A DNA stretch of 56,004 nucleotides from a virus. Taxonomy: Duplodnaviria; Caudoviricetes. Within the stretch, counting starts at the first letter, position 1. The number at the start of each line of letters is the position of its first letter. A program made the position numbers and the translations under genes. A model generated the notes under the pieces. The model was not told where the DNA came from. It saw nothing but the letters and a program-made list of their open reading frames with translations, and did not search any database. Shown piece after piece: positions 1 to 56,004 of this stretch. The stretch lies in the IMG/VR virus record IMGVR_UViG_3300020178_001420, positions 1-56,004 of that record; one strand, 5' to 3'.

Positions 1-463
1 TAGCGCTCAAATCACCTCTTTCCCCAACTGGATATCCAGCGTTGCCGTTTAAATCATTTACGTCCATACCATTAACCGTTGATGTGCTGTATAGCCTGGC
101 GCTGTATTCTCCGTCTAATGCGCTAATATCTGGCCAGCCGAAAACATGTTCTTGCTGTTCTCCCATTTCAAAATCAAAATTCTGTTGGTTTTGGCTCCAA
201 GCTTCTGTTTGTGGATAAAATCGATTATTCGCAAATGTGCTCCATGAACCATCAGCGTATGGCCAATTCTGCAACCTTAAAGCTATAGCTTTAAATGGAG
301 CCATGCAAAATCTTCTGTAGCCTGGCCAACTAAATGTAGAATGAGAATCTTCTGATTGTGTTTGTCCAAACCTTACATCAATAGCATTTGAAGATTCTCC
401 ATCTCCTCTATCAGCATAGTCGCTCCCCAGAAATCCATGCCAAACAATATCATCAAAAGGCAT
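1..463 (-). CDS. Hypothetical protein, probably virion-associated (partial, runs off left edge)
   Basis: Manual translation from ATG at 463 (MPFDDIVWHGFLGSDYADRGDG...) stays open to base 1. It follows the tail fibre gene on the same strand and is missing from the ORF track because it is truncated. Confidence 0.75.
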   Translation of the reverse strand, partial: MPFDDIVWHGFLGSDYADRGDGESSNAIDVRFGQTQSEDSHSTFSWPGYRRFCMAPFKAIALRLQNWPYADGSWSTFANNRFYPQTEAWSQNQQNFDFEMGEQQEHVFGWPDISALDGEYSARLYSTSTVNGMDVNDLNGNAGYPVGERGDLSA

Positions 464-475
464 TTTTAAAACTTT

Positions 476-622
476 CTATCCTGTTTTATTGTTTTCAGAC
501 TTTTCTCTATCTTTTATTTCTTGTTCGAGAACTCTTATGTTATTATCTATTTTTTCTCTCTCCAAAATTAAATCGTAAAGTAAAGCTTTTATATTAATAA
601 TGTCTAAAGTTTTAATATTCAT
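476..622 (-). CDS. Small 48-aa coiled-coil protein downstream of the tail fibre
   Basis: Manual translation MNIKTLDIINIKALLYDLILEREKIDNNIRVLEQEIKDREKSENNKTG*. It fills the gap between two same-strand genes and is below the ORF-track cutoff. Confidence 0.6.
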   Translation of the reverse strand: MNIKTLDIINIKALLYDLILEREKIDNNIRVLEQEIKDREKSENNKTG

Positions 623-642
623 ATAACATTATTATAATATAT

Positions 643-3600
643 TTATTTTGAAAAAGTTCCATCTCTTTGTAAGTTTATTCTAAATCTTATGCTTGAGTTG
701 TTTCCTATTGCAGTTGGCCTAATAACAATATATGATTGAGCTGTATTTGCTTCTATAAATCTTGTAGCGCTTGAAAATGCAGTCCATCTTCCAGCCGTAG
801 TCCCCTGATATGTAGTAGCAGCTTCCACAGTTCCATTTATTGGAGTATAAGTGCTTCCAGCCTTAGTTTTACCTAATTGTATTGTACAATCGCCCGCATC
901 AGTCTCTAAATATATACCTTTAACTTCGTACCCTAATGTACTCTTAGCTATTATTGTATAATATTCATTTTCTATAGGATCTTTAATTTCTCCACAAATT
1001 TGTGTTTCAACTTTTTTTGCTATGCCTGTGGCGCTAGCACTATCTGTAGTAAAATTAGATATATAACTTCCTGCATTTAACCCCCTAAGGTAGAAACCTT
1101 TACCTTTACCTCTTGCATTTTCTATTGTTGTAAAATCTGAGCCATTAACATTGCTCGAACTAGCAATTCCTGTAATAGCTACATAATCATGTTGACCAGG
1201 AATCCATGACAAATATGTGCCCGCAGCATTTTGAAGAGTAAATGTCCCATCTGTTCCTATAAATACACCTGCTGTCGTACTGTCTTTTGTCTCTCTACTC
1301 GTATTTGTGTCTCTGTTGAATGTGCCAACCCATTGTTCTTCAAACCTTAAAGATCCTATGACTCCATCGCTACCTGTAATACTGCCTTTTATATAAGCAT
1401 CATTTGCATGTAAAGCTCCATGTCTACTGACATAAAATGGGTCAGTGTCTTTAGGTAGAGTGAACGCTGTTTCTGTTCCATTTATGTCACCATTGCTTTT
1501 ATATCGATAACTACCCACACTAATCTCACCTTGTTCAGATACTTTAAACCAAGGATCGTCTTGAGTTCCTTTACCCATCAATAAAGAAACTCCAGAAAAA
1601 TAACCTCCAGTTACAGAAAGACTATGAAAAAATCCTTTTCCATTGTTTTGTAATTTAAAACCAGCTTGACCCCCTCGATGTAAAAAACCTCTTGATTCGA
1701 TAGCTTCTGGATATATATATATAGCACCATTTGGGCTATTAGATACTCTAATCCCTTCGCCAACATCAACCGTACCTGTTACAGCAAGATCTCCAGATAT
1801 AACAGCATTCTTGGCTCTTAAATTACCATCGCTTGAAACATAGAAGTTATTGTGTTTGGGGATTAAGCTTGTGCCAATGCTCATTTCGCCTAAACTGTTA
1901 ACCCTAAAAAAGTCCCTAGTATTACAGCCGTCTCCAATGTGGAGACCCATTCTTCCAGATATTACTCCAGATCTTATATCTATACTTTTGAATATTGCAT
2001 GACCATCCCCTCTAATTCTCCAACCACCAGCATATGCACTTGGATTACATGGATCAATATCTTCATCAAACCCTTTTGTTTCAATTATACTTTTTTCGTC
2101 TTGCGGTCCATCTCCAAGTGTTATAGTTTTTCCAACCTCTAAAGAATCAGCTTTTGCAGTACCTAATATCCTAGCATCGGCAGCGAATAAAGTACCTTCA
2201 TTTGTAACTTTAAATTTAGCTTCATGCAATCTCCACCAATCTCTATATTTTGGGTATCCTCCAAGTTGTGTGTTTTCTGGGAAAATTTCTCTTGTACCAG
2301 TGGTTACAACTCCAGAAAGCCCGTATGTATTTCCTTGAATATCATAAAAATTAAAACCTACATATGCTTGAAAAGGTATCCCCAGTTTAACAGTAGCATA
2401 TCTACCATCAGTATGATTTATTGTTTCAATATTTTCTATAGCTCTAACTTCCCAACCTCTTAGAGAGCCCCTAATCCAATTTGTTTCCAGAAAAGCACCT
2501 CCATTTTGCAAAGCATTGAATTGGATTTTCTGTACATTAGAAAGATGATCTGTCTCTAATTGTACATATATAGATTCAGCCGCTTGGTCATCACTAGTAG
2601 TAGCTCGTAAATAATTTGGCACTTGACCTAATAGTCCAGAAACCCCTTGATCTCCCTTAAAGAATCCAGATATAGATTTATTTTGATTTCCTATGGTTAA
2701 GGTTCCTTCTGAATCCACACTTAAAGATGAAGATTTATTATCTCCTATCTCAATTGTTCCAGCGGTCATGTTTCCTCTTATTTCTAAGGTATTTGGATTA
2801 ACATTATTAAAATGAAATCCGTCTGGATCTTTCGAGAACGTGGGTTGCTTAAATTTTCCATTCGCCAATTTTTCACCCGTCCAAAATAAACCGAATCCTC
2901 GATCTCCATTTTGCCCTGGATCCCCAATCCTGAACATTTTATGATCCATAAATATCCCAGAACCTACAGTATATGCATATCGATCATCGTTTGAGGATCT
3001 AGCATAAACATTATCACTTAATATCCTTCCGCTCGGGTGGCCAAGTATTAGGGCATTAGTACTTATTTTGTCTGTTATTATTCTGCTAGCATAAATGTTG
3101 GTAATGTAATCTGCACTTATAGCCCCTCCAGTTATATAGCCTTGATTGTGGGGAACAGATCCATACTGCTCATTCACAAAAGAAGATTTTTGGGTTTCAG
3201 CTTTATTTGTAAAATAGTAATGGTGCTTGTCATTAGATACTCCAGAAACAAAATGCTCTCCAGTATTATTGGATCTATCTACTGTTTTTAATAAATAGTG
3301 ATAATATATAGATTGTTTTGGATCATTCTTATTGGGGAAACCTATTCCTGTTTCAATATCTGAATCAATATAAAAAGTAGACGCTGATAATTTATTTGCA
3401 TACTCGTTCGGATTGTCTTCAAAATATCCGCTAATATCTGATATCTTCCAGCAGTTTGTGTTTTTGTTTGAAGGTGACGCAACTCTACCCGTAGGTATTC
3501 CTGTTTTATATACTAAGACACTTTCTATATCAGAAGATATACCTGCACCCCAATCCCATTCTAGTATCGCCTGTTTTGGGCCAGATGTAATCTTAAAATT

Positions 3601-6600
3601 TTCTGGATTAATCGGTGGCGTAGTGTCTTTTGGCGTTAATATTGGATTATCTATTGAGCTTGTGTATATACTGTATTTTCCATCAAATTCATGTATCCTA
3701 GCTCTTAAATAATAATTTTTATTAGCTAATAAATTTGTAAATACCCCGCTCCCTGTATTGCCTACTCCATAAGTAACATCAGAAAATTGGGATCCTACAA
3801 TTTGTCTATATTGCGGGTCTGATGCTAAATCTACTTTGTAATATGCATGCTGATAATTTAATTCATCTTCGATTTTATATGATATAAAAGCATGTATAGA
3901 TCCATCTCCTTTATCATCATCCTGTAAACCTGATAAAGCTCTTATTTCGATTGGGGCTAATGCTTCTGTTAAACCTACAGATATCCTTTGGCCAAAATCT
4001 GCTATAGGATTATTTGTGGCCACACTAAAATCCCCTGTATTATTAGAAGTATCTACAGCTCTTAGCCAAAAATAATATTCCATATTTTCGTTTCTAGCAA
4101 AATCTTTCAACGGTATAATTTCCGAAGTGGATTTTGTTTGCTGATGAATCATTGTTCCTTCGCTTCTACCAGTATTATTTGCAAAACCAGAATATAACAC
4201 TATTCGATCTAAATCGAAGTCTCTTGGATTATCCCAAGATAGAAAAATGTTGTTTCCATTTTTCACTGAACTTACCCAGGTCGGCACACCTGGCTTAGTT
4301 TTGTCAGGTGGGGCATAAATATACGGAGAATTTATAATGCCTGGATTGTCAGAAAATTTTGCATTTGAAAGTGGTATGTCTTGCCCCCAGTTAGTTTCCA
4401 AAACATCCAAAAACACTCTTGTTTCTACTTCATATAATCTGTTGCCTTTAGCTTCAAATGAAAAATGACCTGAACCCATCCCTATTCTGCTTGGATCGTA
4501 AGAAGCCTTGTTTGTATCAATAAAAGATGAAATTGTCGTATCTTGGGTTTCTTGATATTTCGTTAAATAGTATTTAAATGATTCTTCATTTTGTATACTT
4601 CCTGAATAAAAAACATGAATCAAAGATCTTCCATCTGTAGTTAACTCTCCGCTTGTATGAACATTTGGCCCTGCTAGATTTGCATATCGGTATGTGTAAC
4701 CTGTATACATTCCAGTGTTATTAGATGTATCTACAGCTAAGGCATGAAAAGGGAAGCTAGTTTTTTCCCATGATTCCTTCCCCTTGTCTCTAAATGAGTC
4801 TATAGTAAAAGAAGGGAAATCGTCAGGCAAAACAGATGCAAATGGTGCTTGTATTGGTTCGTTCACTATTCTTGCATCTGCAGCGTTTTGCTCTTCTTCA
4901 CTCATTCCGAAATTTTCTTTTCCGTCACCTGTGAATAGTAATATTTTAGCTACATCATATTCTTTTGGCATATCCCAGGAAAATCTAAAATTAGAAAACT
5001 GTTTAGAGACTCTAAAATTTTCCAAAGGTGATGGAGGTATGTTATCTTGACCTAAAGTGGTTCTACTTTCTCCGTCTGGAGTGCTTCTTCCATCTACAGT
5101 AAAAGCTGATAATTTTCCTAAATAAGTGCTATTTGGCAAGACTTCTAAAATTTCTAAATGTCCCGATGTCCCAGCATTATATTTTGGATCAGCTACTGAT
5201 ATATCGGATTTTCTTATATTTATACTTTTCGAAGGGGTGCCATTTGTCTCATCATATATTTTTAATATATATCTGTCAAATGCTTTTGCCTCATGATAGC
5301 TTCCAGAATAAAATGCATGAAGTACTGGTCCAATATGGTATGAGTCTGTACCTCCTGCCACTTCTCTAATTTCTCCAGATAAATATAAAGAAGGTGGCAC
5401 TTTTAAATCAAATAAACTTAGCAAGTTACTATTCAACGGGTCACTTAAATTACTTGCATAATCAAAGGCTCTTAAATGAAAAGCTCCTGTTTCATTAAAG
5501 CTAATTCTGTTTCCATCATTATCCCTTATGGTTCCGTCTGAAGTGTCAGCTTCATATGTAAAATAAGTCGTATTAGGACCGTAAACCTCTGCAAATTCTG
5601 AACCCGCTTTTGGTTCAAAAAATTCATTCCCTTCTAGTTTCGTATCTTTTAGGTCTGTAAATTCAATATCTGGATTATTGCCTCCTAAATGTCCAGTATA
5701 TATTCTATATCCTGCCAAGTCTCTTGGTTTGTCTTCTTGACTCCATGCAAAGTTTAAAGAATTTGGGAATAGTGAGCTTATTTTAACCTTAAAGGTTTTT
5801 GGTTTTCCAGGTGGGACATTATCTACATTAGCTCTAAAAAACCCAATTTTATTTGCTGACCTTCCATATTTATTAGCCTCACACCATCTAAATTCATAAT
5901 AAGCATCTGGATTCGGAACTTCAAACTCTCCAGATAAAACATTGCCAGTTGTTAAACTTGAATAAGTTTCTCCAAAAACATCACAACCTTCTATTTTCAA
6001 TTCTCCCATTTCTTGGGGTTCTCTCGCTCGTCGAACTTCTATAGATTGATTAAAATTATCTTCTTCGAATCCTGGTATAGACACTTCTTTTCTAGTCTGT
6101 CCTCCAAATACCGCTTTCTTATTATCGGGCCCAAATTGCCCTCCGTCGCTTAAGTCTGCAGCCGAAGGATCATAAAGTATTTTGTATTGAGCACATCTTT
6201 CTCCACTCAATACATATTGTCCATTTTGCAATACATTTACTCCTCTATTTTTAGAAGATGATAGTCTTGAGAAATAGTCTTCTTTTATTTCTTGAACTCT
6301 AATCTCATACCTTCCATCCGCACTTCCTTGGTAATATGAAGCGTTTTGCATGGTATTATGAAAGTAATATCTAACTTTCGCTTTTGGCTCTCCTAAACTA
6401 TTTACATACCCAGAGGAAGTGAGTATTAAATCTACTGTATTTTCTCTAGGAAAACCAAAATGTATTATCTGTTCTTCTGTTTCTCCTTCATCTACTAATC
6501 CAGGGCCTCCTCCTCCTGCTCCTGGATTAGCATCTTCCGTATCAAAACTATCTCTAAACCCAGGTGATGTGAAAATTGGAGAATCATCATCTGCTATGTT

Positions 6601-9051
6601 AAATTTTCCAGAGTCATATTCCACCGCTGTTATGGAGTAAGTTCCATTATCGTTTTCTTGTTTAGCTACCAATTCATAGTTCTTACTATAGTTAAAAACT
6701 TCCCCAGCTTTGCTTTCTATATGTATTACATAAATGGTTCCAGGGATTATTTTATAAGGCCAATTTGATCGATCATCACCCTCAATCATGGTTCTTAAAA
6801 CACCAGTTGACAAAAAGTAATCATTTAATGTAGCAAACCCTGCGCCGCCTGCCATTAAATCCCTATTCTCTTTTGGTTGAGCTACAACCAAAGGCTCATC
6901 CGCATTTGTTTTAATAATTGTTCCAGATGTTGAGTGTCCAAAATAATTATTAATTGAATTGTTATCCGATGTATCTGAATTAATTGGTATTTTCGCAAAG
7001 CTCCTGCTTCCTGCATCTAAACCAGCTGTTATATTATAACCATTTCTGTGTATAAAATCTGAATATGAATTTTCTTTAAAATCTTCCTCATCTTCCCTTG
7101 GGATTAAAAAACTTATTTTGTTTATATTGTAATCTCCAGTTGGAATTTGCCTATCCAGTACAATAAAATTGTCTTCTATATTGGGTTTATTATCTTCTAT
7201 ATGTCTAACTCTTCCCCCAATTATAAATCCATTTTTTAGTTCATCTTTTACTGAGAAAATATCTCCAGGCATTAGTCTTTCCGCATCTCGAAAGGCAGCA
7301 AAAGAAATTTGCTCCTCCTCTCTATTTGAGCTTAATAATATCCATCTTGCTACTCTTTTAGCTTGATCTCTAGATGTACAACCGACAGCAGTAATTTCTT
7401 TTTCAAGCAAGCCGTATCGAATTATCCCTTCAGGGTCCTCCAAATATTCATATCTGGGTAGAAAAGAGTTCTCTTTATCCTTATATGCTACTTTTACTGC
7501 TGTAAATTTAGTATGTTTAGGGGTTCCCCCGTAACTAAACATACCTTCAGCCACACTATCATTCGTGAATGTTGCTATGCTTTCCTTGGGAGCGTTTAAA
7601 GCTACGAAAACAGCCAAATTATTAAAATAGACCATTCCTCTGAAAATGCTAGCAATTTCTTTTACCGCTTGATAAGCTTCCATAGAATTTGATAACATTA
7701 TATTGCAAGTATACCTTCTTTCTGTAACAAATGATGTTGATGATTTCTCTAAAGGTTTTGATGTGGTTACTATTTCATCGCAATATTTTGCTATTTTATA
7801 TAACTCCCATTTGTCAATATATATATCTTTTGTATATTCGCCAAGTCCATACCTATCATTTGTTATGATATCATAAAGAATCCATGCTGGGTTATCTGTC
7901 CACTCTAATTCGTCTTTAAATGTACCGTCCCAAATTCCTTCATGTCTTTCTTCGCTTGTATGTAAAGATCCTTTAGCATGCCCTTTATAAGCGTATGCTC
8001 TTTTTTTTGTAGGCCCTTCTGGGCCTTCAAGTTTTTCTACATAATTAGAAGGTACTTTTACTTTTTTTAGCTTTATATCGTATGACCTAGAAGGTATACC
8101 AGCAAAAGCTTCTGCAGACAAAACTGTTCCAACATAAGCAGAAGAAGGGTAAGATAAATTTACTTTTACAATTTCCGTAACACTATCTAATGCGACAGCA
8201 AACTTAGATTTAAAATTAAAAGACTCTTCTGTTGTATTTTGTATGTATACTTTTCTTGGCCTTGGCTTTCCTCCAGGCAGATCTTTTACATCTATTAGTT
8301 TTAAAAAAACATCTTCCTTGTATTCGCTTAGAGCTATACCTTTAATCTTTAAAAACACATTTCTTTCATTAAATCCATCGTCGCTAATTGGTAGAACTTC
8401 GTTTTCCGCCAAAGATCTATGAGCAACCCCAGAAATATCTCCCCATATATGAACTCCTCCATTATTGATAATATGTGACCCATCATCGTCTATTGCATAA
8501 CACATTGGTACTGAAATCGTCAACCCTAACCAATCTACATCGTTATCTATTACTGAGTGATTGGCTTGTGATTGTAGGGTGCTAGGTTGAACTGTTTGAT
8601 CTTCAAGTTTTATGCTATTGTTTAAAGGTATCCTTAAAGGTATCGTCTGTGAAGTGTAGGAAAAATCTTCCAGCCAATAGAAATTATCGTCTTGCTCTTG
8701 GTATAAAGGGGTTTGATTTTCTGTTCCTATTTTAAATCCTATATTTATATTTCTAAAATTATATTGCCCCCCTCCTGCGGTTCTTACATATTCTGTATTC
8801 TGTACGGGAACTTCATTTAGATATATAGCTTTTAATATATCTGTGCCTTCTACTTTTCCTCCAGTTGCATCACAAAAACCTTCTATCGGCCCTTCACATA
8901 TTAAATCTACAGTTTTAATAAATGACAAAGATTGTAGTTTTTCTTTATCTTCGTCCGAAGGAGTGTATACTTTTTCATTTCCGCGTCTTATTCTCCTAAA
9001 AAATATCCTAGGATCTGTGTCCGATGCATTCGCATGTATAGTGACAGCCAT
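643..9051 (-). CDS. Central tail fibre / tip attachment protein (lambda gpJ-like) with FN3 repeats
   Basis: gpJ hallmarks: DLICEGPIEG, IYLNEVPV, KVKVPSNY, WDGTFK..WTDNPAWILYD, RYGLG, GCTSRDQAKR. Follows L-K-I genes. FN3-like repeats and C-terminal F.V...G.L.A...I.G repeats. Confidence 0.92.
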   Translation of the reverse strand: MAVTIHANASDTDPRIFFRRIRRGNEKVYTPSDEDKEKLQSLSFIKTVDLICEGPIEGFCDATGGKVEGTDILKAIYLNEVPVQNTEYVRTAGGGQYNFRNINIGFKIGTENQTPLYQEQDDNFYWLEDFSYTSQTIPLRIPLNNSIKLEDQTVQPSTLQSQANHSVIDNDVDWLGLTISVPMCYAIDDDGSHIINNGGVHIWGDISGVAHRSLAENEVLPISDDGFNERNVFLKIKGIALSEYKEDVFLKLIDVKDLPGGKPRPRKVYIQNTTEESFNFKSKFAVALDSVTEIVKVNLSYPSSAYVGTVLSAEAFAGIPSRSYDIKLKKVKVPSNYVEKLEGPEGPTKKRAYAYKGHAKGSLHTSEERHEGIWDGTFKDELEWTDNPAWILYDIITNDRYGLGEYTKDIYIDKWELYKIAKYCDEIVTTSKPLEKSSTSFVTERRYTCNIMLSNSMEAYQAVKEIASIFRGMVYFNNLAVFVALNAPKESIATFTNDSVAEGMFSYGGTPKHTKFTAVKVAYKDKENSFLPRYEYLEDPEGIIRYGLLEKEITAVGCTSRDQAKRVARWILLSSNREEEQISFAAFRDAERLMPGDIFSVKDELKNGFIIGGRVRHIEDNKPNIEDNFIVLDRQIPTGDYNINKISFLIPREDEEDFKENSYSDFIHRNGYNITAGLDAGSRSFAKIPINSDTSDNNSINNYFGHSTSGTIIKTNADEPLVVAQPKENRDLMAGGAGFATLNDYFLSTGVLRTMIEGDDRSNWPYKIIPGTIYVIHIESKAGEVFNYSKNYELVAKQENDNGTYSITAVEYDSGKFNIADDDSPIFTSPGFRDSFDTEDANPGAGGGGPGLVDEGETEEQIIHFGFPRENTVDLILTSSGYVNSLGEPKAKVRYYFHNTMQNASYYQGSADGRYEIRVQEIKEDYFSRLSSSKNRGVNVLQNGQYVLSGERCAQYKILYDPSAADLSDGGQFGPDNKKAVFGGQTRKEVSIPGFEEDNFNQSIEVRRAREPQEMGELKIEGCDVFGETYSSLTTGNVLSGEFEVPNPDAYYEFRWCEANKYGRSANKIGFFRANVDNVPPGKPKTFKVKISSLFPNSLNFAWSQEDKPRDLAGYRIYTGHLGGNNPDIEFTDLKDTKLEGNEFFEPKAGSEFAEVYGPNTTYFTYEADTSDGTIRDNDGNRISFNETGAFHLRAFDYASNLSDPLNSNLLSLFDLKVPPSLYLSGEIREVAGGTDSYHIGPVLHAFYSGSYHEAKAFDRYILKIYDETNGTPSKSINIRKSDISVADPKYNAGTSGHLEILEVLPNSTYLGKLSAFTVDGRSTPDGESRTTLGQDNIPPSPLENFRVSKQFSNFRFSWDMPKEYDVAKILLFTGDGKENFGMSEEEQNAADARIVNEPIQAPFASVLPDDFPSFTIDSFRDKGKESWEKTSFPFHALAVDTSNNTGMYTGYTYRYANLAGPNVHTSGELTTDGRSLIHVFYSGSIQNEESFKYYLTKYQETQDTTISSFIDTNKASYDPSRIGMGSGHFSFEAKGNRLYEVETRVFLDVLETNWGQDIPLSNAKFSDNPGIINSPYIYAPPDKTKPGVPTWVSSVKNGNNIFLSWDNPRDFDLDRIVLYSGFANNTGRSEGTMIHQQTKSTSEIIPLKDFARNENMEYYFWLRAVDTSNNTGDFSVATNNPIADFGQRISVGLTEALAPIEIRALSGLQDDDKGDGSIHAFISYKIEDELNYQHAYYKVDLASDPQYRQIVGSQFSDVTYGVGNTGSGVFTNLLANKNYYLRARIHEFDGKYSIYTSSIDNPILTPKDTTPPINPENFKITSGPKQAILEWDWGAGISSDIESVLVYKTGIPTGRVASPSNKNTNCWKISDISGYFEDNPNEYANKLSASTFYIDSDIETGIGFPNKNDPKQSIYYHYLLKTVDRSNNTGEHFVSGVSNDKHHYYFTNKAETQKSSFVNEQYGSVPHNQGYITGGAISADYITNIYASRIITDKISTNALILGHPSGRILSDNVYARSSNDDRYAYTVGSGIFMDHKMFRIGDPGQNGDRGFGLFWTGEKLANGKFKQPTFSKDPDGFHFNNVNPNTLEIRGNMTAGTIEIGDNKSSSLSVDSEGTLTIGNQNKSISGFFKGDQGVSGLLGQVPNYLRATTSDDQAAESIYVQLETDHLSNVQKIQFNALQNGGAFLETNWIRGSLRGWEVRAIENIETINHTDGRYATVKLGIPFQAYVGFNFYDIQGNTYGLSGVVTTGTREIFPENTQLGGYPKYRDWWRLHEAKFKVTNEGTLFAADARILGTAKADSLEVGKTITLGDGPQDEKSIIETKGFDEDIDPCNPSAYAGGWRIRGDGHAIFKSIDIRSGVISGRMGLHIGDGCNTRDFFRVNSLGEMSIGTSLIPKHNNFYVSSDGNLRAKNAVISGDLAVTGTVDVGEGIRVSNSPNGAIYIYPEAIESRGFLHRGGQAGFKLQNNGKGFFHSLSVTGGYFSGVSLLMGKGTQDDPWFKVSEQGEISVGSYRYKSNGDINGTETAFTLPKDTDPFYVSRHGALHANDAYIKGSITGSDGVIGSLRFEEQWVGTFNRDTNTSRETKDSTTAGVFIGTDGTFTLQNAAGTYLSWIPGQHDYVAITGIASSSNVNGSDFTTIENARGKGKGFYLRGLNAGSYISNFTTDSASATGIAKKVETQICGEIKDPIENEYYTIIAKSTLGYEVKGIYLETDAGDCTIQLGKTKAGSTYTPINGTVEAATTYQGTTAGRWTAFSSATRFIEANTAQSYIVIRPTAIGNNSSIRFRINLQRDGTFSK

Positions 9052-9052
9052 G

Positions 9053-9817
9053 TTAACTCCTAAATAAATCTACATGCATTGCCCCAACCGTGTTTCCTTC
9101 ACTATCTATTTCAGTGTCAGAAACTTTATCAAAAGCAGCTGTTCTAGCATTTAATAAAGAAGAAGATACTACATGACTACCCACTCTCAATCGACCATAA
9201 CCAAGTGGCACTGGGACACCTTGTTGTACATTATTCATGGGTCGCTGGAAAGTATAAGATGTAGTTGACTTTAATGTCGGGGCAGCATCTTCTCCCAAAG
9301 TTGGAGGCTCTGGATCGTCTATTAATTCTTGTTTGAACCCTTCCAATAATGCCCAATTTCCATATTCATATGATAGATCTGATGCAAGATGAGATAGATT
9401 ACCAAAAAACCCACCAAAACTATCAAACCAACCATCTCCACCAGGATTAGCCCAATCTCCTAATTTATCAAATCCCCAACCTAAAGTTGATCCCGCAGCC
9501 CAGTCTCCTACACCGCCTCCCCCTGTTAAGCCGCCTTCAAACAGGCCTAAAATCATTTCAAATTTACCTCTTACTCGCGGGAAAATGTGTAAGCTTTTTT
9601 TCCCTTTTAATGATACTTTTATTTCTTCTTTTGCGCTTAAAGGCTTTCTATCTGCATATATTTTATATGTAATTTGCTCGTTTTCATATAAAAACCTTCT
9701 GAAATCTGGAAAGTTAGCATCTAATGCTCTTACTACTTCTTGAGTATTTTCAACACTTAAATTATGTTTTTTTCCAAATTTTTTACCTAAAATTCCATGT
9801 AAATTTACCTCAACCAT
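9053..9817 (-). CDS. Tail assembly protein I (ubiquitin-like N-terminus)
   Basis: VNLHGILGKKFG N-terminus and QGVPVPLGYGRLRVGS C-terminal motif typical of lambda gpI; lies between K and J. Confidence 0.88.
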   Translation of the reverse strand: MVEVNLHGILGKKFGKKHNLSVENTQEVVRALDANFPDFRRFLYENEQITYKIYADRKPLSAKEEIKVSLKGKKSLHIFPRVRGKFEMILGLFEGGLTGGGGVGDWAAGSTLGWGFDKLGDWANPGGDGWFDSFGGFFGNLSHLASDLSYEYGNWALLEGFKQELIDDPEPPTLGEDAAPTLKSTTSYTFQRPMNNVQQGVPVPLGYGRLRVGSHVVSSSLLNARTAAFDKVSDTEIDSEGNTVGAMHVDLFRS

Positions 9818-9832
9818 ACCTTTTTCCTATAC

Positions 9833-10210
9833 TCAAGTTACACATGATAAAGTTTTTTTCAGAGATTTTAAATGCTTGCAATCTTCAATTTCATTAATGT
9901 ATGTTTTTTTTGTTTCTTTTTCATACATCAAAAAAGGTATTTGCAGGTATTCTGAATTTAATAAATCATATTTTGATAATCCATTAGTTCCATATGGGTG
10001 CGAATGAAATATGCATACTATTTCTCCATTGTTGTGAATATCAATATAGTCTTTATCACATATAATAAATTCATGTTTTTTGTTATTTGCCATATTGATA
10101 CATTCTTTAAATAAAAATCTATTTTTTGATTTGTAAATAATTCCACACACTTCTTCGTCGCTATTCTCTGAAATTTTTATTATATATTTTATTATTTTTT
10201 CTAAAGACAT
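9833..10210 (-). CDS. Tail assembly protein K-like, JAB/MPN domain only
   Basis: EEVCG ... FHSHP...LSKYD JAMM motif; no NlpC/P60 domain. Likely start is the ATG at 10210, adjacent to the gpL stop. Confidence 0.87.
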   Translation of the reverse strand: MSLEKIIKYIIKISENSDEEVCGIIYKSKNRFLFKECINMANNKKHEFIICDKDYIDIHNNGEIVCIFHSHPYGTNGLSKYDLLNSEYLQIPFLMYEKETKKTYINEIEDCKHLKSLKKTLSCVT

Positions 10211-10211
10211 C

Positions 10212-11117
10212 TTAAAATAACCTGCTAGAAGGAAAGCCTCCAAATGGTAGGCTTATTTCATCCCTAAACCTTAATTTACATCCATTGAGGGTTTTTGAGC
10301 ACTCATCTCGTACCCAATTAACATTACTGATACTCGGCTTGTTCGTATCTGAGGATGTATGGTCTTGTGAGCACACATAGACTGTATGTCTTGTGTCATT
10401 ACCTTCTCTGGTGATTAAAAACACAGCATCATTAATTCTATAAGCTTGATTCAACTCCCACAAACCTTTATCCACTATGACTTTTTTAAATTTTACATTA
10501 TTTGCATCTGCTACTGGGTTTCCTACATAGCCGCAATTTTTACCTCTATACTTCCAATAACAATAATTATTTATTACTTTTCTTCTTGGAATTGTCACAT
10601 TTTCCATATCAAGAGCATTCGAAAGCTCAAATTCTGCATAAAATTTATTTTCTTGTATTTTGTGATTTATAATCCATATGTCGTCCCTAAGTTTTGCTTG
10701 GGGATCTGGATTTACACCTATTTTATCCCAGTATCGTTTATCTTGTTGATAATTTAAAAAGTTTTTTTCATCTAGAAATTTCACAAAAGTTCTCGTTCTT
10801 TTGACTTTAGCTTTTAAAAAATCATTTTTATTTACAATGTATTTAGAAAGAAACCCGTTAAAATTGATTATTTTAAGAGTCGGTCTAGATAAATTTCCAT
10901 CGCCCCTTACCTCTATATTTTCTATAGAATATGGGACATAGAAATACTCTTTGTCGTCAAAAAAAAGTGAAGAATGAACGGCTCCGTGACCAGAATGCAT
11001 TCTTATTACGTCTTCCGTGTTTGGTATAGAGAATATTTCTATTAACTCCACAATCAAAGATCTGTTCGAGAGAAAAAGCTCCCTGTTTATTTTCGCACTG
11101 TTTTGTTGAGAAGGCAT
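10212..11117 (-). CDS. Minor tail protein L
   Basis: RPTLKIIN, RTRTFVKFLD, CYWKYRGKNC ... CSKTLNGCKLRF, LPFGGFP: the four-Cys Fe-S motif of lambda gpL. Confidence 0.93.
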   Translation of the reverse strand: MPSQQNSAKINRELFLSNRSLIVELIEIFSIPNTEDVIRMHSGHGAVHSSLFFDDKEYFYVPYSIENIEVRGDGNLSRPTLKIINFNGFLSKYIVNKNDFLKAKVKRTRTFVKFLDEKNFLNYQQDKRYWDKIGVNPDPQAKLRDDIWIINHKIQENKFYAEFELSNALDMENVTIPRRKVINNYCYWKYRGKNCGYVGNPVADANNVKFKKVIVDKGLWELNQAYRINDAVFLITREGNDTRHTVYVCSQDHTSSDTNKPSISNVNWVRDECSKTLNGCKLRFRDEISLPFGGFPSSRLF

Positions 11118-11151
11118 TATTAAATAATAAATTTATAAACATTTTTTTCCA

Positions 11152-12120
11152 CTAAATACTGGACTTCATTTTCATTGAAAATCCATTCTCCATAAGAGTG
11201 ACAGTTATATCGTTAGAGTTTTTAAAAACAAAATTATGCTCTATAGTTTTACAATGCACATGGAGCTCTCTTGGTCTAGGGCCTTTTGTTTTGAATTTAA
11301 TTGTTTCAAACCCTTGTTTTTGCAAGAAGAAAGATATTATTTTTAAAGCCTCTGCATCAGACACTCCTTTATATATTAAATTGAATGAATTATTAAAATT
11401 CATCTCGCTGTCAGATTTGCTATAAGCCAAACCTTTTCCTTCAGAAAATGTTTGCGAAACTCCTTTTGCCGCAAAAGATTGCTCGTATGAAGGTTGAATG
11501 TCAAGTTCTTCTCTAAAGAAATAATCATTAATTATTTCTTTTTGCTTCTCAGGCAAAGCTTCTATATAAATTATGTTTCTTAAATTTAATTGAGATAGAT
11601 TATCTGCCATAAAAGTCGTGCTTATTGATGCTGTGTTCGGATCGGATTGTTGTACTCCGTATGATTCGAATTCAAACTCCTGAACAAAGTAAGGCTCTAA
11701 CGAATACAAAGACTTATATTTATTTGAAATATCTAATTCATCGTAAGGTTTTGGTTGAAATATGAACTTTTCTCCAGCTTTAGTTTTTTCAAAAAAATCA
11801 ATTAAATAATAACCATCCCTAAGGTTTAGATAGGAAAAGTCTAAATTCATCCTAAAGGATACTCGGTTTAAATTATACATATCATGCACTACATGGCCAT
11901 TATTAGATCTCATGAAATTTATTGAGAAATCTATCGTGACCTTAGAGCCATAAGAAGGCATTAAAGTCATTGGATTATTAAATTTAAATTTTTTTAAATT
12001 CTTGTCTCCCCTTGACCCTTTAAGAAAATCAGAATAAGTGTTATAATTATTCGAGCCTATGTTTTGAGACTCTATGAAATAGTCTCTATTTAATGCTCCT
12101 ATTTTTATAAAATCTTCCAT
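11152..12120 (-). CDS. Distal tail (gpM/Dit-like) protein with tandem duplicated domain
   Basis: Directly upstream of gpL. Two PSY...L.(F/Y)......A/G..(L/I)I.FF....G.E...F repeats resemble the gpM pattern. Confidence 0.65.
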   Translation of the reverse strand: MEDFIKIGALNRDYFIESQNIGSNNYNTYSDFLKGSRGDKNLKKFKFNNPMTLMPSYGSKVTIDFSINFMRSNNGHVVHDMYNLNRVSFRMNLDFSYLNLRDGYYLIDFFEKTKAGEKFIFQPKPYDELDISNKYKSLYSLEPYFVQEFEFESYGVQQSDPNTASISTTFMADNLSQLNLRNIIYIEALPEKQKEIINDYFFREELDIQPSYEQSFAAKGVSQTFSEGKGLAYSKSDSEMNFNNSFNLIYKGVSDAEALKIISFFLQKQGFETIKFKTKGPRPRELHVHCKTIEHNFVFKNSNDITVTLMENGFSMKMKSSI

Positions 12121-12881
12121 TATAAAACCATTTCCTGCACTTCTATAGAACCATTTAATATGGAGTCTTTTGACATTGTTAAATTTTGGTTTTTAATAAT
12201 ACCAATACATTCCAGGGTTTTTCCTCTAGCTTCGTAATCTATATTCCTTGGAGATATATTAATTGATGCTGTTTTTTCTCCTGAAAACCTAATTAGATTT
12301 CCTATATTTTCTCCTTCTACTTTAAGTCTTTTTGACATAGCTGTTAATGTCACATATCTAGGGAATTCGGATCCTATTTTGTAGCTGGCTGTTCTCTCGC
12401 ACATAACTGAATAATTAATACTTTTAGGAAATTCTAGTCCAATTGATTTTTTATTAAAATTTATTAATTCTGCATACGCTGCGTTTGCTAGTTTTCCAGG
12501 GTCTTCTTCAAATGCTCCTGTTTTAACCGATCCATCAAACCCACTGTACATCGTAAAACTCGCATTACATAGCACAGGCTTGTATGGACTCATGTCTATT
12601 TCGTAGTTTGTTAAATATGCTCCAGAAAAATTTATTCCACCGAAACTCCCGCTACACGGCTTATTTCCAGTCAATTCCGCTATTAAATCTGTTTCTCCTG
12701 TTGTATAATATTGGATATTCATTGTTGAGTCTATCTGGCTTGATGCAGAATATTCTCTAAATCCGCCCCCATAAATTTTTGAGCTTTGAGTGTTAGCGGC
12801 ATTTGCCATGCTAGCTTCTATAGCAAAAACTTTTTGGTTATTAATTTCTACTACGAACTCGTTGTATTTTATGTAACTCAT
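12120..12881 (-). CDS. Tail-tube-like minor tail protein
   Basis: GAYLTNYEI and SINYSVMCERTASYKIG resemble motifs in the major tail protein; lies between TMP and Dit. Confidence 0.6.
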   Translation of the reverse strand: MSYIKYNEFVVEINNQKVFAIEASMANAANTQSSKIYGGGFREYSASSQIDSTMNIQYYTTGETDLIAELTGNKPCSGSFGGINFSGAYLTNYEIDMSPYKPVLCNASFTMYSGFDGSVKTGAFEEDPGKLANAAYAELINFNKKSIGLEFPKSINYSVMCERTASYKIGSEFPRYVTLTAMSKRLKVEGENIGNLIRFSGEKTASINISPRNIDYEARGKTLECIGIIKNQNLTMSKDSILNGSIEVQEMVL

Positions 12882-12882
12882 A

Positions 12883-13719
12883 TTATGTATATTTTATATT
12901 AACCCCCCTCATTGATGAAGAGACATAGCTTAATGTAACGGATGTATTATTCTCTGCGTCTGTAGATAAAGATTCTGATTTTAGTTCAGCATTTTCAAAA
13001 ATATATTCAACTTTTTTTTCTTGGCCGCATTTCCCTGATAATACAATTTTTATATCTTTAATATGTATGCCTGTCTTTATATAATCATAAACATTTTTAG
13101 ATTCATAGTCGTCTATATCTATAGTTGTCGTGAAATTTTGGGTGACGGGTAATTGAGTAACTACTTCGCATGGATATATGTCTCCTATCTTATAATAAGG
13201 TTGGTTATTAAACTCTATGCTAAATGAAAAGCTGGTAACTCGGTTAGTTGAAACTCCATCGCAATATAAAAATATACCGCTATTAGGGGGTATAAATAAC
13301 TCTTTTTGAGGGTTTTCTTTGATTTCTAAATTAGACTCTGCCTCGTTTCCCATTTTCCCGAATATTGATGCAGATAAACTTGTTTCAGGAATTTGATCTA
13401 CAGTAAAAGAGCAATCATAATTATTTATATACCCGCTTTCAAAGTTTAAAGATTTATCTCCGTATTTTAAACCTCCGTTAAAACCACTTTTGCTTAAAAA
13501 TAGCCTTGTAATCGGCTCGTCATCAGATATCATCAACCTAGAAAAACTAAGATTTCCAACCCCCGCACCGTTTTGCATACTTTTTATAGCTCCATTATAT
13601 CCCAGGAAAACTTCCTTCTCTGAGGGTATTGTATAACCCATGTTAATAGAAGATATTCCAGATATTTGTGTTCCATCTATATAGAAAGCTTGCTCTTCGT
13701 TTGCTATAAAGTTTTTCAC
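12883..13719 (-). CDS. Tail-tube-like minor tail protein
   Basis: SGYINNYDCSFTVDQIPE aligns with NGYVSDYSFEASVGSIPT of the major tail protein; FENAELKSESLS aligns with FKGAKLDSESIS. Confidence 0.65.
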   Translation of the reverse strand: MKNFIANEEQAFYIDGTQISGISSINMGYTIPSEKEVFLGYNGAIKSMQNGAGVGNLSFSRLMISDDEPITRLFLSKSGFNGGLKYGDKSLNFESGYINNYDCSFTVDQIPETSLSASIFGKMGNEAESNLEIKENPQKELFIPPNSGIFLYCDGVSTNRVTSFSFSIEFNNQPYYKIGDIYPCEVVTQLPVTQNFTTTIDIDDYESKNVYDYIKTGIHIKDIKIVLSGKCGQEKKVEYIFENAELKSESLSTDAENNTSVTLSYVSSSMRGVNIKYT

Positions 13720-16700
13720 TACCTCAATCTACCTCCAGTTCTTTGCTCTTTAGCTATAACGTCCATCACCGCAGCCTTCACTTTTTTAGCAAAACTAGCG
13801 GATTTAGTTGGATCAGACATTGAAGAACTAACACCTCCCCCAGAGTCAACATTAATATTTATGTTTACATCTCCATGGGAAATATTTGATACACTACCTG
13901 ATCCACTACCGCCCTGAACTGGCAGGGTTCCCGTATTTAATTGATTCATAACATTAGAACCATATTTTTTTACGGACTGCGGGTTCATTACATACTCACC
14001 AGATGTTAACACACTTGGAACTCCTCCGCCTTTATTCCTAAGTATTACTTGATTTTGTGTCACCTGCCCCCTTTGTCCAGTTCTAGCCATTTCAGAGGCG
14101 GCTATTTGAGGCCCTTCATAACGTCTTAACGCATCATAATAATCATGCGCTGCGACCCTATCATCTGGGTTCTTGTAAATTGAGGTTGCGCTATTTCCAG
14201 GCACGTCAATGTATCCATCTCTTTTGTATTGCTTCTCAGATCTTTCTTTAAATCTTTTTTGGCCAAAATCACTTTCTCTATACTTCTGTCTTGCAAAATC
14301 TGCCACCTTTCCAATCACAGCCCCCCCGACCATTCCGTAAAGCATTCCAAGCATTGCATTTTTTTCCAGTTTCTTTTGGTAATCTTTAACTTTTTCCCTG
14401 TATTTTTCTTGGGCGGCTGTTTGTTGATCCTGACGTAATATATTTTCTTTGTCTTTAAAGTATTCCTGAATCACTCTATCGTTCGCTATAGCATATGAAC
14501 TTAAATTTTTATTGATTCCTATTTCCCCTCTCGTTACTTTGTATCTCGTTACCGAACCATATTCATTAGTGTCTTCATACTCTTCTCTTTTAGCGGCGAA
14601 AGGAGCTCCAATACTGAGTCCAACTGCCCCTCCGTCTTTATATCCACCCAGTATTCCTTGATTCAAATTGTTCAAAAAGTGAACTCCGTATTTATCTACA
14701 GAACTTTTTTTAATAACATATTCCCCACCAGTAAGCATTGCTGGAACATCATCCCTAACACCACTTCCACCAGTTACCATGCCTCCATAATTATAACCAA
14801 GCCCAGTTATTTCTCCAAATGCACTTAAAACTCTTGATGAGGCACTTTTTAATACAGCTTGCTGTATATGATTTATCAATTGGATGCCTACTTTTTTCAT
14901 GGCATTGCCGAAGCTATCGGCGCCGCTTAATGCCACACCCATTGCATCAGCAAGACCGTCCCTTAATTGCATAGGCAAATCTTGACCAAGTCTTGTATAT
15001 ATTTGCTCTGCATCGCTTTTTACATTTGCAAATCCAGATTTTAATCCATCAGTCATGTTGGGAAAAAACTCTCCCATGAATCCTCCGTCACGACGAGTTG
15101 TTCTTGACATTTGTGATGCAAGGTTTTGCATGCTTTTATCCAATGTTTCTATTGAGCTTTTTAATGAATCCGCAGCTTGTATGCTTGCTGGGTCTTGAGA
15201 TTGGTAACCTTGACTTTGTCTCACTTCTGATAAAGCAGCTAGTTTTTCAGTCCTTTCATCTATCATTGAGGAAAATTTTTCAAGCTGATCAGGAGTACCA
15301 ATCGATTGTTGGTTTGCCATTATCCTAGCTTCAGCCACTTCAGCTGAACTCGCTGAAGGGTCTCTAGCTAAAACTTCATATTGTTTTTGTCTTCCTAATT
15401 GCTCTACAGCTCTATCAAATGCAGATGCTCCAGCTTGAGCTTCCACATCTAATTGATTTAAATTTCTAAATTTATCAATAGTTCCTGATGAATATTTTCC
15501 AAACTTTAAAGAGCCTTCGAAGTTCTCAATATCTCTTTGAGCTTGGCGCAGAAACTCTTGATTCGTTAGTTGATTAATTGTTTCTTGATATTTATCTCCA
15601 AATACCTTCAGAGTATCTACAAGATTTTTAAATTTATTATAATTTTTATCGCTCGAAGGTATTGTTGATAACATGTTATTTAATTCATCATTAATACCTT
15701 GAATGCTTGTTCCCTCTTTTATCTTCTCATCGTATTTTTCAGTTAAATTAATATTGATATTGTCAAATGTTTTGATTTGTTGAGTTACGGCCTCATTGGC
15801 TTGCCTTGATTTATCAATAACAGTTTTTGAAGATTGGTTTGGTGTTGAAGATTGTTTAGATGCAGCCTTTAATTCAGTATTTATATCTTTTAGTTCTGAA
15901 TTTAATTTTTCTAAACCTTTGTCTGCATCAGCCAATACAGCTTCCTGTGCTGCGACAAGTTCTTTTTGCTCTTTAATAGCTTCTGGTAGCCTGTCCCTGA
16001 CTTTCTCATAATCACTAGAATCTATATTCCTGACGCCCTCTGAAATCATTGACGATCCTGGCCCAGCTGCATAAACTTTATAACTTTCTTTAAGTAAGTC
16101 AGGCATATTAGCTCCGCCTTCGGACAAAGAACCTCCTACATATTTCTTTAGCAGCTTGTCGCCTGCCGAAGTTAATGGTTGAAAAATTCCTTTATTTTTA
16201 TCTTCCTTAAATAAATTAAATGCTTTTTCGAGAGCATCTAAAGATTTTCTTTTTGAATCTAAAATACTTGCTTGGAGCTTTCTTGCTTCCCCTGCCTGCT
16301 CTACAGCTCCTTTCTTTGCTCCTTGCTTGTCTCCAAGTTGAGCTATATAATCGCTAGGGGCTCTAGGTCTTGAAATTCCAGGTATTCCTCCACCTTTATT
16401 TACTGACACATTCGTTTTCGAGCCATCTGGGATAATTAAATTATTTCTAGATGTTTCTCCTCCATCTGGAGCCAATTCATCTTTAATAGTGTCTCCTAAT
16501 TTATTGAGAGAATTGATTAGATCTCTCTCGGACATTAATCTAAGAGCATCTCTTTTGAAATTCGAAAGCATCTCTGATTGTTTTAGAGCTTTTTCTTCTT
16601 CAAATATTTTTCTTTGTATTGAGTCTTGACGTTTTATTTCTTGCTCGTCAGTCCTCATCCCTCTAAATATAGGAGACTGCTGAAATTCCAATTTACTAAT

Positions 16701-19700
16701 ATTGCTGGATGCTCTTCCTTCAGCTCTCATCAATGATAAATCAGATCGAGCCTCAAACAAACCTATTGAAGATGATCTATCTTCAAGCATGCCTTGTATT
16801 TTAGATTGAATTTTATTTATTTGATTGGTTAATTCTAAGTTTCTTTTGTCTGCAGCTATAGATTCTGCCAAAACATCACTTTTATCATAAGTCTGATTAA
16901 GCATTTCTTGCAACATTTTAGCTTGTTCAGGACCTATAGATTTGCTGAATGAAACTAATAAGTCTCCCCCTTGGTTAACAATGCTTTCATAATTTTTAAC
17001 TAATGTTTCTATGGCGGCTCGCTGTTCCTCAAGAGTACCTACCCCCAAATAGGCTTTAAGTTCTCCAGGGTCATTTGGCATTTGTATACTGCCTTCTCCA
17101 CGAGCATTTAAACCAGCTATTTCAAAAATTTTAGATGCTCTATCTTGATTTATCTTAGTTTCTATTTGAGCATCTAGTTGCCTGCTTGTTACCATTGATT
17201 GTAGTGCTCCAGGGCCTTGACTATTTACAGCTCTTCTAACTGCATCTAATTGAGGAGCAGTTAAATCCAATTCTTTTTCTTTTGACATAACGCCCCTAAG
17301 TAAAGAAACTACATTTTCTCTATCTTGAGTTCTGGCTTTCAAAGAAGCTTGCATTTGAAATATTCTAGACTCTTCGTTTGATAAAAATTCTGTAGCATTT
17401 CTACCAGACATGAATTGAGCTGCAAAATTTGATCTAGCCTGTCTGTTTTGAATATTGCCAGAAGTTCTAATTCTATCAATCTCCATAGCCTTAATGCTTT
17501 CAGCTATGGTTGTTTTAAATTTTTGAGAAACATTAAATAACTGACTAGCTATGGCGTCTGAAGCATCTCTAGTTTTTTGAAAATTCTCCACATTTTTCTT
17601 GGCCTCTTCTATGATTTCAGCAAAAGAAACATTGCCTTCTTTGAAAAGAGCCATCATTTGATCTACAGCCTCCCTTGACATTACTCCTGCATCTACCAGC
17701 TTATCAAACTCAGCTAAATCATCTAAACCCAAATCGGTATATTCTTTTAATTCTTTTTGAGCTCCACCTATTCCGAAAAACCCTCCAGTTTCAACTTGTC
17801 TTCCCGCATAAGCGCCCACTCCAGCTCCTATTGAAGCCATTAATAGAGGACTAGCTAGACCTCCAGTTAAAGCAGTTAAAAGAGCTGACCCACCTATTAA
17901 TGCAGCAGCACCAATCCCAGCTCCTACACCGATAGCCCCACCAGCTAGAGTTCCTGTAGATGTGAAACCTTGTCTACCTTCAGCTGTTGCTCTAAGGTTT
18001 TTCATTGTTTCTGGGTCTAATTGTTTACCAGTTGCAGTTCTAGTTTCAAGACTGGTTTTTATAGCATCTAATGTACTAAAAACTTGGCTTTCTGTGGTTT
18101 TACCATTTCTGATATTCTGAGCCATTATAGAGCTGATAGCAACTCCAGCATTCCCAGCATTCCCAGTTCTTAATGCCATTCCGAAGTTTTGAATTGATGT
18201 TGCTACTGCCGTTTGGTCACTTAATTCCTTTTCTATCTTAGATAAAGTGAGTGGGTCTCCTCCAGACTGAGCCACTCGCTTTAAAATTTTTGGATCAGTA
18301 ATATTTGACATCATTTGATTGATTGAAGAATCAATTCTATCCAATGACATTGTATCTCCTCGCCCAAAAGCCTCGGCTCTTGCCGAAGACATTCTTTGTA
18401 TATTTGAAATTGCTTGGATGTTTTGAGATGTTACAGAAATTTCTTTTTCCCTCATTCTGATTTGCTCATCTATAGTTAGCGTGGCTTTTTGCATAGATGA
18501 TATAAATCCAGCCGCTCCTCCCACTATGGCTCCTGGAAGCCCAAAAATAGCACCCATTCCAGCTCCTACTAATGTGCTTGGCAAAGCTCCTGTGTCACTT
18601 ACTCTATAAGATCCATCTTTTAAAGTTGCCCTGTCTTCTCTGCTTACTTTATTTTCTAAAAATCCAGCTAGAGCAGGCAATATAAAAGAAGCTCCTAACC
18701 CCACTGACCCACCAAAACCTTTTAATCCATTGGCAAATTGTTTCGTTGGGTCTTTTAAAAATCCCCCTATTCTGCCCGCTCTATTTGCTATCCCTCCTCC
18801 AGCTCCACGGCTAATATTTTGCCCAAGGTATCCTGCTTGAAAAGACCCGAGAAGTCTCTGTCCAAAACCTTTAACCCCTGTTTCTCTGGAAGCTAAGTTG
18901 TTCCTCGCCTTGCTTGCTGAGCTTTCAGACCTCCGTCTTGATTGGTCCTGCTTTACGGTTTCTCTTATTGCTGATGTCGCACCTTGTAATGTTGAAATTG
19001 CCGTAAGATTCCTGGCGCTAGAAGAAGCATCATTTCTTAATTGTTTTTCTAGGTTATTTGCTAATTTTGTATTTCCTGATTGTAAGGCTTTTGTAAAAGC
19101 ATCTAATTTTCCTAAAAAGGGCTTCGCATTTCCCCTCACTAAACCACCAAATTCACCACTTCTAAATCCAGCCATAGCCAATGATTTATTTGAAGAAAGA
19201 ACCCCTTGCTCTTTCATGAAGGAACTAAATTCTCTCCTTGCTGATGTTCCCATACTAGCAATTATTTTATTTGCTTCTTTTTTGTCTTGTGTTTGAATTC
19301 CCTTTGATTCTAAAAAGCTTTGTGCATAAAATTTCCTAGCTTCATTTTTGTTAAATCCCTTACCTCTTTCTTCAAACACTCTAGATTGAGACCTAACCTT
19401 ACTCTCTGCTTTTAAAGCTTTGTCCATTGCCCTTGCTGTAGTTAAAGGCATATTCATCATTTGTTTTGCTTGCGTGTCTAAGTTTCTATTTAATGCATTT
19501 AGGGTTCTTAGTGTTTCTTTATTTTGTTCTACATTAGTTCCCTTAGATATGTTTTTCAGTGCTAGTGCTTGTGCGGTCGCCAAAGACTTCTCAAGCTCTC
19601 TTGGTCCTTGATTTGCAAATTGAGCTGCTAAAGCTCCTACAGCGCCTCCTTTTTGAGCTACTGATTGTAAAGCTTCAGCTCTAAACATTTGTTTTGCGAA

Positions 19701-22700
19701 TTGTCGCCTGTCTAGAGATTCCTTCCCCATCAATCCAACTCTAGCTGATTCTTTTAAGTTGTATTCTTTTATGAGATTGGTGGTTTTTCCAAATGAATTT
19801 GCTATTCTATTTAAATATTGAGCTCCTCTTTTAGTGCTAGCGCTAAATAAGTTTATACTGTTTCTGGCTTCCATGAAAGATCTCTCCATCATATTTAAAC
19901 CTTCTGCTCGAACGGCTCCTGCCGCTTGACGTCTTACATTAATTACATCTCCTAGATCCAATGCATAATTAGGCATTGAGGTTTTTTGATTAGGATTTAA
20001 TCCTCCGTGTAAAGCTCTAGCTTTAGCCAAAGAACCTCCTTCTTGTTCTTTGTTAACAACAGCTAGTCCAGGGTTTCTTGAACTTTTAAGAGAGGGGGCG
20101 GAGACGACTTTAGGAGTCACTCCGAAAGAAGCTTCTCTGGATACAGCGTCCGCTACAGCCCCAGCATATCCAGGATTTGAATTCAGTATATCTTTTGCTT
20201 TACTAGAAAATAATGCATAGTTTGGCACATGGCCTTGATTCGACATTTTATAAGTCCAAGAGTCGCTGCCCCAATTACCTTCTGGCTCAAGCTCATCCTT
20301 ACTGAATTTTAAATCTTTATTTTTCTCGACTTTAAATTTTCCTTTTTTGGCTATACTGTCAATTACTCGCATAGCTGATTTTGATGTAGTCATATCTCCA
20401 TACAAACCAGTATAACCACTCTTTTTAGCATAACGAGCCATGAATTCATAAAGTTGACGACCGTAACCTTTGCCTCTTAATGCTTGATCAGATTCACCAG
20501 TAAAGATAACTTGCAATCCCGTCTTTCCAGGTCTTTTTGGATCATCAATTTCTGTAGCTTGAGACTTTACGAATTTTTTATCCCCTACAAACGAAGAAAA
20601 CTGAACCTGTTTTGGCGGCCCAAATGGCCCATCTTCCCCGCCAAACTGTTGAGTTTTTACTCTAAATTTTGCAAAGTTTGGAATTAATCCAGCTGCAGCC
20701 ATATTAGGATCTACTAATAATTTTTTACCTCTATGAACAACGCTTTCAATTCTATCTAAATGTACCCTTCTGTAACCTTTATCTCCAGGTCCAGCTGAAG
20801 GTATGTGAAGAACTCTAGTTCTACCCACATTTGCTGTCCTATCGAAATCATCCCAACTATCAAATCCTTTTGGTGGAGGAGCTCCTTTTTTATATTTATG
20901 AACACCATGTCTGCCGACATATGTTATCGGATCTCCACCTTTTAATGGGTGATACTTTACAGATTTATATAAATGATTTTTTATAATATTGTCTAGCTCA
21001 GACATACCAATGACTCCATCATGGCCAGATTTACTAACCGCAGCGCTTCTTTTCTGGCTCGCATTAATTCTCAACGGAATGAAATTAGGAACAAAACCAT
21101 CTGCAAAACCGAATCTTTTAAACGCCTTTGCTCTTCTTTTATCAAAAAAGTCATCGACTATATCTCTTTGTCCAAAAAATCTAGAACTTCTTTTGAATAA
21201 TTTTCTTTCAGCTTCTTCTGGCCCTACCCCATCAAGCATTTTTTCAAATTGGCCAGGAATCAAGCTTGGTAAAAATTTATCTAAATATTTAGAAGATTGT
21301 GAAGCATTCACATTTTGCATTACAGTCTCCTGTACAGCTTTTAATGTTTTTAATTGGTCTCCTCTAAATCTGCCAGAAAGTTCTCCAAAATAACCAGACT
21401 TCCCAGTCATGGAGCTAGCGGATTTACTTGGTGTAAAGCTTTTGTAAAGTTGAGCTAATTGCATTCCTACGGGCCTAGCTTTAGTAATCCATTGCTCTGG
21501 ATCATAACCTAATATCATTCTATTAGATTTAGGTCTATCATCTAAAGAGCTTGATTTCCCGTAGAATTCCATGAACTTATTTTCACTTAATAGATTGCTT
21601 CTTCTGCTTGGGTCACCTAACATACCCTTCACATTTTTTCTTACTTTAGATCGAACACCTTTTGTTCCAAAAAAGTCTTCCCTTAGTAAGCTTAAATTAT
21701 CCGCCCTTGTTTTACTGAATCCATCTTCAGAATGTTTCATTGCGGGGACTGCTCCGTATTTATCTCGGAAAAATTTTTTCTCGCTAGAGTTTAACCCCGA
21801 ATTAATATTTATAGAAGAAGATTTTCCAGTCAAATAACTATAAAAACTATTTAAAACTCCTGGGCTAGAAAGTATTTCTCTTTTTCTTGCGGAAGAAATA
21901 TTACGCATTCCATATGTTGAGTCGCCTTCAAATAAAGACTTATACTGATTAATTGGTATACCAGTATATGACCCCTTAAATTCTAAAATATTAGCATCAG
22001 CATTTTTGATGAATGTTTTTAATATTGATTGTAAACTGGATTTATCTAAATATTTAAGAGCATCAGTATTATTAAGTAATCTTTTTTCTTCTGAATAAGG
22101 ATCAAAAACACCCGTCTTTTTAGGAAAATCAAATGTGGATGAAAGTAGTGATCTTACTAAAGATTGTTCGTTAAGATTTTTATCAAAACTAAATGCTGAG
22201 AAATTTGGAATTTGTAATTTTCGATCTCCTAAATCTTTAATTCTTTTGTTTCTTACGGCGGCTCGTTTCGTGTTTAAATCATAGACCATGCCATTAAGAT
22301 AACCATCTTTGGGGCCCATTGACCATGTTTGCGGGACATTGTTGCCGTAAAGTTTTAAGCTATCTTCTACTTGTTTCAAGAATCCAGGAGAAGCATTTTT
22401 AAGAAATTTTCTATGAATTAATGTTCTGACGGAGTCAAGCTCTGACTTGGTTCTCATCGAAGCACTAAATGAATGCCATACATCGCTTAATGTCCTGTCT
22501 GTACCGTCATTCAAAGATAGTCCAGTAGCTCTTCTTTTGCCGTAGATTAAGCCTGCCGCTACATTAGCTGGTGTTGCTTTATATGCAAAATTTGGTATCA
22601 CTCCAGGTCTTTGAGTATTCAAAGACTGCAGCATAGTATTCGGTATAATTGTATTAGCGAAAAGTTGCCCAGGGATTACTTTACCAGGTCTTTGATAGTA

Positions 22701-24842
22701 AGATGTTGGATTGTAATACATGGTCAATGCCTTTTCATACATTGAATCTGGCAAGTCACCAAATACCATTGCTTTATTTTTTAGATTTGCTTTTTGTGAT
22801 TTTGATTTTAAATAAGACGGTAAAGAGCTCCTAGCTATATCTCTTTCCCTAGCAGCTTGCTGCTCCAAATTATCCATTATAGATCTCTGCTCGTTAGACA
22901 TTTGGGAATAATTACTATCCCATCTTGATTTTTTTCTTGAAGCAAAATTAGGAATTAAACCCCCGTTAGCATAAGGATTAAATCCATGTTTATTTTTAAA
23001 ATTGTTTTTATATTCTTTCCCTGCTCTACTTCTTTCTGGAGGGATAATTGCAGGTTGTTTCATCCCAGGGAATTTCTTGATCTTTTCAGCGCTGTTATAA
23101 ATAATTTGACCTAATCCAGAAACATTCATTGACTTAACGGACCCAGCTGTATATCCTCCTTTTTTAGCTCCATTTTTTTCAGCTATCCTTTCTGATGGGC
23201 TTACATAGTTAGGAACATGTCCTCCACTTCTAATCTTACTTAAGCTTGGTCCGTAACCAGCCCTAGAGATAGCTGGAGCTATAGATCTTGCAGCGGCAGC
23301 TATTTTCATCTGTTCTCGGCTCTGAGCTTGAAGAATAGAAAGTATTGTTTTTTCTTGAGCCGCTCTATTTCCTTCTTGGGATAGTATTCTTTTTTGAAGG
23401 TTTGAATTTTCTCCTAATACTCCAACTATTGATTGCTGTATCTGTCTTTGCTGCTCTGTTGTAGAAACTATTCCCAGTAATTCTTTAGCACTTCCTGCTA
23501 AAAATTTAAAAGTTGTCCTGAATAACTTAGCAAATAAACCTATTCCAATAACCAAGCCTGGGCCAGAAATCACATTACCTATTCCCTTTAATGCTCCCTT
23601 CATGAAATCTGCCCCAGCACTTTCACCATCTTCTTTTGAAAGTAAATCACTTAAACTGCTAAGGTTATCTCTTATTAGGGTTAAATAAGTTGTTATATTA
23701 TCGCTAAATGCTATATTTCCAGCCAGTGCTGTCAGTTCCTTAATCACGGTTCCTGTTTGGTCTGCTAGTGCAGACATAGATCGATTTAAAATTTCATTTT
23801 TCTTATAAGCTTCATCTGTTGCCTGAGATGCTATTTGAGTTGCTCTTGCTAAAATGCTATTTTCATCAGATAAATCTTTAATTGCTGCCTTCAAAATGTT
23901 GATTTGAAATACCCCACCAACTTGTTCCGCTACAGCAGCTTTTGTTGTGTCAGTTAAACCCTCATATGTTTTTGAAAGATTTTCTAAAACAGTTATTGCG
24001 GGTAATGTGTTACCAGCTATGTCTCTTACAGCTATGCCAAGCTCTTCTAACCTCTTAATAGTGCTAGATCTTTGCACCCTTGTGAAAATAGTTTTAAAAC
24101 TATTACCAATAACTTTACCTCCTCTTGCAGTTGCTTGCTGAGCTGCCGTAACCGCACCTAATAGTTGATCAAAACTCACTCCCGCATCATTTGCTACGGC
24201 TCCAGCTCTAGAAACTCCATCGATTAAGTCTTCAGTACTAACTGCAAACTGAACATCAACAGCAGCCATTTTGCTTAAAATTCTTGTAGAATCCAATCCT
24301 GCCTTGTTGAATGTGTTTAATGCGGCTGTAAGTCCACTTACAGCACTAGCCGCATCCAACCCAGTCAGTCTTGTTAAAATAAGAGCATCATTAGTCCTCT
24401 TCAAGGTTTCTTCCATGGTTAAACCTTGACGAGCCAATTCAGTTGCCGCAGTTGCTACAGTCCCAAAGCTTTGAGCTGTATTTTTTGCAACCTTGAATAG
24501 TCCACTTGAGAATTCCTCTAGTTGCCTATTGGTTAAACCCATAACAACATTTATTTCCGTCATGCTCTTTTCGACCTGCATAGCGGATTTAACTAAATTA
24601 GCAAATGCACTTTGTACACCATTAATGATTCCAACCGACGCCCCGAAAGCTAAAACCCGAGCATTAGACGCTTCTAAAGATTTATTAAATTCACTAACAG
24701 ATCCTGTGATTTTACCTAAAGCTCCTGTGAATTTTCTATCATTAATATTAAGATGTATACCTCCTTTGGAGTTAAATCTTCTTACGGCCTGATTGATAGA
24801 TTGCTCTAGGCCAATTTGTACTGTTTCAATTTTTATCGGCAT
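13719..24842 (-). CDS. Tail tape measure protein (TP901-family N-terminal domain) with large modular insertion
   Basis: N-terminal TMP domain (ELARQG..., GNSFKTIFTRV, LEELGI), Ala/Gly-rich hydrophobic segments, coiled coils, C-terminal GGSGVRDDVPAMLTGGEYVI motif; lies between major tail and tail tip genes. Confidence 0.93.
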   Translation of the reverse strand: MPIKIETVQIGLEQSINQAVRRFNSKGGIHLNINDRKFTGALGKITGSVSEFNKSLEASNARVLAFGASVGIINGVQSAFANLVKSAMQVEKSMTEINVVMGLTNRQLEEFSSGLFKVAKNTAQSFGTVATAATELARQGLTMEETLKRTNDALILTRLTGLDAASAVSGLTAALNTFNKAGLDSTRILSKMAAVDVQFAVSTEDLIDGVSRAGAVANDAGVSFDQLLGAVTAAQQATARGGKVIGNSFKTIFTRVQRSSTIKRLEELGIAVRDIAGNTLPAITVLENLSKTYEGLTDTTKAAVAEQVGGVFQINILKAAIKDLSDENSILARATQIASQATDEAYKKNEILNRSMSALADQTGTVIKELTALAGNIAFSDNITTYLTLIRDNLSSLSDLLSKEDGESAGADFMKGALKGIGNVISGPGLVIGIGLFAKLFRTTFKFLAGSAKELLGIVSTTEQQRQIQQSIVGVLGENSNLQKRILSQEGNRAAQEKTILSILQAQSREQMKIAAAARSIAPAISRAGYGPSLSKIRSGGHVPNYVSPSERIAEKNGAKKGGYTAGSVKSMNVSGLGQIIYNSAEKIKKFPGMKQPAIIPPERSRAGKEYKNNFKNKHGFNPYANGGLIPNFASRKKSRWDSNYSQMSNEQRSIMDNLEQQAARERDIARSSLPSYLKSKSQKANLKNKAMVFGDLPDSMYEKALTMYYNPTSYYQRPGKVIPGQLFANTIIPNTMLQSLNTQRPGVIPNFAYKATPANVAAGLIYGKRRATGLSLNDGTDRTLSDVWHSFSASMRTKSELDSVRTLIHRKFLKNASPGFLKQVEDSLKLYGNNVPQTWSMGPKDGYLNGMVYDLNTKRAAVRNKRIKDLGDRKLQIPNFSAFSFDKNLNEQSLVRSLLSSTFDFPKKTGVFDPYSEEKRLLNNTDALKYLDKSSLQSILKTFIKNADANILEFKGSYTGIPINQYKSLFEGDSTYGMRNISSARKREILSSPGVLNSFYSYLTGKSSSININSGLNSSEKKFFRDKYGAVPAMKHSEDGFSKTRADNLSLLREDFFGTKGVRSKVRKNVKGMLGDPSRRSNLLSENKFMEFYGKSSSLDDRPKSNRMILGYDPEQWITKARPVGMQLAQLYKSFTPSKSASSMTGKSGYFGELSGRFRGDQLKTLKAVQETVMQNVNASQSSKYLDKFLPSLIPGQFEKMLDGVGPEEAERKLFKRSSRFFGQRDIVDDFFDKRRAKAFKRFGFADGFVPNFIPLRINASQKRSAAVSKSGHDGVIGMSELDNIIKNHLYKSVKYHPLKGGDPITYVGRHGVHKYKKGAPPPKGFDSWDDFDRTANVGRTRVLHIPSAGPGDKGYRRVHLDRIESVVHRGKKLLVDPNMAAAGLIPNFAKFRVKTQQFGGEDGPFGPPKQVQFSSFVGDKKFVKSQATEIDDPKRPGKTGLQVIFTGESDQALRGKGYGRQLYEFMARYAKKSGYTGLYGDMTTSKSAMRVIDSIAKKGKFKVEKNKDLKFSKDELEPEGNWGSDSWTYKMSNQGHVPNYALFSSKAKDILNSNPGYAGAVADAVSREASFGVTPKVVSAPSLKSSRNPGLAVVNKEQEGGSLAKARALHGGLNPNQKTSMPNYALDLGDVINVRRQAAGAVRAEGLNMMERSFMEARNSINLFSASTKRGAQYLNRIANSFGKTTNLIKEYNLKESARVGLMGKESLDRRQFAKQMFRAEALQSVAQKGGAVGALAAQFANQGPRELEKSLATAQALALKNISKGTNVEQNKETLRTLNALNRNLDTQAKQMMNMPLTTARAMDKALKAESKVRSQSRVFEERGKGFNKNEARKFYAQSFLESKGIQTQDKKEANKIIASMGTSARREFSSFMKEQGVLSSNKSLAMAGFRSGEFGGLVRGNAKPFLGKLDAFTKALQSGNTKLANNLEKQLRNDASSSARNLTAISTLQGATSAIRETVKQDQSRRRSESSASKARNNLASRETGVKGFGQRLLGSFQAGYLGQNISRGAGGGIANRAGRIGGFLKDPTKQFANGLKGFGGSVGLGASFILPALAGFLENKVSREDRATLKDGSYRVSDTGALPSTLVGAGMGAIFGLPGAIVGGAAGFISSMQKATLTIDEQIRMREKEISVTSQNIQAISNIQRMSSARAEAFGRGDTMSLDRIDSSINQMMSNITDPKILKRVAQSGGDPLTLSKIEKELSDQTAVATSIQNFGMALRTGNAGNAGVAISSIMAQNIRNGKTTESQVFSTLDAIKTSLETRTATGKQLDPETMKNLRATAEGRQGFTSTGTLAGGAIGVGAGIGAAALIGGSALLTALTGGLASPLLMASIGAGVGAYAGRQVETGGFFGIGGAQKELKEYTDLGLDDLAEFDKLVDAGVMSREAVDQMMALFKEGNVSFAEIIEEAKKNVENFQKTRDASDAIASQLFNVSQKFKTTIAESIKAMEIDRIRTSGNIQNRQARSNFAAQFMSGRNATEFLSNEESRIFQMQASLKARTQDRENVVSLLRGVMSKEKELDLTAPQLDAVRRAVNSQGPGALQSMVTSRQLDAQIETKINQDRASKIFEIAGLNARGEGSIQMPNDPGELKAYLGVGTLEEQRAAIETLVKNYESIVNQGGDLLVSFSKSIGPEQAKMLQEMLNQTYDKSDVLAESIAADKRNLELTNQINKIQSKIQGMLEDRSSSIGLFEARSDLSLMRAEGRASSNISKLEFQQSPIFRGMRTDEQEIKRQDSIQRKIFEEEKALKQSEMLSNFKRDALRLMSERDLINSLNKLGDTIKDELAPDGGETSRNNLIIPDGSKTNVSVNKGGGIPGISRPRAPSDYIAQLGDKQGAKKGAVEQAGEARKLQASILDSKRKSLDALEKAFNLFKEDKNKGIFQPLTSAGDKLLKKYVGGSLSEGGANMPDLLKESYKVYAAGPGSSMISEGVRNIDSSDYEKVRDRLPEAIKEQKELVAAQEAVLADADKGLEKLNSELKDINTELKAASKQSSTPNQSSKTVIDKSRQANEAVTQQIKTFDNININLTEKYDEKIKEGTSIQGINDELNNMLSTIPSSDKNYNKFKNLVDTLKVFGDKYQETINQLTNQEFLRQAQRDIENFEGSLKFGKYSSGTIDKFRNLNQLDVEAQAGASAFDRAVEQLGRQKQYEVLARDPSASSAEVAEARIMANQQSIGTPDQLEKFSSMIDERTEKLAALSEVRQSQGYQSQDPASIQAADSLKSSIETLDKSMQNLASQMSRTTRRDGGFMGEFFPNMTDGLKSGFANVKSDAEQIYTRLGQDLPMQLRDGLADAMGVALSGADSFGNAMKKVGIQLINHIQQAVLKSASSRVLSAFGEITGLGYNYGGMVTGGSGVRDDVPAMLTGGEYVIKKSSVDKYGVHFLNNLNQGILGGYKDGGAVGLSIGAPFAAKREEYEDTNEYGSVTRYKVTRGEIGINKNLSSYAIANDRVIQEYFKDKENILRQDQQTAAQEKYREKVKDYQKKLEKNAMLGMLYGMVGGAVIGKVADFARQKYRESDFGQKRFKERSEKQYKRDGYIDVPGNSATSIYKNPDDRVAAHDYYDALRRYEGPQIAASEMARTGQRGQVTQNQVILRNKGGGVPSVLTSGEYVMNPQSVKKYGSNVMNQLNTGTLPVQGGSGSGSVSNISHGDVNININVDSGGGVSSSMSDPTKSASFAKKVKAAVMDVIAKEQRTGGRLR
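19959..23228 (-). repeat. Eight dispersed peptide repeats (G)Gx[IVM]PN[FY](A) inside the TMP
   Basis: GGHVPNYV ~23202-23228, GGLIPNFA ~22941-22964, PGVIPNFA ~22584-22607, LQIPNFS ~22197-22217, DGFVPNFI ~21078-21101, AGLIPNFA ~20670-20693, QGHVPNYA ~20214-20237, TSMPNYA ~19962-19982. Confidence 0.9.
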
Positions 24843-24859
24843 GCCTTATTCCTTACAAA

Positions 24860-24869
24860 GGAATTACAC
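24860..24869 (-). promoter_or_regulatory. Putative late promoter motif (GTGTAATTCC) upstream of TMP
   Basis: Same GTGTA+AT-rich motif found before several other structural genes; lies just downstream of a terminator. Confidence 0.55.
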
Positions 24870-24879
24870 ATAAATAAAC

Positions 24880-24905
24880 AAAAAAGCCCTCTTAAAGAGG
24901 GCTTT
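24880..24905 (-). terminator. Rho-independent terminator after major tail gene
   Basis: Inverted repeat AAAGCCCTCT-TAA-AGAGGGCTTT with a T-run on the minus strand. Confidence 0.85.
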
Positions 24906-24926
24906 AATGATTGGCTTGAAACCAAA

Positions 24927-26609
24927 TTACATGCCTGGAATTTGAGCTTTTGCAGGTATCGAGTTTTGATTCGCACCTGATATAAATACTCCGTGAATCA
25001 AATCTTCTGCCCCACCGAGTTGTGTAGTCCAAGTTAAATCTATACTTTTATTGCTTCCAATATCTGAGCTGATTGATTCGCTATCAAGCTTAGCTCCTTT
25101 GAAGTCTATAACCATAGCATCAATTTTCTTTGTTTGACAAGGAGATTGGCCTTTTAACTTAATTCTAACATCGTATTCTCCACAATCATCTAACAGCTTT
25201 GCTAAGTTGCCTGTGCCAATTTCTGAAATTATCGCATTAACACTCATTGTTGCTACGATTGGTAAATCTACGACACGAGCAAACGCATATCTAGAACCTA
25301 TTCTATCGATAGGGGTTCTTGATAAAGGCAGCGACAAATTAAAACTCTGAATATGGGCCGAGCCTTCACCTTCAATATCTGTGAATAAACCTAGTTCTTG
25401 TGGGAACTCTAATTGTATATCTCCAGGCCTTAATACTGTTAAGGCACTTGCTCCGAATTCTCCTGTAGATGGGTTAGCTCCCTTAGAGTCTCCACGATTA
25501 ATTTCTGCATGACCTAATGTGAAATTAATTCCTTCAATAGGGGTTCCTTCGACCAAATCGATGGATGGAACTTGTATGCCAGTTGTTCCTGCATCAGATT
25601 TTGCATTAAACAATTCTACCGTACTTGAAACCGTTGGTATTGAGCCAACAGATGCTTCAAAAGAGTAATCACTAACATATCCATTACCAAGACCAATTAC
25701 AGATTTTCCATCGTTTCCTACGGTTGTGTTAAATGCGTCTGTGTTTTCTGGAGTGGTTAATATGAAAAAGTTTTGACCAGCATTTTCTTCACTAACATGA
25801 TTCATTGCTGCATTCTTTTGAGCACTTCTGCTTGGGTCATTTGCATTATTAACATAAAAATTTAAATTTCTTTCGTTGAACCCGTCTGTAGGATAATAAG
25901 AAAAGTCTAAATTTACTGTTGGTGGCTCCAGTGATATCGCATCAATTCTAGCTAATTGCCCGAAAACATTAACATCAGTCCTATTTATAGTGAAACTATA
26001 ATTAGCGCTTTGAACTCTGTGTATTTGCTGGACTAAATTTTCATAACTTCCATTCCATGGCTGAACAGAAACACCAACCCCAACATTATTCGCATCAGCA
26101 ATGTCATTATAGTAACCGCTCAATGCTGTATTCCAAGCATCTACATCATCATACAAATTCAAGCCGCTAATTTCAGCAAAGTCGACTGGATTGGTTTTAT
26201 TGGATGTTGCCCCGTTTCCGTCAGAACTAAATTGTAAACCATTGGGCCATCCAGCAGAACGGAAAAAAGGATCTGTATTTACAACTGTGCCAGTTAATCC
26301 AGTAACATATGCATAAATTGCACTAGCCGCTGATCCACTTAAATATGTCAGGTCTTCATCACCAGCGGCCACACTAGTGGACTTTAATATCGCTGGGTCT
26401 TGACGTAGCCCGATTGGATTAATAAAACTTAAATAGCCTACCGCGTTTCCAGAACCTCCAAATTGAGGATGGGATGGAGGTGTATTACCAGGATTTGTTC
26501 CTGTCGGACCCATTCCCGTTTGAAGTGCCAAGCAGGAGAAATGCGCTCCTGTAGCATCTGGACTTACAAATAAAGCTTCGCTTTGATAAATTACTCTGTT
26601 TCTAGCCAT
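24927..26609 (-). CDS. Major tail tube protein
   Basis: Upstream of TMP and followed by a terminator. Beta-rich with two internal repeats (VQSANYSFTINRTDVNVFG / IQSFNLSLPLSRTPIDRIG). Confidence 0.78.
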   Translation of the reverse strand: MARNRVIYQSEALFVSPDATGAHFSCLALQTGMGPTGTNPGNTPPSHPQFGGSGNAVGYLSFINPIGLRQDPAILKSTSVAAGDEDLTYLSGSAASAIYAYVTGLTGTVVNTDPFFRSAGWPNGLQFSSDGNGATSNKTNPVDFAEISGLNLYDDVDAWNTALSGYYNDIADANNVGVGVSVQPWNGSYENLVQQIHRVQSANYSFTINRTDVNVFGQLARIDAISLEPPTVNLDFSYYPTDGFNERNLNFYVNNANDPSRSAQKNAAMNHVSEENAGQNFFILTTPENTDAFNTTVGNDGKSVIGLGNGYVSDYSFEASVGSIPTVSSTVELFNAKSDAGTTGIQVPSIDLVEGTPIEGINFTLGHAEINRGDSKGANPSTGEFGASALTVLRPGDIQLEFPQELGLFTDIEGEGSAHIQSFNLSLPLSRTPIDRIGSRYAFARVVDLPIVATMSVNAIISEIGTGNLAKLLDDCGEYDVRIKLKGQSPCQTKKIDAMVIDFKGAKLDSESISSDIGSNKSIDLTWTTQLGGAEDLIHGVFISGANQNSIPAKAQIPGM

Positions 26610-26688
26610 GATAATTTTAGATTAAATGTATATTGTGTTGTACTTCTAATTACAGACAAGTCCTTTCAATGTGAAATTTTTTATTAAT

Positions 26689-27546
26689 TTAATATAATCT
26701 AGGATACCTTAATTTAGATACTTCAAAATCTAAAAAACCTATATACAATGTTGGTGATATAACTTGAGACATGTTTTCGCTTATTTTTGAAGTGGTAACT
26801 CTTTCTATGAAAAATAAACTATCTTTCCTTTGTTCTTGTAAATCTTCATAACTATATGAACTCGATTTTAAATCTCCGTATTCATTAATAGGGTGATCCG
26901 AAAAACTCAACTCTGCAAAACAGCAATCCCTTGTGTCCGCAAATAATGAAATCATTCCATCTAGTTGATATAAATTTTCCGCAAAAACAACTACTTTAAA
27001 AGTTAAGTTTGTTTTGTTTTCGCCTCCAAATGCAAAAGGTTCGTTTTCTATGAATTCATTGTTTATAAATACAGCAGGCACAACAAAATCATAAGGAGCT
27101 ATCCCGCTCTCAGGAACATAGAACCTGCTATTGGTATCAAATTTAGTCTCTATAATTAATGATTCCTCACTCTGGTTTGTATTGTATATGTTGAAATCTT
27201 TTGTAGCAAAACTTCCGTTTATTTGCATATGTTCGTTAGTAGCATTACCAGTAAACACGACTCCTCCATTAAAAAAATCTATAAAATAACCATTGTTGGG
27301 GTCTGATTTATCTATAGGACCACTTGCATTAGATATATATTCAGGCACATTTACTCCATCTATTGATTCATGAACCCATTGTTTGTATGGGCTACTATAT
27401 CTATAAAATCCATCAGGTAATCTTTCGTCTTCTATATAATACAGCTTAGTATCAAAATTTTTATATGCTTCTCCGTGTTTCAACATCCAATGTTCAAACC
27501 ATAAAGTAAAACTAGTTGTAGCGTTATGTCCAAAATTATTTTTCAT
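26689..27546 (-). CDS. Putative tail terminator / neck protein
   Basis: Immediately upstream of the major tail gene; PAVFI...EPFAFGG...VVFAEN...LDG pattern resembles tail-terminator folds. Confidence 0.5.
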   Translation of the reverse strand: MKNNFGHNATTSFTLWFEHWMLKHGEAYKNFDTKLYYIEDERLPDGFYRYSSPYKQWVHESIDGVNVPEYISNASGPIDKSDPNNGYFIDFFNGGVVFTGNATNEHMQINGSFATKDFNIYNTNQSEESLIIETKFDTNSRFYVPESGIAPYDFVVPAVFINNEFIENEPFAFGGENKTNLTFKVVVFAENLYQLDGMISLFADTRDCCFAELSFSDHPINEYGDLKSSSYSYEDLQEQRKDSLFFIERVTTSKISENMSQVISPTLYIGFLDFEVSKLRYPRLY

Positions 27547-28208
27547 TAAATTTTGATTTTCCTTAAATCATTAATAGATGTTCTAAAATTTTTTAATATA
27601 GCAGATATGTATGGGGCCCTTTTGTATCTTGACCTTTGTAATGAAATCGCTCCACCTGTGCTTTCACCCCCAAAAGCGGATTGAGATTTCTTCCCTCCTT
27701 TTAATTGAATCGCTGGGCCAGATCTTGATTTAGATATACTTTTACCTTTTTCATAAAAATAATAACCTAGCCCAGATAAACCTGTCTCAATACCGTCTAC
27801 CCAACTTCTTCCCCCTGATATTTCATTTCTAAAATCAGAAATTTTTGTTATCGAGAATATTTCTTCCCTAGAAGGCTCTGTAGTAATAAATTGAAAAACC
27901 CCTTTAGAATACCCTATAAATTGCAATTTTGTCTCACTCAATCTTTCTTCAATTGGCTTAATAGGATCATGACCATCTGGAAAACCTATAAAGGTGTATA
28001 AGTTACCATATCCGCCTAAAGTATTGCTTGAGTTAGATGCGTTTACGCCTCCTTGAATTTCAACAGTAACAGGGTGACTTAAAAATTCATCAATCATGTT
28101 CATCTTTAATGCTTCAAATTGTTGATGGATTCTTTTTTTTACTTGAGCTCCGATTTCTTTCGGTAATTGTTTATTTATAGAATCTTGAACGTCTCTAGGT
28201 AGTCTCAT
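27546..28208 (-). CDS. Putative neck / tail completion protein
   Basis: Position in the head-tail module; basic, Gly-rich C-terminus ending R.PYIS, as in HK97 gp10-like proteins. Confidence 0.45.
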   Translation of the reverse strand: MRLPRDVQDSINKQLPKEIGAQVKKRIHQQFEALKMNMIDEFLSHPVTVEIQGGVNASNSSNTLGGYGNLYTFIGFPDGHDPIKPIEERLSETKLQFIGYSKGVFQFITTEPSREEIFSITKISDFRNEISGGRSWVDGIETGLSGLGYYFYEKGKSISKSRSGPAIQLKGGKKSQSAFGGESTGGAISLQRSRYKRAPYISAILKNFRTSINDLRKIKI

Positions 28209-28217
28209 GATACAACT

Positions 28218-28229
28218 TATATATTACAC
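28218..28229 (-). promoter_or_regulatory. Putative late promoter motif (GTGTAATATATA)
   Basis: 16 nt between GTGTA and the ATG at 28208. Confidence 0.6.
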
Positions 28230-28270
28230 TTTTTTTTGATTTTTATAAAAATTAATCAATAATATTATTA

Positions 28271-28573
28271 ATGAAAGACTATAGTAAAGAAATATTAGAA
28301 CAAAGATACGAAAAGAATATCAAAGACCTTTTTAAATCTTTCTTAGTTCTAATTGAGGACCTTCATCAAGACCACATAAATCATTTTTCTAAACTAGAAA
28401 AAGCAATACCCAAAGAATATTCCCATATAATTAATTTAGCAAATTATTTTGACGATGAAAAAAAACAATACTTAAGAAAAAAAGTTTTAGACATGGGGAA
28501 TTCTTCAGTAAGAAATCAAAGTGAAGATTTAGAAAAATTTACAGTAGTTTTTAACTTTAAAAATAGCAAATAA
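28271..28573 (+). CDS. Hypothetical protein
   Basis: 100-aa ORF, first of a three-gene plus-strand block. Confidence 0.75.
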   Translation: MKDYSKEILEQRYEKNIKDLFKSFLVLIEDLHQDHINHFSKLEKAIPKEYSHIINLANYFDDEKKQYLRKKVLDMGNSSVRNQSEDLEKFTVVFNFKNSK

Positions 28574-28590
28574 TATATATTATATAAAAC

Positions 28591-29352
28591 ATGAAAGAAA
28601 TTTACAGTTTTAACATTGAGGTCAATAGAGAAGTCACCGAAGAGGTGGCTAAAAAACGCAAGAATAAAGAAACAGGCAAAATGGAAGAGTATTTCGAAGA
28701 TAAGGTTGTGACGAAACCTGTTCCCGTAAAGATAATTATAAAAGAACCAAACCGAAAAGAACTCGAAGAAGCTGACATTGAATACAGCATCGAAATGAGT
28801 AAGTGCATTAAAAAGGGAATACTCACCAAAGCCATGCTCGCAAAAAAATATAGCGATTCGGGAGGTTTATTAAGCGAAGAAGATGCTCGACTATTAACTC
28901 GTCAATATGCTACACTAGGAGACCTTCAAAATAAATATTCTAGATTATCAGCTAAAACAAAAAAAGACCAGAAGGATGAAGACAAGTTAAGAGACCTGTT
29001 GGGGGAAATGGCTGAAGTCAGAAAAAGCATTGTTGAGATGGAGAGCAGTTATTCTTCCCTTTTTAATCACACGGCTGATAGTAAAGCTCAAAACAAAGTT
29101 ATTCTTTGGTATTTGGTAAACTTATCTTTTTACCAAGATAATGAATCGGATAATATTATTCCATTTTTCAATGCGGAAGAGTCTGAAGATAAAATAGATC
29201 AGTTTTATGAACTAGATGAAGAAGGTCATGAAATATTTGACATAGCTAAAGATAAAATTTCAGCTATATTAAGTTTTTGGTATTTTAGCACTAACGCCAC
29301 CAAAGAAGACTTTGACGCGGTAAATGATGATATAGACTCTGGCAATGTATGA
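28591..29352 (+). CDS. Hypothetical helical protein, possible tail assembly chaperone
   Basis: Long acidic helical ORF, similar to the next gene. Function inferred only from location. Confidence 0.5.
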   Translation: MKEIYSFNIEVNREVTEEVAKKRKNKETGKMEEYFEDKVVTKPVPVKIIIKEPNRKELEEADIEYSIEMSKCIKKGILTKAMLAKKYSDSGGLLSEEDARLLTRQYATLGDLQNKYSRLSAKTKKDQKDEDKLRDLLGEMAEVRKSIVEMESSYSSLFNHTADSKAQNKVILWYLVNLSFYQDNESDNIIPFFNAEESEDKIDQFYELDEEGHEIFDIAKDKISAILSFWYFSTNATKEDFDAVNDDIDSGNV

Positions 29353-30355
29353 AAAATCAGATAAGACGTTATTTCAAAAAATATTCAGAGATATAACTCA
29401 AGGTTTTTCAAAAACATGTTACGAAGGTAAACCAATATTCATCAAACATTTAAAGCCTGAAGACTATATTCTCATCAATGAGAAAGAAAACGAGATACTG
29501 AATAAGGCTATTAAAAGAGGCCTTAAGACTGAAAAAGAAGCTCTTGATGACGCTATTAAAGACGATTTATGGACTAAAGAAGATGAAGATTTTATTTTTC
29601 AACAAGAACATTTTCTAGATAATTTAAGAAAAACCGCTTCACAACTACTACTTAAGTCTGAAAGAGAGAAACATGCAATACTGATCAAGGAGGAGCAAGA
29701 AAAATTAAATAAAAAATTATTGCAAAAACAGTCATTAACACAACATACAGCAGAACAATATGCCAAAAACAAAATAAATGATTTTTTTCTCACCTTTGTT
29801 TTTTTTAAAAACCAAACCTTAAAAGATGTTTTTTTTAGCGAAAGCGATTTTTACGATTTAAATTACTCTGAGGTTTTAAAACTTATTAAAATTAACAATA
29901 ACTTTTCTTCGGTTTTTTCTGAATTGAATATTCAAAAGCTAATTCTTGAAGAATTCTTTTTTCCATATATGATGTTATGTGAAAAACCCTTGGATATATT
30001 TGGTAAAGCGGCTGTAGAATTAACAACCTTACAAATGTCAATTTGTACATACTGCAAAATATTTAAAAATATTTTCGATAATAACCCTAAGATTCCAGAA
30101 TCTATAAAAAAAGACCCAGAAGCTTTGCTTGAATATGTTAATAGTGAATCTACAAAAAGCAAAGAGAATTTAGACAAACATTTATCTAAAGAAGGAGCAA
30201 CAACAGTATTTGGTGCAGATAGAGAAGACTACCGACACTTAGGAGTTGAAGATCAAGACATTAAAAGCAACATATCATTGACAGAAGCTGCTAAAAAGAA
30301 AGGCGGAACTTTAACAATGCAGGACCTTATGGAATTGCAAGGTAAAGGTTCTTAA
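29345..30355 (+). CDS. Hypothetical helical protein, possible tail assembly chaperone
   Basis: Overlaps the previous gene and shares an IK...K.IK.G..T...L...ED pattern with it. Confidence 0.5.
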   Translation: MYEKSDKTLFQKIFRDITQGFSKTCYEGKPIFIKHLKPEDYILINEKENEILNKAIKRGLKTEKEALDDAIKDDLWTKEDEDFIFQQEHFLDNLRKTASQLLLKSEREKHAILIKEEQEKLNKKLLQKQSLTQHTAEQYAKNKINDFFLTFVFFKNQTLKDVFFSESDFYDLNYSEVLKLIKINNNFSSVFSELNIQKLILEEFFFPYMMLCEKPLDIFGKAAVELTTLQMSICTYCKIFKNIFDNNPKIPESIKKDPEALLEYVNSESTKSKENLDKHLSKEGATTVFGADREDYRHLGVEDQDIKSNISLTEAAKKKGGTLTMQDLMELQGKGS

Positions 30356-30877
30356 CTAGACAGGGGCGTCTTTTCCAGCTACTTGAGAGGGGTTAGAATT
30401 ACTTATATTATACTTGTATACAAGGTCTTTTAAATTTAAATCAGCGTCTAATGAATAGTTTGAATATTGCCTTGATGCTGTAACTTTTGTTGCTGGGCTA
30501 GCTGTAGTCACCTGTCTTTTAATATAGCTGTCTCCTTCTCTTAATTCTATCCAGTCAGACATGGTTGTTTCTCCGTCGCTACCCCCTGTTTCTGTTGTTG
30601 AACTCGAGACTCCCATTAATGTTTTTCTCGCAAGTTTTCCGTAATATGATTTTAAAAATATTTGACGAAAAATTGCTTGCTCTTCGCTTTGTAAGCCTGG
30701 ATTTTCTCCTTGAAAATTTGTATGAATTAATACATTTAATTCTCCAAGATTATTAGCTAGCCATCCTGATATATAATCAGAACTTATTGAACTGGAATCT
30801 TCGTCGAAATCATATTTAAATATGCCCGATGCTAAATTGCCTATTTCATTGACGGAAGAATCAAAAAAATAGCTCAT
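30356..30877 (-). CDS. Putative head-tail adaptor
   Basis: Two genes downstream of the MCP; helical N-terminus plus beta hairpin (ELREGDSYIKR). Confidence 0.5.
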   Translation of the reverse strand: MSYFFDSSVNEIGNLASGIFKYDFDEDSSSISSDYISGWLANNLGELNVLIHTNFQGENPGLQSEEQAIFRQIFLKSYYGKLARKTLMGVSSSTTETGGSDGETTMSDWIELREGDSYIKRQVTTASPATKVTASRQYSNYSLDADLNLKDLVYKYNISNSNPSQVAGKDAPV

Positions 30878-31251
30878 CTTTCATTTAATATACGCATGAC
30901 TTCTTCTGCGATCTTAGCGTCTTGAATTAAAGGGGATTCCGAAGAAGAAGTATATCTTTTTTCTCCACTGGATGTTCCGTACTTAGTCTTAAATTCTTTC
31001 TTGATTTTATTTCTAAGTGTGGTTTTATTTCCTGAAGGGAAAACACTGGCTTTTACAGCAAGTTCTTGCATTTGAATTAAATTCATTCCTTCTAAGCGTT
31101 CTTCTAGTTCGGTTATAGAATTCGTTCCAAATGGATTCTTTGTGGTTTGTAGAATTTCTTCGATGGTTTTTGATTTCTTATGTTTTTCTGTGGCTTCATC
31201 AACTTTTCCATCTATAAATTCTAACTTTTGAGATTGTTTTTTCTTAGGCAT
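30874..31251 (-). CDS. Hypothetical protein, possible SAP/Rho-N-like helical motif
   Basis: LEGMNLIQMQELAVKASV...KTTLRNKI pattern; directly after the MCP terminator. Confidence 0.5.
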   Translation of the reverse strand: MPKKKQSQKLEFIDGKVDEATEKHKKSKTIEEILQTTKNPFGTNSITELEERLEGMNLIQMQELAVKASVFPSGNKTTLRNKIKKEFKTKYGTSSGEKRYTSSSESPLIQDAKIAEEVMRILNER

Positions 31252-31260
31252 AATTATATT

Positions 31261-31270
31261 TTATATACAC
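31261..31270 (-). promoter_or_regulatory. Putative late promoter motif (GTGTATATAA)
   Basis: 14 nt between GTGTA and the ATG at 31251; downstream of a terminator. Confidence 0.6.
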
Positions 31271-31292
31271 TTTTATTATAATATATAGAAAC

Positions 31293-31320
31293 AAAAAATC
31301 CACCCTAAGGTGGATTTTTT
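31293..31320. terminator. Bidirectional rho-independent terminator after major capsid gene
   Basis: Perfect inverted repeat AAAAAATCCACC-CTAA-GGTGGATTTTTT. Confidence 0.88.
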
Positions 31321-31344
31321 GAAAAGAAGGTTTAAGTTTAAAAC

Positions 31345-32418
31345 TTAAACACCCATAGCAATGATGCCTCGATCACTAATAATGGTACGCCCTTCTTCAA
31401 GTTCGGCATAGTATCCGATCTTTTTAGAACGACCAACATATTGATCATCCGCACTAACGGTAAGGGTGGCGCCAGACTCAGCATCAACAGCTACTGCACG
31501 AAGCATGCTTTCCCTGCTGCGGTCAAGACCAAGAACCACATCATTACGGCCATGTCCACTAATTAGAGTTTTTGCAACTTTTTGATACTTTTGATTTGGT
31601 CCAAGCTCATAGATTTCCATAAGGGAGATTCCGTAGAACTCGGGCAATCCAGCTTGAGAGAAGAGAGCTTCACGCATAGAATCGGTAGCAGCGATAGGTC
31701 CAGTAACTTCACCAGCTGCAGTTGATTTAAGAGTGGTGTTGACTGGATTGTAAGCGATCTCACGAAGACTCTGAATCACTTCAGGAGAAACGATCAAGTC
31801 GGTAAGGCCGCGTGAACGCTCAGGAGTTCCACCGCTCCAGGAAGGATTATTACGTTTAGCAATAGTCAAAAGCTTGTTAAAGTCAGCCAATGTAAGACTT
31901 CCACTTGCGGCAGAAGAAGTATAAAGCTTAGATTGATTATCGGCTATTGTTCCAAATAATAAGCTAGCGGAAGCATTTTCTTGCTGAAGTAGTATCTCTT
32001 GAGCCAAGCGAGTCATGGTTTTGCTCACTACATCAAGGCGAGAACGAGAAGCATAACGCTTGTCGAAGTCTACTGCGCTTTCCAAACGATAGGTGGCAAG
32101 CTTCAACTCACTATGAGTGGGTGTTACATGACTAGATGGAAGACCACCAGGAGCATTCGTGCTGTAGGTCTTGATGTACTCGTCATCGGTTACATCATGA
32201 TACAGATCTAAAGGAATGCTTGGATTGTCATCAGCAGCAAATTGAAATGCTGTGAAAAGGTTGCTAAGTGTCGGAGCATTATCAACTACTTCAGCAAGTA
32301 CGGGGCCAATAAAGGCGGCAAGTGCTTGTTGAGCTTCATATGCAACATCTCTGTCGCGAGAGGCCATAGCCTTTACGAGTTCGATTTGCTCTTCGGTTCT
32401 TTTGAGTGTAATATTCAT
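31345..32418 (-). CDS. Major capsid protein (HK97 fold)
   Basis: 357 aa; order portal-protease-decoration-this gene; DLIVSPE..., PEFYGISLME and IGYYAELEEGR patterns; strong terminator follows. Confidence 0.8.
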   Translation of the reverse strand: MNITLKRTEEQIELVKAMASRDRDVAYEAQQALAAFIGPVLAEVVDNAPTLSNLFTAFQFAADDNPSIPLDLYHDVTDDEYIKTYSTNAPGGLPSSHVTPTHSELKLATYRLESAVDFDKRYASRSRLDVVSKTMTRLAQEILLQQENASASLLFGTIADNQSKLYTSSAASGSLTLADFNKLLTIAKRNNPSWSGGTPERSRGLTDLIVSPEVIQSLREIAYNPVNTTLKSTAAGEVTGPIAATDSMREALFSQAGLPEFYGISLMEIYELGPNQKYQKVAKTLISGHGRNDVVLGLDRSRESMLRAVAVDAESGATLTVSADDQYVGRSKKIGYYAELEEGRTIISDRGIIAMGV

Positions 32419-32445
32419 TTTTTACCTTGTTTTTTTAAATTAAAA

Positions 32446-33090
32446 TTAGCAATCGAGCTTGATTACATAATAAGCTCCCTCCTGGACGTCAGGATAAAGT
32501 TTTGAGTCTGCATTGTTGGCTCCTCTATAACCTGTTGCTAGAACTGTTCCGATTGCAGCGTCCGCAGTATTTTCAAATTTAGCAAACTTTCCGTTACCGT
32601 CACTGATCAAAGCATCGCCTACCGAAGGAGCGCCTGCCCCAATTGCATTTGAAGAAATCGTAACAATTCCTCGAGTTAATACGGGTACAGTTTGTCCAGA
32701 AAGAACTGCTTGAAGCTCATCTTTTTTGACTGGGTTAAAAAGCAAGCTTTCACCGTTTTCGTCGTTAGTCAAAGTTTGATTAAGAGTAACTCCTAAAGGA
32801 AGCACTCCAGATGCAGCAGGCACAACCTTTAAAGGGTTAGTGGGATAAGGGTTGCGTCCAACGGGTGAACCGTAGTTGTTCATAAAGCGAGAGTCTTCAG
32901 AAACATCAATAATGTCGTTCTCTGTGAGGTTTCCAGCTTGCACTGAAACAAGAACTCCGTCTGCATTAATGTCATCGTCTCCAGGCTTTGTCAGTTGCAA
33001 GCTTTTTGAGCAACTGTCCGCGTTAAGAGCAAACATATTTACGACATCATTTTCGTCGTATTGTCTGAATGGTAATAGTCTGTGTGCCAT
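32446..33090 (-). CDS. Capsid decoration / cement protein
   Basis: Between protease and MCP; PLGVTL...GQTVPVLTRG...VGDALISDGNGKF...AIGTVL resembles beta-tulip cement proteins. Confidence 0.7.
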   Translation of the reverse strand: MAHRLLPFRQYDENDVVNMFALNADSCSKSLQLTKPGDDDINADGVLVSVQAGNLTENDIIDVSEDSRFMNNYGSPVGRNPYPTNPLKVVPAASGVLPLGVTLNQTLTNDENGESLLFNPVKKDELQAVLSGQTVPVLTRGIVTISSNAIGAGAPSVGDALISDGNGKFAKFENTADAAIGTVLATGYRGANNADSKLYPDVQEGAYYVIKLDC

Positions 33091-33096
33091 GATATT

Positions 33097-34728
33097 TTAG
33101 TATTTAATTGTTATAGATTCTTTTGAGAAAGCTTGTTCGAACTTGTCTTTCAAGCTAATTGCTTTGTCTGTAGATTCTCCATTGTTTGATGGTATTTCTT
33201 CAGACGCCTCGATTTCATCAAGAACTTCCTCAACATTTTCTTGCTTTTCTTCAACCACTTCTTCGGTTGTTTTTGTGGAAGCTTCGATCTTGGCTTTAAC
33301 AGCCGCTTCGAGTTTTTCATTAAATTGCTTCTCTTGATCCTCGATGAATTTTTTGCTTTTGTGACTATAAACTACAGCCATGCGCTCTTGATAAGCTGCA
33401 AAACTCTCTTCAGCAGAATCTAAATCTTTAATGTCGGATGCGATAATCTTGCGATCTGCATCAGATAGTACATATTCTGAATCTAGAGAATCCATTCGAT
33501 CATTAAACAACTGAAGGTCTTTAGCCGCTTTCACTTCAGATTCTAAACTTTCAAGTTTGGCTAAGGTTTCTGCTAGATTAGCTTCTAGTTCAGCCGCTTT
33601 AGTTTCTGATTCTTGCTTTGCCGCTTCAGCAGCTGCTTGTTGTTTTTCCATTTCAGCTTTTTCTTTTACATAAGATTCGCTGCGATCTTTAATAGCTTCA
33701 GTTACAACTTTCACTACATTCGCAACAGCTTCTTCAGAAAACTTATCTGATGTAGAAGCCTGAATGGTTTCTTTGAGTTCTTGTATTAGTTCTTTCATTT
33801 CCATTTTTTTAATGTATGAATTAAATTTATCGTTGTCTGAAATTACAACATCTTTTTCTTTATGTGAAGATTTTTTTTTGCTTTTTATTAATTTTTTTAA
33901 AAATAGATCTGAATTTATCTCTATTTTATCTTTTTCATAAGCTATTGAATCTTCTTCATCTTGGGTTTTTGTTTGATCTTTTTTTTTAGAATCTAACTTT
34001 ACGAGACCCTCTACATTTGCAGCTGGATTAGTGGTAAAACCTACTCCAAGAGGATAAACATCTCCAGATATTAATCTGTACACCTCTGTGCCGTCTTCCA
34101 TTATTCCTTCACCATCAAATGCTTTTAAGTATTTATTAAACTCTTCGATTTGGTTTTCTTTATGTATAATTTCTGCTTCTTGTAAGTTTTTACTTCCCAC
34201 AGCTATCACATAATCATTAAAACCAACCTCCCAGCTTGCTGATATTTTTTGATAGTATGGACTATTAACATCTAAGCTTTTTTCCAGTAATTCAGCAAAG
34301 TCCTTTTGCACTGTTTTATAAACAACTGAAGACAATGCTATATTGAAAGGACTTAAATCGTTTTCATCTATATCCTCTTCATTAATAATTTCATTGGACC
34401 CATATTTTGAGAATCCTGCAGATATAATGTGGCCAACAACTTTTTCTTTTTTATGTTCTATATTTGTAGGTTTATGTACAAATTGCGAATATACCTTCTT
34501 AGCCATTGAAGTGCTCATCCCATCATGGTTTTTATTAAAAACATTGACGACTGCCGCATTAAATGCAATAGCTAGTAAATCTATATTACTCTCAAGATCA
34601 ATGGTATTAGGGTTTAAACTTCTTAAACTTTCTAATGATGCTTGTATGATTTTTTGATGTTTTTCGTTATTATTACTGGCTGTAATAATTCCATCAAAAC
34701 TCGTGTGGTATTTAAATGGTTTTCGCAT
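33097..34728 (-). CDS. Prohead protease fused to scaffold coiled coil
   Basis: NKNHDG, KPTNIEH...VVGHI, ISASWEV, GFTTNPAA protease-type motifs, then an acidic coiled coil. Start set at the ATG at 34728. Confidence 0.8.
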   Translation of the reverse strand: MRKPFKYHTSFDGIITASNNNEKHQKIIQASLESLRSLNPNTIDLESNIDLLAIAFNAAVVNVFNKNHDGMSTSMAKKVYSQFVHKPTNIEHKKEKVVGHIISAGFSKYGSNEIINEEDIDENDLSPFNIALSSVVYKTVQKDFAELLEKSLDVNSPYYQKISASWEVGFNDYVIAVGSKNLQEAEIIHKENQIEEFNKYLKAFDGEGIMEDGTEVYRLISGDVYPLGVGFTTNPAANVEGLVKLDSKKKDQTKTQDEEDSIAYEKDKIEINSDLFLKKLIKSKKKSSHKEKDVVISDNDKFNSYIKKMEMKELIQELKETIQASTSDKFSEEAVANVVKVVTEAIKDRSESYVKEKAEMEKQQAAAEAAKQESETKAAELEANLAETLAKLESLESEVKAAKDLQLFNDRMDSLDSEYVLSDADRKIIASDIKDLDSAEESFAAYQERMAVVYSHKSKKFIEDQEKQFNEKLEAAVKAKIEASTKTTEEVVEEKQENVEEVLDEIEASEEIPSNNGESTDKAISLKDKFEQAFSKESITIKY

Positions 34729-34733
34729 TGTAA

Positions 34734-34743
34734 ATAAATACAC
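34734..34743 (-). promoter_or_regulatory. Putative late promoter motif (GTGTATTTAT)
   Basis: 10 nt between GTGTA and the ATG at 34728. Confidence 0.6.
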
Positions 34744-34767
34744 TATTTTTCACTATTTTTTCTTAAA

Positions 34768-36789
34768 TTATTTTTTGCTGTGATACAATAATGCGGCTGC
34801 ATATGTCTCTAGCTCATGTTCTTCCGCAACTTTTACTATATTTTCAATGATTCCCAGTTCTCCTATTTTATTAAAATCTTTAATGCAAGATGTCGCGGTC
34901 TTTTTCCATAGTTTTGATTCTTTTGATAAAACTATAGACGAACACAAACTCATTGCTGATTCTTGTTGTTGTTGGTTTAATTCTTTTACTTTGTATTTTT
35001 TTATTAAATTAGCTTGTATATGGTTTTTTAAATCTTCTACTTTGTATACTATATCTTGAATCTCTTTTCTGGAGTACAATTCGCTAGCATTAACACTTCT
35101 CGGTATTCCAGTAGTTCCTTTTGGTCTACCAACTGGTCTTCCTTTACCTTTCGGGGTGGGGGTTTTATTGCTTGCGGGGGTTTGATCAGTCTGACCTGCA
35201 GTATCTATATCGCCATCTCCATCGACATCAATCATAGGCAACCCACCAACTAACGGATTATATTTTCCTTCTTTCCTCATTTGTATATATCTATCTTGAG
35301 CTGGTTCAATATCTTCGGGGTTTGGATATATCCCCGTTTTTATAGCATTGATTCCTTGCTCGGGTGTTAGTATTCCCATTTCTATTAACCTGGTTACGAC
35401 CCTTTGCAATTGAACTTCATCTTTAATGTCTATTTCCTCAAATTTGGCGGTTGGATAGTTTTTAAAACCCATATCTTTGCAAACCATTTTTATTTGGGGT
35501 TGCAGGAAGTTATTCACAAAAGAATTTCTAGCTTCCTTTAATCTCTCCAAGAATATTTCGGCCTTCACTTGGGTATTTTTATATTTTTCATCTCCGACAA
35601 TTACATTTTGTAGGCCCTGTCTAATATCTTCATTAACAATTTGATATTTTTCAGGACCTATAATTTTGCTGATATCTGGCATTATAAATTGAGCTTTAGT
35701 TGTATAATCTGCCACAAGAACCCTTCCGATACTTTCGTTTTGAAATAAAGATTGCATAGCCTGCATATTCTTGGGGTTTATTCCTCCTTTGTCTGGTTCA
35801 GCCCCCATTGTTATTAACAAAATAACATTCTCAATAGTTCTGCTAATAGCTTGGTCAACTTTTTTTAATTCCATTTTCCAATTTATATCGTCCAAAACTG
35901 GAAATCCAAAAGGGATGGCAAAAGGCTCGTAATCTTGTTTTTTATAAAATGAATGTATTAATTTTGTTGCATCAAGATCCATTGTTATGCCCTGTTGGCT
36001 CCACCCCCCTTCTTTTATTCTTTTCTTAACGTCAGCAGGCATACTGTTAAATATCTCCTTATCTTCATCTGTTTTTGGGTTTTGCAATTTTTCCAATTCA
36101 TATTCTGATAAAATCTTTTTGTACGCATTCAGTTTGAATGATGTACTTCTTGTGGCGATTATATCATAAGGATTGAGCAAAACATATTTAATAGGAATTT
36201 TACCTGAAGGAGTGATCCTATCAGATGCATAAATTTTATTGATTCTCGAGAAGTCTTCTGCTGTGAATTTCCCATCTAACCTGTATATAAAAACATTCCC
36301 ACTACGATAATATTCTCTAAAGTATTGATCTTTTAACCCCCATAAATTAATTTTAGCAAACCATTTTTCTACGAATGTTTTTGAGGCTTCATTGCCTCCG
36401 TCTAAATATATAGGTGAATTCGCTAGCTCGGCCATAATATCAATTGCATTTCTGAAAATAGGAACATTTGCATAAGCTTTTTGGCATAATTCTATAGCAT
36501 CTCTTACATCCACTCCGTCCGATGTCACTGTGTATGGCAACATCCCCTGCCTAATGTTTGTAAATCGATAGTTTTTAGTTGAAGATCCTGCTGAATTTCT
36601 TCTTCTTAAAGTAGAGTTAGAACGACTAGTCTGGACAGAAGCTTCTGAGCTATAATAACTATCTCCGTTTAAAGATGGTTCTACTCCATCTTGCAATATT
36701 TCATTGATATTGTTTGTTTTATTTTCTGCTCCAGAAACTTCGAACTTTTTCCAGTATTTAGATTTTTTTGTATATTTTCTTTTAGGCAT
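34768..36789 (-). CDS. Portal protein
   Basis: AYANVPIFRNAIDIMAE, FREYYRSGNVFIY, LLNP; ~670 aa directly upstream of the protease. Start set at the ATG at 36789. Confidence 0.85.
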   Translation of the reverse strand: MPKRKYTKKSKYWKKFEVSGAENKTNNINEILQDGVEPSLNGDSYYSSEASVQTSRSNSTLRRRNSAGSSTKNYRFTNIRQGMLPYTVTSDGVDVRDAIELCQKAYANVPIFRNAIDIMAELANSPIYLDGGNEASKTFVEKWFAKINLWGLKDQYFREYYRSGNVFIYRLDGKFTAEDFSRINKIYASDRITPSGKIPIKYVLLNPYDIIATRSTSFKLNAYKKILSEYELEKLQNPKTDEDKEIFNSMPADVKKRIKEGGWSQQGITMDLDATKLIHSFYKKQDYEPFAIPFGFPVLDDINWKMELKKVDQAISRTIENVILLITMGAEPDKGGINPKNMQAMQSLFQNESIGRVLVADYTTKAQFIMPDISKIIGPEKYQIVNEDIRQGLQNVIVGDEKYKNTQVKAEIFLERLKEARNSFVNNFLQPQIKMVCKDMGFKNYPTAKFEEIDIKDEVQLQRVVTRLIEMGILTPEQGINAIKTGIYPNPEDIEPAQDRYIQMRKEGKYNPLVGGLPMIDVDGDGDIDTAGQTDQTPASNKTPTPKGKGRPVGRPKGTTGIPRSVNASELYSRKEIQDIVYKVEDLKNHIQANLIKKYKVKELNQQQQESAMSLCSSIVLSKESKLWKKTATSCIKDFNKIGELGIIENIVKVAEEHELETYAAALLYHSKK

Positions 36790-36794
36790 ACTAA

Positions 36795-36804
36795 TATAGT
36801 ACAC
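36795..36804 (-). promoter_or_regulatory. Putative late promoter motif (GTGTACTATA)
   Basis: 10 nt between GTGTA and the portal ATG. Confidence 0.6.
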
Positions 36805-36814
36805 CAATAGATCG

Positions 36815-36854
36815 TAAAGTCTAAAGTAACTTTTAAAGTTAACTTTTAACTTTT
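36815..36854. repeat. Short TAAAGT / TAACTTTT repeat cluster with palindrome AAAGTTAACTTT
   Basis: TAAAGT x3 and TAACTTTT x3, overlapping, in the intergenic DNA upstream of portal. Confidence 0.6.
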
Positions 36855-36868
36855 ACAATTTTATATGA

Positions 36869-37372
36869 TTAAAAGTTTACATATCCAGCAAAGAAAATCG
36901 AAAAGTTATTCTGTCCGTATTGTCTTGCAAAGCTTGCCATTGCTACCGCTCGCGCACTATAATTGCTTGTATTTATACTCCATTTTGCACAAACGTTAAC
37001 ACCGAAATTAGTTCCGCTTGCCCCTGGTGACTGTCCGTATGTTCTCGTTGCATTAATTCCTGTTCCGTTGGTTCCTCCATTGGTCCCACCAGGACCTGTT
37101 GTTGTTGTACAAGTGGTATTATTCTGTTGCCATCTTTGATAATGTAAACTGGCTATTGCCGTAAGACGCCCTCCCGCAAAGTTTACTCCACTCATCCCTG
37201 TAAGAGGGATGATTGGGATGTTTACTGGTTTGTTATAGCTGAATGAAGAACCTACTATAGTTGTAATCTGTGAGTATACTGGGACTCCACCAAGTGTGCC
37301 AGGCCCCATTACTGGACCCGTTGTATTAGGATTCGTCCCATTTCCATTTCCATTGCCTCTAGGTGTCGTCAT
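36869..37372 (-). CDS. Gly/Thr/Asn-rich hypothetical protein
   Basis: 167-aa ORF filling the intergenic space, with a GTGTATATAT motif upstream (37407-37416). Confidence 0.7.
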   Translation of the reverse strand: MTTPRGNGNGNGTNPNTTGPVMGPGTLGGVPVYSQITTIVGSSFSYNKPVNIPIIPLTGMSGVNFAGGRLTAIASLHYQRWQQNNTTCTTTTGPGGTNGGTNGTGINATRTYGQSPGASGTNFGVNVCAKWSINTSNYSARAVAMASFARQYGQNNFSIFFAGYVNF

Positions 37373-37437
37373 TGATTTTTACGTTTATTGTTTTCTATTC
37401 TATTTTATATATACACACCTTTTTTTAAAAAAACAGA

Positions 37438-40400
37438 TTAATTAAAAGAATAAAATTCTAAGTCTTTCTGATCAGAAAATACAGCAACCCTTGTTCCTAT
37501 AAAATCATTTATATCATAAGTTGGTTCTCCAGGACATCTCTCCCCCCAACTAGGTAGTGTGGTAAACTTTGCGTTATTTGAAAAATCTTGAGGAGCTTGA
37601 CTTATGTGAGAAACGCACCAATTTGCAAAATCTACATAAGTATTGTCTAGAGAGGTACAATTAATAAACATCCTATCAAACGATGTGGTTACTTTATAAT
37701 CCGCAACAAGTTCAGGTATAAGTAATTTTACCAGTGCAGTGCAGCCTTCAAACATTCCAGACATACTAGTAGCGGATGATCCAGCAACATTAGAGAGATC
37801 AATCGTGTTTAATGAAGATGCATTTCTAAACATATTTTCAAAACTATTGATAAGATTATTGTTCCATTGAGATAAATCAATTGATTTTAATGCTACACAA
37901 CCATCAAACATTCCTGATATAGCCACTATTGATTCCGCATTCCAATGATTAATATCCAAGCTTGATAAAGAAGAACAATCCTTGAACATATTACTTGTAT
38001 TCGCTAAAGATGATGTATTCCAATCAGGAGACAGAAATTCGCTTAAATCAGTACAGCCAGAAAACATTGACTCCATAGTAACGACCTTAGAAACATTTAA
38101 TCCCGATAAATCTAATGAAGATATTTGAGTGCAATTCTTAAACATTTCTTTAAATGATGTGATTTTTGAATAATCAACCTCAAAGCCGCTTATTGCAGCA
38201 TTGCTCATGTTTGCAAATGCGCCCTCCATTGATGTGAAAGAATCCCCCTTCAATGTTATTGATTCTACTAGACTTGCACTAGTTTTTAATTCATTGTTTT
38301 CTGTATCAACAGCTCCGAAGTGAGTAATGTCCCCAAGAATTTTAACTGTTTGATTTGTATTTTCTGAAAAATTGATCGTAATATTACCCTGGTCTGCGGT
38401 TGTATATTCTTCAAATGTTTGCTCAAATTCTACCCTCACTCCATCTACACCTATACCAGCAAGAGGTAAAACTACTGAATTCGTTGATCCATAAGATATC
38501 TCTATTATTGATTTTGGCTCTGAAATTGTATTCGAACAGTCAATAAAACTTTCCAATGGTTTTTCTGCAATAATCACATTTCCATTTTCTTTCCAGTCGG
38601 CTTCAGTTTCATATTGTTTTACATCAACATCCCTCCACCTTCCAGTAAAACCAGTCCCTTTTGTTAGATTTATTTGTGACTTGATAGCTTCCGTATCTTG
38701 AAGTAAAATTGTTAAATCACACTCGTTTGTTAGCCACGGGCAGTCTCTAAAAATTTCATTAAATTCAACGAGGTTTCTAAAAAATCTTAATCTTTGTATT
38801 ATGCCAGAGCAGCTTTCTTGTTGGGTGTTAGCAAATGCTCTATTAGCTTTTTTCACAGAATCATTAATCCAATTCCATGACCCTATCCCTCTATGATGGT
38901 TTGAGCCCTCAAACATTCCAGAAATATCTTCTAATACTGAGGTTTGGCCTGGATATTTATCCGCGATAAACCAGAAGTGGCTCACCAACTTACTTTGATC
39001 GAAAACCGTGTTCTTAAACATGTTTTTCGCAGATATCAACTTCGGGAATAGCCAGTTCCTCGTTCTACCTGAATAATTAGCTCCTTGAAACATGCCTTCA
39101 GCATTCTCTAAATTAGGAAACGGGCTGAATCCCATTACATCTTGAGTTAAGTTAGTGTTTTCAAACATGTAACTAGTGTTTTTAGCTGAACTTAAATCTA
39201 AAAGAGTACCAGTATCAAATTTTGAATTGGCGAACATGTAAGAAAAGTCTTCCCCAATATGATTGCCTTTTTTTAACCAATCTATTACAAATACTCCTGT
39301 TGTGTTTTCAAAAAATCTACTAAAGTTTTTACATTTTGGAAATCTCCAATTTCTTATTCCTGGAGTACTAGCAACTAAGTTATCTTTATAAAACCCTTCG
39401 CATGTTAAAACATTTTCGAAAGCTTGGGAAACATAAGGCATGGAGCCTTTTGAATTTTCAAATAGATATGAAACATCCTCAAAGGGGCTTAAATCCCAAA
39501 CGCTAACACCTGGTAAATAAGTATTTTTCAATTCTGCAAACATCCCAGAGATATTAGTAACTGAGTGCCCTGATGGAAACCATTGACTTATTACACCAGC
39601 AAAATTACTTCCTCTAAAAAAATCTTTTAAAGAAGTCGCTTCGTGTAGTTTGCACATAACCCACATCCAGTTAGCATTTTGAATAAACCCTGTAGAATCC
39701 TTAAAAAATCCTTCAAAATTAACGTTCGAAGCTTCAGATGTTACTGAAAATATTTGATTAAAATTATTTGTCTCAGCGAAAAAGTAAGAAAAATCTGTTG
39801 CAGCTGGAGCTTTCAAAAAAATAGATTCAGTTCTAGAGCTTCCTTGATAAAAACCTTGCAAAGAAGTCACATTAGGTATTACCCAGGCATTTATAGGGCC
39901 TTCGTATATTTGTTTATCTTGAAAAACTCTTTTTGCAGATATGCACTTTAGAAGATTGAGTCCGTTTAGTTTTCCGCTCCATGCACAATTAGGGCCAGAA
40001 AACATTCCGTCTATGATTTCAGCCGCACTTGTATTTAAATAATCGCCTACAAATGCACTGTTTTTAAAACAGTTTGTCCAATCTTTAACCTTAGAAGTAC
40101 TCCAGAAAAAAGTCCCATTCCATAGTGAATTTTCGAAAGTGGATTCTAGTTTAGTGCAATTATCTGATGCTTCTACCAAACTGCTAAAATTAGCAGGATT
40201 TGTTGTAAATTTTGTATCTGCAAAAGTTCTAACAAAATGCATTTCACCCCCATTAGTAACATTTTGTATCTTAGACGCTGGATTCAAAGATTTAATCATT
40301 GTAACTGGGCCTTGTTTTTTAGGCAAAGTCAAAGATGTTAAATTTACCATCCCAGCAAATTCTCCATATCCATGCAAAGCTGCGGGTCTCCAATCCCATA

Positions 40401-41229
40401 TTTTTATCAACTGGATATTTTCTGGAGTATCGCAAAAACTTCTGTCATATTCAGCGGCAAGAGTCATAATTCTTTCACCTACAAAGTTTCCGTCGCCTAA
40501 ACCTCCACTGATTCTTATATCTCTTTCAGCAGGCGAGTCAAAAAACATTTTTACTCTAGCACAGCCTTCTTCAACTTCAATATTGCCGCCCATAGATCCG
40601 TGGTTCCCGCATTTATACCACAACTCCGAAGGCGTTTCCTTAACAGCTTGTAGTCTTGTATATGCTCCGAAAGACCCTGGGGATGAAGACCCGTATGTAA
40701 CTCCGTTTGAGTAATCTGGACCGTCATTTGTGGTGGAAAACTTTAAATAGTGGCTTTGATTACTCTTATCTTCTTGTTTAAATGTGTAGTAGTTTCCTAT
40801 TTGTATTTCAATTCTGTTTTTTATAACTACGCCGCCTATGAATTCGTCTTTGTTATAATCAACCTCTATATCTTCAGTATCTTCCATGGAAAGTTGAAGT
40901 GTGATTTTCTTCACACCTCTGTCGGTTATTCCTTCCGCAACTGAAACTACAGTTGATCCTGATATTTGATCTCCAGCCCTAATTTTTGAAACTGGATATT
41001 GATTCCATTCAAATGTATACTCTTTAGACGGGTTTACTTTGACATCAATTTCATAAGCTATATATGCTATTTCTGAAATCTTCCCTTTAGAGAAAAAATC
41101 TTCATGGTAATCTGTATCTGCCCCATGCTGTACAACAAAACCGAAGCTTTGCTTATTTAAATAGCTTGGTTTCCCAAATGATATTTGAGTCTCTTTTGTA
41201 TTTACTGTTTTTAAGTCTATAAGTCCCAT
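37438..41229 (-). CDS. BspA-like (DUF285) leucine-rich repeat protein with N-terminal cupredoxin-like segment
   Basis: Many ~25-aa repeats of type LDLS.WN.S.V..M..MF..C; N-terminal H...YKCGNHGSMGG motif. Confidence 0.8.
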   Translation of the reverse strand: MGLIDLKTVNTKETQISFGKPSYLNKQSFGFVVQHGADTDYHEDFFSKGKISEIAYIAYEIDVKVNPSKEYTFEWNQYPVSKIRAGDQISGSTVVSVAEGITDRGVKKITLQLSMEDTEDIEVDYNKDEFIGGVVIKNRIEIQIGNYYTFKQEDKSNQSHYLKFSTTNDGPDYSNGVTYGSSSPGSFGAYTRLQAVKETPSELWYKCGNHGSMGGNIEVEEGCARVKMFFDSPAERDIRISGGLGDGNFVGERIMTLAAEYDRSFCDTPENIQLIKIWDWRPAALHGYGEFAGMVNLTSLTLPKKQGPVTMIKSLNPASKIQNVTNGGEMHFVRTFADTKFTTNPANFSSLVEASDNCTKLESTFENSLWNGTFFWSTSKVKDWTNCFKNSAFVGDYLNTSAAEIIDGMFSGPNCAWSGKLNGLNLLKCISAKRVFQDKQIYEGPINAWVIPNVTSLQGFYQGSSRTESIFLKAPAATDFSYFFAETNNFNQIFSVTSEASNVNFEGFFKDSTGFIQNANWMWVMCKLHEATSLKDFFRGSNFAGVISQWFPSGHSVTNISGMFAELKNTYLPGVSVWDLSPFEDVSYLFENSKGSMPYVSQAFENVLTCEGFYKDNLVASTPGIRNWRFPKCKNFSRFFENTTGVFVIDWLKKGNHIGEDFSYMFANSKFDTGTLLDLSSAKNTSYMFENTNLTQDVMGFSPFPNLENAEGMFQGANYSGRTRNWLFPKLISAKNMFKNTVFDQSKLVSHFWFIADKYPGQTSVLEDISGMFEGSNHHRGIGSWNWINDSVKKANRAFANTQQESCSGIIQRLRFFRNLVEFNEIFRDCPWLTNECDLTILLQDTEAIKSQINLTKGTGFTGRWRDVDVKQYETEADWKENGNVIIAEKPLESFIDCSNTISEPKSIIEISYGSTNSVVLPLAGIGVDGVRVEFEQTFEEYTTADQGNITINFSENTNQTVKILGDITHFGAVDTENNELKTSASLVESITLKGDSFTSMEGAFANMSNAAISGFEVDYSKITSFKEMFKNCTQISSLDLSGLNVSKVVTMESMFSGCTDLSEFLSPDWNTSSLANTSNMFKDCSSLSSLDINHWNAESIVAISGMFDGCVALKSIDLSQWNNNLINSFENMFRNASSLNTIDLSNVAGSSATSMSGMFEGCTALVKLLIPELVADYKVTTSFDRMFINCTSLDNTYVDFANWCVSHISQAPQDFSNNAKFTTLPSWGERCPGEPTYDINDFIGTRVAVFSDQKDLEFYSFN

Positions 41230-41234
41230 TTAAG

Positions 41235-41245
41235 ATATATTACAC
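41235..41245 (-). promoter_or_regulatory. Putative late promoter motif (GTGTAATATAT)
   Basis: 11 nt between GTGTA and the ATG at 41229. Confidence 0.6.
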
Positions 41246-41253
41246 GCAAAAAA

Positions 41254-41862
41254 CTAAAATACATAAGAAAACATAGCTATGGATTCTGACCCGATTTCTT
41301 CTACCATACTTCTTGTTTCATCATTATACATTTTTTTATAATCTTTATCATTTCTGCCCGTTTTATGATCGTGATTGACTATTTCATAATTCTCTAAACC
41401 TATTTTTGAGCATACATATTTCAAACCTTCGTTATATTTCTCTTGCCTTATAACAAAGTCAACACAATAATCTCCGTTATAAAATAAATATGGTTTTATT
41501 TCCAAAGGTTTTCTGCATCCATTTTTAATAAAAGAACGGTGGTGAAATTTCACATACTCTTCAAATGTTGAAATGTTTTTTTTCTTGTAGAAATCTACAT
41601 ATTTTATATCGAAGAAAAACCTTGAAACCATTCGGTCCCATGGGTTTCTGACTACAGAGAATTTAAACGCTTTTTCTATATCCATCCCTGATTGTTTTGC
41701 TTGATCAGCTATGTCATTTAAAGGTTTATGTAGAAGACTTCTATGTATTTTAAAAAGCTCGGTCTCTTTATTTAATTTCCATAATCCTAATGCTATTGCC
41801 ACACTCGATCCAGCGCATTTTTGAGGATGTGTAAATATGTAATTTTGTTCTATATTATACAT
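41254..41862 (-). CDS. Sulfotransferase family 2 protein
   Basis: 5'-PSB-like FTHPQKCAGSS and 3'-PB-like FSVVRNPWDRMVS motifs. Confidence 0.85.
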   Translation of the reverse strand: MYNIEQNYIFTHPQKCAGSSVAIALGLWKLNKETELFKIHRSLLHKPLNDIADQAKQSGMDIEKAFKFSVVRNPWDRMVSRFFFDIKYVDFYKKKNISTFEEYVKFHHRSFIKNGCRKPLEIKPYLFYNGDYCVDFVIRQEKYNEGLKYVCSKIGLENYEIVNHDHKTGRNDKDYKKMYNDETRSMVEEIGSESIAMFSYVF

Positions 41863-41867
41863 TTTGA

Positions 41868-44402
41868 TTATTGAGTTACTATATTATTAAATAAAGTTTC
41901 GTATTTTACTCTTTCTTGGAATATTTTTTGAATTTCTGGGTCTATGCTTTCTAATTCTATTTTTTCGTATTTATTTATGTTATCTACTTCTACAATCAAA
42001 TCAGATTCTGCAACCTTTATATTATAACATTCTTCTAGGACATGTGCAATTACCTCATTACTGTATTTAACATATTTACACAAGAATTTATTCTTCTTCA
42101 TCCAATCTATAGCTTTAAAATAATGATCATCCGCTATAGGTTGTGAATTTGGAATTTTCGCAAGCTGTCTTATCGTCCAGCTATCTTCAAGCATTTCTGA
42201 ACTTAAATAAGCTTCAATATTTTTAAACTTATTTTCGAAGTTAGTGGATTCATGATTAGACTTTTGTGAATTCAAATAATGAAACATCGATTGCGTGCGC
42301 GACCAAGCATCCCTAACTAACATAAAATTTAATGGATAAGAATTGCTCTGTTTTAAAATTTCCCAAACTTCTTCAAATTGATCTACTGCATTTGATTTAA
42401 AACTAGACTCTACTGTTACTGCTAAAATAATCATCTTTTTCTCATTAAGATACTTAACAATAGTGTCTAATGTGGTTTTTCTTGACCGAGGGGCAGGTTC
42501 CCTTTTGTTCTGTTTTATTTTTTTGTCTTTTTTCCAAGATTCATCATAGAAAAATCCAAATATTATAAGGCCTTGCCTTTTTTCTTCATCAATACTTAAC
42601 CTTTGAACATTGCAACCTTTGTCTCCACCAAATATCCTAACAAAATACCTAGTCATTGTTCCTATTAAGAATGTTCCAGCATTTTTAGGTATATGAAATA
42701 GTATTGGAACTTTTCTGTTAACAGAAGTTTTATTCGAAGAGAAATCTTTTGAGAAGTTCATATAAATACAGTCGTAAAATTTTGCTTGATGCTTGAATTC
42801 ATTATATTTCCTTGTAGATCTATTTATCGTATTTATTAAATAAGTTTTGTCTTGAAAATTTATTTCAGGTCTATTTGTTTTTTCGATATTCAGGTAACTG
42901 GAAAAAACATTATCCATTACTTGATCTACACATTCTATTCTAAAAAAATTAAATTTACTCAAAATACAGCATAAGTGGTCGAACTGGTCCCTAGAAGGAT
43001 AAGATATTCCGATCAATTTCTTTATTAAAAAATTGAAATCATCTGTTGATCTTATATATTCACTAAACTTTTGAGTTCTTAAATTCTTGTCCTGTATTTC
43101 TCCTCCAAAATTAGTTTTTTCATAATTTAAAAACATGGAAGATATGAAATTCTCTGAATTAGACATGAAAGAATATAAAAAGATATCACTTTTAATTTCA
43201 GACCTTAATATATGAAAGTTTAGAAATGTCTGAGTCTCAAAGTCGGACGAGTATCTAGCATCAATAATTACAGATAAAACATTAATAGATCCATCTGCTA
43301 TTAGCTTTTTTAAATTAAAAATTTTACATATAAATACATTGCCCTCTTTGTCTTCAAAAAATTCTTTTGGGTAGTTGTCAAATGAAGAGTATTTAAAACC
43401 TTGGACTATTATTTTCCCGCCCATGGGGGACAACACCTTTATTTTCACAAAACTATCTTTATAATCTTCCCGTAAGTTAATATCCAATTTTTTTATAACA
43501 TAATCGGATGCTCCTTTTGCATTGCAAAAAAATACAGGAGTTTTTTCTAAAGATCCATGGTTGTCAAAAAGAGCTGGGTTTATAATTTTGTTTATTTTTT
43601 GTCTTTTTTGATGTACTACTATAGCATTTTTGTGCTCTGTTTTAATCTCCTCCTTAGATATTTTATAGTCTCGCGGGTCACTTAAATTTATAATCAATTC
43701 TGTGTCTATTAAATCGTATTTTTTTCCAACTTTTTTGTTGAATAAAAAATTAGATATATCAAAATTCATATAACCAGATTCTTCTAAATTCTCTTCGATG
43801 TATTTCTGCCCTCCCAGCAAAAGATCTTTTAGTCTTTTACTATTTTTATACAAGGCTACTCCGTTTATATGTTCTCTGAATTTTGATTCTAAATGACATT
43901 TTTGCCTGCCTTTATATATGCTTCCAGCTATCTCAAATTTTTTTGTCTTTATATATTTTAAAAACAAGTCGAACCACAAGTCTTCAAGGCAGAAAGTATC
44001 AGCTTCTAACATTAAGAAATTTTCGTATTTCGCTGGCATTTCCATCATTTTGAACATGCTTTGATAGAATAATTCGTTAGCTCCTGCGGTATACCCTAAT
44101 TTTGGGATTGTTTTTGGTTTGGGGGATTTGGACCAAGGATACCAGAAAACATCATCTTTTTCGCTAAGGTTTAAATTAATATATTCAGCGGCGTTTATGC
44201 TCGGGTTACCATTCAATTGTGAAATTAAATTTTCCAAACGAGTAATGTTTGAAACTTTATTAAAAAATAGAAATAAATCAAAAGAGTAACGTTTTGAAGG
44301 CTTCCTTCCCATGAATTGATGTAGGCAATCCTCTAGCTCGCCACTTTCTAACTCTCTTTCAGTACAAACATAAAAAACAGATATTTTTTTTGTGTAAATC
44401 AT
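41868..44402 (-). CDS. Multidomain protein: glycosyltransferase-like domain plus two sulfotransferase-like domains
   Basis: N-terminal MLEADT (ExD) and HINGVALY; C-terminal LFHIPKNAGT and VRDAWSRTQSMF; the middle domain is a degenerate copy. Confidence 0.65.
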   Translation of the reverse strand: MIYTKKISVFYVCTERELESGELEDCLHQFMGRKPSKRYSFDLFLFFNKVSNITRLENLISQLNGNPSINAAEYINLNLSEKDDVFWYPWSKSPKPKTIPKLGYTAGANELFYQSMFKMMEMPAKYENFLMLEADTFCLEDLWFDLFLKYIKTKKFEIAGSIYKGRQKCHLESKFREHINGVALYKNSKRLKDLLLGGQKYIEENLEESGYMNFDISNFLFNKKVGKKYDLIDTELIINLSDPRDYKISKEEIKTEHKNAIVVHQKRQKINKIINPALFDNHGSLEKTPVFFCNAKGASDYVIKKLDINLREDYKDSFVKIKVLSPMGGKIIVQGFKYSSFDNYPKEFFEDKEGNVFICKIFNLKKLIADGSINVLSVIIDARYSSDFETQTFLNFHILRSEIKSDIFLYSFMSNSENFISSMFLNYEKTNFGGEIQDKNLRTQKFSEYIRSTDDFNFLIKKLIGISYPSRDQFDHLCCILSKFNFFRIECVDQVMDNVFSSYLNIEKTNRPEINFQDKTYLINTINRSTRKYNEFKHQAKFYDCIYMNFSKDFSSNKTSVNRKVPILFHIPKNAGTFLIGTMTRYFVRIFGGDKGCNVQRLSIDEEKRQGLIIFGFFYDESWKKDKKIKQNKREPAPRSRKTTLDTIVKYLNEKKMIILAVTVESSFKSNAVDQFEEVWEILKQSNSYPLNFMLVRDAWSRTQSMFHYLNSQKSNHESTNFENKFKNIEAYLSSEMLEDSWTIRQLAKIPNSQPIADDHYFKAIDWMKKNKFLCKYVKYSNEVIAHVLEECYNIKVAESDLIVEVDNINKYEKIELESIDPEIQKIFQERVKYETLFNNIVTQ

Positions 44403-44418
44403 TATGTTCTATAATTCG

Positions 44419-44442
44419 GTGTAATATATACTGTGTATTCTA
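44419..44442 (+). promoter_or_regulatory. Two putative late promoter motifs (GTGTAATATATA, GTGTATTCTA)
   Basis: Plus-strand copies upstream of the ATG at 44453. Confidence 0.5.
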
Positions 44443-44452
44443 CTTATTTTTA

Positions 44453-44716
44453 ATGAAATTTAAAGTGTTTATTTTGCTTTGTTTTGTTTTTTTTAATTCT
44501 TGCTCGTCTTTTAAAGAAAAAAACCTAAAAACAATTGATTTTATTGGAGTAAACATAGCTCCCGATAAACAGGCAAATTCAAGCCAGCCAATTAAACCTG
44601 AAAACTATAGTCGTCCGTTTATTGTTTTTTGTTCATTAGTAGCTTTTGTTGGTTTAATCAATCTTTTGACATCCGCCTCCCCTAAAGTGCTTAAAAGATT
44701 TCAAAATCAACTATAA
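44453..44716 (+). CDS. Small predicted lipoprotein with C-terminal transmembrane segment
   Basis: MKFKVFILLCFVFFNS-C signal/lipobox-like start; hydrophobic FIVFCSLVAFVGLINLL near the C-terminus. Confidence 0.55.
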   Translation: MKFKVFILLCFVFFNSCSSFKEKNLKTIDFIGVNIAPDKQANSSQPIKPENYSRPFIVFCSLVAFVGLINLLTSASPKVLKRFQNQL

Positions 44717-44879
44717 TTAAAAAATTATTTTCTTTTTTTCTTACCATCTTAAACCCATTTAAATTCATGCGTAAACATAAGTCTGTAATGTATTTTTTAT
44801 TCAAAATAATTTTTATTTTTTTCCCTTCTACTTGAATTTCATCAGCATATTCTTTACATATATCTAAGGCTTTTTGCAT
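44691..44879 (-). CDS. Hypothetical protein
   Basis: 62-aa ORF filling otherwise empty space. Confidence 0.45.
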   Translation of the reverse strand: MQKALDICKEYADEIQVEGKKIKIILNKKYITDLCLRMNLNGFKMVRKKENNFLIIVDFEIF

Positions 44880-44891
44880 ACAATCATTATT

Positions 44892-45527
44892 ATGATTAAC
44901 TTTTCAAATTTACACACTAAAAAATTTTACAAAAAAATTAGAAGGAATTGGAGGGAGTGTTTTTTAGAATACCAAGAAGTGGTGAAGATAGAATCAATAG
45001 CTCTCGTTGAATTTAACAAACATTTAATAAAGTATATGTCTGAAGCGGGAATGGATATCCCCCAACCTAAAACGGAAAACAAAAATGAGAGCCATAAAGA
45101 TCATAAAGACAAATTCGAAAAAGATGAAATAAAAAAAATTTTTAGAGAGGCTGCAAAACTTTCCCACCCCGACTTAGATCCGACTTCTAGCAACATGGAA
45201 TTATTTAAAGAATTAATTCAAGCAAAAAAAGAGAATCAGTTAAATAAATTTTTAGATATAGCCAAGCAAATTGATAATAATATAAAAAATACAAATAATA
45301 AAACACCGTTGGCTAAGACAAAAAAAAATAATACCGAAACGAATGAATCTATTTCATTAGGTAGCGTGGATCATCTAGAAAAAGAAGTTTCCGACTTAGA
45401 AACTAAAATTCAAAAAATCAAAAATAGCATTCATTGGACTTGGTATTATGCCTCAGATTCCTCAAGAATTAAAATCATTAAGAAATCGGCAAATTTTATA
45501 AATAATGAGCAAAATAAAAAAAAATAA
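44892..45527 (+). CDS. J-domain-like (DnaJ HPD motif) protein
   Basis: EIKKIFREAAKLSHPD helix-II/HPD motif. Confidence 0.7.
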   Translation: MINFSNLHTKKFYKKIRRNWRECFLEYQEVVKIESIALVEFNKHLIKYMSEAGMDIPQPKTENKNESHKDHKDKFEKDEIKKIFREAAKLSHPDLDPTSSNMELFKELIQAKKENQLNKFLDIAKQIDNNIKNTNNKTPLAKTKKNNTETNESISLGSVDHLEKEVSDLETKIQKIKNSIHWTWYYASDSSRIKIIKKSANFINNEQNKKK

Positions 45528-46236
45528 CACTACAAAAAGCCCCTTAATAGGAAATAAATTAGACGAGTTTCGGCTGCGTTCTTTTAAACTAACTGAGAAG
45601 CAAAAAACACTCCTTAGTTTATGCATGGACCCTGAAACTAAAATAATTTTTATTTCAGGACCTGCTGGTAGCTCTAAAACATACATGGCGATATACTCGG
45701 CCCTAAGAATAATGCAAGAATCTAGAGATATGGACTTGCTGTACATTAGAACTATTATAGAAAGTGCAGAAAGGGGTTTAGGGGCATTACCAGGAGATTT
45801 GCAAGAAAAATTTAATCCCTATATCATGCCTTTATTGGAAAAACTTGATGAAATAATACCCGCTGAAACCACATCAAAAAAAGAGCTGCTGCAAGATAAA
45901 AGAATCGATGCGATGCCCATAAATTTCTTAAGAGGAGCTAGCTGGAAAAACAAAATTGTAATTATGGATGAAGCTCAAAACGCAACAATAAAAGAGCTAA
46001 CAACTCTAGTTACAAGAATAGGGGAAAACACTAAGTTATTTATTTGCGGAGATTTGATGCAAAGTGATATAAATGGGAAAAGCGGATTTAATGAAATCAT
46101 TAAAATTTTTAATGATGAAGAGAGTTCAGATAAAGGCATCCATACTTTTAAGTTTAACACTTCAGACATTAAGAGAAGTGCAATATTAAAATTCATAATT
46201 AAAAAAATATCAGATCATGGAAGTAGTGAAAAATAA
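45505..46236 (+). CDS. phoH: PhoH-like ATPase
   Basis: GPAGSSKT Walker A, LGALPGDLQEK, FLRG, IMDEAQN, TRIGEN, GDLMQSD. Confidence 0.93.
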   Translation: MSKIKKNNTTKSPLIGNKLDEFRLRSFKLTEKQKTLLSLCMDPETKIIFISGPAGSSKTYMAIYSALRIMQESRDMDLLYIRTIIESAERGLGALPGDLQEKFNPYIMPLLEKLDEIIPAETTSKKELLQDKRIDAMPINFLRGASWKNKIVIMDEAQNATIKELTTLVTRIGENTKLFICGDLMQSDINGKSGFNEIIKIFNDEESSDKGIHTFKFNTSDIKRSAILKFIIKKISDHGSSEK

Positions 46237-46288
46237 TTTATTAAAATAGATTTTTTTTAAATATTAAATAATATTATATTTAATACCA

Positions 46289-46609
46289 ATGATTGAAATT
46301 ATAATAGCTTTAATCTCTTCTGCTACAACAGTTTTCGTTGTGCTTTTCAAACAAAAACATCAATCTCAAAAATTTAGAGATAGTTTCTCGGATATTGCGA
46401 ACAATCCACAAGTTGAAGAATTTAGCATTCATATTAAAAATAAAAAGGGGTTTCGATTTGAGACTAATGCATGTGAGTTAGTCACTAAAAACGACAGACT
46501 TAAAATTTCAATTGGGTATTCTGATGGAGTCTCGGATGATTTAGTAAAATCTAATAGCATCCAAGCGAATTTAATACATGGTAAATTAGAAAGGTTATTT
46601 TATGGCTAA
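46289..46609 (+). CDS. Hypothetical protein with N-terminal transmembrane helix
   Basis: MIEIIIALISSATTVFVVLF hydrophobic N-terminus. Confidence 0.65.
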   Translation: MIEIIIALISSATTVFVVLFKQKHQSQKFRDSFSDIANNPQVEEFSIHIKNKKGFRFETNACELVTKNDRLKISIGYSDGVSDDLVKSNSIQANLIHGKLERLFYG

Positions 46610-46958
46610 TATTTATTGTCCTAATTGCGGGAAAAAACATTTTTTTAATTTAAAAAGACCTGAAAAATGCGATAGTTGTGGGTCTAGTTTTTCTCCAAAT
46701 AATAACAAAAACATACCTCAGAAGAAAAACGAATATTCAGTTTCTGAAAAGACACAAAATTTAAATACATCATATGACGAGGATTACTCAGAATCTTTAT
46801 CCGTCCCTAAAATAAAATCTTTAGCATATGATCTAAATTTCGAAGGTATTTCCAAAACTATAAAAGGTAAAGATATCATAGGAGAGGCTCCGACTAAAAC
46901 AAAACAAAACGATCACAAGTGGAAAAGAAAAGTTACGAAGCATTCGAAGAGCAAATAG
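46602..46958 (+). CDS. Zinc-ribbon protein
   Basis: CPNCG...CDSCG. Confidence 0.75.
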   Translation: MANIYCPNCGKKHFFNLKRPEKCDSCGSSFSPNNNKNIPQKKNEYSVSEKTQNLNTSYDEDYSESLSVPKIKSLAYDLNFEGISKTIKGKDIIGEAPTKTKQNDHKWKRKVTKHSKSK

Positions 46959-47611
46959 ATCACGAACTTAAAAAACGTAAGGGTAAATGGAGGCTCAGCT
47001 CTATAGCTTGGATGGATTACGATGATGTTTGTCAAATTATTAGAGCTCATATATTTAAAAAATGGGACCAATGGGACCAAATTAGACCCCTAGCCCCTTG
47101 GGTTAATAAAATCATAACTAATCAAATTAAAAACTTGTTAAGAAATCACTACCAGAATTATGCTAAGCCTTGCATCAATTGCCCTTTTAGCTCATCTAGT
47201 GGTATTGACGACTCTTGCTCTTTCACTGTAACTCAATTACAAGACAGCAATTGTCCATTATTCAAAAAATGGAATAAGAGTAAGAAATATGCATATAGTG
47301 TTAAACTTCCATTATCCATTGAAGATAATCTCCATAAATTAACTAACCATGACCCGAATTACTTACACTCAATAGAAGATTCTATTGGCAAGGTTAATCA
47401 AATTCTCAAAGAGAAGCTTTCTGAAAAACAATTTTTCATTTACAAAATCCTCTTTATAGACAGAGCTAGCGAAGAAGAAGTTGCTGAAATTCTAGGATAT
47501 AAGACTTCTGAAAAAGGAAGAAAAGCTGGATACAAACAAATAAAAAACCTAAAGATGAAATATAAAAAAATGGTCATCGATATAATTGATAAAAACGATA
47601 TTCTATTTTAA
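46919..47611 (+). CDS. Phage RNA polymerase sigma-factor-like protein
   Basis: Region-2-like DYDDVCQIIRAHIFKKWDQWD...WVNKIITNQIKNLLR; region-4-like LSEKQ...SEEEVAEILG. Confidence 0.75.
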   Translation: MEKKSYEAFEEQIDHELKKRKGKWRLSSIAWMDYDDVCQIIRAHIFKKWDQWDQIRPLAPWVNKIITNQIKNLLRNHYQNYAKPCINCPFSSSSGIDDSCSFTVTQLQDSNCPLFKKWNKSKKYAYSVKLPLSIEDNLHKLTNHDPNYLHSIEDSIGKVNQILKEKLSEKQFFIYKILFIDRASEEEVAEILGYKTSEKGRKAGYKQIKNLKMKYKKMVIDIIDKNDILF

Positions 47612-48663
47612 TGAAATTGAATTCTGATCAAAAAAAATTTATCGATGCAAACTATATACAAATACCAGATATCGATCAATTAACAAGGACTTTATTTCAA
47701 AACGAAAAACTTGATGGAAGAAATAAAGAAGGCAAGGCTGTGGCTGCATATATGCTTGAAAGGGGTTATGGATACAAGACTAGGGTCCATGCTAAAGTCA
47801 AATCAATAGAACTCTCTGAATCTCAAAAAAGCCTAATATTAGAATATAGTGAAGATGATTTAAGTAGCCTGCAAATTGCTCAATTAATTTTTCAAGATAG
47901 AGAAGTTAAAAATTTAAGTATGGAGCAAAGAGCTGTCGCAGACTTTTTAAAAACAAATAAAAAAGGCTTCATAAAGCCTTCTGATTTGGATTTTGACAAT
48001 AAATACGAACCTCCAAAAAGCTTAGATTCTATTGTGGCAAAAATTAAAAAGCTATCCCATGCGAATATTGCTGATAAATACATAGATTTAAAAAAGCAAG
48101 ATAAAGATAAAGTAGATAATTTGAAAAAATATTTATCTTCACCTCGTTTTAGTCAATTAATGAACACATATCGATGCGATAATGCAGAACTCTTTGAGTC
48201 TGAATTTATAATGGCTACATGGGATAAGCCAGATTTAACCGCAGACGAAGTCAATCTTTACATAAATGTATGTGTTGATTATGTTAACTTAAAAACCATA
48301 CAAAGAAACATGGACAAGCTAAATGCTATGTTTGATGACTGCGAAGATCAAACCGAAATGTCTGTCAAGTTGGCTGAAATTTTAAAAGCTAAATCCTCAG
48401 AATATCATCAATGCGAACAGAGGCAAGAGTCATTAATTAAAAAACTTAATGGCGACAGATCTGTCCGAATGAAAGACAAGAAAAATCAGTATGCCTCTGT
48501 TTTGAATTTAGTTCAATCTTTTCAGGAGTATGAAGAAAGAAAAAGAATGATTGAGATAGCTGAAAAACAAAAAATGCTAGTAAATGAAGAAGCAGATAGA
48601 GTGGAAAGTATGGATAGTTGGAAGGCTAGAATTTTAGGGTTAAGGAGGGACGATGTTTTATGA
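47611..48663 (+). CDS. Hypothetical protein with tandem N-terminal repeats and coiled coil; terminase small subunit candidate
   Basis: Two ~55-aa HTH-like repeats then a coiled coil; same operon as TerL. Confidence 0.45.
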   Translation: MKLNSDQKKFIDANYIQIPDIDQLTRTLFQNEKLDGRNKEGKAVAAYMLERGYGYKTRVHAKVKSIELSESQKSLILEYSEDDLSSLQIAQLIFQDREVKNLSMEQRAVADFLKTNKKGFIKPSDLDFDNKYEPPKSLDSIVAKIKKLSHANIADKYIDLKKQDKDKVDNLKKYLSSPRFSQLMNTYRCDNAELFESEFIMATWDKPDLTADEVNLYINVCVDYVNLKTIQRNMDKLNAMFDDCEDQTEMSVKLAEILKAKSSEYHQCEQRQESLIKKLNGDRSVRMKDKKNQYASVLNLVQSFQEYEERKRMIEIAEKQKMLVNEEADRVESMDSWKARILGLRRDDVL

Positions 48664-49016
48664 AAAATAACCAAGAATTGTACTACTATAAAGTTTCTAA
48701 AGTGATTAAAGTTGTAGATGGCGATACGGTTGATGTTATGCTTGATCTCGGTTTTGATATACATATTAAATGTAGAGTTCGGTTAATGGGCATCGATGCT
48801 CCAGAGACAAGAACCAAAGACAAAGCCGAAAAGAAGAGAGGAATGGCATCAAAAGCCAGATTAAAAGATTTGCTTAAAGATGGTTTAATGTTACATTCTC
48901 ATGGAAAGGGTAAATTTGGTAGAATACTTGGGGAGTTTTATTCATGTGGAGTGAATCTAAACGCCATAATGGTTGCGGAAGGGCATGCTAAAGAATATTT
49001 CGGAGGAGAAAGGTAA
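48660..49016 (+). CDS. Thermonuclease (SNase) family protein
   Basis: VVDGDT, RVRLMGIDAPE, GKFGRILG, MVAEGHA. Confidence 0.92.
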   Translation: MKNNQELYYYKVSKVIKVVDGDTVDVMLDLGFDIHIKCRVRLMGIDAPETRTKDKAEKKRGMASKARLKDLLKDGLMLHSHGKGKFGRILGEFYSCGVNLNAIMVAEGHAKEYFGGER

Positions 49017-49022
49017 AACTAA

Positions 49023-49967
49023 ATGAACCTCGATTCGCTTACATGTAAAGTGTGCGGTAAAACTTTCACATCTTTAAAAGGTAAGCATTTACATATAAGC
49101 AAGTTTCATAATACTTCGCTTAAAGAATACTACAAAACATTTTATCCAAAACTCAGTTTATTATATCAAAAACCTATACCGTTTAAGGATGTAAATCAAT
49201 ACAAAAACACTGATTTTATTAGTAGATCTGAGTTGATTGAGTGGAGCTTAAAATCAAATAAAAAAGAAGTCCAAGATTACTTGATAAAAATTTTGCAAAA
49301 CAGAAAGAAAGCCAAAAATATTAAATTTTCTTTAAGTGAAATTGAGCTGGAGCTTTGTGATTTTCCCACTATAGCTGTCTATCAAAAAATTTTTGGAAGT
49401 TACTCTGAAGTCTGTGTAAAAATAGGTTTTAATAATTTCCTAAACAGAAACATTCCCTTAAACTTTTTCGAAGATGAAAGTTATGATGATTTAAAAATTT
49501 TTATAGATACTCGAGAGCAAAAACCTATAAAATATAATAATTCCGATTTTATGAAATTGGATTTTGGAGATTATACAGCTGCTGGCAATTTCTATGATTA
49601 CACTTTTATTGATAGAAAAAGCGAGCAAGATTTCAAATCAACTCTTAGCGGTAAAAATTTTGAAAGATTCAAGAGAGAACTGGATAGAGCTAGAGAATTT
49701 GATTCTTATGTTTTTGTTGTGGTTGAGAGCGATATAGATAAAATTAAAAAAAATAACTTATTTTCTCCTCATAAATCTAAATTACCCTACATATGGCATA
49801 ACTTGAAAGAGCTGTGTCAGGATTATAAAGACTGTTGTCAGTTTGTTTTTGCAGGAAATAGAAATGGATTGAAAAAAATCATACCAAAAATATTATTATA
49901 TGGTAAGCAGCTCTGGAAAGTTGATTTGCAATATTTCATTAACAAACAAATACAATTAAAAAAATGA
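49023..49967 (+). CDS. C2H2 zinc finger plus ERCC4/XPF-type nuclease
   Basis: CKVC...HISKFH; IDTREQKP, GDY, IDRKS..DF, RFKRELDR, VVVE. Confidence 0.85.
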   Translation: MNLDSLTCKVCGKTFTSLKGKHLHISKFHNTSLKEYYKTFYPKLSLLYQKPIPFKDVNQYKNTDFISRSELIEWSLKSNKKEVQDYLIKILQNRKKAKNIKFSLSEIELELCDFPTIAVYQKIFGSYSEVCVKIGFNNFLNRNIPLNFFEDESYDDLKIFIDTREQKPIKYNNSDFMKLDFGDYTAAGNFYDYTFIDRKSEQDFKSTLSGKNFERFKRELDRAREFDSYVFVVVESDIDKIKKNNLFSPHKSKLPYIWHNLKELCQDYKDCCQFVFAGNRNGLKKIIPKILLYGKQLWKVDLQYFINKQIQLKK

Positions 49968-50329
49968 ACAATAAACCTGAAACCTTATGGTCTTTAGATT
50001 TTATCTTTAACTTAAAAGATTGTGATATTAAATTTGAAGAAAAAACCATAAAAAATATCGGACAATCCCTGGGTGAGTTAATTGATCCTGGCGGAGAAAT
50101 CATAGGAATCGTTAATGATTTTGGAGAGCATTGCGAAGACATGCATGGATTAAGGTTTTTCCATGAAACTCAGAATTGTTTAATCACAGGCCATTTTATT
50201 TTTAAGTCAAAAAATATATATTTAAATATACATTCTTGTGCTGGATATAAACCAAGTGTGGTGCTCGCTAAAGTTATTGAATTAATGAAACCTAAAACTT
50301 ACAGCGCTCAAAAAGTTTACAGAGAATGA
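49964..50329 (+). CDS. S-adenosylmethionine decarboxylase (SpeD class 1B)-like protein, divergent
   Basis: LKDC, FG, G........QNCLITGHF, YLNIHSC..Y and terminal R follow the AdoMetDC pattern. Confidence 0.65.
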   Translation: MNNKPETLWSLDFIFNLKDCDIKFEEKTIKNIGQSLGELIDPGGEIIGIVNDFGEHCEDMHGLRFFHETQNCLITGHFIFKSKNIYLNIHSCAGYKPSVVLAKVIELMKPKTYSAQKVYRE

Positions 50330-52197
50330 GTTGGGATGCTGGAGAGCAGCAAAGAGCTATTAAGGAAGATTTTAATAAGCTTTTGCTACAGAAAAAAGGT
50401 TTTATCGAAGAAGATGAAGCTCAAATTTTGTTGTATAAATTTTTAAGGGAAAATATTACTTTTGCAACTCATTTAATAGCTGGCGTTGATTTGTTTCCCT
50501 TTCAACATATGGCCATCAAAGCAATGTTTGAAACTGATTACACTTTAGGAGTGTGGTCTCGTGGTATGTCTAAATCTTTTACAACAGGGATATATGCTTT
50601 TTTAGATGCGATATTCAATCAAGGAGTTGAGATCGGAATTCTATCAAAATCATTCAGGCAATCCAAAATGATTTTTAAAAAAATTGAAGATATTGCAGCC
50701 AAACCAGAGGCAGCTCTTTTAGCCCAATGTATTACTCATAAATCTAAAAGTAATGACGAATGGTTGATGGAAATAGGAAGCTCAAGAATTAGAGCCTTGC
50801 CTTTAGGGGATGGATCTAAATTGCGGGGATTCCGTTTTCATAGAATTATCATTGATGAATTCTTACTGATGCCAGAAAGAATTTATAACGAAGTTATTGT
50901 GCCCTTTCTTTCTGTAGTTGAAAATCCCGTAGAGAGAGAAAGAATGTATAATGTTGAAACCGAGTTAATTAAACAAGGAAAAATGAAAGAGGAGGATAGA
51001 CGTCAATGGCCAAATAATAAATTAATAGCTCTCTCTTCCGCGTCTTATAAATTTGAGTATTTATATAAACTTTATGAACAATTTGAGGGTCTTATATCTG
51101 GTAAAATCGTAGAAGACGGGGGAAATGCTACTAGGTGTATTATGCAGTTTAGTTATGATTGTGCTCCCAAAAAATTGTATGATGAAAATTTAATTTTACA
51201 GTCTAAAGCCACTATGAGCCAATCTCAATTTGATCGAGAGTTTGGCGCGATTTTCACAGATGATAGTTCTGGATATTTCAAAACTTCCAGAATGGCTTCT
51301 TGCACGATTCCAGCTGGAGAATCTCCTTCTGTTGAAGTAAAAGGAGATCCCACATCTGATTATTTAATTTCTTTTGACCCTAGCTGGGCTGAATCTGAAA
51401 GTTCTGACTTTTTCGCCATACAGGTGTTTAAACTTAATAACGAAACTAAACAAGGCACCTTGGTGCATGCATATGCACTAGCAGGAACGAACCTAAAGCA
51501 CCATATTTTTTATTTTCACTATCTTTTAAAAAATTTTAATATTAAATTCATAGTCGGAGATTATAACGGCGGACTACAATTTCTTAATGCATGTAATGAA
51601 AGCAAAATATTTAAAGATTCAAAAATAAAAATACAAAACTTAACCCCAGCTTTTGATAATCCAGAAAATTATAAAGAAGATCTCAACTTAGGGAAAAGAG
51701 AATATAATCCATCAACATACAAATATTGTATACTAAGAAAACCATCATCAGCATGGATAAGATCAGCCAACGAGCTTCTCCAAGCAAGCTTCGACCATAA
51801 AAGAATATGGTTTGCAGCAAGAGCCATCAACGACAGCTATTCCGAACAGATAAAACATAACATACCCATTGATAATATTAAATTCTTAAACACAGCCTCT
51901 AATGAAGAAAAACAATCAATAGGAGCAAAGATGATTGATTTCGTCGAACACCAATCTGATATGATTGATTTAACGAAAACGCAGTGCTCTCTTATTCAAA
52001 TCAAAACAACCCCGCAAGGAACACAAACATTTGATCTACCAGATACTTTAAAGAGGACTACAGGCCCAAATAAAGCCCGTAAAGATGCCTATTCGGCCTT
52101 AGTGTTAGGTAATTGGGGGATTAAGATATATAACGATATAAAATCTCATAAAGAGCATTATGTAGACAATTCTTTCACCCCCATGTTTATAAAATGA
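50326..52197 (+). CDS. terL: Terminase large subunit
   Basis: LFPFQ, SRGMSKS Walker A, LRGFR...IIIDE Walker B, LSSA, FDREF, SFDP nuclease motif, RKDAYSA. Confidence 0.92.
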   Translation: MSWDAGEQQRAIKEDFNKLLLQKKGFIEEDEAQILLYKFLRENITFATHLIAGVDLFPFQHMAIKAMFETDYTLGVWSRGMSKSFTTGIYAFLDAIFNQGVEIGILSKSFRQSKMIFKKIEDIAAKPEAALLAQCITHKSKSNDEWLMEIGSSRIRALPLGDGSKLRGFRFHRIIIDEFLLMPERIYNEVIVPFLSVVENPVERERMYNVETELIKQGKMKEEDRRQWPNNKLIALSSASYKFEYLYKLYEQFEGLISGKIVEDGGNATRCIMQFSYDCAPKKLYDENLILQSKATMSQSQFDREFGAIFTDDSSGYFKTSRMASCTIPAGESPSVEVKGDPTSDYLISFDPSWAESESSDFFAIQVFKLNNETKQGTLVHAYALAGTNLKHHIFYFHYLLKNFNIKFIVGDYNGGLQFLNACNESKIFKDSKIKIQNLTPAFDNPENYKEDLNLGKREYNPSTYKYCILRKPSSAWIRSANELLQASFDHKRIWFAARAINDSYSEQIKHNIPIDNIKFLNTASNEEKQSIGAKMIDFVEHQSDMIDLTKTQCSLIQIKTTPQGTQTFDLPDTLKRTTGPNKARKDAYSALVLGNWGIKIYNDIKSHKEHYVDNSFTPMFIK

Positions 52198-53210
52198 AAA
52201 CCCATGCCTTAAATATAGATTCCACTCTTGACGATTTTATTAACTTAATAAGAAATATTATTTCGCTAGACCCAGAACAATCCCAAAATACTATTATCAA
52301 AATAATAGACCCCTCGGCTTCTAATACATTTAATGAACTTTATAGCCATCGACATTTAGACAATAAGAAATTAGCATATAAAAATTTTTTAAAACCCAAT
52401 TTGGACTTGTATAAAACTCCAAACATTTTTATAGGAAATATATTTTTAGATTATAATTTTGTTGAATATATTTCTATTTGTTGCCCAGTAAAATTGCTTA
52501 AAGAAGAGTATCTTAATGCTTTTGAAGATTTAAGGCTTTTAGTAAGCATTCTTTACAGGAGATTCATTTTAAACACTAAAAAAATACTTATATGTATTTA
52601 TTCTTCGATTGATCATCAAGATAAAATCAAAAAATTAAAAAACACGATTTGGTATAAAGATTTTTCCAGAAATAGTAATTTGAATTTCTTTGAAATTTAT
52701 GGCGGAGCTGAAAACACTTACACTAAAGGCGGAAAAGTTTTTCTAAATGTTGAAGAGGGGTATGACAAGTTGAGCTTGAAAACTTTTAAAATGATTGAGC
52801 ACTTCAATAAGTATTATGATTTCGACTATTTACTTAAAATAGATTCTTCAATTATAGATAGAGATTCTTCGATAAGACAATACACGTTTCACAATTTCGA
52901 GAACAACTTTAGATATAAACTCTTTGAACGAGATTATGACGGAGTTTTAAATGTAGAAAACCACAATTTTAGGTATATTCATCAATGGGCTCAATCTAAA
53001 AACATGAAAGCATATCCAGAAAAAATTTTTAAAAATGAAAAAATACCAGATTTTTGGGGTGGTAACGCATATGCTTTATCAAAAAAATCTTGTAAAATTT
53101 TATCTCAAAATAGGGAGGTTTTTCATGATTTCAAACAATATATGTGCGGTTGCGAAGATTTGTGCGTAGGGTACATATTGAAAAAAAACGGTATTAAAAA
53201 CTGGAATTAA
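52194..53210 (+). CDS. GT31 / galactosyltransferase-like protein
   Basis: EEGYDKLSLKT, DYLLKID, GGNAYALS, EDLCVG motifs. Confidence 0.75.
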   Translation: MKTHALNIDSTLDDFINLIRNIISLDPEQSQNTIIKIIDPSASNTFNELYSHRHLDNKKLAYKNFLKPNLDLYKTPNIFIGNIFLDYNFVEYISICCPVKLLKEEYLNAFEDLRLLVSILYRRFILNTKKILICIYSSIDHQDKIKKLKNTIWYKDFSRNSNLNFFEIYGGAENTYTKGGKVFLNVEEGYDKLSLKTFKMIEHFNKYYDFDYLLKIDSSIIDRDSSIRQYTFHNFENNFRYKLFERDYDGVLNVENHNFRYIHQWAQSKNMKAYPEKIFKNEKIPDFWGGNAYALSKKSCKILSQNREVFHDFKQYMCGCEDLCVGYILKKNGIKNWN

Positions 53211-53235
53211 TTCAACCATCTTTTATATATAATAT

Positions 53236-54006
53236 ATGCATGTTTTTACATATTACGACGCCTCTGTTGGTCACCCAGGACAATCAGAACTTATAGAATT
53301 GTGGAAGAAAAGCTGGGAGAATAAAGGCTTCACACCCGTGGTCTTAACTAAGAGTCACGCTGAAGACCATAGTTATTTCAAAGAATACACAGAACAAATA
53401 GATGAAATACATAAAAAAATTATGTATGGCATTCCTGTTCGAAGTTATGGATTATCATGTTACCATAGGTGGTTGGCATATGCCACACATGGTTCAAAGC
53501 ACTACTGTTCCCTAACATGCGACTATGATGTCATAAACTTGAGTCTTGATGTAAATGAGGCTCGTAAATATCTAGAAAAATATGGAACAAAAATTGTTTT
53601 TCATCATGGGACTACCCCTTGTTTAGTTTCTGGCCAAAGAGATTTGTTTGAATTTTTATGTAAAGAAATCGTTAGAATATCCAATAAAAATGTGCATTTA
53701 CTTAAAAACACTATACATCCCCATTATAATGATCAAGAATTTGTTCAATTCAATCGGTCAGATTTATTTTTAGGACCAAATAGAAACAAATTTGAAATTA
53801 ATAACTCACTCGCTCATGAAAGAATAATAGGGGACTATGAACACTCTATCCACGATCTCTCCAAGAAACTAATTCACTTTTCACATTATTTCTGTGACTT
53901 GGCTAGAATAAAATTAAAGAAACCAGGTATGCCTATTGACGACGTTAGAATTAAAATAGTTTCTAAAATGCTCGATTTTGATAAAACCTTTTTTGATTGT
54001 TTATAA
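53236..54006 (+). CDS. Putative GT-A glycosyltransferase
   Basis: WKKSW...G..PVVL, CYHRWLAY, CDYDVIN (DxD), late NDQ and HFSH motifs. Confidence 0.6.
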   Translation: MHVFTYYDASVGHPGQSELIELWKKSWENKGFTPVVLTKSHAEDHSYFKEYTEQIDEIHKKIMYGIPVRSYGLSCYHRWLAYATHGSKHYCSLTCDYDVINLSLDVNEARKYLEKYGTKIVFHHGTTPCLVSGQRDLFEFLCKEIVRISNKNVHLLKNTIHPHYNDQEFVQFNRSDLFLGPNRNKFEINNSLAHERIIGDYEHSIHDLSKKLIHFSHYFCDLARIKLKKPGMPIDDVRIKIVSKMLDFDKTFFDCL

Positions 54007-54623
54007 TGTTAAAAAATTCAATATCTAATTTTCATAATTTAATATATATCCACATACCTAAAACTGGAGGCAATTCAATAAAACATTCCTTGGGTCATTT
54101 CGATGGGGACTCTCATTTCAAACTGAATGATTTTGATTCAAGTTATTCGGATTTCAGGTTTGCCGCTTTTGTTAGGAATCCTTGGGATAGAGTCTTTAGC
54201 GCTTATTATTATTTATTGCACAATGGGTCTGGCAATAATTTAGACCTTAACAATAAAAAACAATATATTGATCCTTATAATTCGTTTGAATCCTTTATTC
54301 TTCATGGGTTAAAGGAAGCTTCCCTTCAATGTATTCACTTTGTCCCTCAAATAGAATTTTTGAAAAGTAAAAATCATAAAATGTCTTTCATTGGAAAGCT
54401 AGAACATATGATATCTGACTTTTATTTAATGTGTCACTGTCTTCAATTAAAACCGTCTGATCATATTTGTAAAATCAATCAATCATTTAAACCTGATTAT
54501 CGCAATTATTTCACTCATGAAATGAAGGTTCGTTTATATAATACTTATATGGATGATTGCAATATCCTTGGCTATCGATTCGATGAAGCCACCGTTATAA
54601 ATTCGGGCCTAGCTTATGTTTAA
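53997..54623 (+). CDS. Sulfotransferase family 2 protein
   Basis: IHIPKTGGNS, FVRNPWDRVFSAY, HFVPQ, FIGKLE. Confidence 0.9.
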   Translation: MFIMLKNSISNFHNLIYIHIPKTGGNSIKHSLGHFDGDSHFKLNDFDSSYSDFRFAAFVRNPWDRVFSAYYYLLHNGSGNNLDLNNKKQYIDPYNSFESFILHGLKEASLQCIHFVPQIEFLKSKNHKMSFIGKLEHMISDFYLMCHCLQLKPSDHICKINQSFKPDYRNYFTHEMKVRLYNTYMDDCNILGYRFDEATVINSGLAYV

Positions 54624-54650
54624 GATTAATCGATTCCTTATTTTAGAATT

Positions 54651-56004
54651 TTAATTAAATAAACCTGTCGGCGTGGTAAAATTTTCTATATAAATCAATT
54701 CGTGTGAAATCCTGAAACTTTGCAAGCTAAAGTTTTGGTTTACAGTGGATTCTCTCCCTGCCTGATTGTTGACACTAATGTTTCCAATTTTTAAGACATC
54801 GATGGGCGAAATAGAATTTATTTTTTCGTTAAATTGATCCACCGCTACACCATTAATATATAAAATATATACACCTTCATTATTGCATATAGCTATATGA
54901 TGCCAATTTGTTCCAAATGCATTATTTGATGATAAAATTTGTTTGCCTCTAAAGTTTATTGTGATTTGGCCGTCTGCGTTTTCTGTATCTTCAGGGAGCC
55001 CGTCTATATTAATTTGTAATTCTATTCTAGAATCGGTAGATATATTACTGTCTGCCCAATGAACCAATGTATGCTTTGCTTCGTTTTGTAAATTTTGATT
55101 ATATTTTATCCAAAACTCTATTGTGAAGGCACTGTCGCTTAAACCTTCAATATATGTTGATATTTCTTGATTTTCATTAAAATTTATGGTTCTAGCTCCG
55201 AAAAGAGCACTAACATTATTAGCTTTAACTTCGCTCGTATTAGTTATAGCTCTTCCAAATGGACTTAAGTCTTTCACCTCTTCATCAACTAAGATTTTAG
55301 TCATTAATGCAGTCCCCATTCTGGTAAACCCTCTTTGAGTTGACGTGCTTTCGCCAAAAATAATATTTTCATCTAACATGGAGAATGTCATATACCCATA
55401 ATCTGATATTGCTTTTACTAAGTACCATGTCCCTGTTGAATGATTTTTTGCGAAAAGGTTTAATTGTCCACTCCCTCCTACGATTAACATTTTTTCACTT
55501 GAGCTTTCTTTACTAAACCTTTGCATTTTTATATTTCTTCCAAGGTATCTTCTGTTTTGGTCTCCTCTTATATTTTGTAAATAAGAATAAGTCCCGCTGG
55601 CATTTTTTTGAAATATAAAAACATCCCCTCTCAAGTCAAATCTTCCATTCTGACTTGCTCCAACCGCCAATGTGTCTTTGTCGATAGCCAAGGATCTGCC
55701 ATATAAAGCACTGCTCCAGTTCAGATTTGGCGCTGGTGCCGTTTGTAAGAGTCCCCAATTGCCATCAGTTTGTTTTTTATAAACATGCACTCCATGCTTT
55801 GTATAATTGAAGGCCATAAATCCATCTTTCACATCCATTGCATATCCGCCAGGATCTGCATTACTTTGTAATGGATTTTTTATAACAACAGAGTCAAAAA
55901 CCCAAGTGCCAGAAGAAGAGTTTTCTAATTTATATTGCAAGACCATGCCTTTATAGCGGGTATTACTAAAACTATCCCCCTCGATTATGTCCCTGCAAAC
56001 ATAA
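54651..56004 (-). CDS. Beta-propeller (FG-GAP-like) plus LamG/ConA domain virion protein (partial)
   Basis: YGRSLAIDKDTLAVGA repeats; FTIEFWI...WHHIAI...LYING LamG motif. The frame stays open from 55946 to the right edge. Confidence 0.8.
   Translation of the reverse strand, partial: YVCRDIIEGDSFSNTRYKGMVLQYKLENSSSGTWVFDSVVIKNPLQSNADPGGYAMDVKDGFMAFNYTKHGVHVYKKQTDGNWGLLQTAPAPNLNWSSALYGRSLAIDKDTLAVGASQNGRFDLRGDVFIFQKNASGTYSYLQNIRGDQNRRYLGRNIKMQRFSKESSSEKMLIVGGSGQLNLFAKNHSTGTWYLVKAISDYGYMTFSMLDENIIFGESTSTQRGFTRMGTALMTKILVDEEVKDLSPFGRAITNTSEVKANNVSALFGARTINFNENQEISTYIEGLSDSAFTIEFWIKYNQNLQNEAKHTLVHWADSNISTDSRIELQINIDGLPEDTENADGQITINFRGKQILSSNNAFGTNWHHIAICNNEGVYILYINGVAVDQFNEKINSISPIDVLKIGNISVNNQAGRESTVNQNFSLQSFRISHELIYIENFTTPTGLFN

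Follow-up and report, generated by a model that had tools for sequence, protein, structure and literature searches.

An internal array of exchangeable modules joined by a conserved peptide in the tape measure protein of a siphophage

The window analysed here (the whole stretch of 56,004 nucleotides) contains a tail gene module in which the tape measure protein (TMP) gene has lambda-like tip genes (643..11117) downstream on the same strand (Table 1). The L-, K-, I- and J-like genes matched PHROGs 18, 30, 32 and 31, respectively, and the K-like protein was also similar to Prok-JAB (E 3.9e-5), its score of 23.9 bits lying below the cut-off of 25. In a Pfam search of the whole TMP, PhageMin_Tail (PF10145) alone exceeded the threshold, at residues 119–310 (E 1.3e-26, 94.2 bits vs. 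a cut-off of 33.2), with GNAT, Rx_N and FliJ found below it, and nine PHROG tape measure families were matched. On these profile matches, the protein is assigned to the TP901-type tail tape measure proteins. Rfam identified no RNA family over window positions 13000–26000.

Table 1. Tape measure protein gene, its parts and the tail tip genes, with positions in the window.
Feature	Position	Strand	TMP residues	Remarks
TMP gene	13719..24842	(-)		3707 aa; ORF list with translation, Pfam, PHROG
Conserved N-terminal part, including PhageMin_Tail	23223..24842	(-)	1-540	identity to relatives
Cassette array	19965..23222	(-)	541-1626	eight junction motifs and seven modules
Junction motif 1 (GHVPNY)	23205..23222	(-)		
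Module 1, universal 'first'	22944..23204	(-)	547-633	ends with junction motif 2 (GLIPNF, 22944-22961)
Module 2, orphan, family 35	22587..22943	(-)	634-752	ends with junction motif 3 (GVIPNF)
Module 3, orphan, family 11	22200..22586	(-)	753-881	ends with junction motif 4 (LQIPNF)
Module 4, orphan, family 7	21081..22199	(-)	882-1254	ends with junction motif 5 (GFVPNF)
Module 5, orphan, family 4	20673..21080	(-)	1255-1390	ends with junction motif 6 (GLIPNF)
Module 6, GNAT-like	20217..20672	(-)	1391-1542	ends with junction motif 7 (GHVPNY)
Module 7, universal 'last'	19965..20216	(-)	1543-1626	ends with junction motif 8 (SMPNY)
C-terminal ruler	13719..19964	(-)	1627-3707	from translation
L-like tail tip gene	10212-11117	(-)		PHROG
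K-like JAB gene	9833-10243	(-)		PHROG; Prok-JAB
I-like tail tip gene	9053-9817	(-)		PHROG
J-like central fibre gene	643-9051	(-)		PHROG

The N-terminal part of the TMP was 72%–78% identical across 16 related loci, and the C-terminal ruler contained hydrophobic segments rich in Gly as well as two C-terminal G-x-V-P...GEYV motifs. Between them, the Ala-rich pattern was broken, as the original prediction had it: Ala accounted for 6% of the array and 10%–13% of the flanks, Pro for 5% and 1%–2%, and aromatic residues for 10% and 4%–6%. The array was punctuated by the eight predicted PN[FY] motifs (residues 544, 631, 750, 879, 1252, 1388, 1540 and 1624), and none occurred elsewhere in the protein. 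Only 0.40 were expected from composition, and 2000 shuffles averaged 0.41 and never exceeded 5; for [IV]PN[FY], 7 were observed vs. 0.04 expected. Homologues were gathered through the conserved parts of the TMP, and P0002, identical to the window protein, was left out of the counts. The 119 homologous giant TMPs contained 808 junction motifs vs. 39 expected, with at least three in 118 of them.

The junction consensus spans nine residues, [AS]xG[FLHY][IV]PN[FY]A. In a logo of 816 instances, Gly occupied position −3 in 91% and Ile or Val position −1 in 92%. Within the window, this Gly was missing from motifs 4 (KLQIPNF) and 8 (TSMPNY), and motif 8 had Met where the others have Ile or Val. A further site, TIIPNT, had been regarded as a degenerate copy; this was not borne out, since it aligned with IIPKN or LIPKN inside the same module of relatives. 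In two complete relatives, the motif was confined to the TMP (8/8 and 6/6 matches), and a reversed-pattern control gave 0. A copy in the J-like fibre of the window (2611–2628) was unconserved in five of five relatives and was taken as a chance occurrence.

Conservation of the junction lay at the amino acid level. Asn filled the variable position in 725 of 775 matches to G.[IV]P.[FY]; the remaining 50 were mostly the separate C-terminal TMP motif, and some junctions within arrays had Ser, Asp or His in place of Asn. All four Gly codons, all four Pro codons and both codons each of Asn, Phe and Tyr were used at the junctions, at approximately the gene-wide synonymous proportions (L010, L012, L018, L019 and L020, which are near-duplicates or too short, were omitted from this count). 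Because synonymous codons varied while the amino acids were conserved, the junction is maintained by selection on the peptide rather than on the DNA.

The number of spacers originally given, seven, was correct, and their lengths required correction to 87, 119, 129, 373, 136, 152 and 84 aa from motif to motif; overall, the array was confirmed as real and proved larger than first reported. The spacers had been described as basic, and every module of the window was indeed net positive (pI 9.6–10.1), giving the array a net charge of +75. Among 675 modules of the family, 92% were net positive, with +5.3 per 100 aa vs. +0.95 for the C-terminal part. Their mutual dissimilarity also held: the seven unrelated modules of the window belonged to seven families, one of them recognisable (GNAT-like), and none of the 21 profile–profile module pairs aligned past the terminal motif (best probability 37%). 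A PHROG search left five of the seven without a match and gave two weak matches to families of unknown function. Four of the five inner modules had no relative in Pfam, PHROG or the PDB profiles and were found solely in such TMPs.

The family of module 1 occupied the first place in 69 of 69 occurrences, and the N-terminal 90 aa of family 2 were the same module (hhalign 100%); module 1 itself had no Pfam or PHROG match. The last place was taken by families 0 and 5, which were homologous (hhalign 97.7%, E 2.4e-12), in 107 of their 114 occurrences. The all-against-all hhalign comparison covered 633 of 861 family pairs. Among the inner modules, no relatives of module 2 were found outside TMPs or TMP fragments, and comparison of module 3 with PDB profiles revealed nothing convincing. 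Module 4 (373 aa) was divergent with many indels, and its PDB profile matches were limited to a short polyubiquitin match, taken as spurious. Module 5 had no PDB profile matches at E values up to 10.

The original prediction had at least one gap filled exactly by a complete enzyme domain, and module 6 partly bears this out. It was GNAT-like, although its score fell short of the Pfam threshold (18.3 vs. 20.7 bits, E 0.0028). The acetyl-CoA motif A of GNATs has the pattern R/Q-x-x-G-x-G/A. All five PDB profile matches of module 6 were acetyltransferases (E 0.3–1.1), aligned on R-G-K-G-Y-G, which was invariant in eight of eight aligned copies of the module. Furthermore, phmmer matched module 6 to non-TMP proteins with E values of 6e-8 to 6.5e-4, and the matched stretch was a Pfam-positive GNAT domain (in P0133, P0135, P0136, P0138 and P0140, the matches overlapped the Pfam GNAT domains). 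These relatives combined several domains, among them Zeta-toxin, ParB_N and mCpol. The assignment of module 6 as a GNAT-like acetyltransferase module is thus partly supported by sequence similarity.

A GNAT module from the more distantly related array L103 scored 30.3 bits, and other arrays contained SNase, CI-type HTH and further GNAT modules and one weak PGDYG match. Pfam searches of 11 further module-rich TMPs, and of another two, recovered PhageMin_Tail alone in 11/11 and 2/2, respectively. Most modules are thus apparent orphans. The view of the array as a magazine of effectors fared well as regards exchangeability; the effector identity is plausible but thin, with few recognisable modules.

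Motif number (0–15) and module content varied among homologues while the flanks stayed fixed, as had been anticipated. The 119 homologous TMPs showed 87 architectures. The first and last modules were fixed, as were the N-terminal domain ahead of them and the C-terminal ruler behind them, and the one to 12 inner modules varied in number and order, with 50 family pairs seen in both orders. Even close relatives with N-termini 72%–78% identical had the inner orders 4-8-7-6, 7-4-8, 8-7-4-6 and 11-4-7-8-45, and the same orders were recovered from independent contigs. In a 21-member subclade, the array ranged from 695 to 2145 aa, with 541–544 aa ahead of the first motif and 1999–2386 aa (sd 76) in the C-terminal ruler, the sequence identity of which among relatives was just 29%–39%. 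The remaining ruler therefore keeps its length despite changes in the array. An assembly artefact was rejected as the source of this shuffling because the junction DNA differed between copies and identical architectures recurred in contigs from different samples (L004/L020, L007/L018, L011/L012 and L009/L010). These comparisons indicate a variable string of modules, unrelated, basic and mostly orphan, that lies between a constant entry module and a constant exit module.

The edges of homology coincided with the junction: upstream homology stopped at −6 and downstream homology resumed at +2/+3 of the motif. Along the array, nucleotide identity between the window and L005 changed from 59.8% to 92.6% and then to 69.9%, and the 92.6% tract (approximately residues 1377–1539) lay between the motifs at 1385–1390 and 1537–1542. 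At the protein level, module 6 was 95% identical to its L005 copy, compared with 33%–57% for the other array modules and 74%–78% for the last module and the N-terminal part. This pattern marks one recent exchange of a single module, bounded by two motifs. The sharp break in homology, the shuffled orders in close relatives and the one-module tract of 93% identity together lend good support to the original reading in which exchangeable modules recombine at the motif. Cassettes have thus been gained, lost and reordered by recombination with end points at the junction.

On balance, we consider it somewhat probable that the cassette array is a pre-made payload, with the junction letting each cassette be handled singly. 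The TMP would leave the tail before the DNA, C-terminus first; in lambda, the TMP C-terminus is located at the tail tip (PMC10721106). Because the array lies N-terminal to the hydrophobic, presumably channel-forming segments and the C-terminus would exit first, the array would enter the cell last, directly before the genome, and could act there as a ready-made payload. The GNAT (acetyl-CoA-dependent), nuclease and DNA-binding HTH modules would suit cytoplasmic targets, for example in host takeover or anti-defence. The junction peptide would most likely serve as a processing site freeing the modules, or alternatively as a docking or unfolding joint while the array is largely unfolded in the electronegative lumen of the tail tube. 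Being positively charged throughout, the array would be suited to residing in the lumen and likewise to entering the cell by electrophoresis. Effector delivery and cleavage at the junction are both what we infer could follow from these features. Counting against the payload, three copies of folded modules of 130–370 aa would be too big for a tube lumen of approximately 4 nm. The junction, with Pro followed by Asn and occasionally by Ser, Asp or Gly, also reads like a turn motif, which counts against this reading as well.

It is possible, if rather doubtful, that the array is an injectable polyprotein in which ejection is accompanied or followed by cutting of PN[FY], whether autocatalytic or due to a dedicated phage factor or a host protease, freeing up to a dozen basic proteins ahead of the genome. 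Against a processing site, also in the payload reading above, S78 and ClpP proteases had no match in the window or in the two complete relatives; the S77 search, which matched no control genome, is uninformative. A head maturation protease was rejected as the cutting enzyme, given the lack of an S78 or ClpP match and the absence of the motif from the window head proteins. The absence of the motif from other proteins of the two complete relatives likewise argues against a general maturation protease site. HExxH was absent from the window TMP and occurred in merely 8 of 120 TMPs in the family, and an embedded zincin was therefore rejected as a universal processing enzyme. The HExxH modules of P0047, P0062, P0105 and P0117 nevertheless look like real zincin signatures, and Pfam identified no peptidase family in the two scanned, P0047 and P0105.

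A structural array, which we regard as unlikely although less so than the two readings considered below, would consist of tail or penetration parts rather than effectors: modules would pack the lumen, contact the tube, a chaperone or the tip, or bind the envelope, the junction would be a turn or a strand for docking that stems from the C-terminal TMP motif, and variation would reflect adaptation to tails or host envelopes. The junction does resemble the C-terminal repeat motif of the TMP itself, G-x-[IV]-P-[GRK]-[FY]-x-x-GG, a likeness that would hint more at structure than at proteolysis. The invariant position of the first and last modules, the lack of an enzyme signature in most modules and the negative search for S78 and ClpP are in line with this, as is the basic charge over 157 unrelated families, which fits a common physical constraint such as an electronegative lumen. 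However, it is hard to see a structural role for the GNAT, SNase and CI-type HTH modules, single modules transfer horizontally, and free order and number among close relatives, beside a length-conserved ruler, would be unusual for load-bearing parts.

Self-cleavage of the Asn-[Phe/Tyr] bond, driven by Asn after assembly or ejection with no separate protease, seems improbable. Asn-dependent maturation cleavages occur in some virus capsids, and the near-invariant Pro-Asn, the confinement of the motif to the TMP and the failure to find S78 or ClpP would all suit such a joint. Against it, Asn is replaced in the junctions with Ser, Asp or His mentioned above, and a structured catalytic environment would be needed, whereas the modules share nothing conserved beyond the nine residues. 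Least credible of all is a mere recombination scar, a microhomology joining cassettes and functionless in the protein: the motif does mark the break in homology and delimits the exchange tract, and short imperfect DNA repeats occur at some junctions (families D1 and D2), but these repeats (14–24 nt, 71%–88% identity) are poor substrates for homologous recombination, and both the gene-wide codon usage and the predominance of Asn place conservation at the amino acid level.

Returning to the cassette array as a payload, several known systems share parts of its design. In polymorphic toxins, the peptides VENN of CdiA and DPxGL of Rhs border a delivery scaffold and swappable cargo and act as recombination joints, and the Rhs junction is also a cleavage site. 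The PN[FY] junction is similarly a short conserved peptide bordering exchangeable units; however, polymorphic toxins have a single C-terminal cargo, whereas the array here is serial and internal, with a different motif, machine (a phage tail) and organisms. TMPs are ejected, are often processed and tolerate non-helical inserts with effects on the host during infection, such as the embedded motifs of mycobacteriophage TM4 and others and the muralytic domains of T5 pb2 and staphylococcal TMPs. Those proteins carry one or two cell wall-directed motifs at fixed positions, unlike the three to 14 modules with a common junction found here. Pfam detected no lysozyme, transglycosylase or peptidase family in the whole window TMP or its separate modules, again unlike muralytic TMPs, and the recognisable modules suggest cytoplasmic or nucleic acid targets. 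Viral polyproteins also consist of serial unrelated units split by a repeated short consensus, but they are not shuffled among close relatives as the array units are, and cleavage of the array is at present a conjecture.

Polyvalent proteins of phages and conjugative elements, proposed to accompany the DNA into the cell and to work ahead of gene expression, are likewise giant polypeptides of unrelated domains, including GNATs, in mosaic order (Iyer et al. 2017; PMC5512222). The GNAT module of the window has multi-domain relatives of comparable make-up, with GNAT, Zeta-toxin, ParB_N and mCpol domains. In contrast, their typical domains, at least as given in the available text (PMC5512222), were not recovered by Pfam from the window TMP (no match to ArdC-N, DarB-type helicase/methylase or ParB), and their hallmark processing peptidase (MPTase) was absent, as the distribution of HExxH described above also indicates. 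That text mentions tape measure proteins 0 times and describes no conserved junction peptide, whereas the carrier here is a tail ruler with fixed entry and exit modules. In the accessible part of a report on Sle1-type effectors of contractile injection systems (CIS), exchangeable domains on a TMP-derived scaffold are loaded into the tube and ejected, which is reminiscent of the array, but these effectors have a single C-terminal domain, belong to actinobacterial CIS rather than phages and show no array of junction motifs (PMC13277306). In agreement with the original prediction, no described system with such an architecture was found in the full-text literature, a scope outside which most subscription journals lie.

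Tape measure proteins are regarded as rulers that carry, if anything extra, a lytic function. The ruler gene described here contains a hypervariable cassette array with a strictly conserved junction peptide and, even if the array is structural, offers a clear and datable example of mosaicism at the domain level in a TMP. Such a case could not be confirmed in the available portion of a systematic survey of mosaicism (PMC10684548). If the modules are delivered effectors, a ready-made protein set would enter the cell before transcription, and would do so through the tail instead of the head. Searching for the motif alone would then yield hundreds of candidate anti-defence or takeover domains without homologues elsewhere, and the junction peptide could serve as a portable joint by which cargo is loaded into phage tails or tail-like particles. 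Were the array an injectable polyprotein, the more than 150 orphan module families would form a recombination-shuffled reservoir of anti-defence and host-takeover proteins within a structural gene, invisible to gene-by-gene screens.

Searches for cultured relatives by tblastn with the array region, the N-terminal 538 aa and the minimal-array TMP P0075 returned matches to the N-terminal domain only, with at most 31% identity. A genome scan matched solely metagenome-assembled genome (MAG) contigs labelled Neomarinimicrobiota and Halobacteriovorax, labels that reflect the binning of phage contigs and are not host evidence. At least 220 protein clusters make up the clade, and all of them come from large siphophages that are uncultured and apparently marine.

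PN[FY] occurred in the tape measure protein (TMP) of the window at residues 544, 631, 750, 879, 1252, 1388, 1540 and 1624 and was absent from the remainder of its 3707 aa, i.e., eight occurrences against the 0.40 predicted by composition (2000 shuffles: mean 0.41, maximum 5). The modules ending at these motifs (87, 119, 129, 373, 136, 152 and 84 aa) represented seven separate families, and none of the 21 profile–profile pairs aligned past the common terminal motif. All seven were basic, and the composition shifted from Ala-rich flanks to a Pro- and aromatic-rich array (residues 541–1626). The original prediction had described a motif-punctuated region with mutually dissimilar, basic spacers that break the Ala-rich pattern; each of these points was borne out, and the punctuation was found to extend far beyond the window. 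The sequence TIIPNT, regarded there as a degenerate junction, was conserved inside a single module and was ruled out as a junction.

A search with TMP residues 539–1640 retrieved 164 giant proteins (2038–6488 aa), and statistics are based on 120 of these, nearly all of which contained PF10145. Excluding the window's own protein, at least three motifs were present in 118 of the 119 listed homologues and at least four in 116 (median 6, range 0–15), giving a total of 808 motifs vs. 39 expected. The first motif was usually located near residue 545 or 635, and the logo of 816 instances read [AS]-x-G(91%)-[FLHY]-[IV](92%)-P-N-[FY]-A(55%). The first module was also found in 56 shorter proteins, 50 with at least three motifs, and the smallest complete TMPs (1824–2035 aa) all consisted of the first module, one inner module and the last module. 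An exact-pattern scan of IMG/VR with one motif variant yielded at least 120 stretches; among the 80 loci examined from the matches listed, 69 ORFs carried two or more motifs and 69 were BLAST-linked to the TMP clade, and four multi-motif ORFs among the listed matches without such a link represented more distant arrays. Two complete relatives, of 180 kb and 163 kb, had motif-pattern matches exclusively inside the TMP array (8/8 and 6/6); with the pattern reversed as a control, there were none. The J-like central fibre of the window contained a lone G-Q-V-P-N-Y, which was kept in none of five relatives (IPSY in one, missing from the other four) and is therefore probably a chance match.

Splitting the 119 proteins at the motifs produced 675 modules in 157 families. 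One family was always first (69/69 occurrences), and a second 'first' family was this same module fused to the next after motif loss (hhalign 100%). The two last-module families were homologous (hhalign 97.7%) and took the final position in 107 of 114 cases. The 1–12 inner modules enclosed by these ends made up 87 different architectures, and for 50 family pairs either order was seen. Even in 16 viral loci with 72%–78% identity to the window TMP over the N-terminal 540 aa, the inner orders (numbers denote families) included 4-8-7-6, 7-4-8, 8-7-4-6, 11-4-7-8-45 and 11-35-4-7-8-24-...-35-4. Identical architectures recurred in contigs from different samples, ruling out an assembly artefact as the source of the shuffling. 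In the window subclade (21 proteins), the N-terminal part measured 541–544 aa and the C-terminal part 1999–2386 aa (sd 76), and the array ranged from 695 to 2145 aa (sd 367). Thus, this part of the TMP is an array of cassettes between fixed end modules, set in a ruler whose length is otherwise conserved.

The junctions themselves were compared at 556 sites. Pairs with a common upstream and a different downstream family were similar up to position −6, those with only the downstream family in common became similar at +2/+3, and only −5 to +3 was common to all. The module at residues 1391–1542 was 95% identical to its copy in L005, a related viral locus, vs. 33%, 56% and 57% for the remaining array modules, 74% for the last module and 78% for the N-terminal part. 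DNA identity was 59.8% over residues 1255–1370, 92.6% over 1392–1536 and 69.9% over 1544–1626; the high-identity tract (ca. residues 1377–1539), lying between the motifs at 1385–1390 and 1537–1542, is the footprint of a recent single-cassette exchange. Codons at every motif position tracked gene-wide synonymous usage (84 motifs), showing that motif conservation does not act at the DNA level, and direct repeats at junctions were imperfect and at most 24 nt long. Asn followed Pro in 725 of 775 G.[IV]P.[FY] matches; exceptions came mostly from a related C-terminal motif of the TMP (G-x-[IV]-P-[GRK]-[FY]-x-x-GG), and those within arrays were mainly Ser. Taken together, these sequence comparisons showed that cassettes are exchanged at the junction peptide and that the peptide itself is under selection. 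The original interpretation was thus supported in part: the exchangeable modules and recombination joint found support in the homology break at the motif, the motif-bounded tract and the shuffled orders, and motif number and module content varied between fixed flanks as had been anticipated.

The junction peptide of the array appears to be derived from the TMP-intrinsic C-terminal motif, whose counterpart in relatives reads L-N-x-G-x-I-P-[GRK]-[FY]-x-x-GG. By eye, the first module also loosely resembled this motif; alignment attempts gave nothing significant.

Out of 1.84 billion representatives, an exhaustive phmmer search with the five inner modules matched just 27 proteins. Four of the five were confined to such TMPs or their fragments, and these four had no Pfam, PHROG or PDB-profile relatives. 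The fifth (residues 1391–1542) was GNAT-like, under the Pfam cut-off, with an invariant R-G-K-G-Y-G; its five PDB profile matches were all acetyltransferases, and phmmer tied it to non-TMP proteins in which the matched stretch was a Pfam-positive GNAT domain, some also carrying Zeta-toxin, ParB_N or mCpol domains. In other arrays of the family, Pfam detected SNase, a CI-repressor HTH and a weak PGDYG match; in 11 further module-rich TMPs and two others, it detected nothing except the N-terminal domain. Overall, 92% of the 675 modules were net positive (+5.3 per 100 aa vs. +0.95 in the C-terminal part).

Distant arrays without a BLAST link to the clade encoded further GNATs: one on contig L084 was borderline, and one on L103 was Pfam-positive and preceded by a Walker-A-like GPSGSGKT loop. 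Glycine-zipper-like segments (C19orf12-like matches) followed in both. P0128, a 702-aa protein from the phmmer matches without a PhageMin_Tail domain, carried a mini-array ordered as a basic N-terminal part, junction, GNAT-like module, junction, last-module-like stretch, junction, and hydrophobic and coiled-coil sequence; it may be a fragment or another carrier of the same array. Array modules of four homologues (P0047, P0062, P0105 and P0117) contained HExxH in a zincin-active-site-like context, and Pfam assigned no peptidase family to P0047 or P0105. In the family alignment of module 882–1254, the stretch Y-L-T-G-K-S-S-S-I weakly matched the junction region of polyubiquitin (best E 0.001; no stretch significant alone), which was taken as spurious. 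This match is curious solely in view of the association of lambda-type tail genes I and K with ubiquitin-like and JAB folds.

Positions of the TMP, its neighbours and two distant arrays
Feature	Sequence	Position	Strand	Remarks
TMP	window	13719–24842	minus	ORF, 3707 aa
TMP C-terminus	window	13719–14600	minus	two copies of G-x-V-P...GEYV...K-Y-G, then L-N-x-G
L-, K-, I-, J-like tip genes	window	downstream of TMP	minus	lambda-like (PHROG)
J-like ORF	window	643–9051	minus	central fibre, 2802 aa
G-Q-V-P-N-Y in J-like ORF	window	2611–2628	minus	
K-like minor tail protein	window	9833–10243	minus	136 aa; Prok-JAB, 23.9 vs. cut-off 25 bits (sub-threshold)
Three ORFs directly downstream of TMP	window	11152–13719	minus	278, 253, 322 aa
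Three ORFs upstream of TMP	window	24927–28208	minus	560, 285, 220 aa
ORF among head genes	window	37438–41229	minus	1263 aa
ORF within structural region	window	41254–41862	minus	PHROG 3347, E 2e-14
Distant array	L103	2–2419	minus	GNAT, 30.3 bits
Distant array	L084	2–2689	minus	

The array may well serve as a payload, a reading that we favour by inference. In lambda, passages of PMC10721106 describe a TMP trimer with its C-terminus at the tail tip; by analogy, an array N-terminal to the hydrophobic Gly-rich segments would exit the tail last, just before the DNA. Payload targets would be cytoplasmic, as indicated by the requirement of GNAT for acetyl-CoA and of HTH for DNA. Three copies of modules of 130–370 aa are too big to sit folded in a lumen of ca. 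4 nm, and the modules would probably travel unfolded; their uniformly positive charge would be favourable both within a negative lumen and for entering an inside-negative cell. The junction could be the element by which each cassette is handled separately, in the first place as a putative cleavage site and otherwise as a docking or unfolding joint; overall, cleavage at the motif is judged less likely than not. A purely structural array appears rather unlikely; it would accord with the resemblance of the junction to the TMP's own C-terminal motif, the missing enzyme signature in most modules and the failure to find an S78 or ClpP protease in the window or two complete relatives. Asn-driven self-cleavage is speculative and improbable, and a recombination scar without a protein role, contradicted by the codon data, is hardly credible.

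In working mode, the nearest known systems are polyvalent proteins (Iyer et al. 2017), although the array lacks their processing peptidase and typical domains; tape measure proteins go unmentioned in that paper (PMC5512222). One aspect each is shared with TMPs bearing single embedded muralytic motifs, with polymorphic toxins, which have junction motifs, and with TMP-derived CIS effectors, which are described in PMC13277306 as having one exchangeable C-terminal domain. A survey of phage protein mosaicism (PMC10684548) saw TMP signals but was unable to confirm a genuine case. A full-text literature search (the motif; TMP with polyprotein, effector or processing) returned no description of such an array, and none of the cultured phages in a 50,697-record collection carried it. 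Close TMP relatives at loci L021–L023 lay on contigs binned in MAGs labelled Candidatus Neomarinimicrobiota and Halobacteriovorax; these labels fit a marine origin and are not host evidence.

The IMG/VR contig (56,004 bases) has an estimated completeness of 38%. Its TMP was of the TP901 type (Pfam PhageMin_Tail, residues 119–310, E 1.3e-26) and matched nine PHROG tape measure families; the tip genes downstream on its strand place it in a siphovirus tail module. Lambda K has NlpC/P60 as its second domain; no NlpC/P60 match was listed by Pfam for the K-like ORF, the sole peptidase-like gene found close to the TMP. The six ORFs flanking the TMP had no PHROG matches, and Pfam, applied to all but the 560-aa ORF, gave only a weak Phage_tube_2 match in the 278-aa ORF; the tube protein and tail chaperones were therefore not identified among them. 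Among the head genes, the 1263-aa ORF showed weak PHROG matches to tail-fibre-like and unknown-function families, and the structural region also contained an unusual auxiliary gene annotated as galactose-3-O-sulfotransferase.
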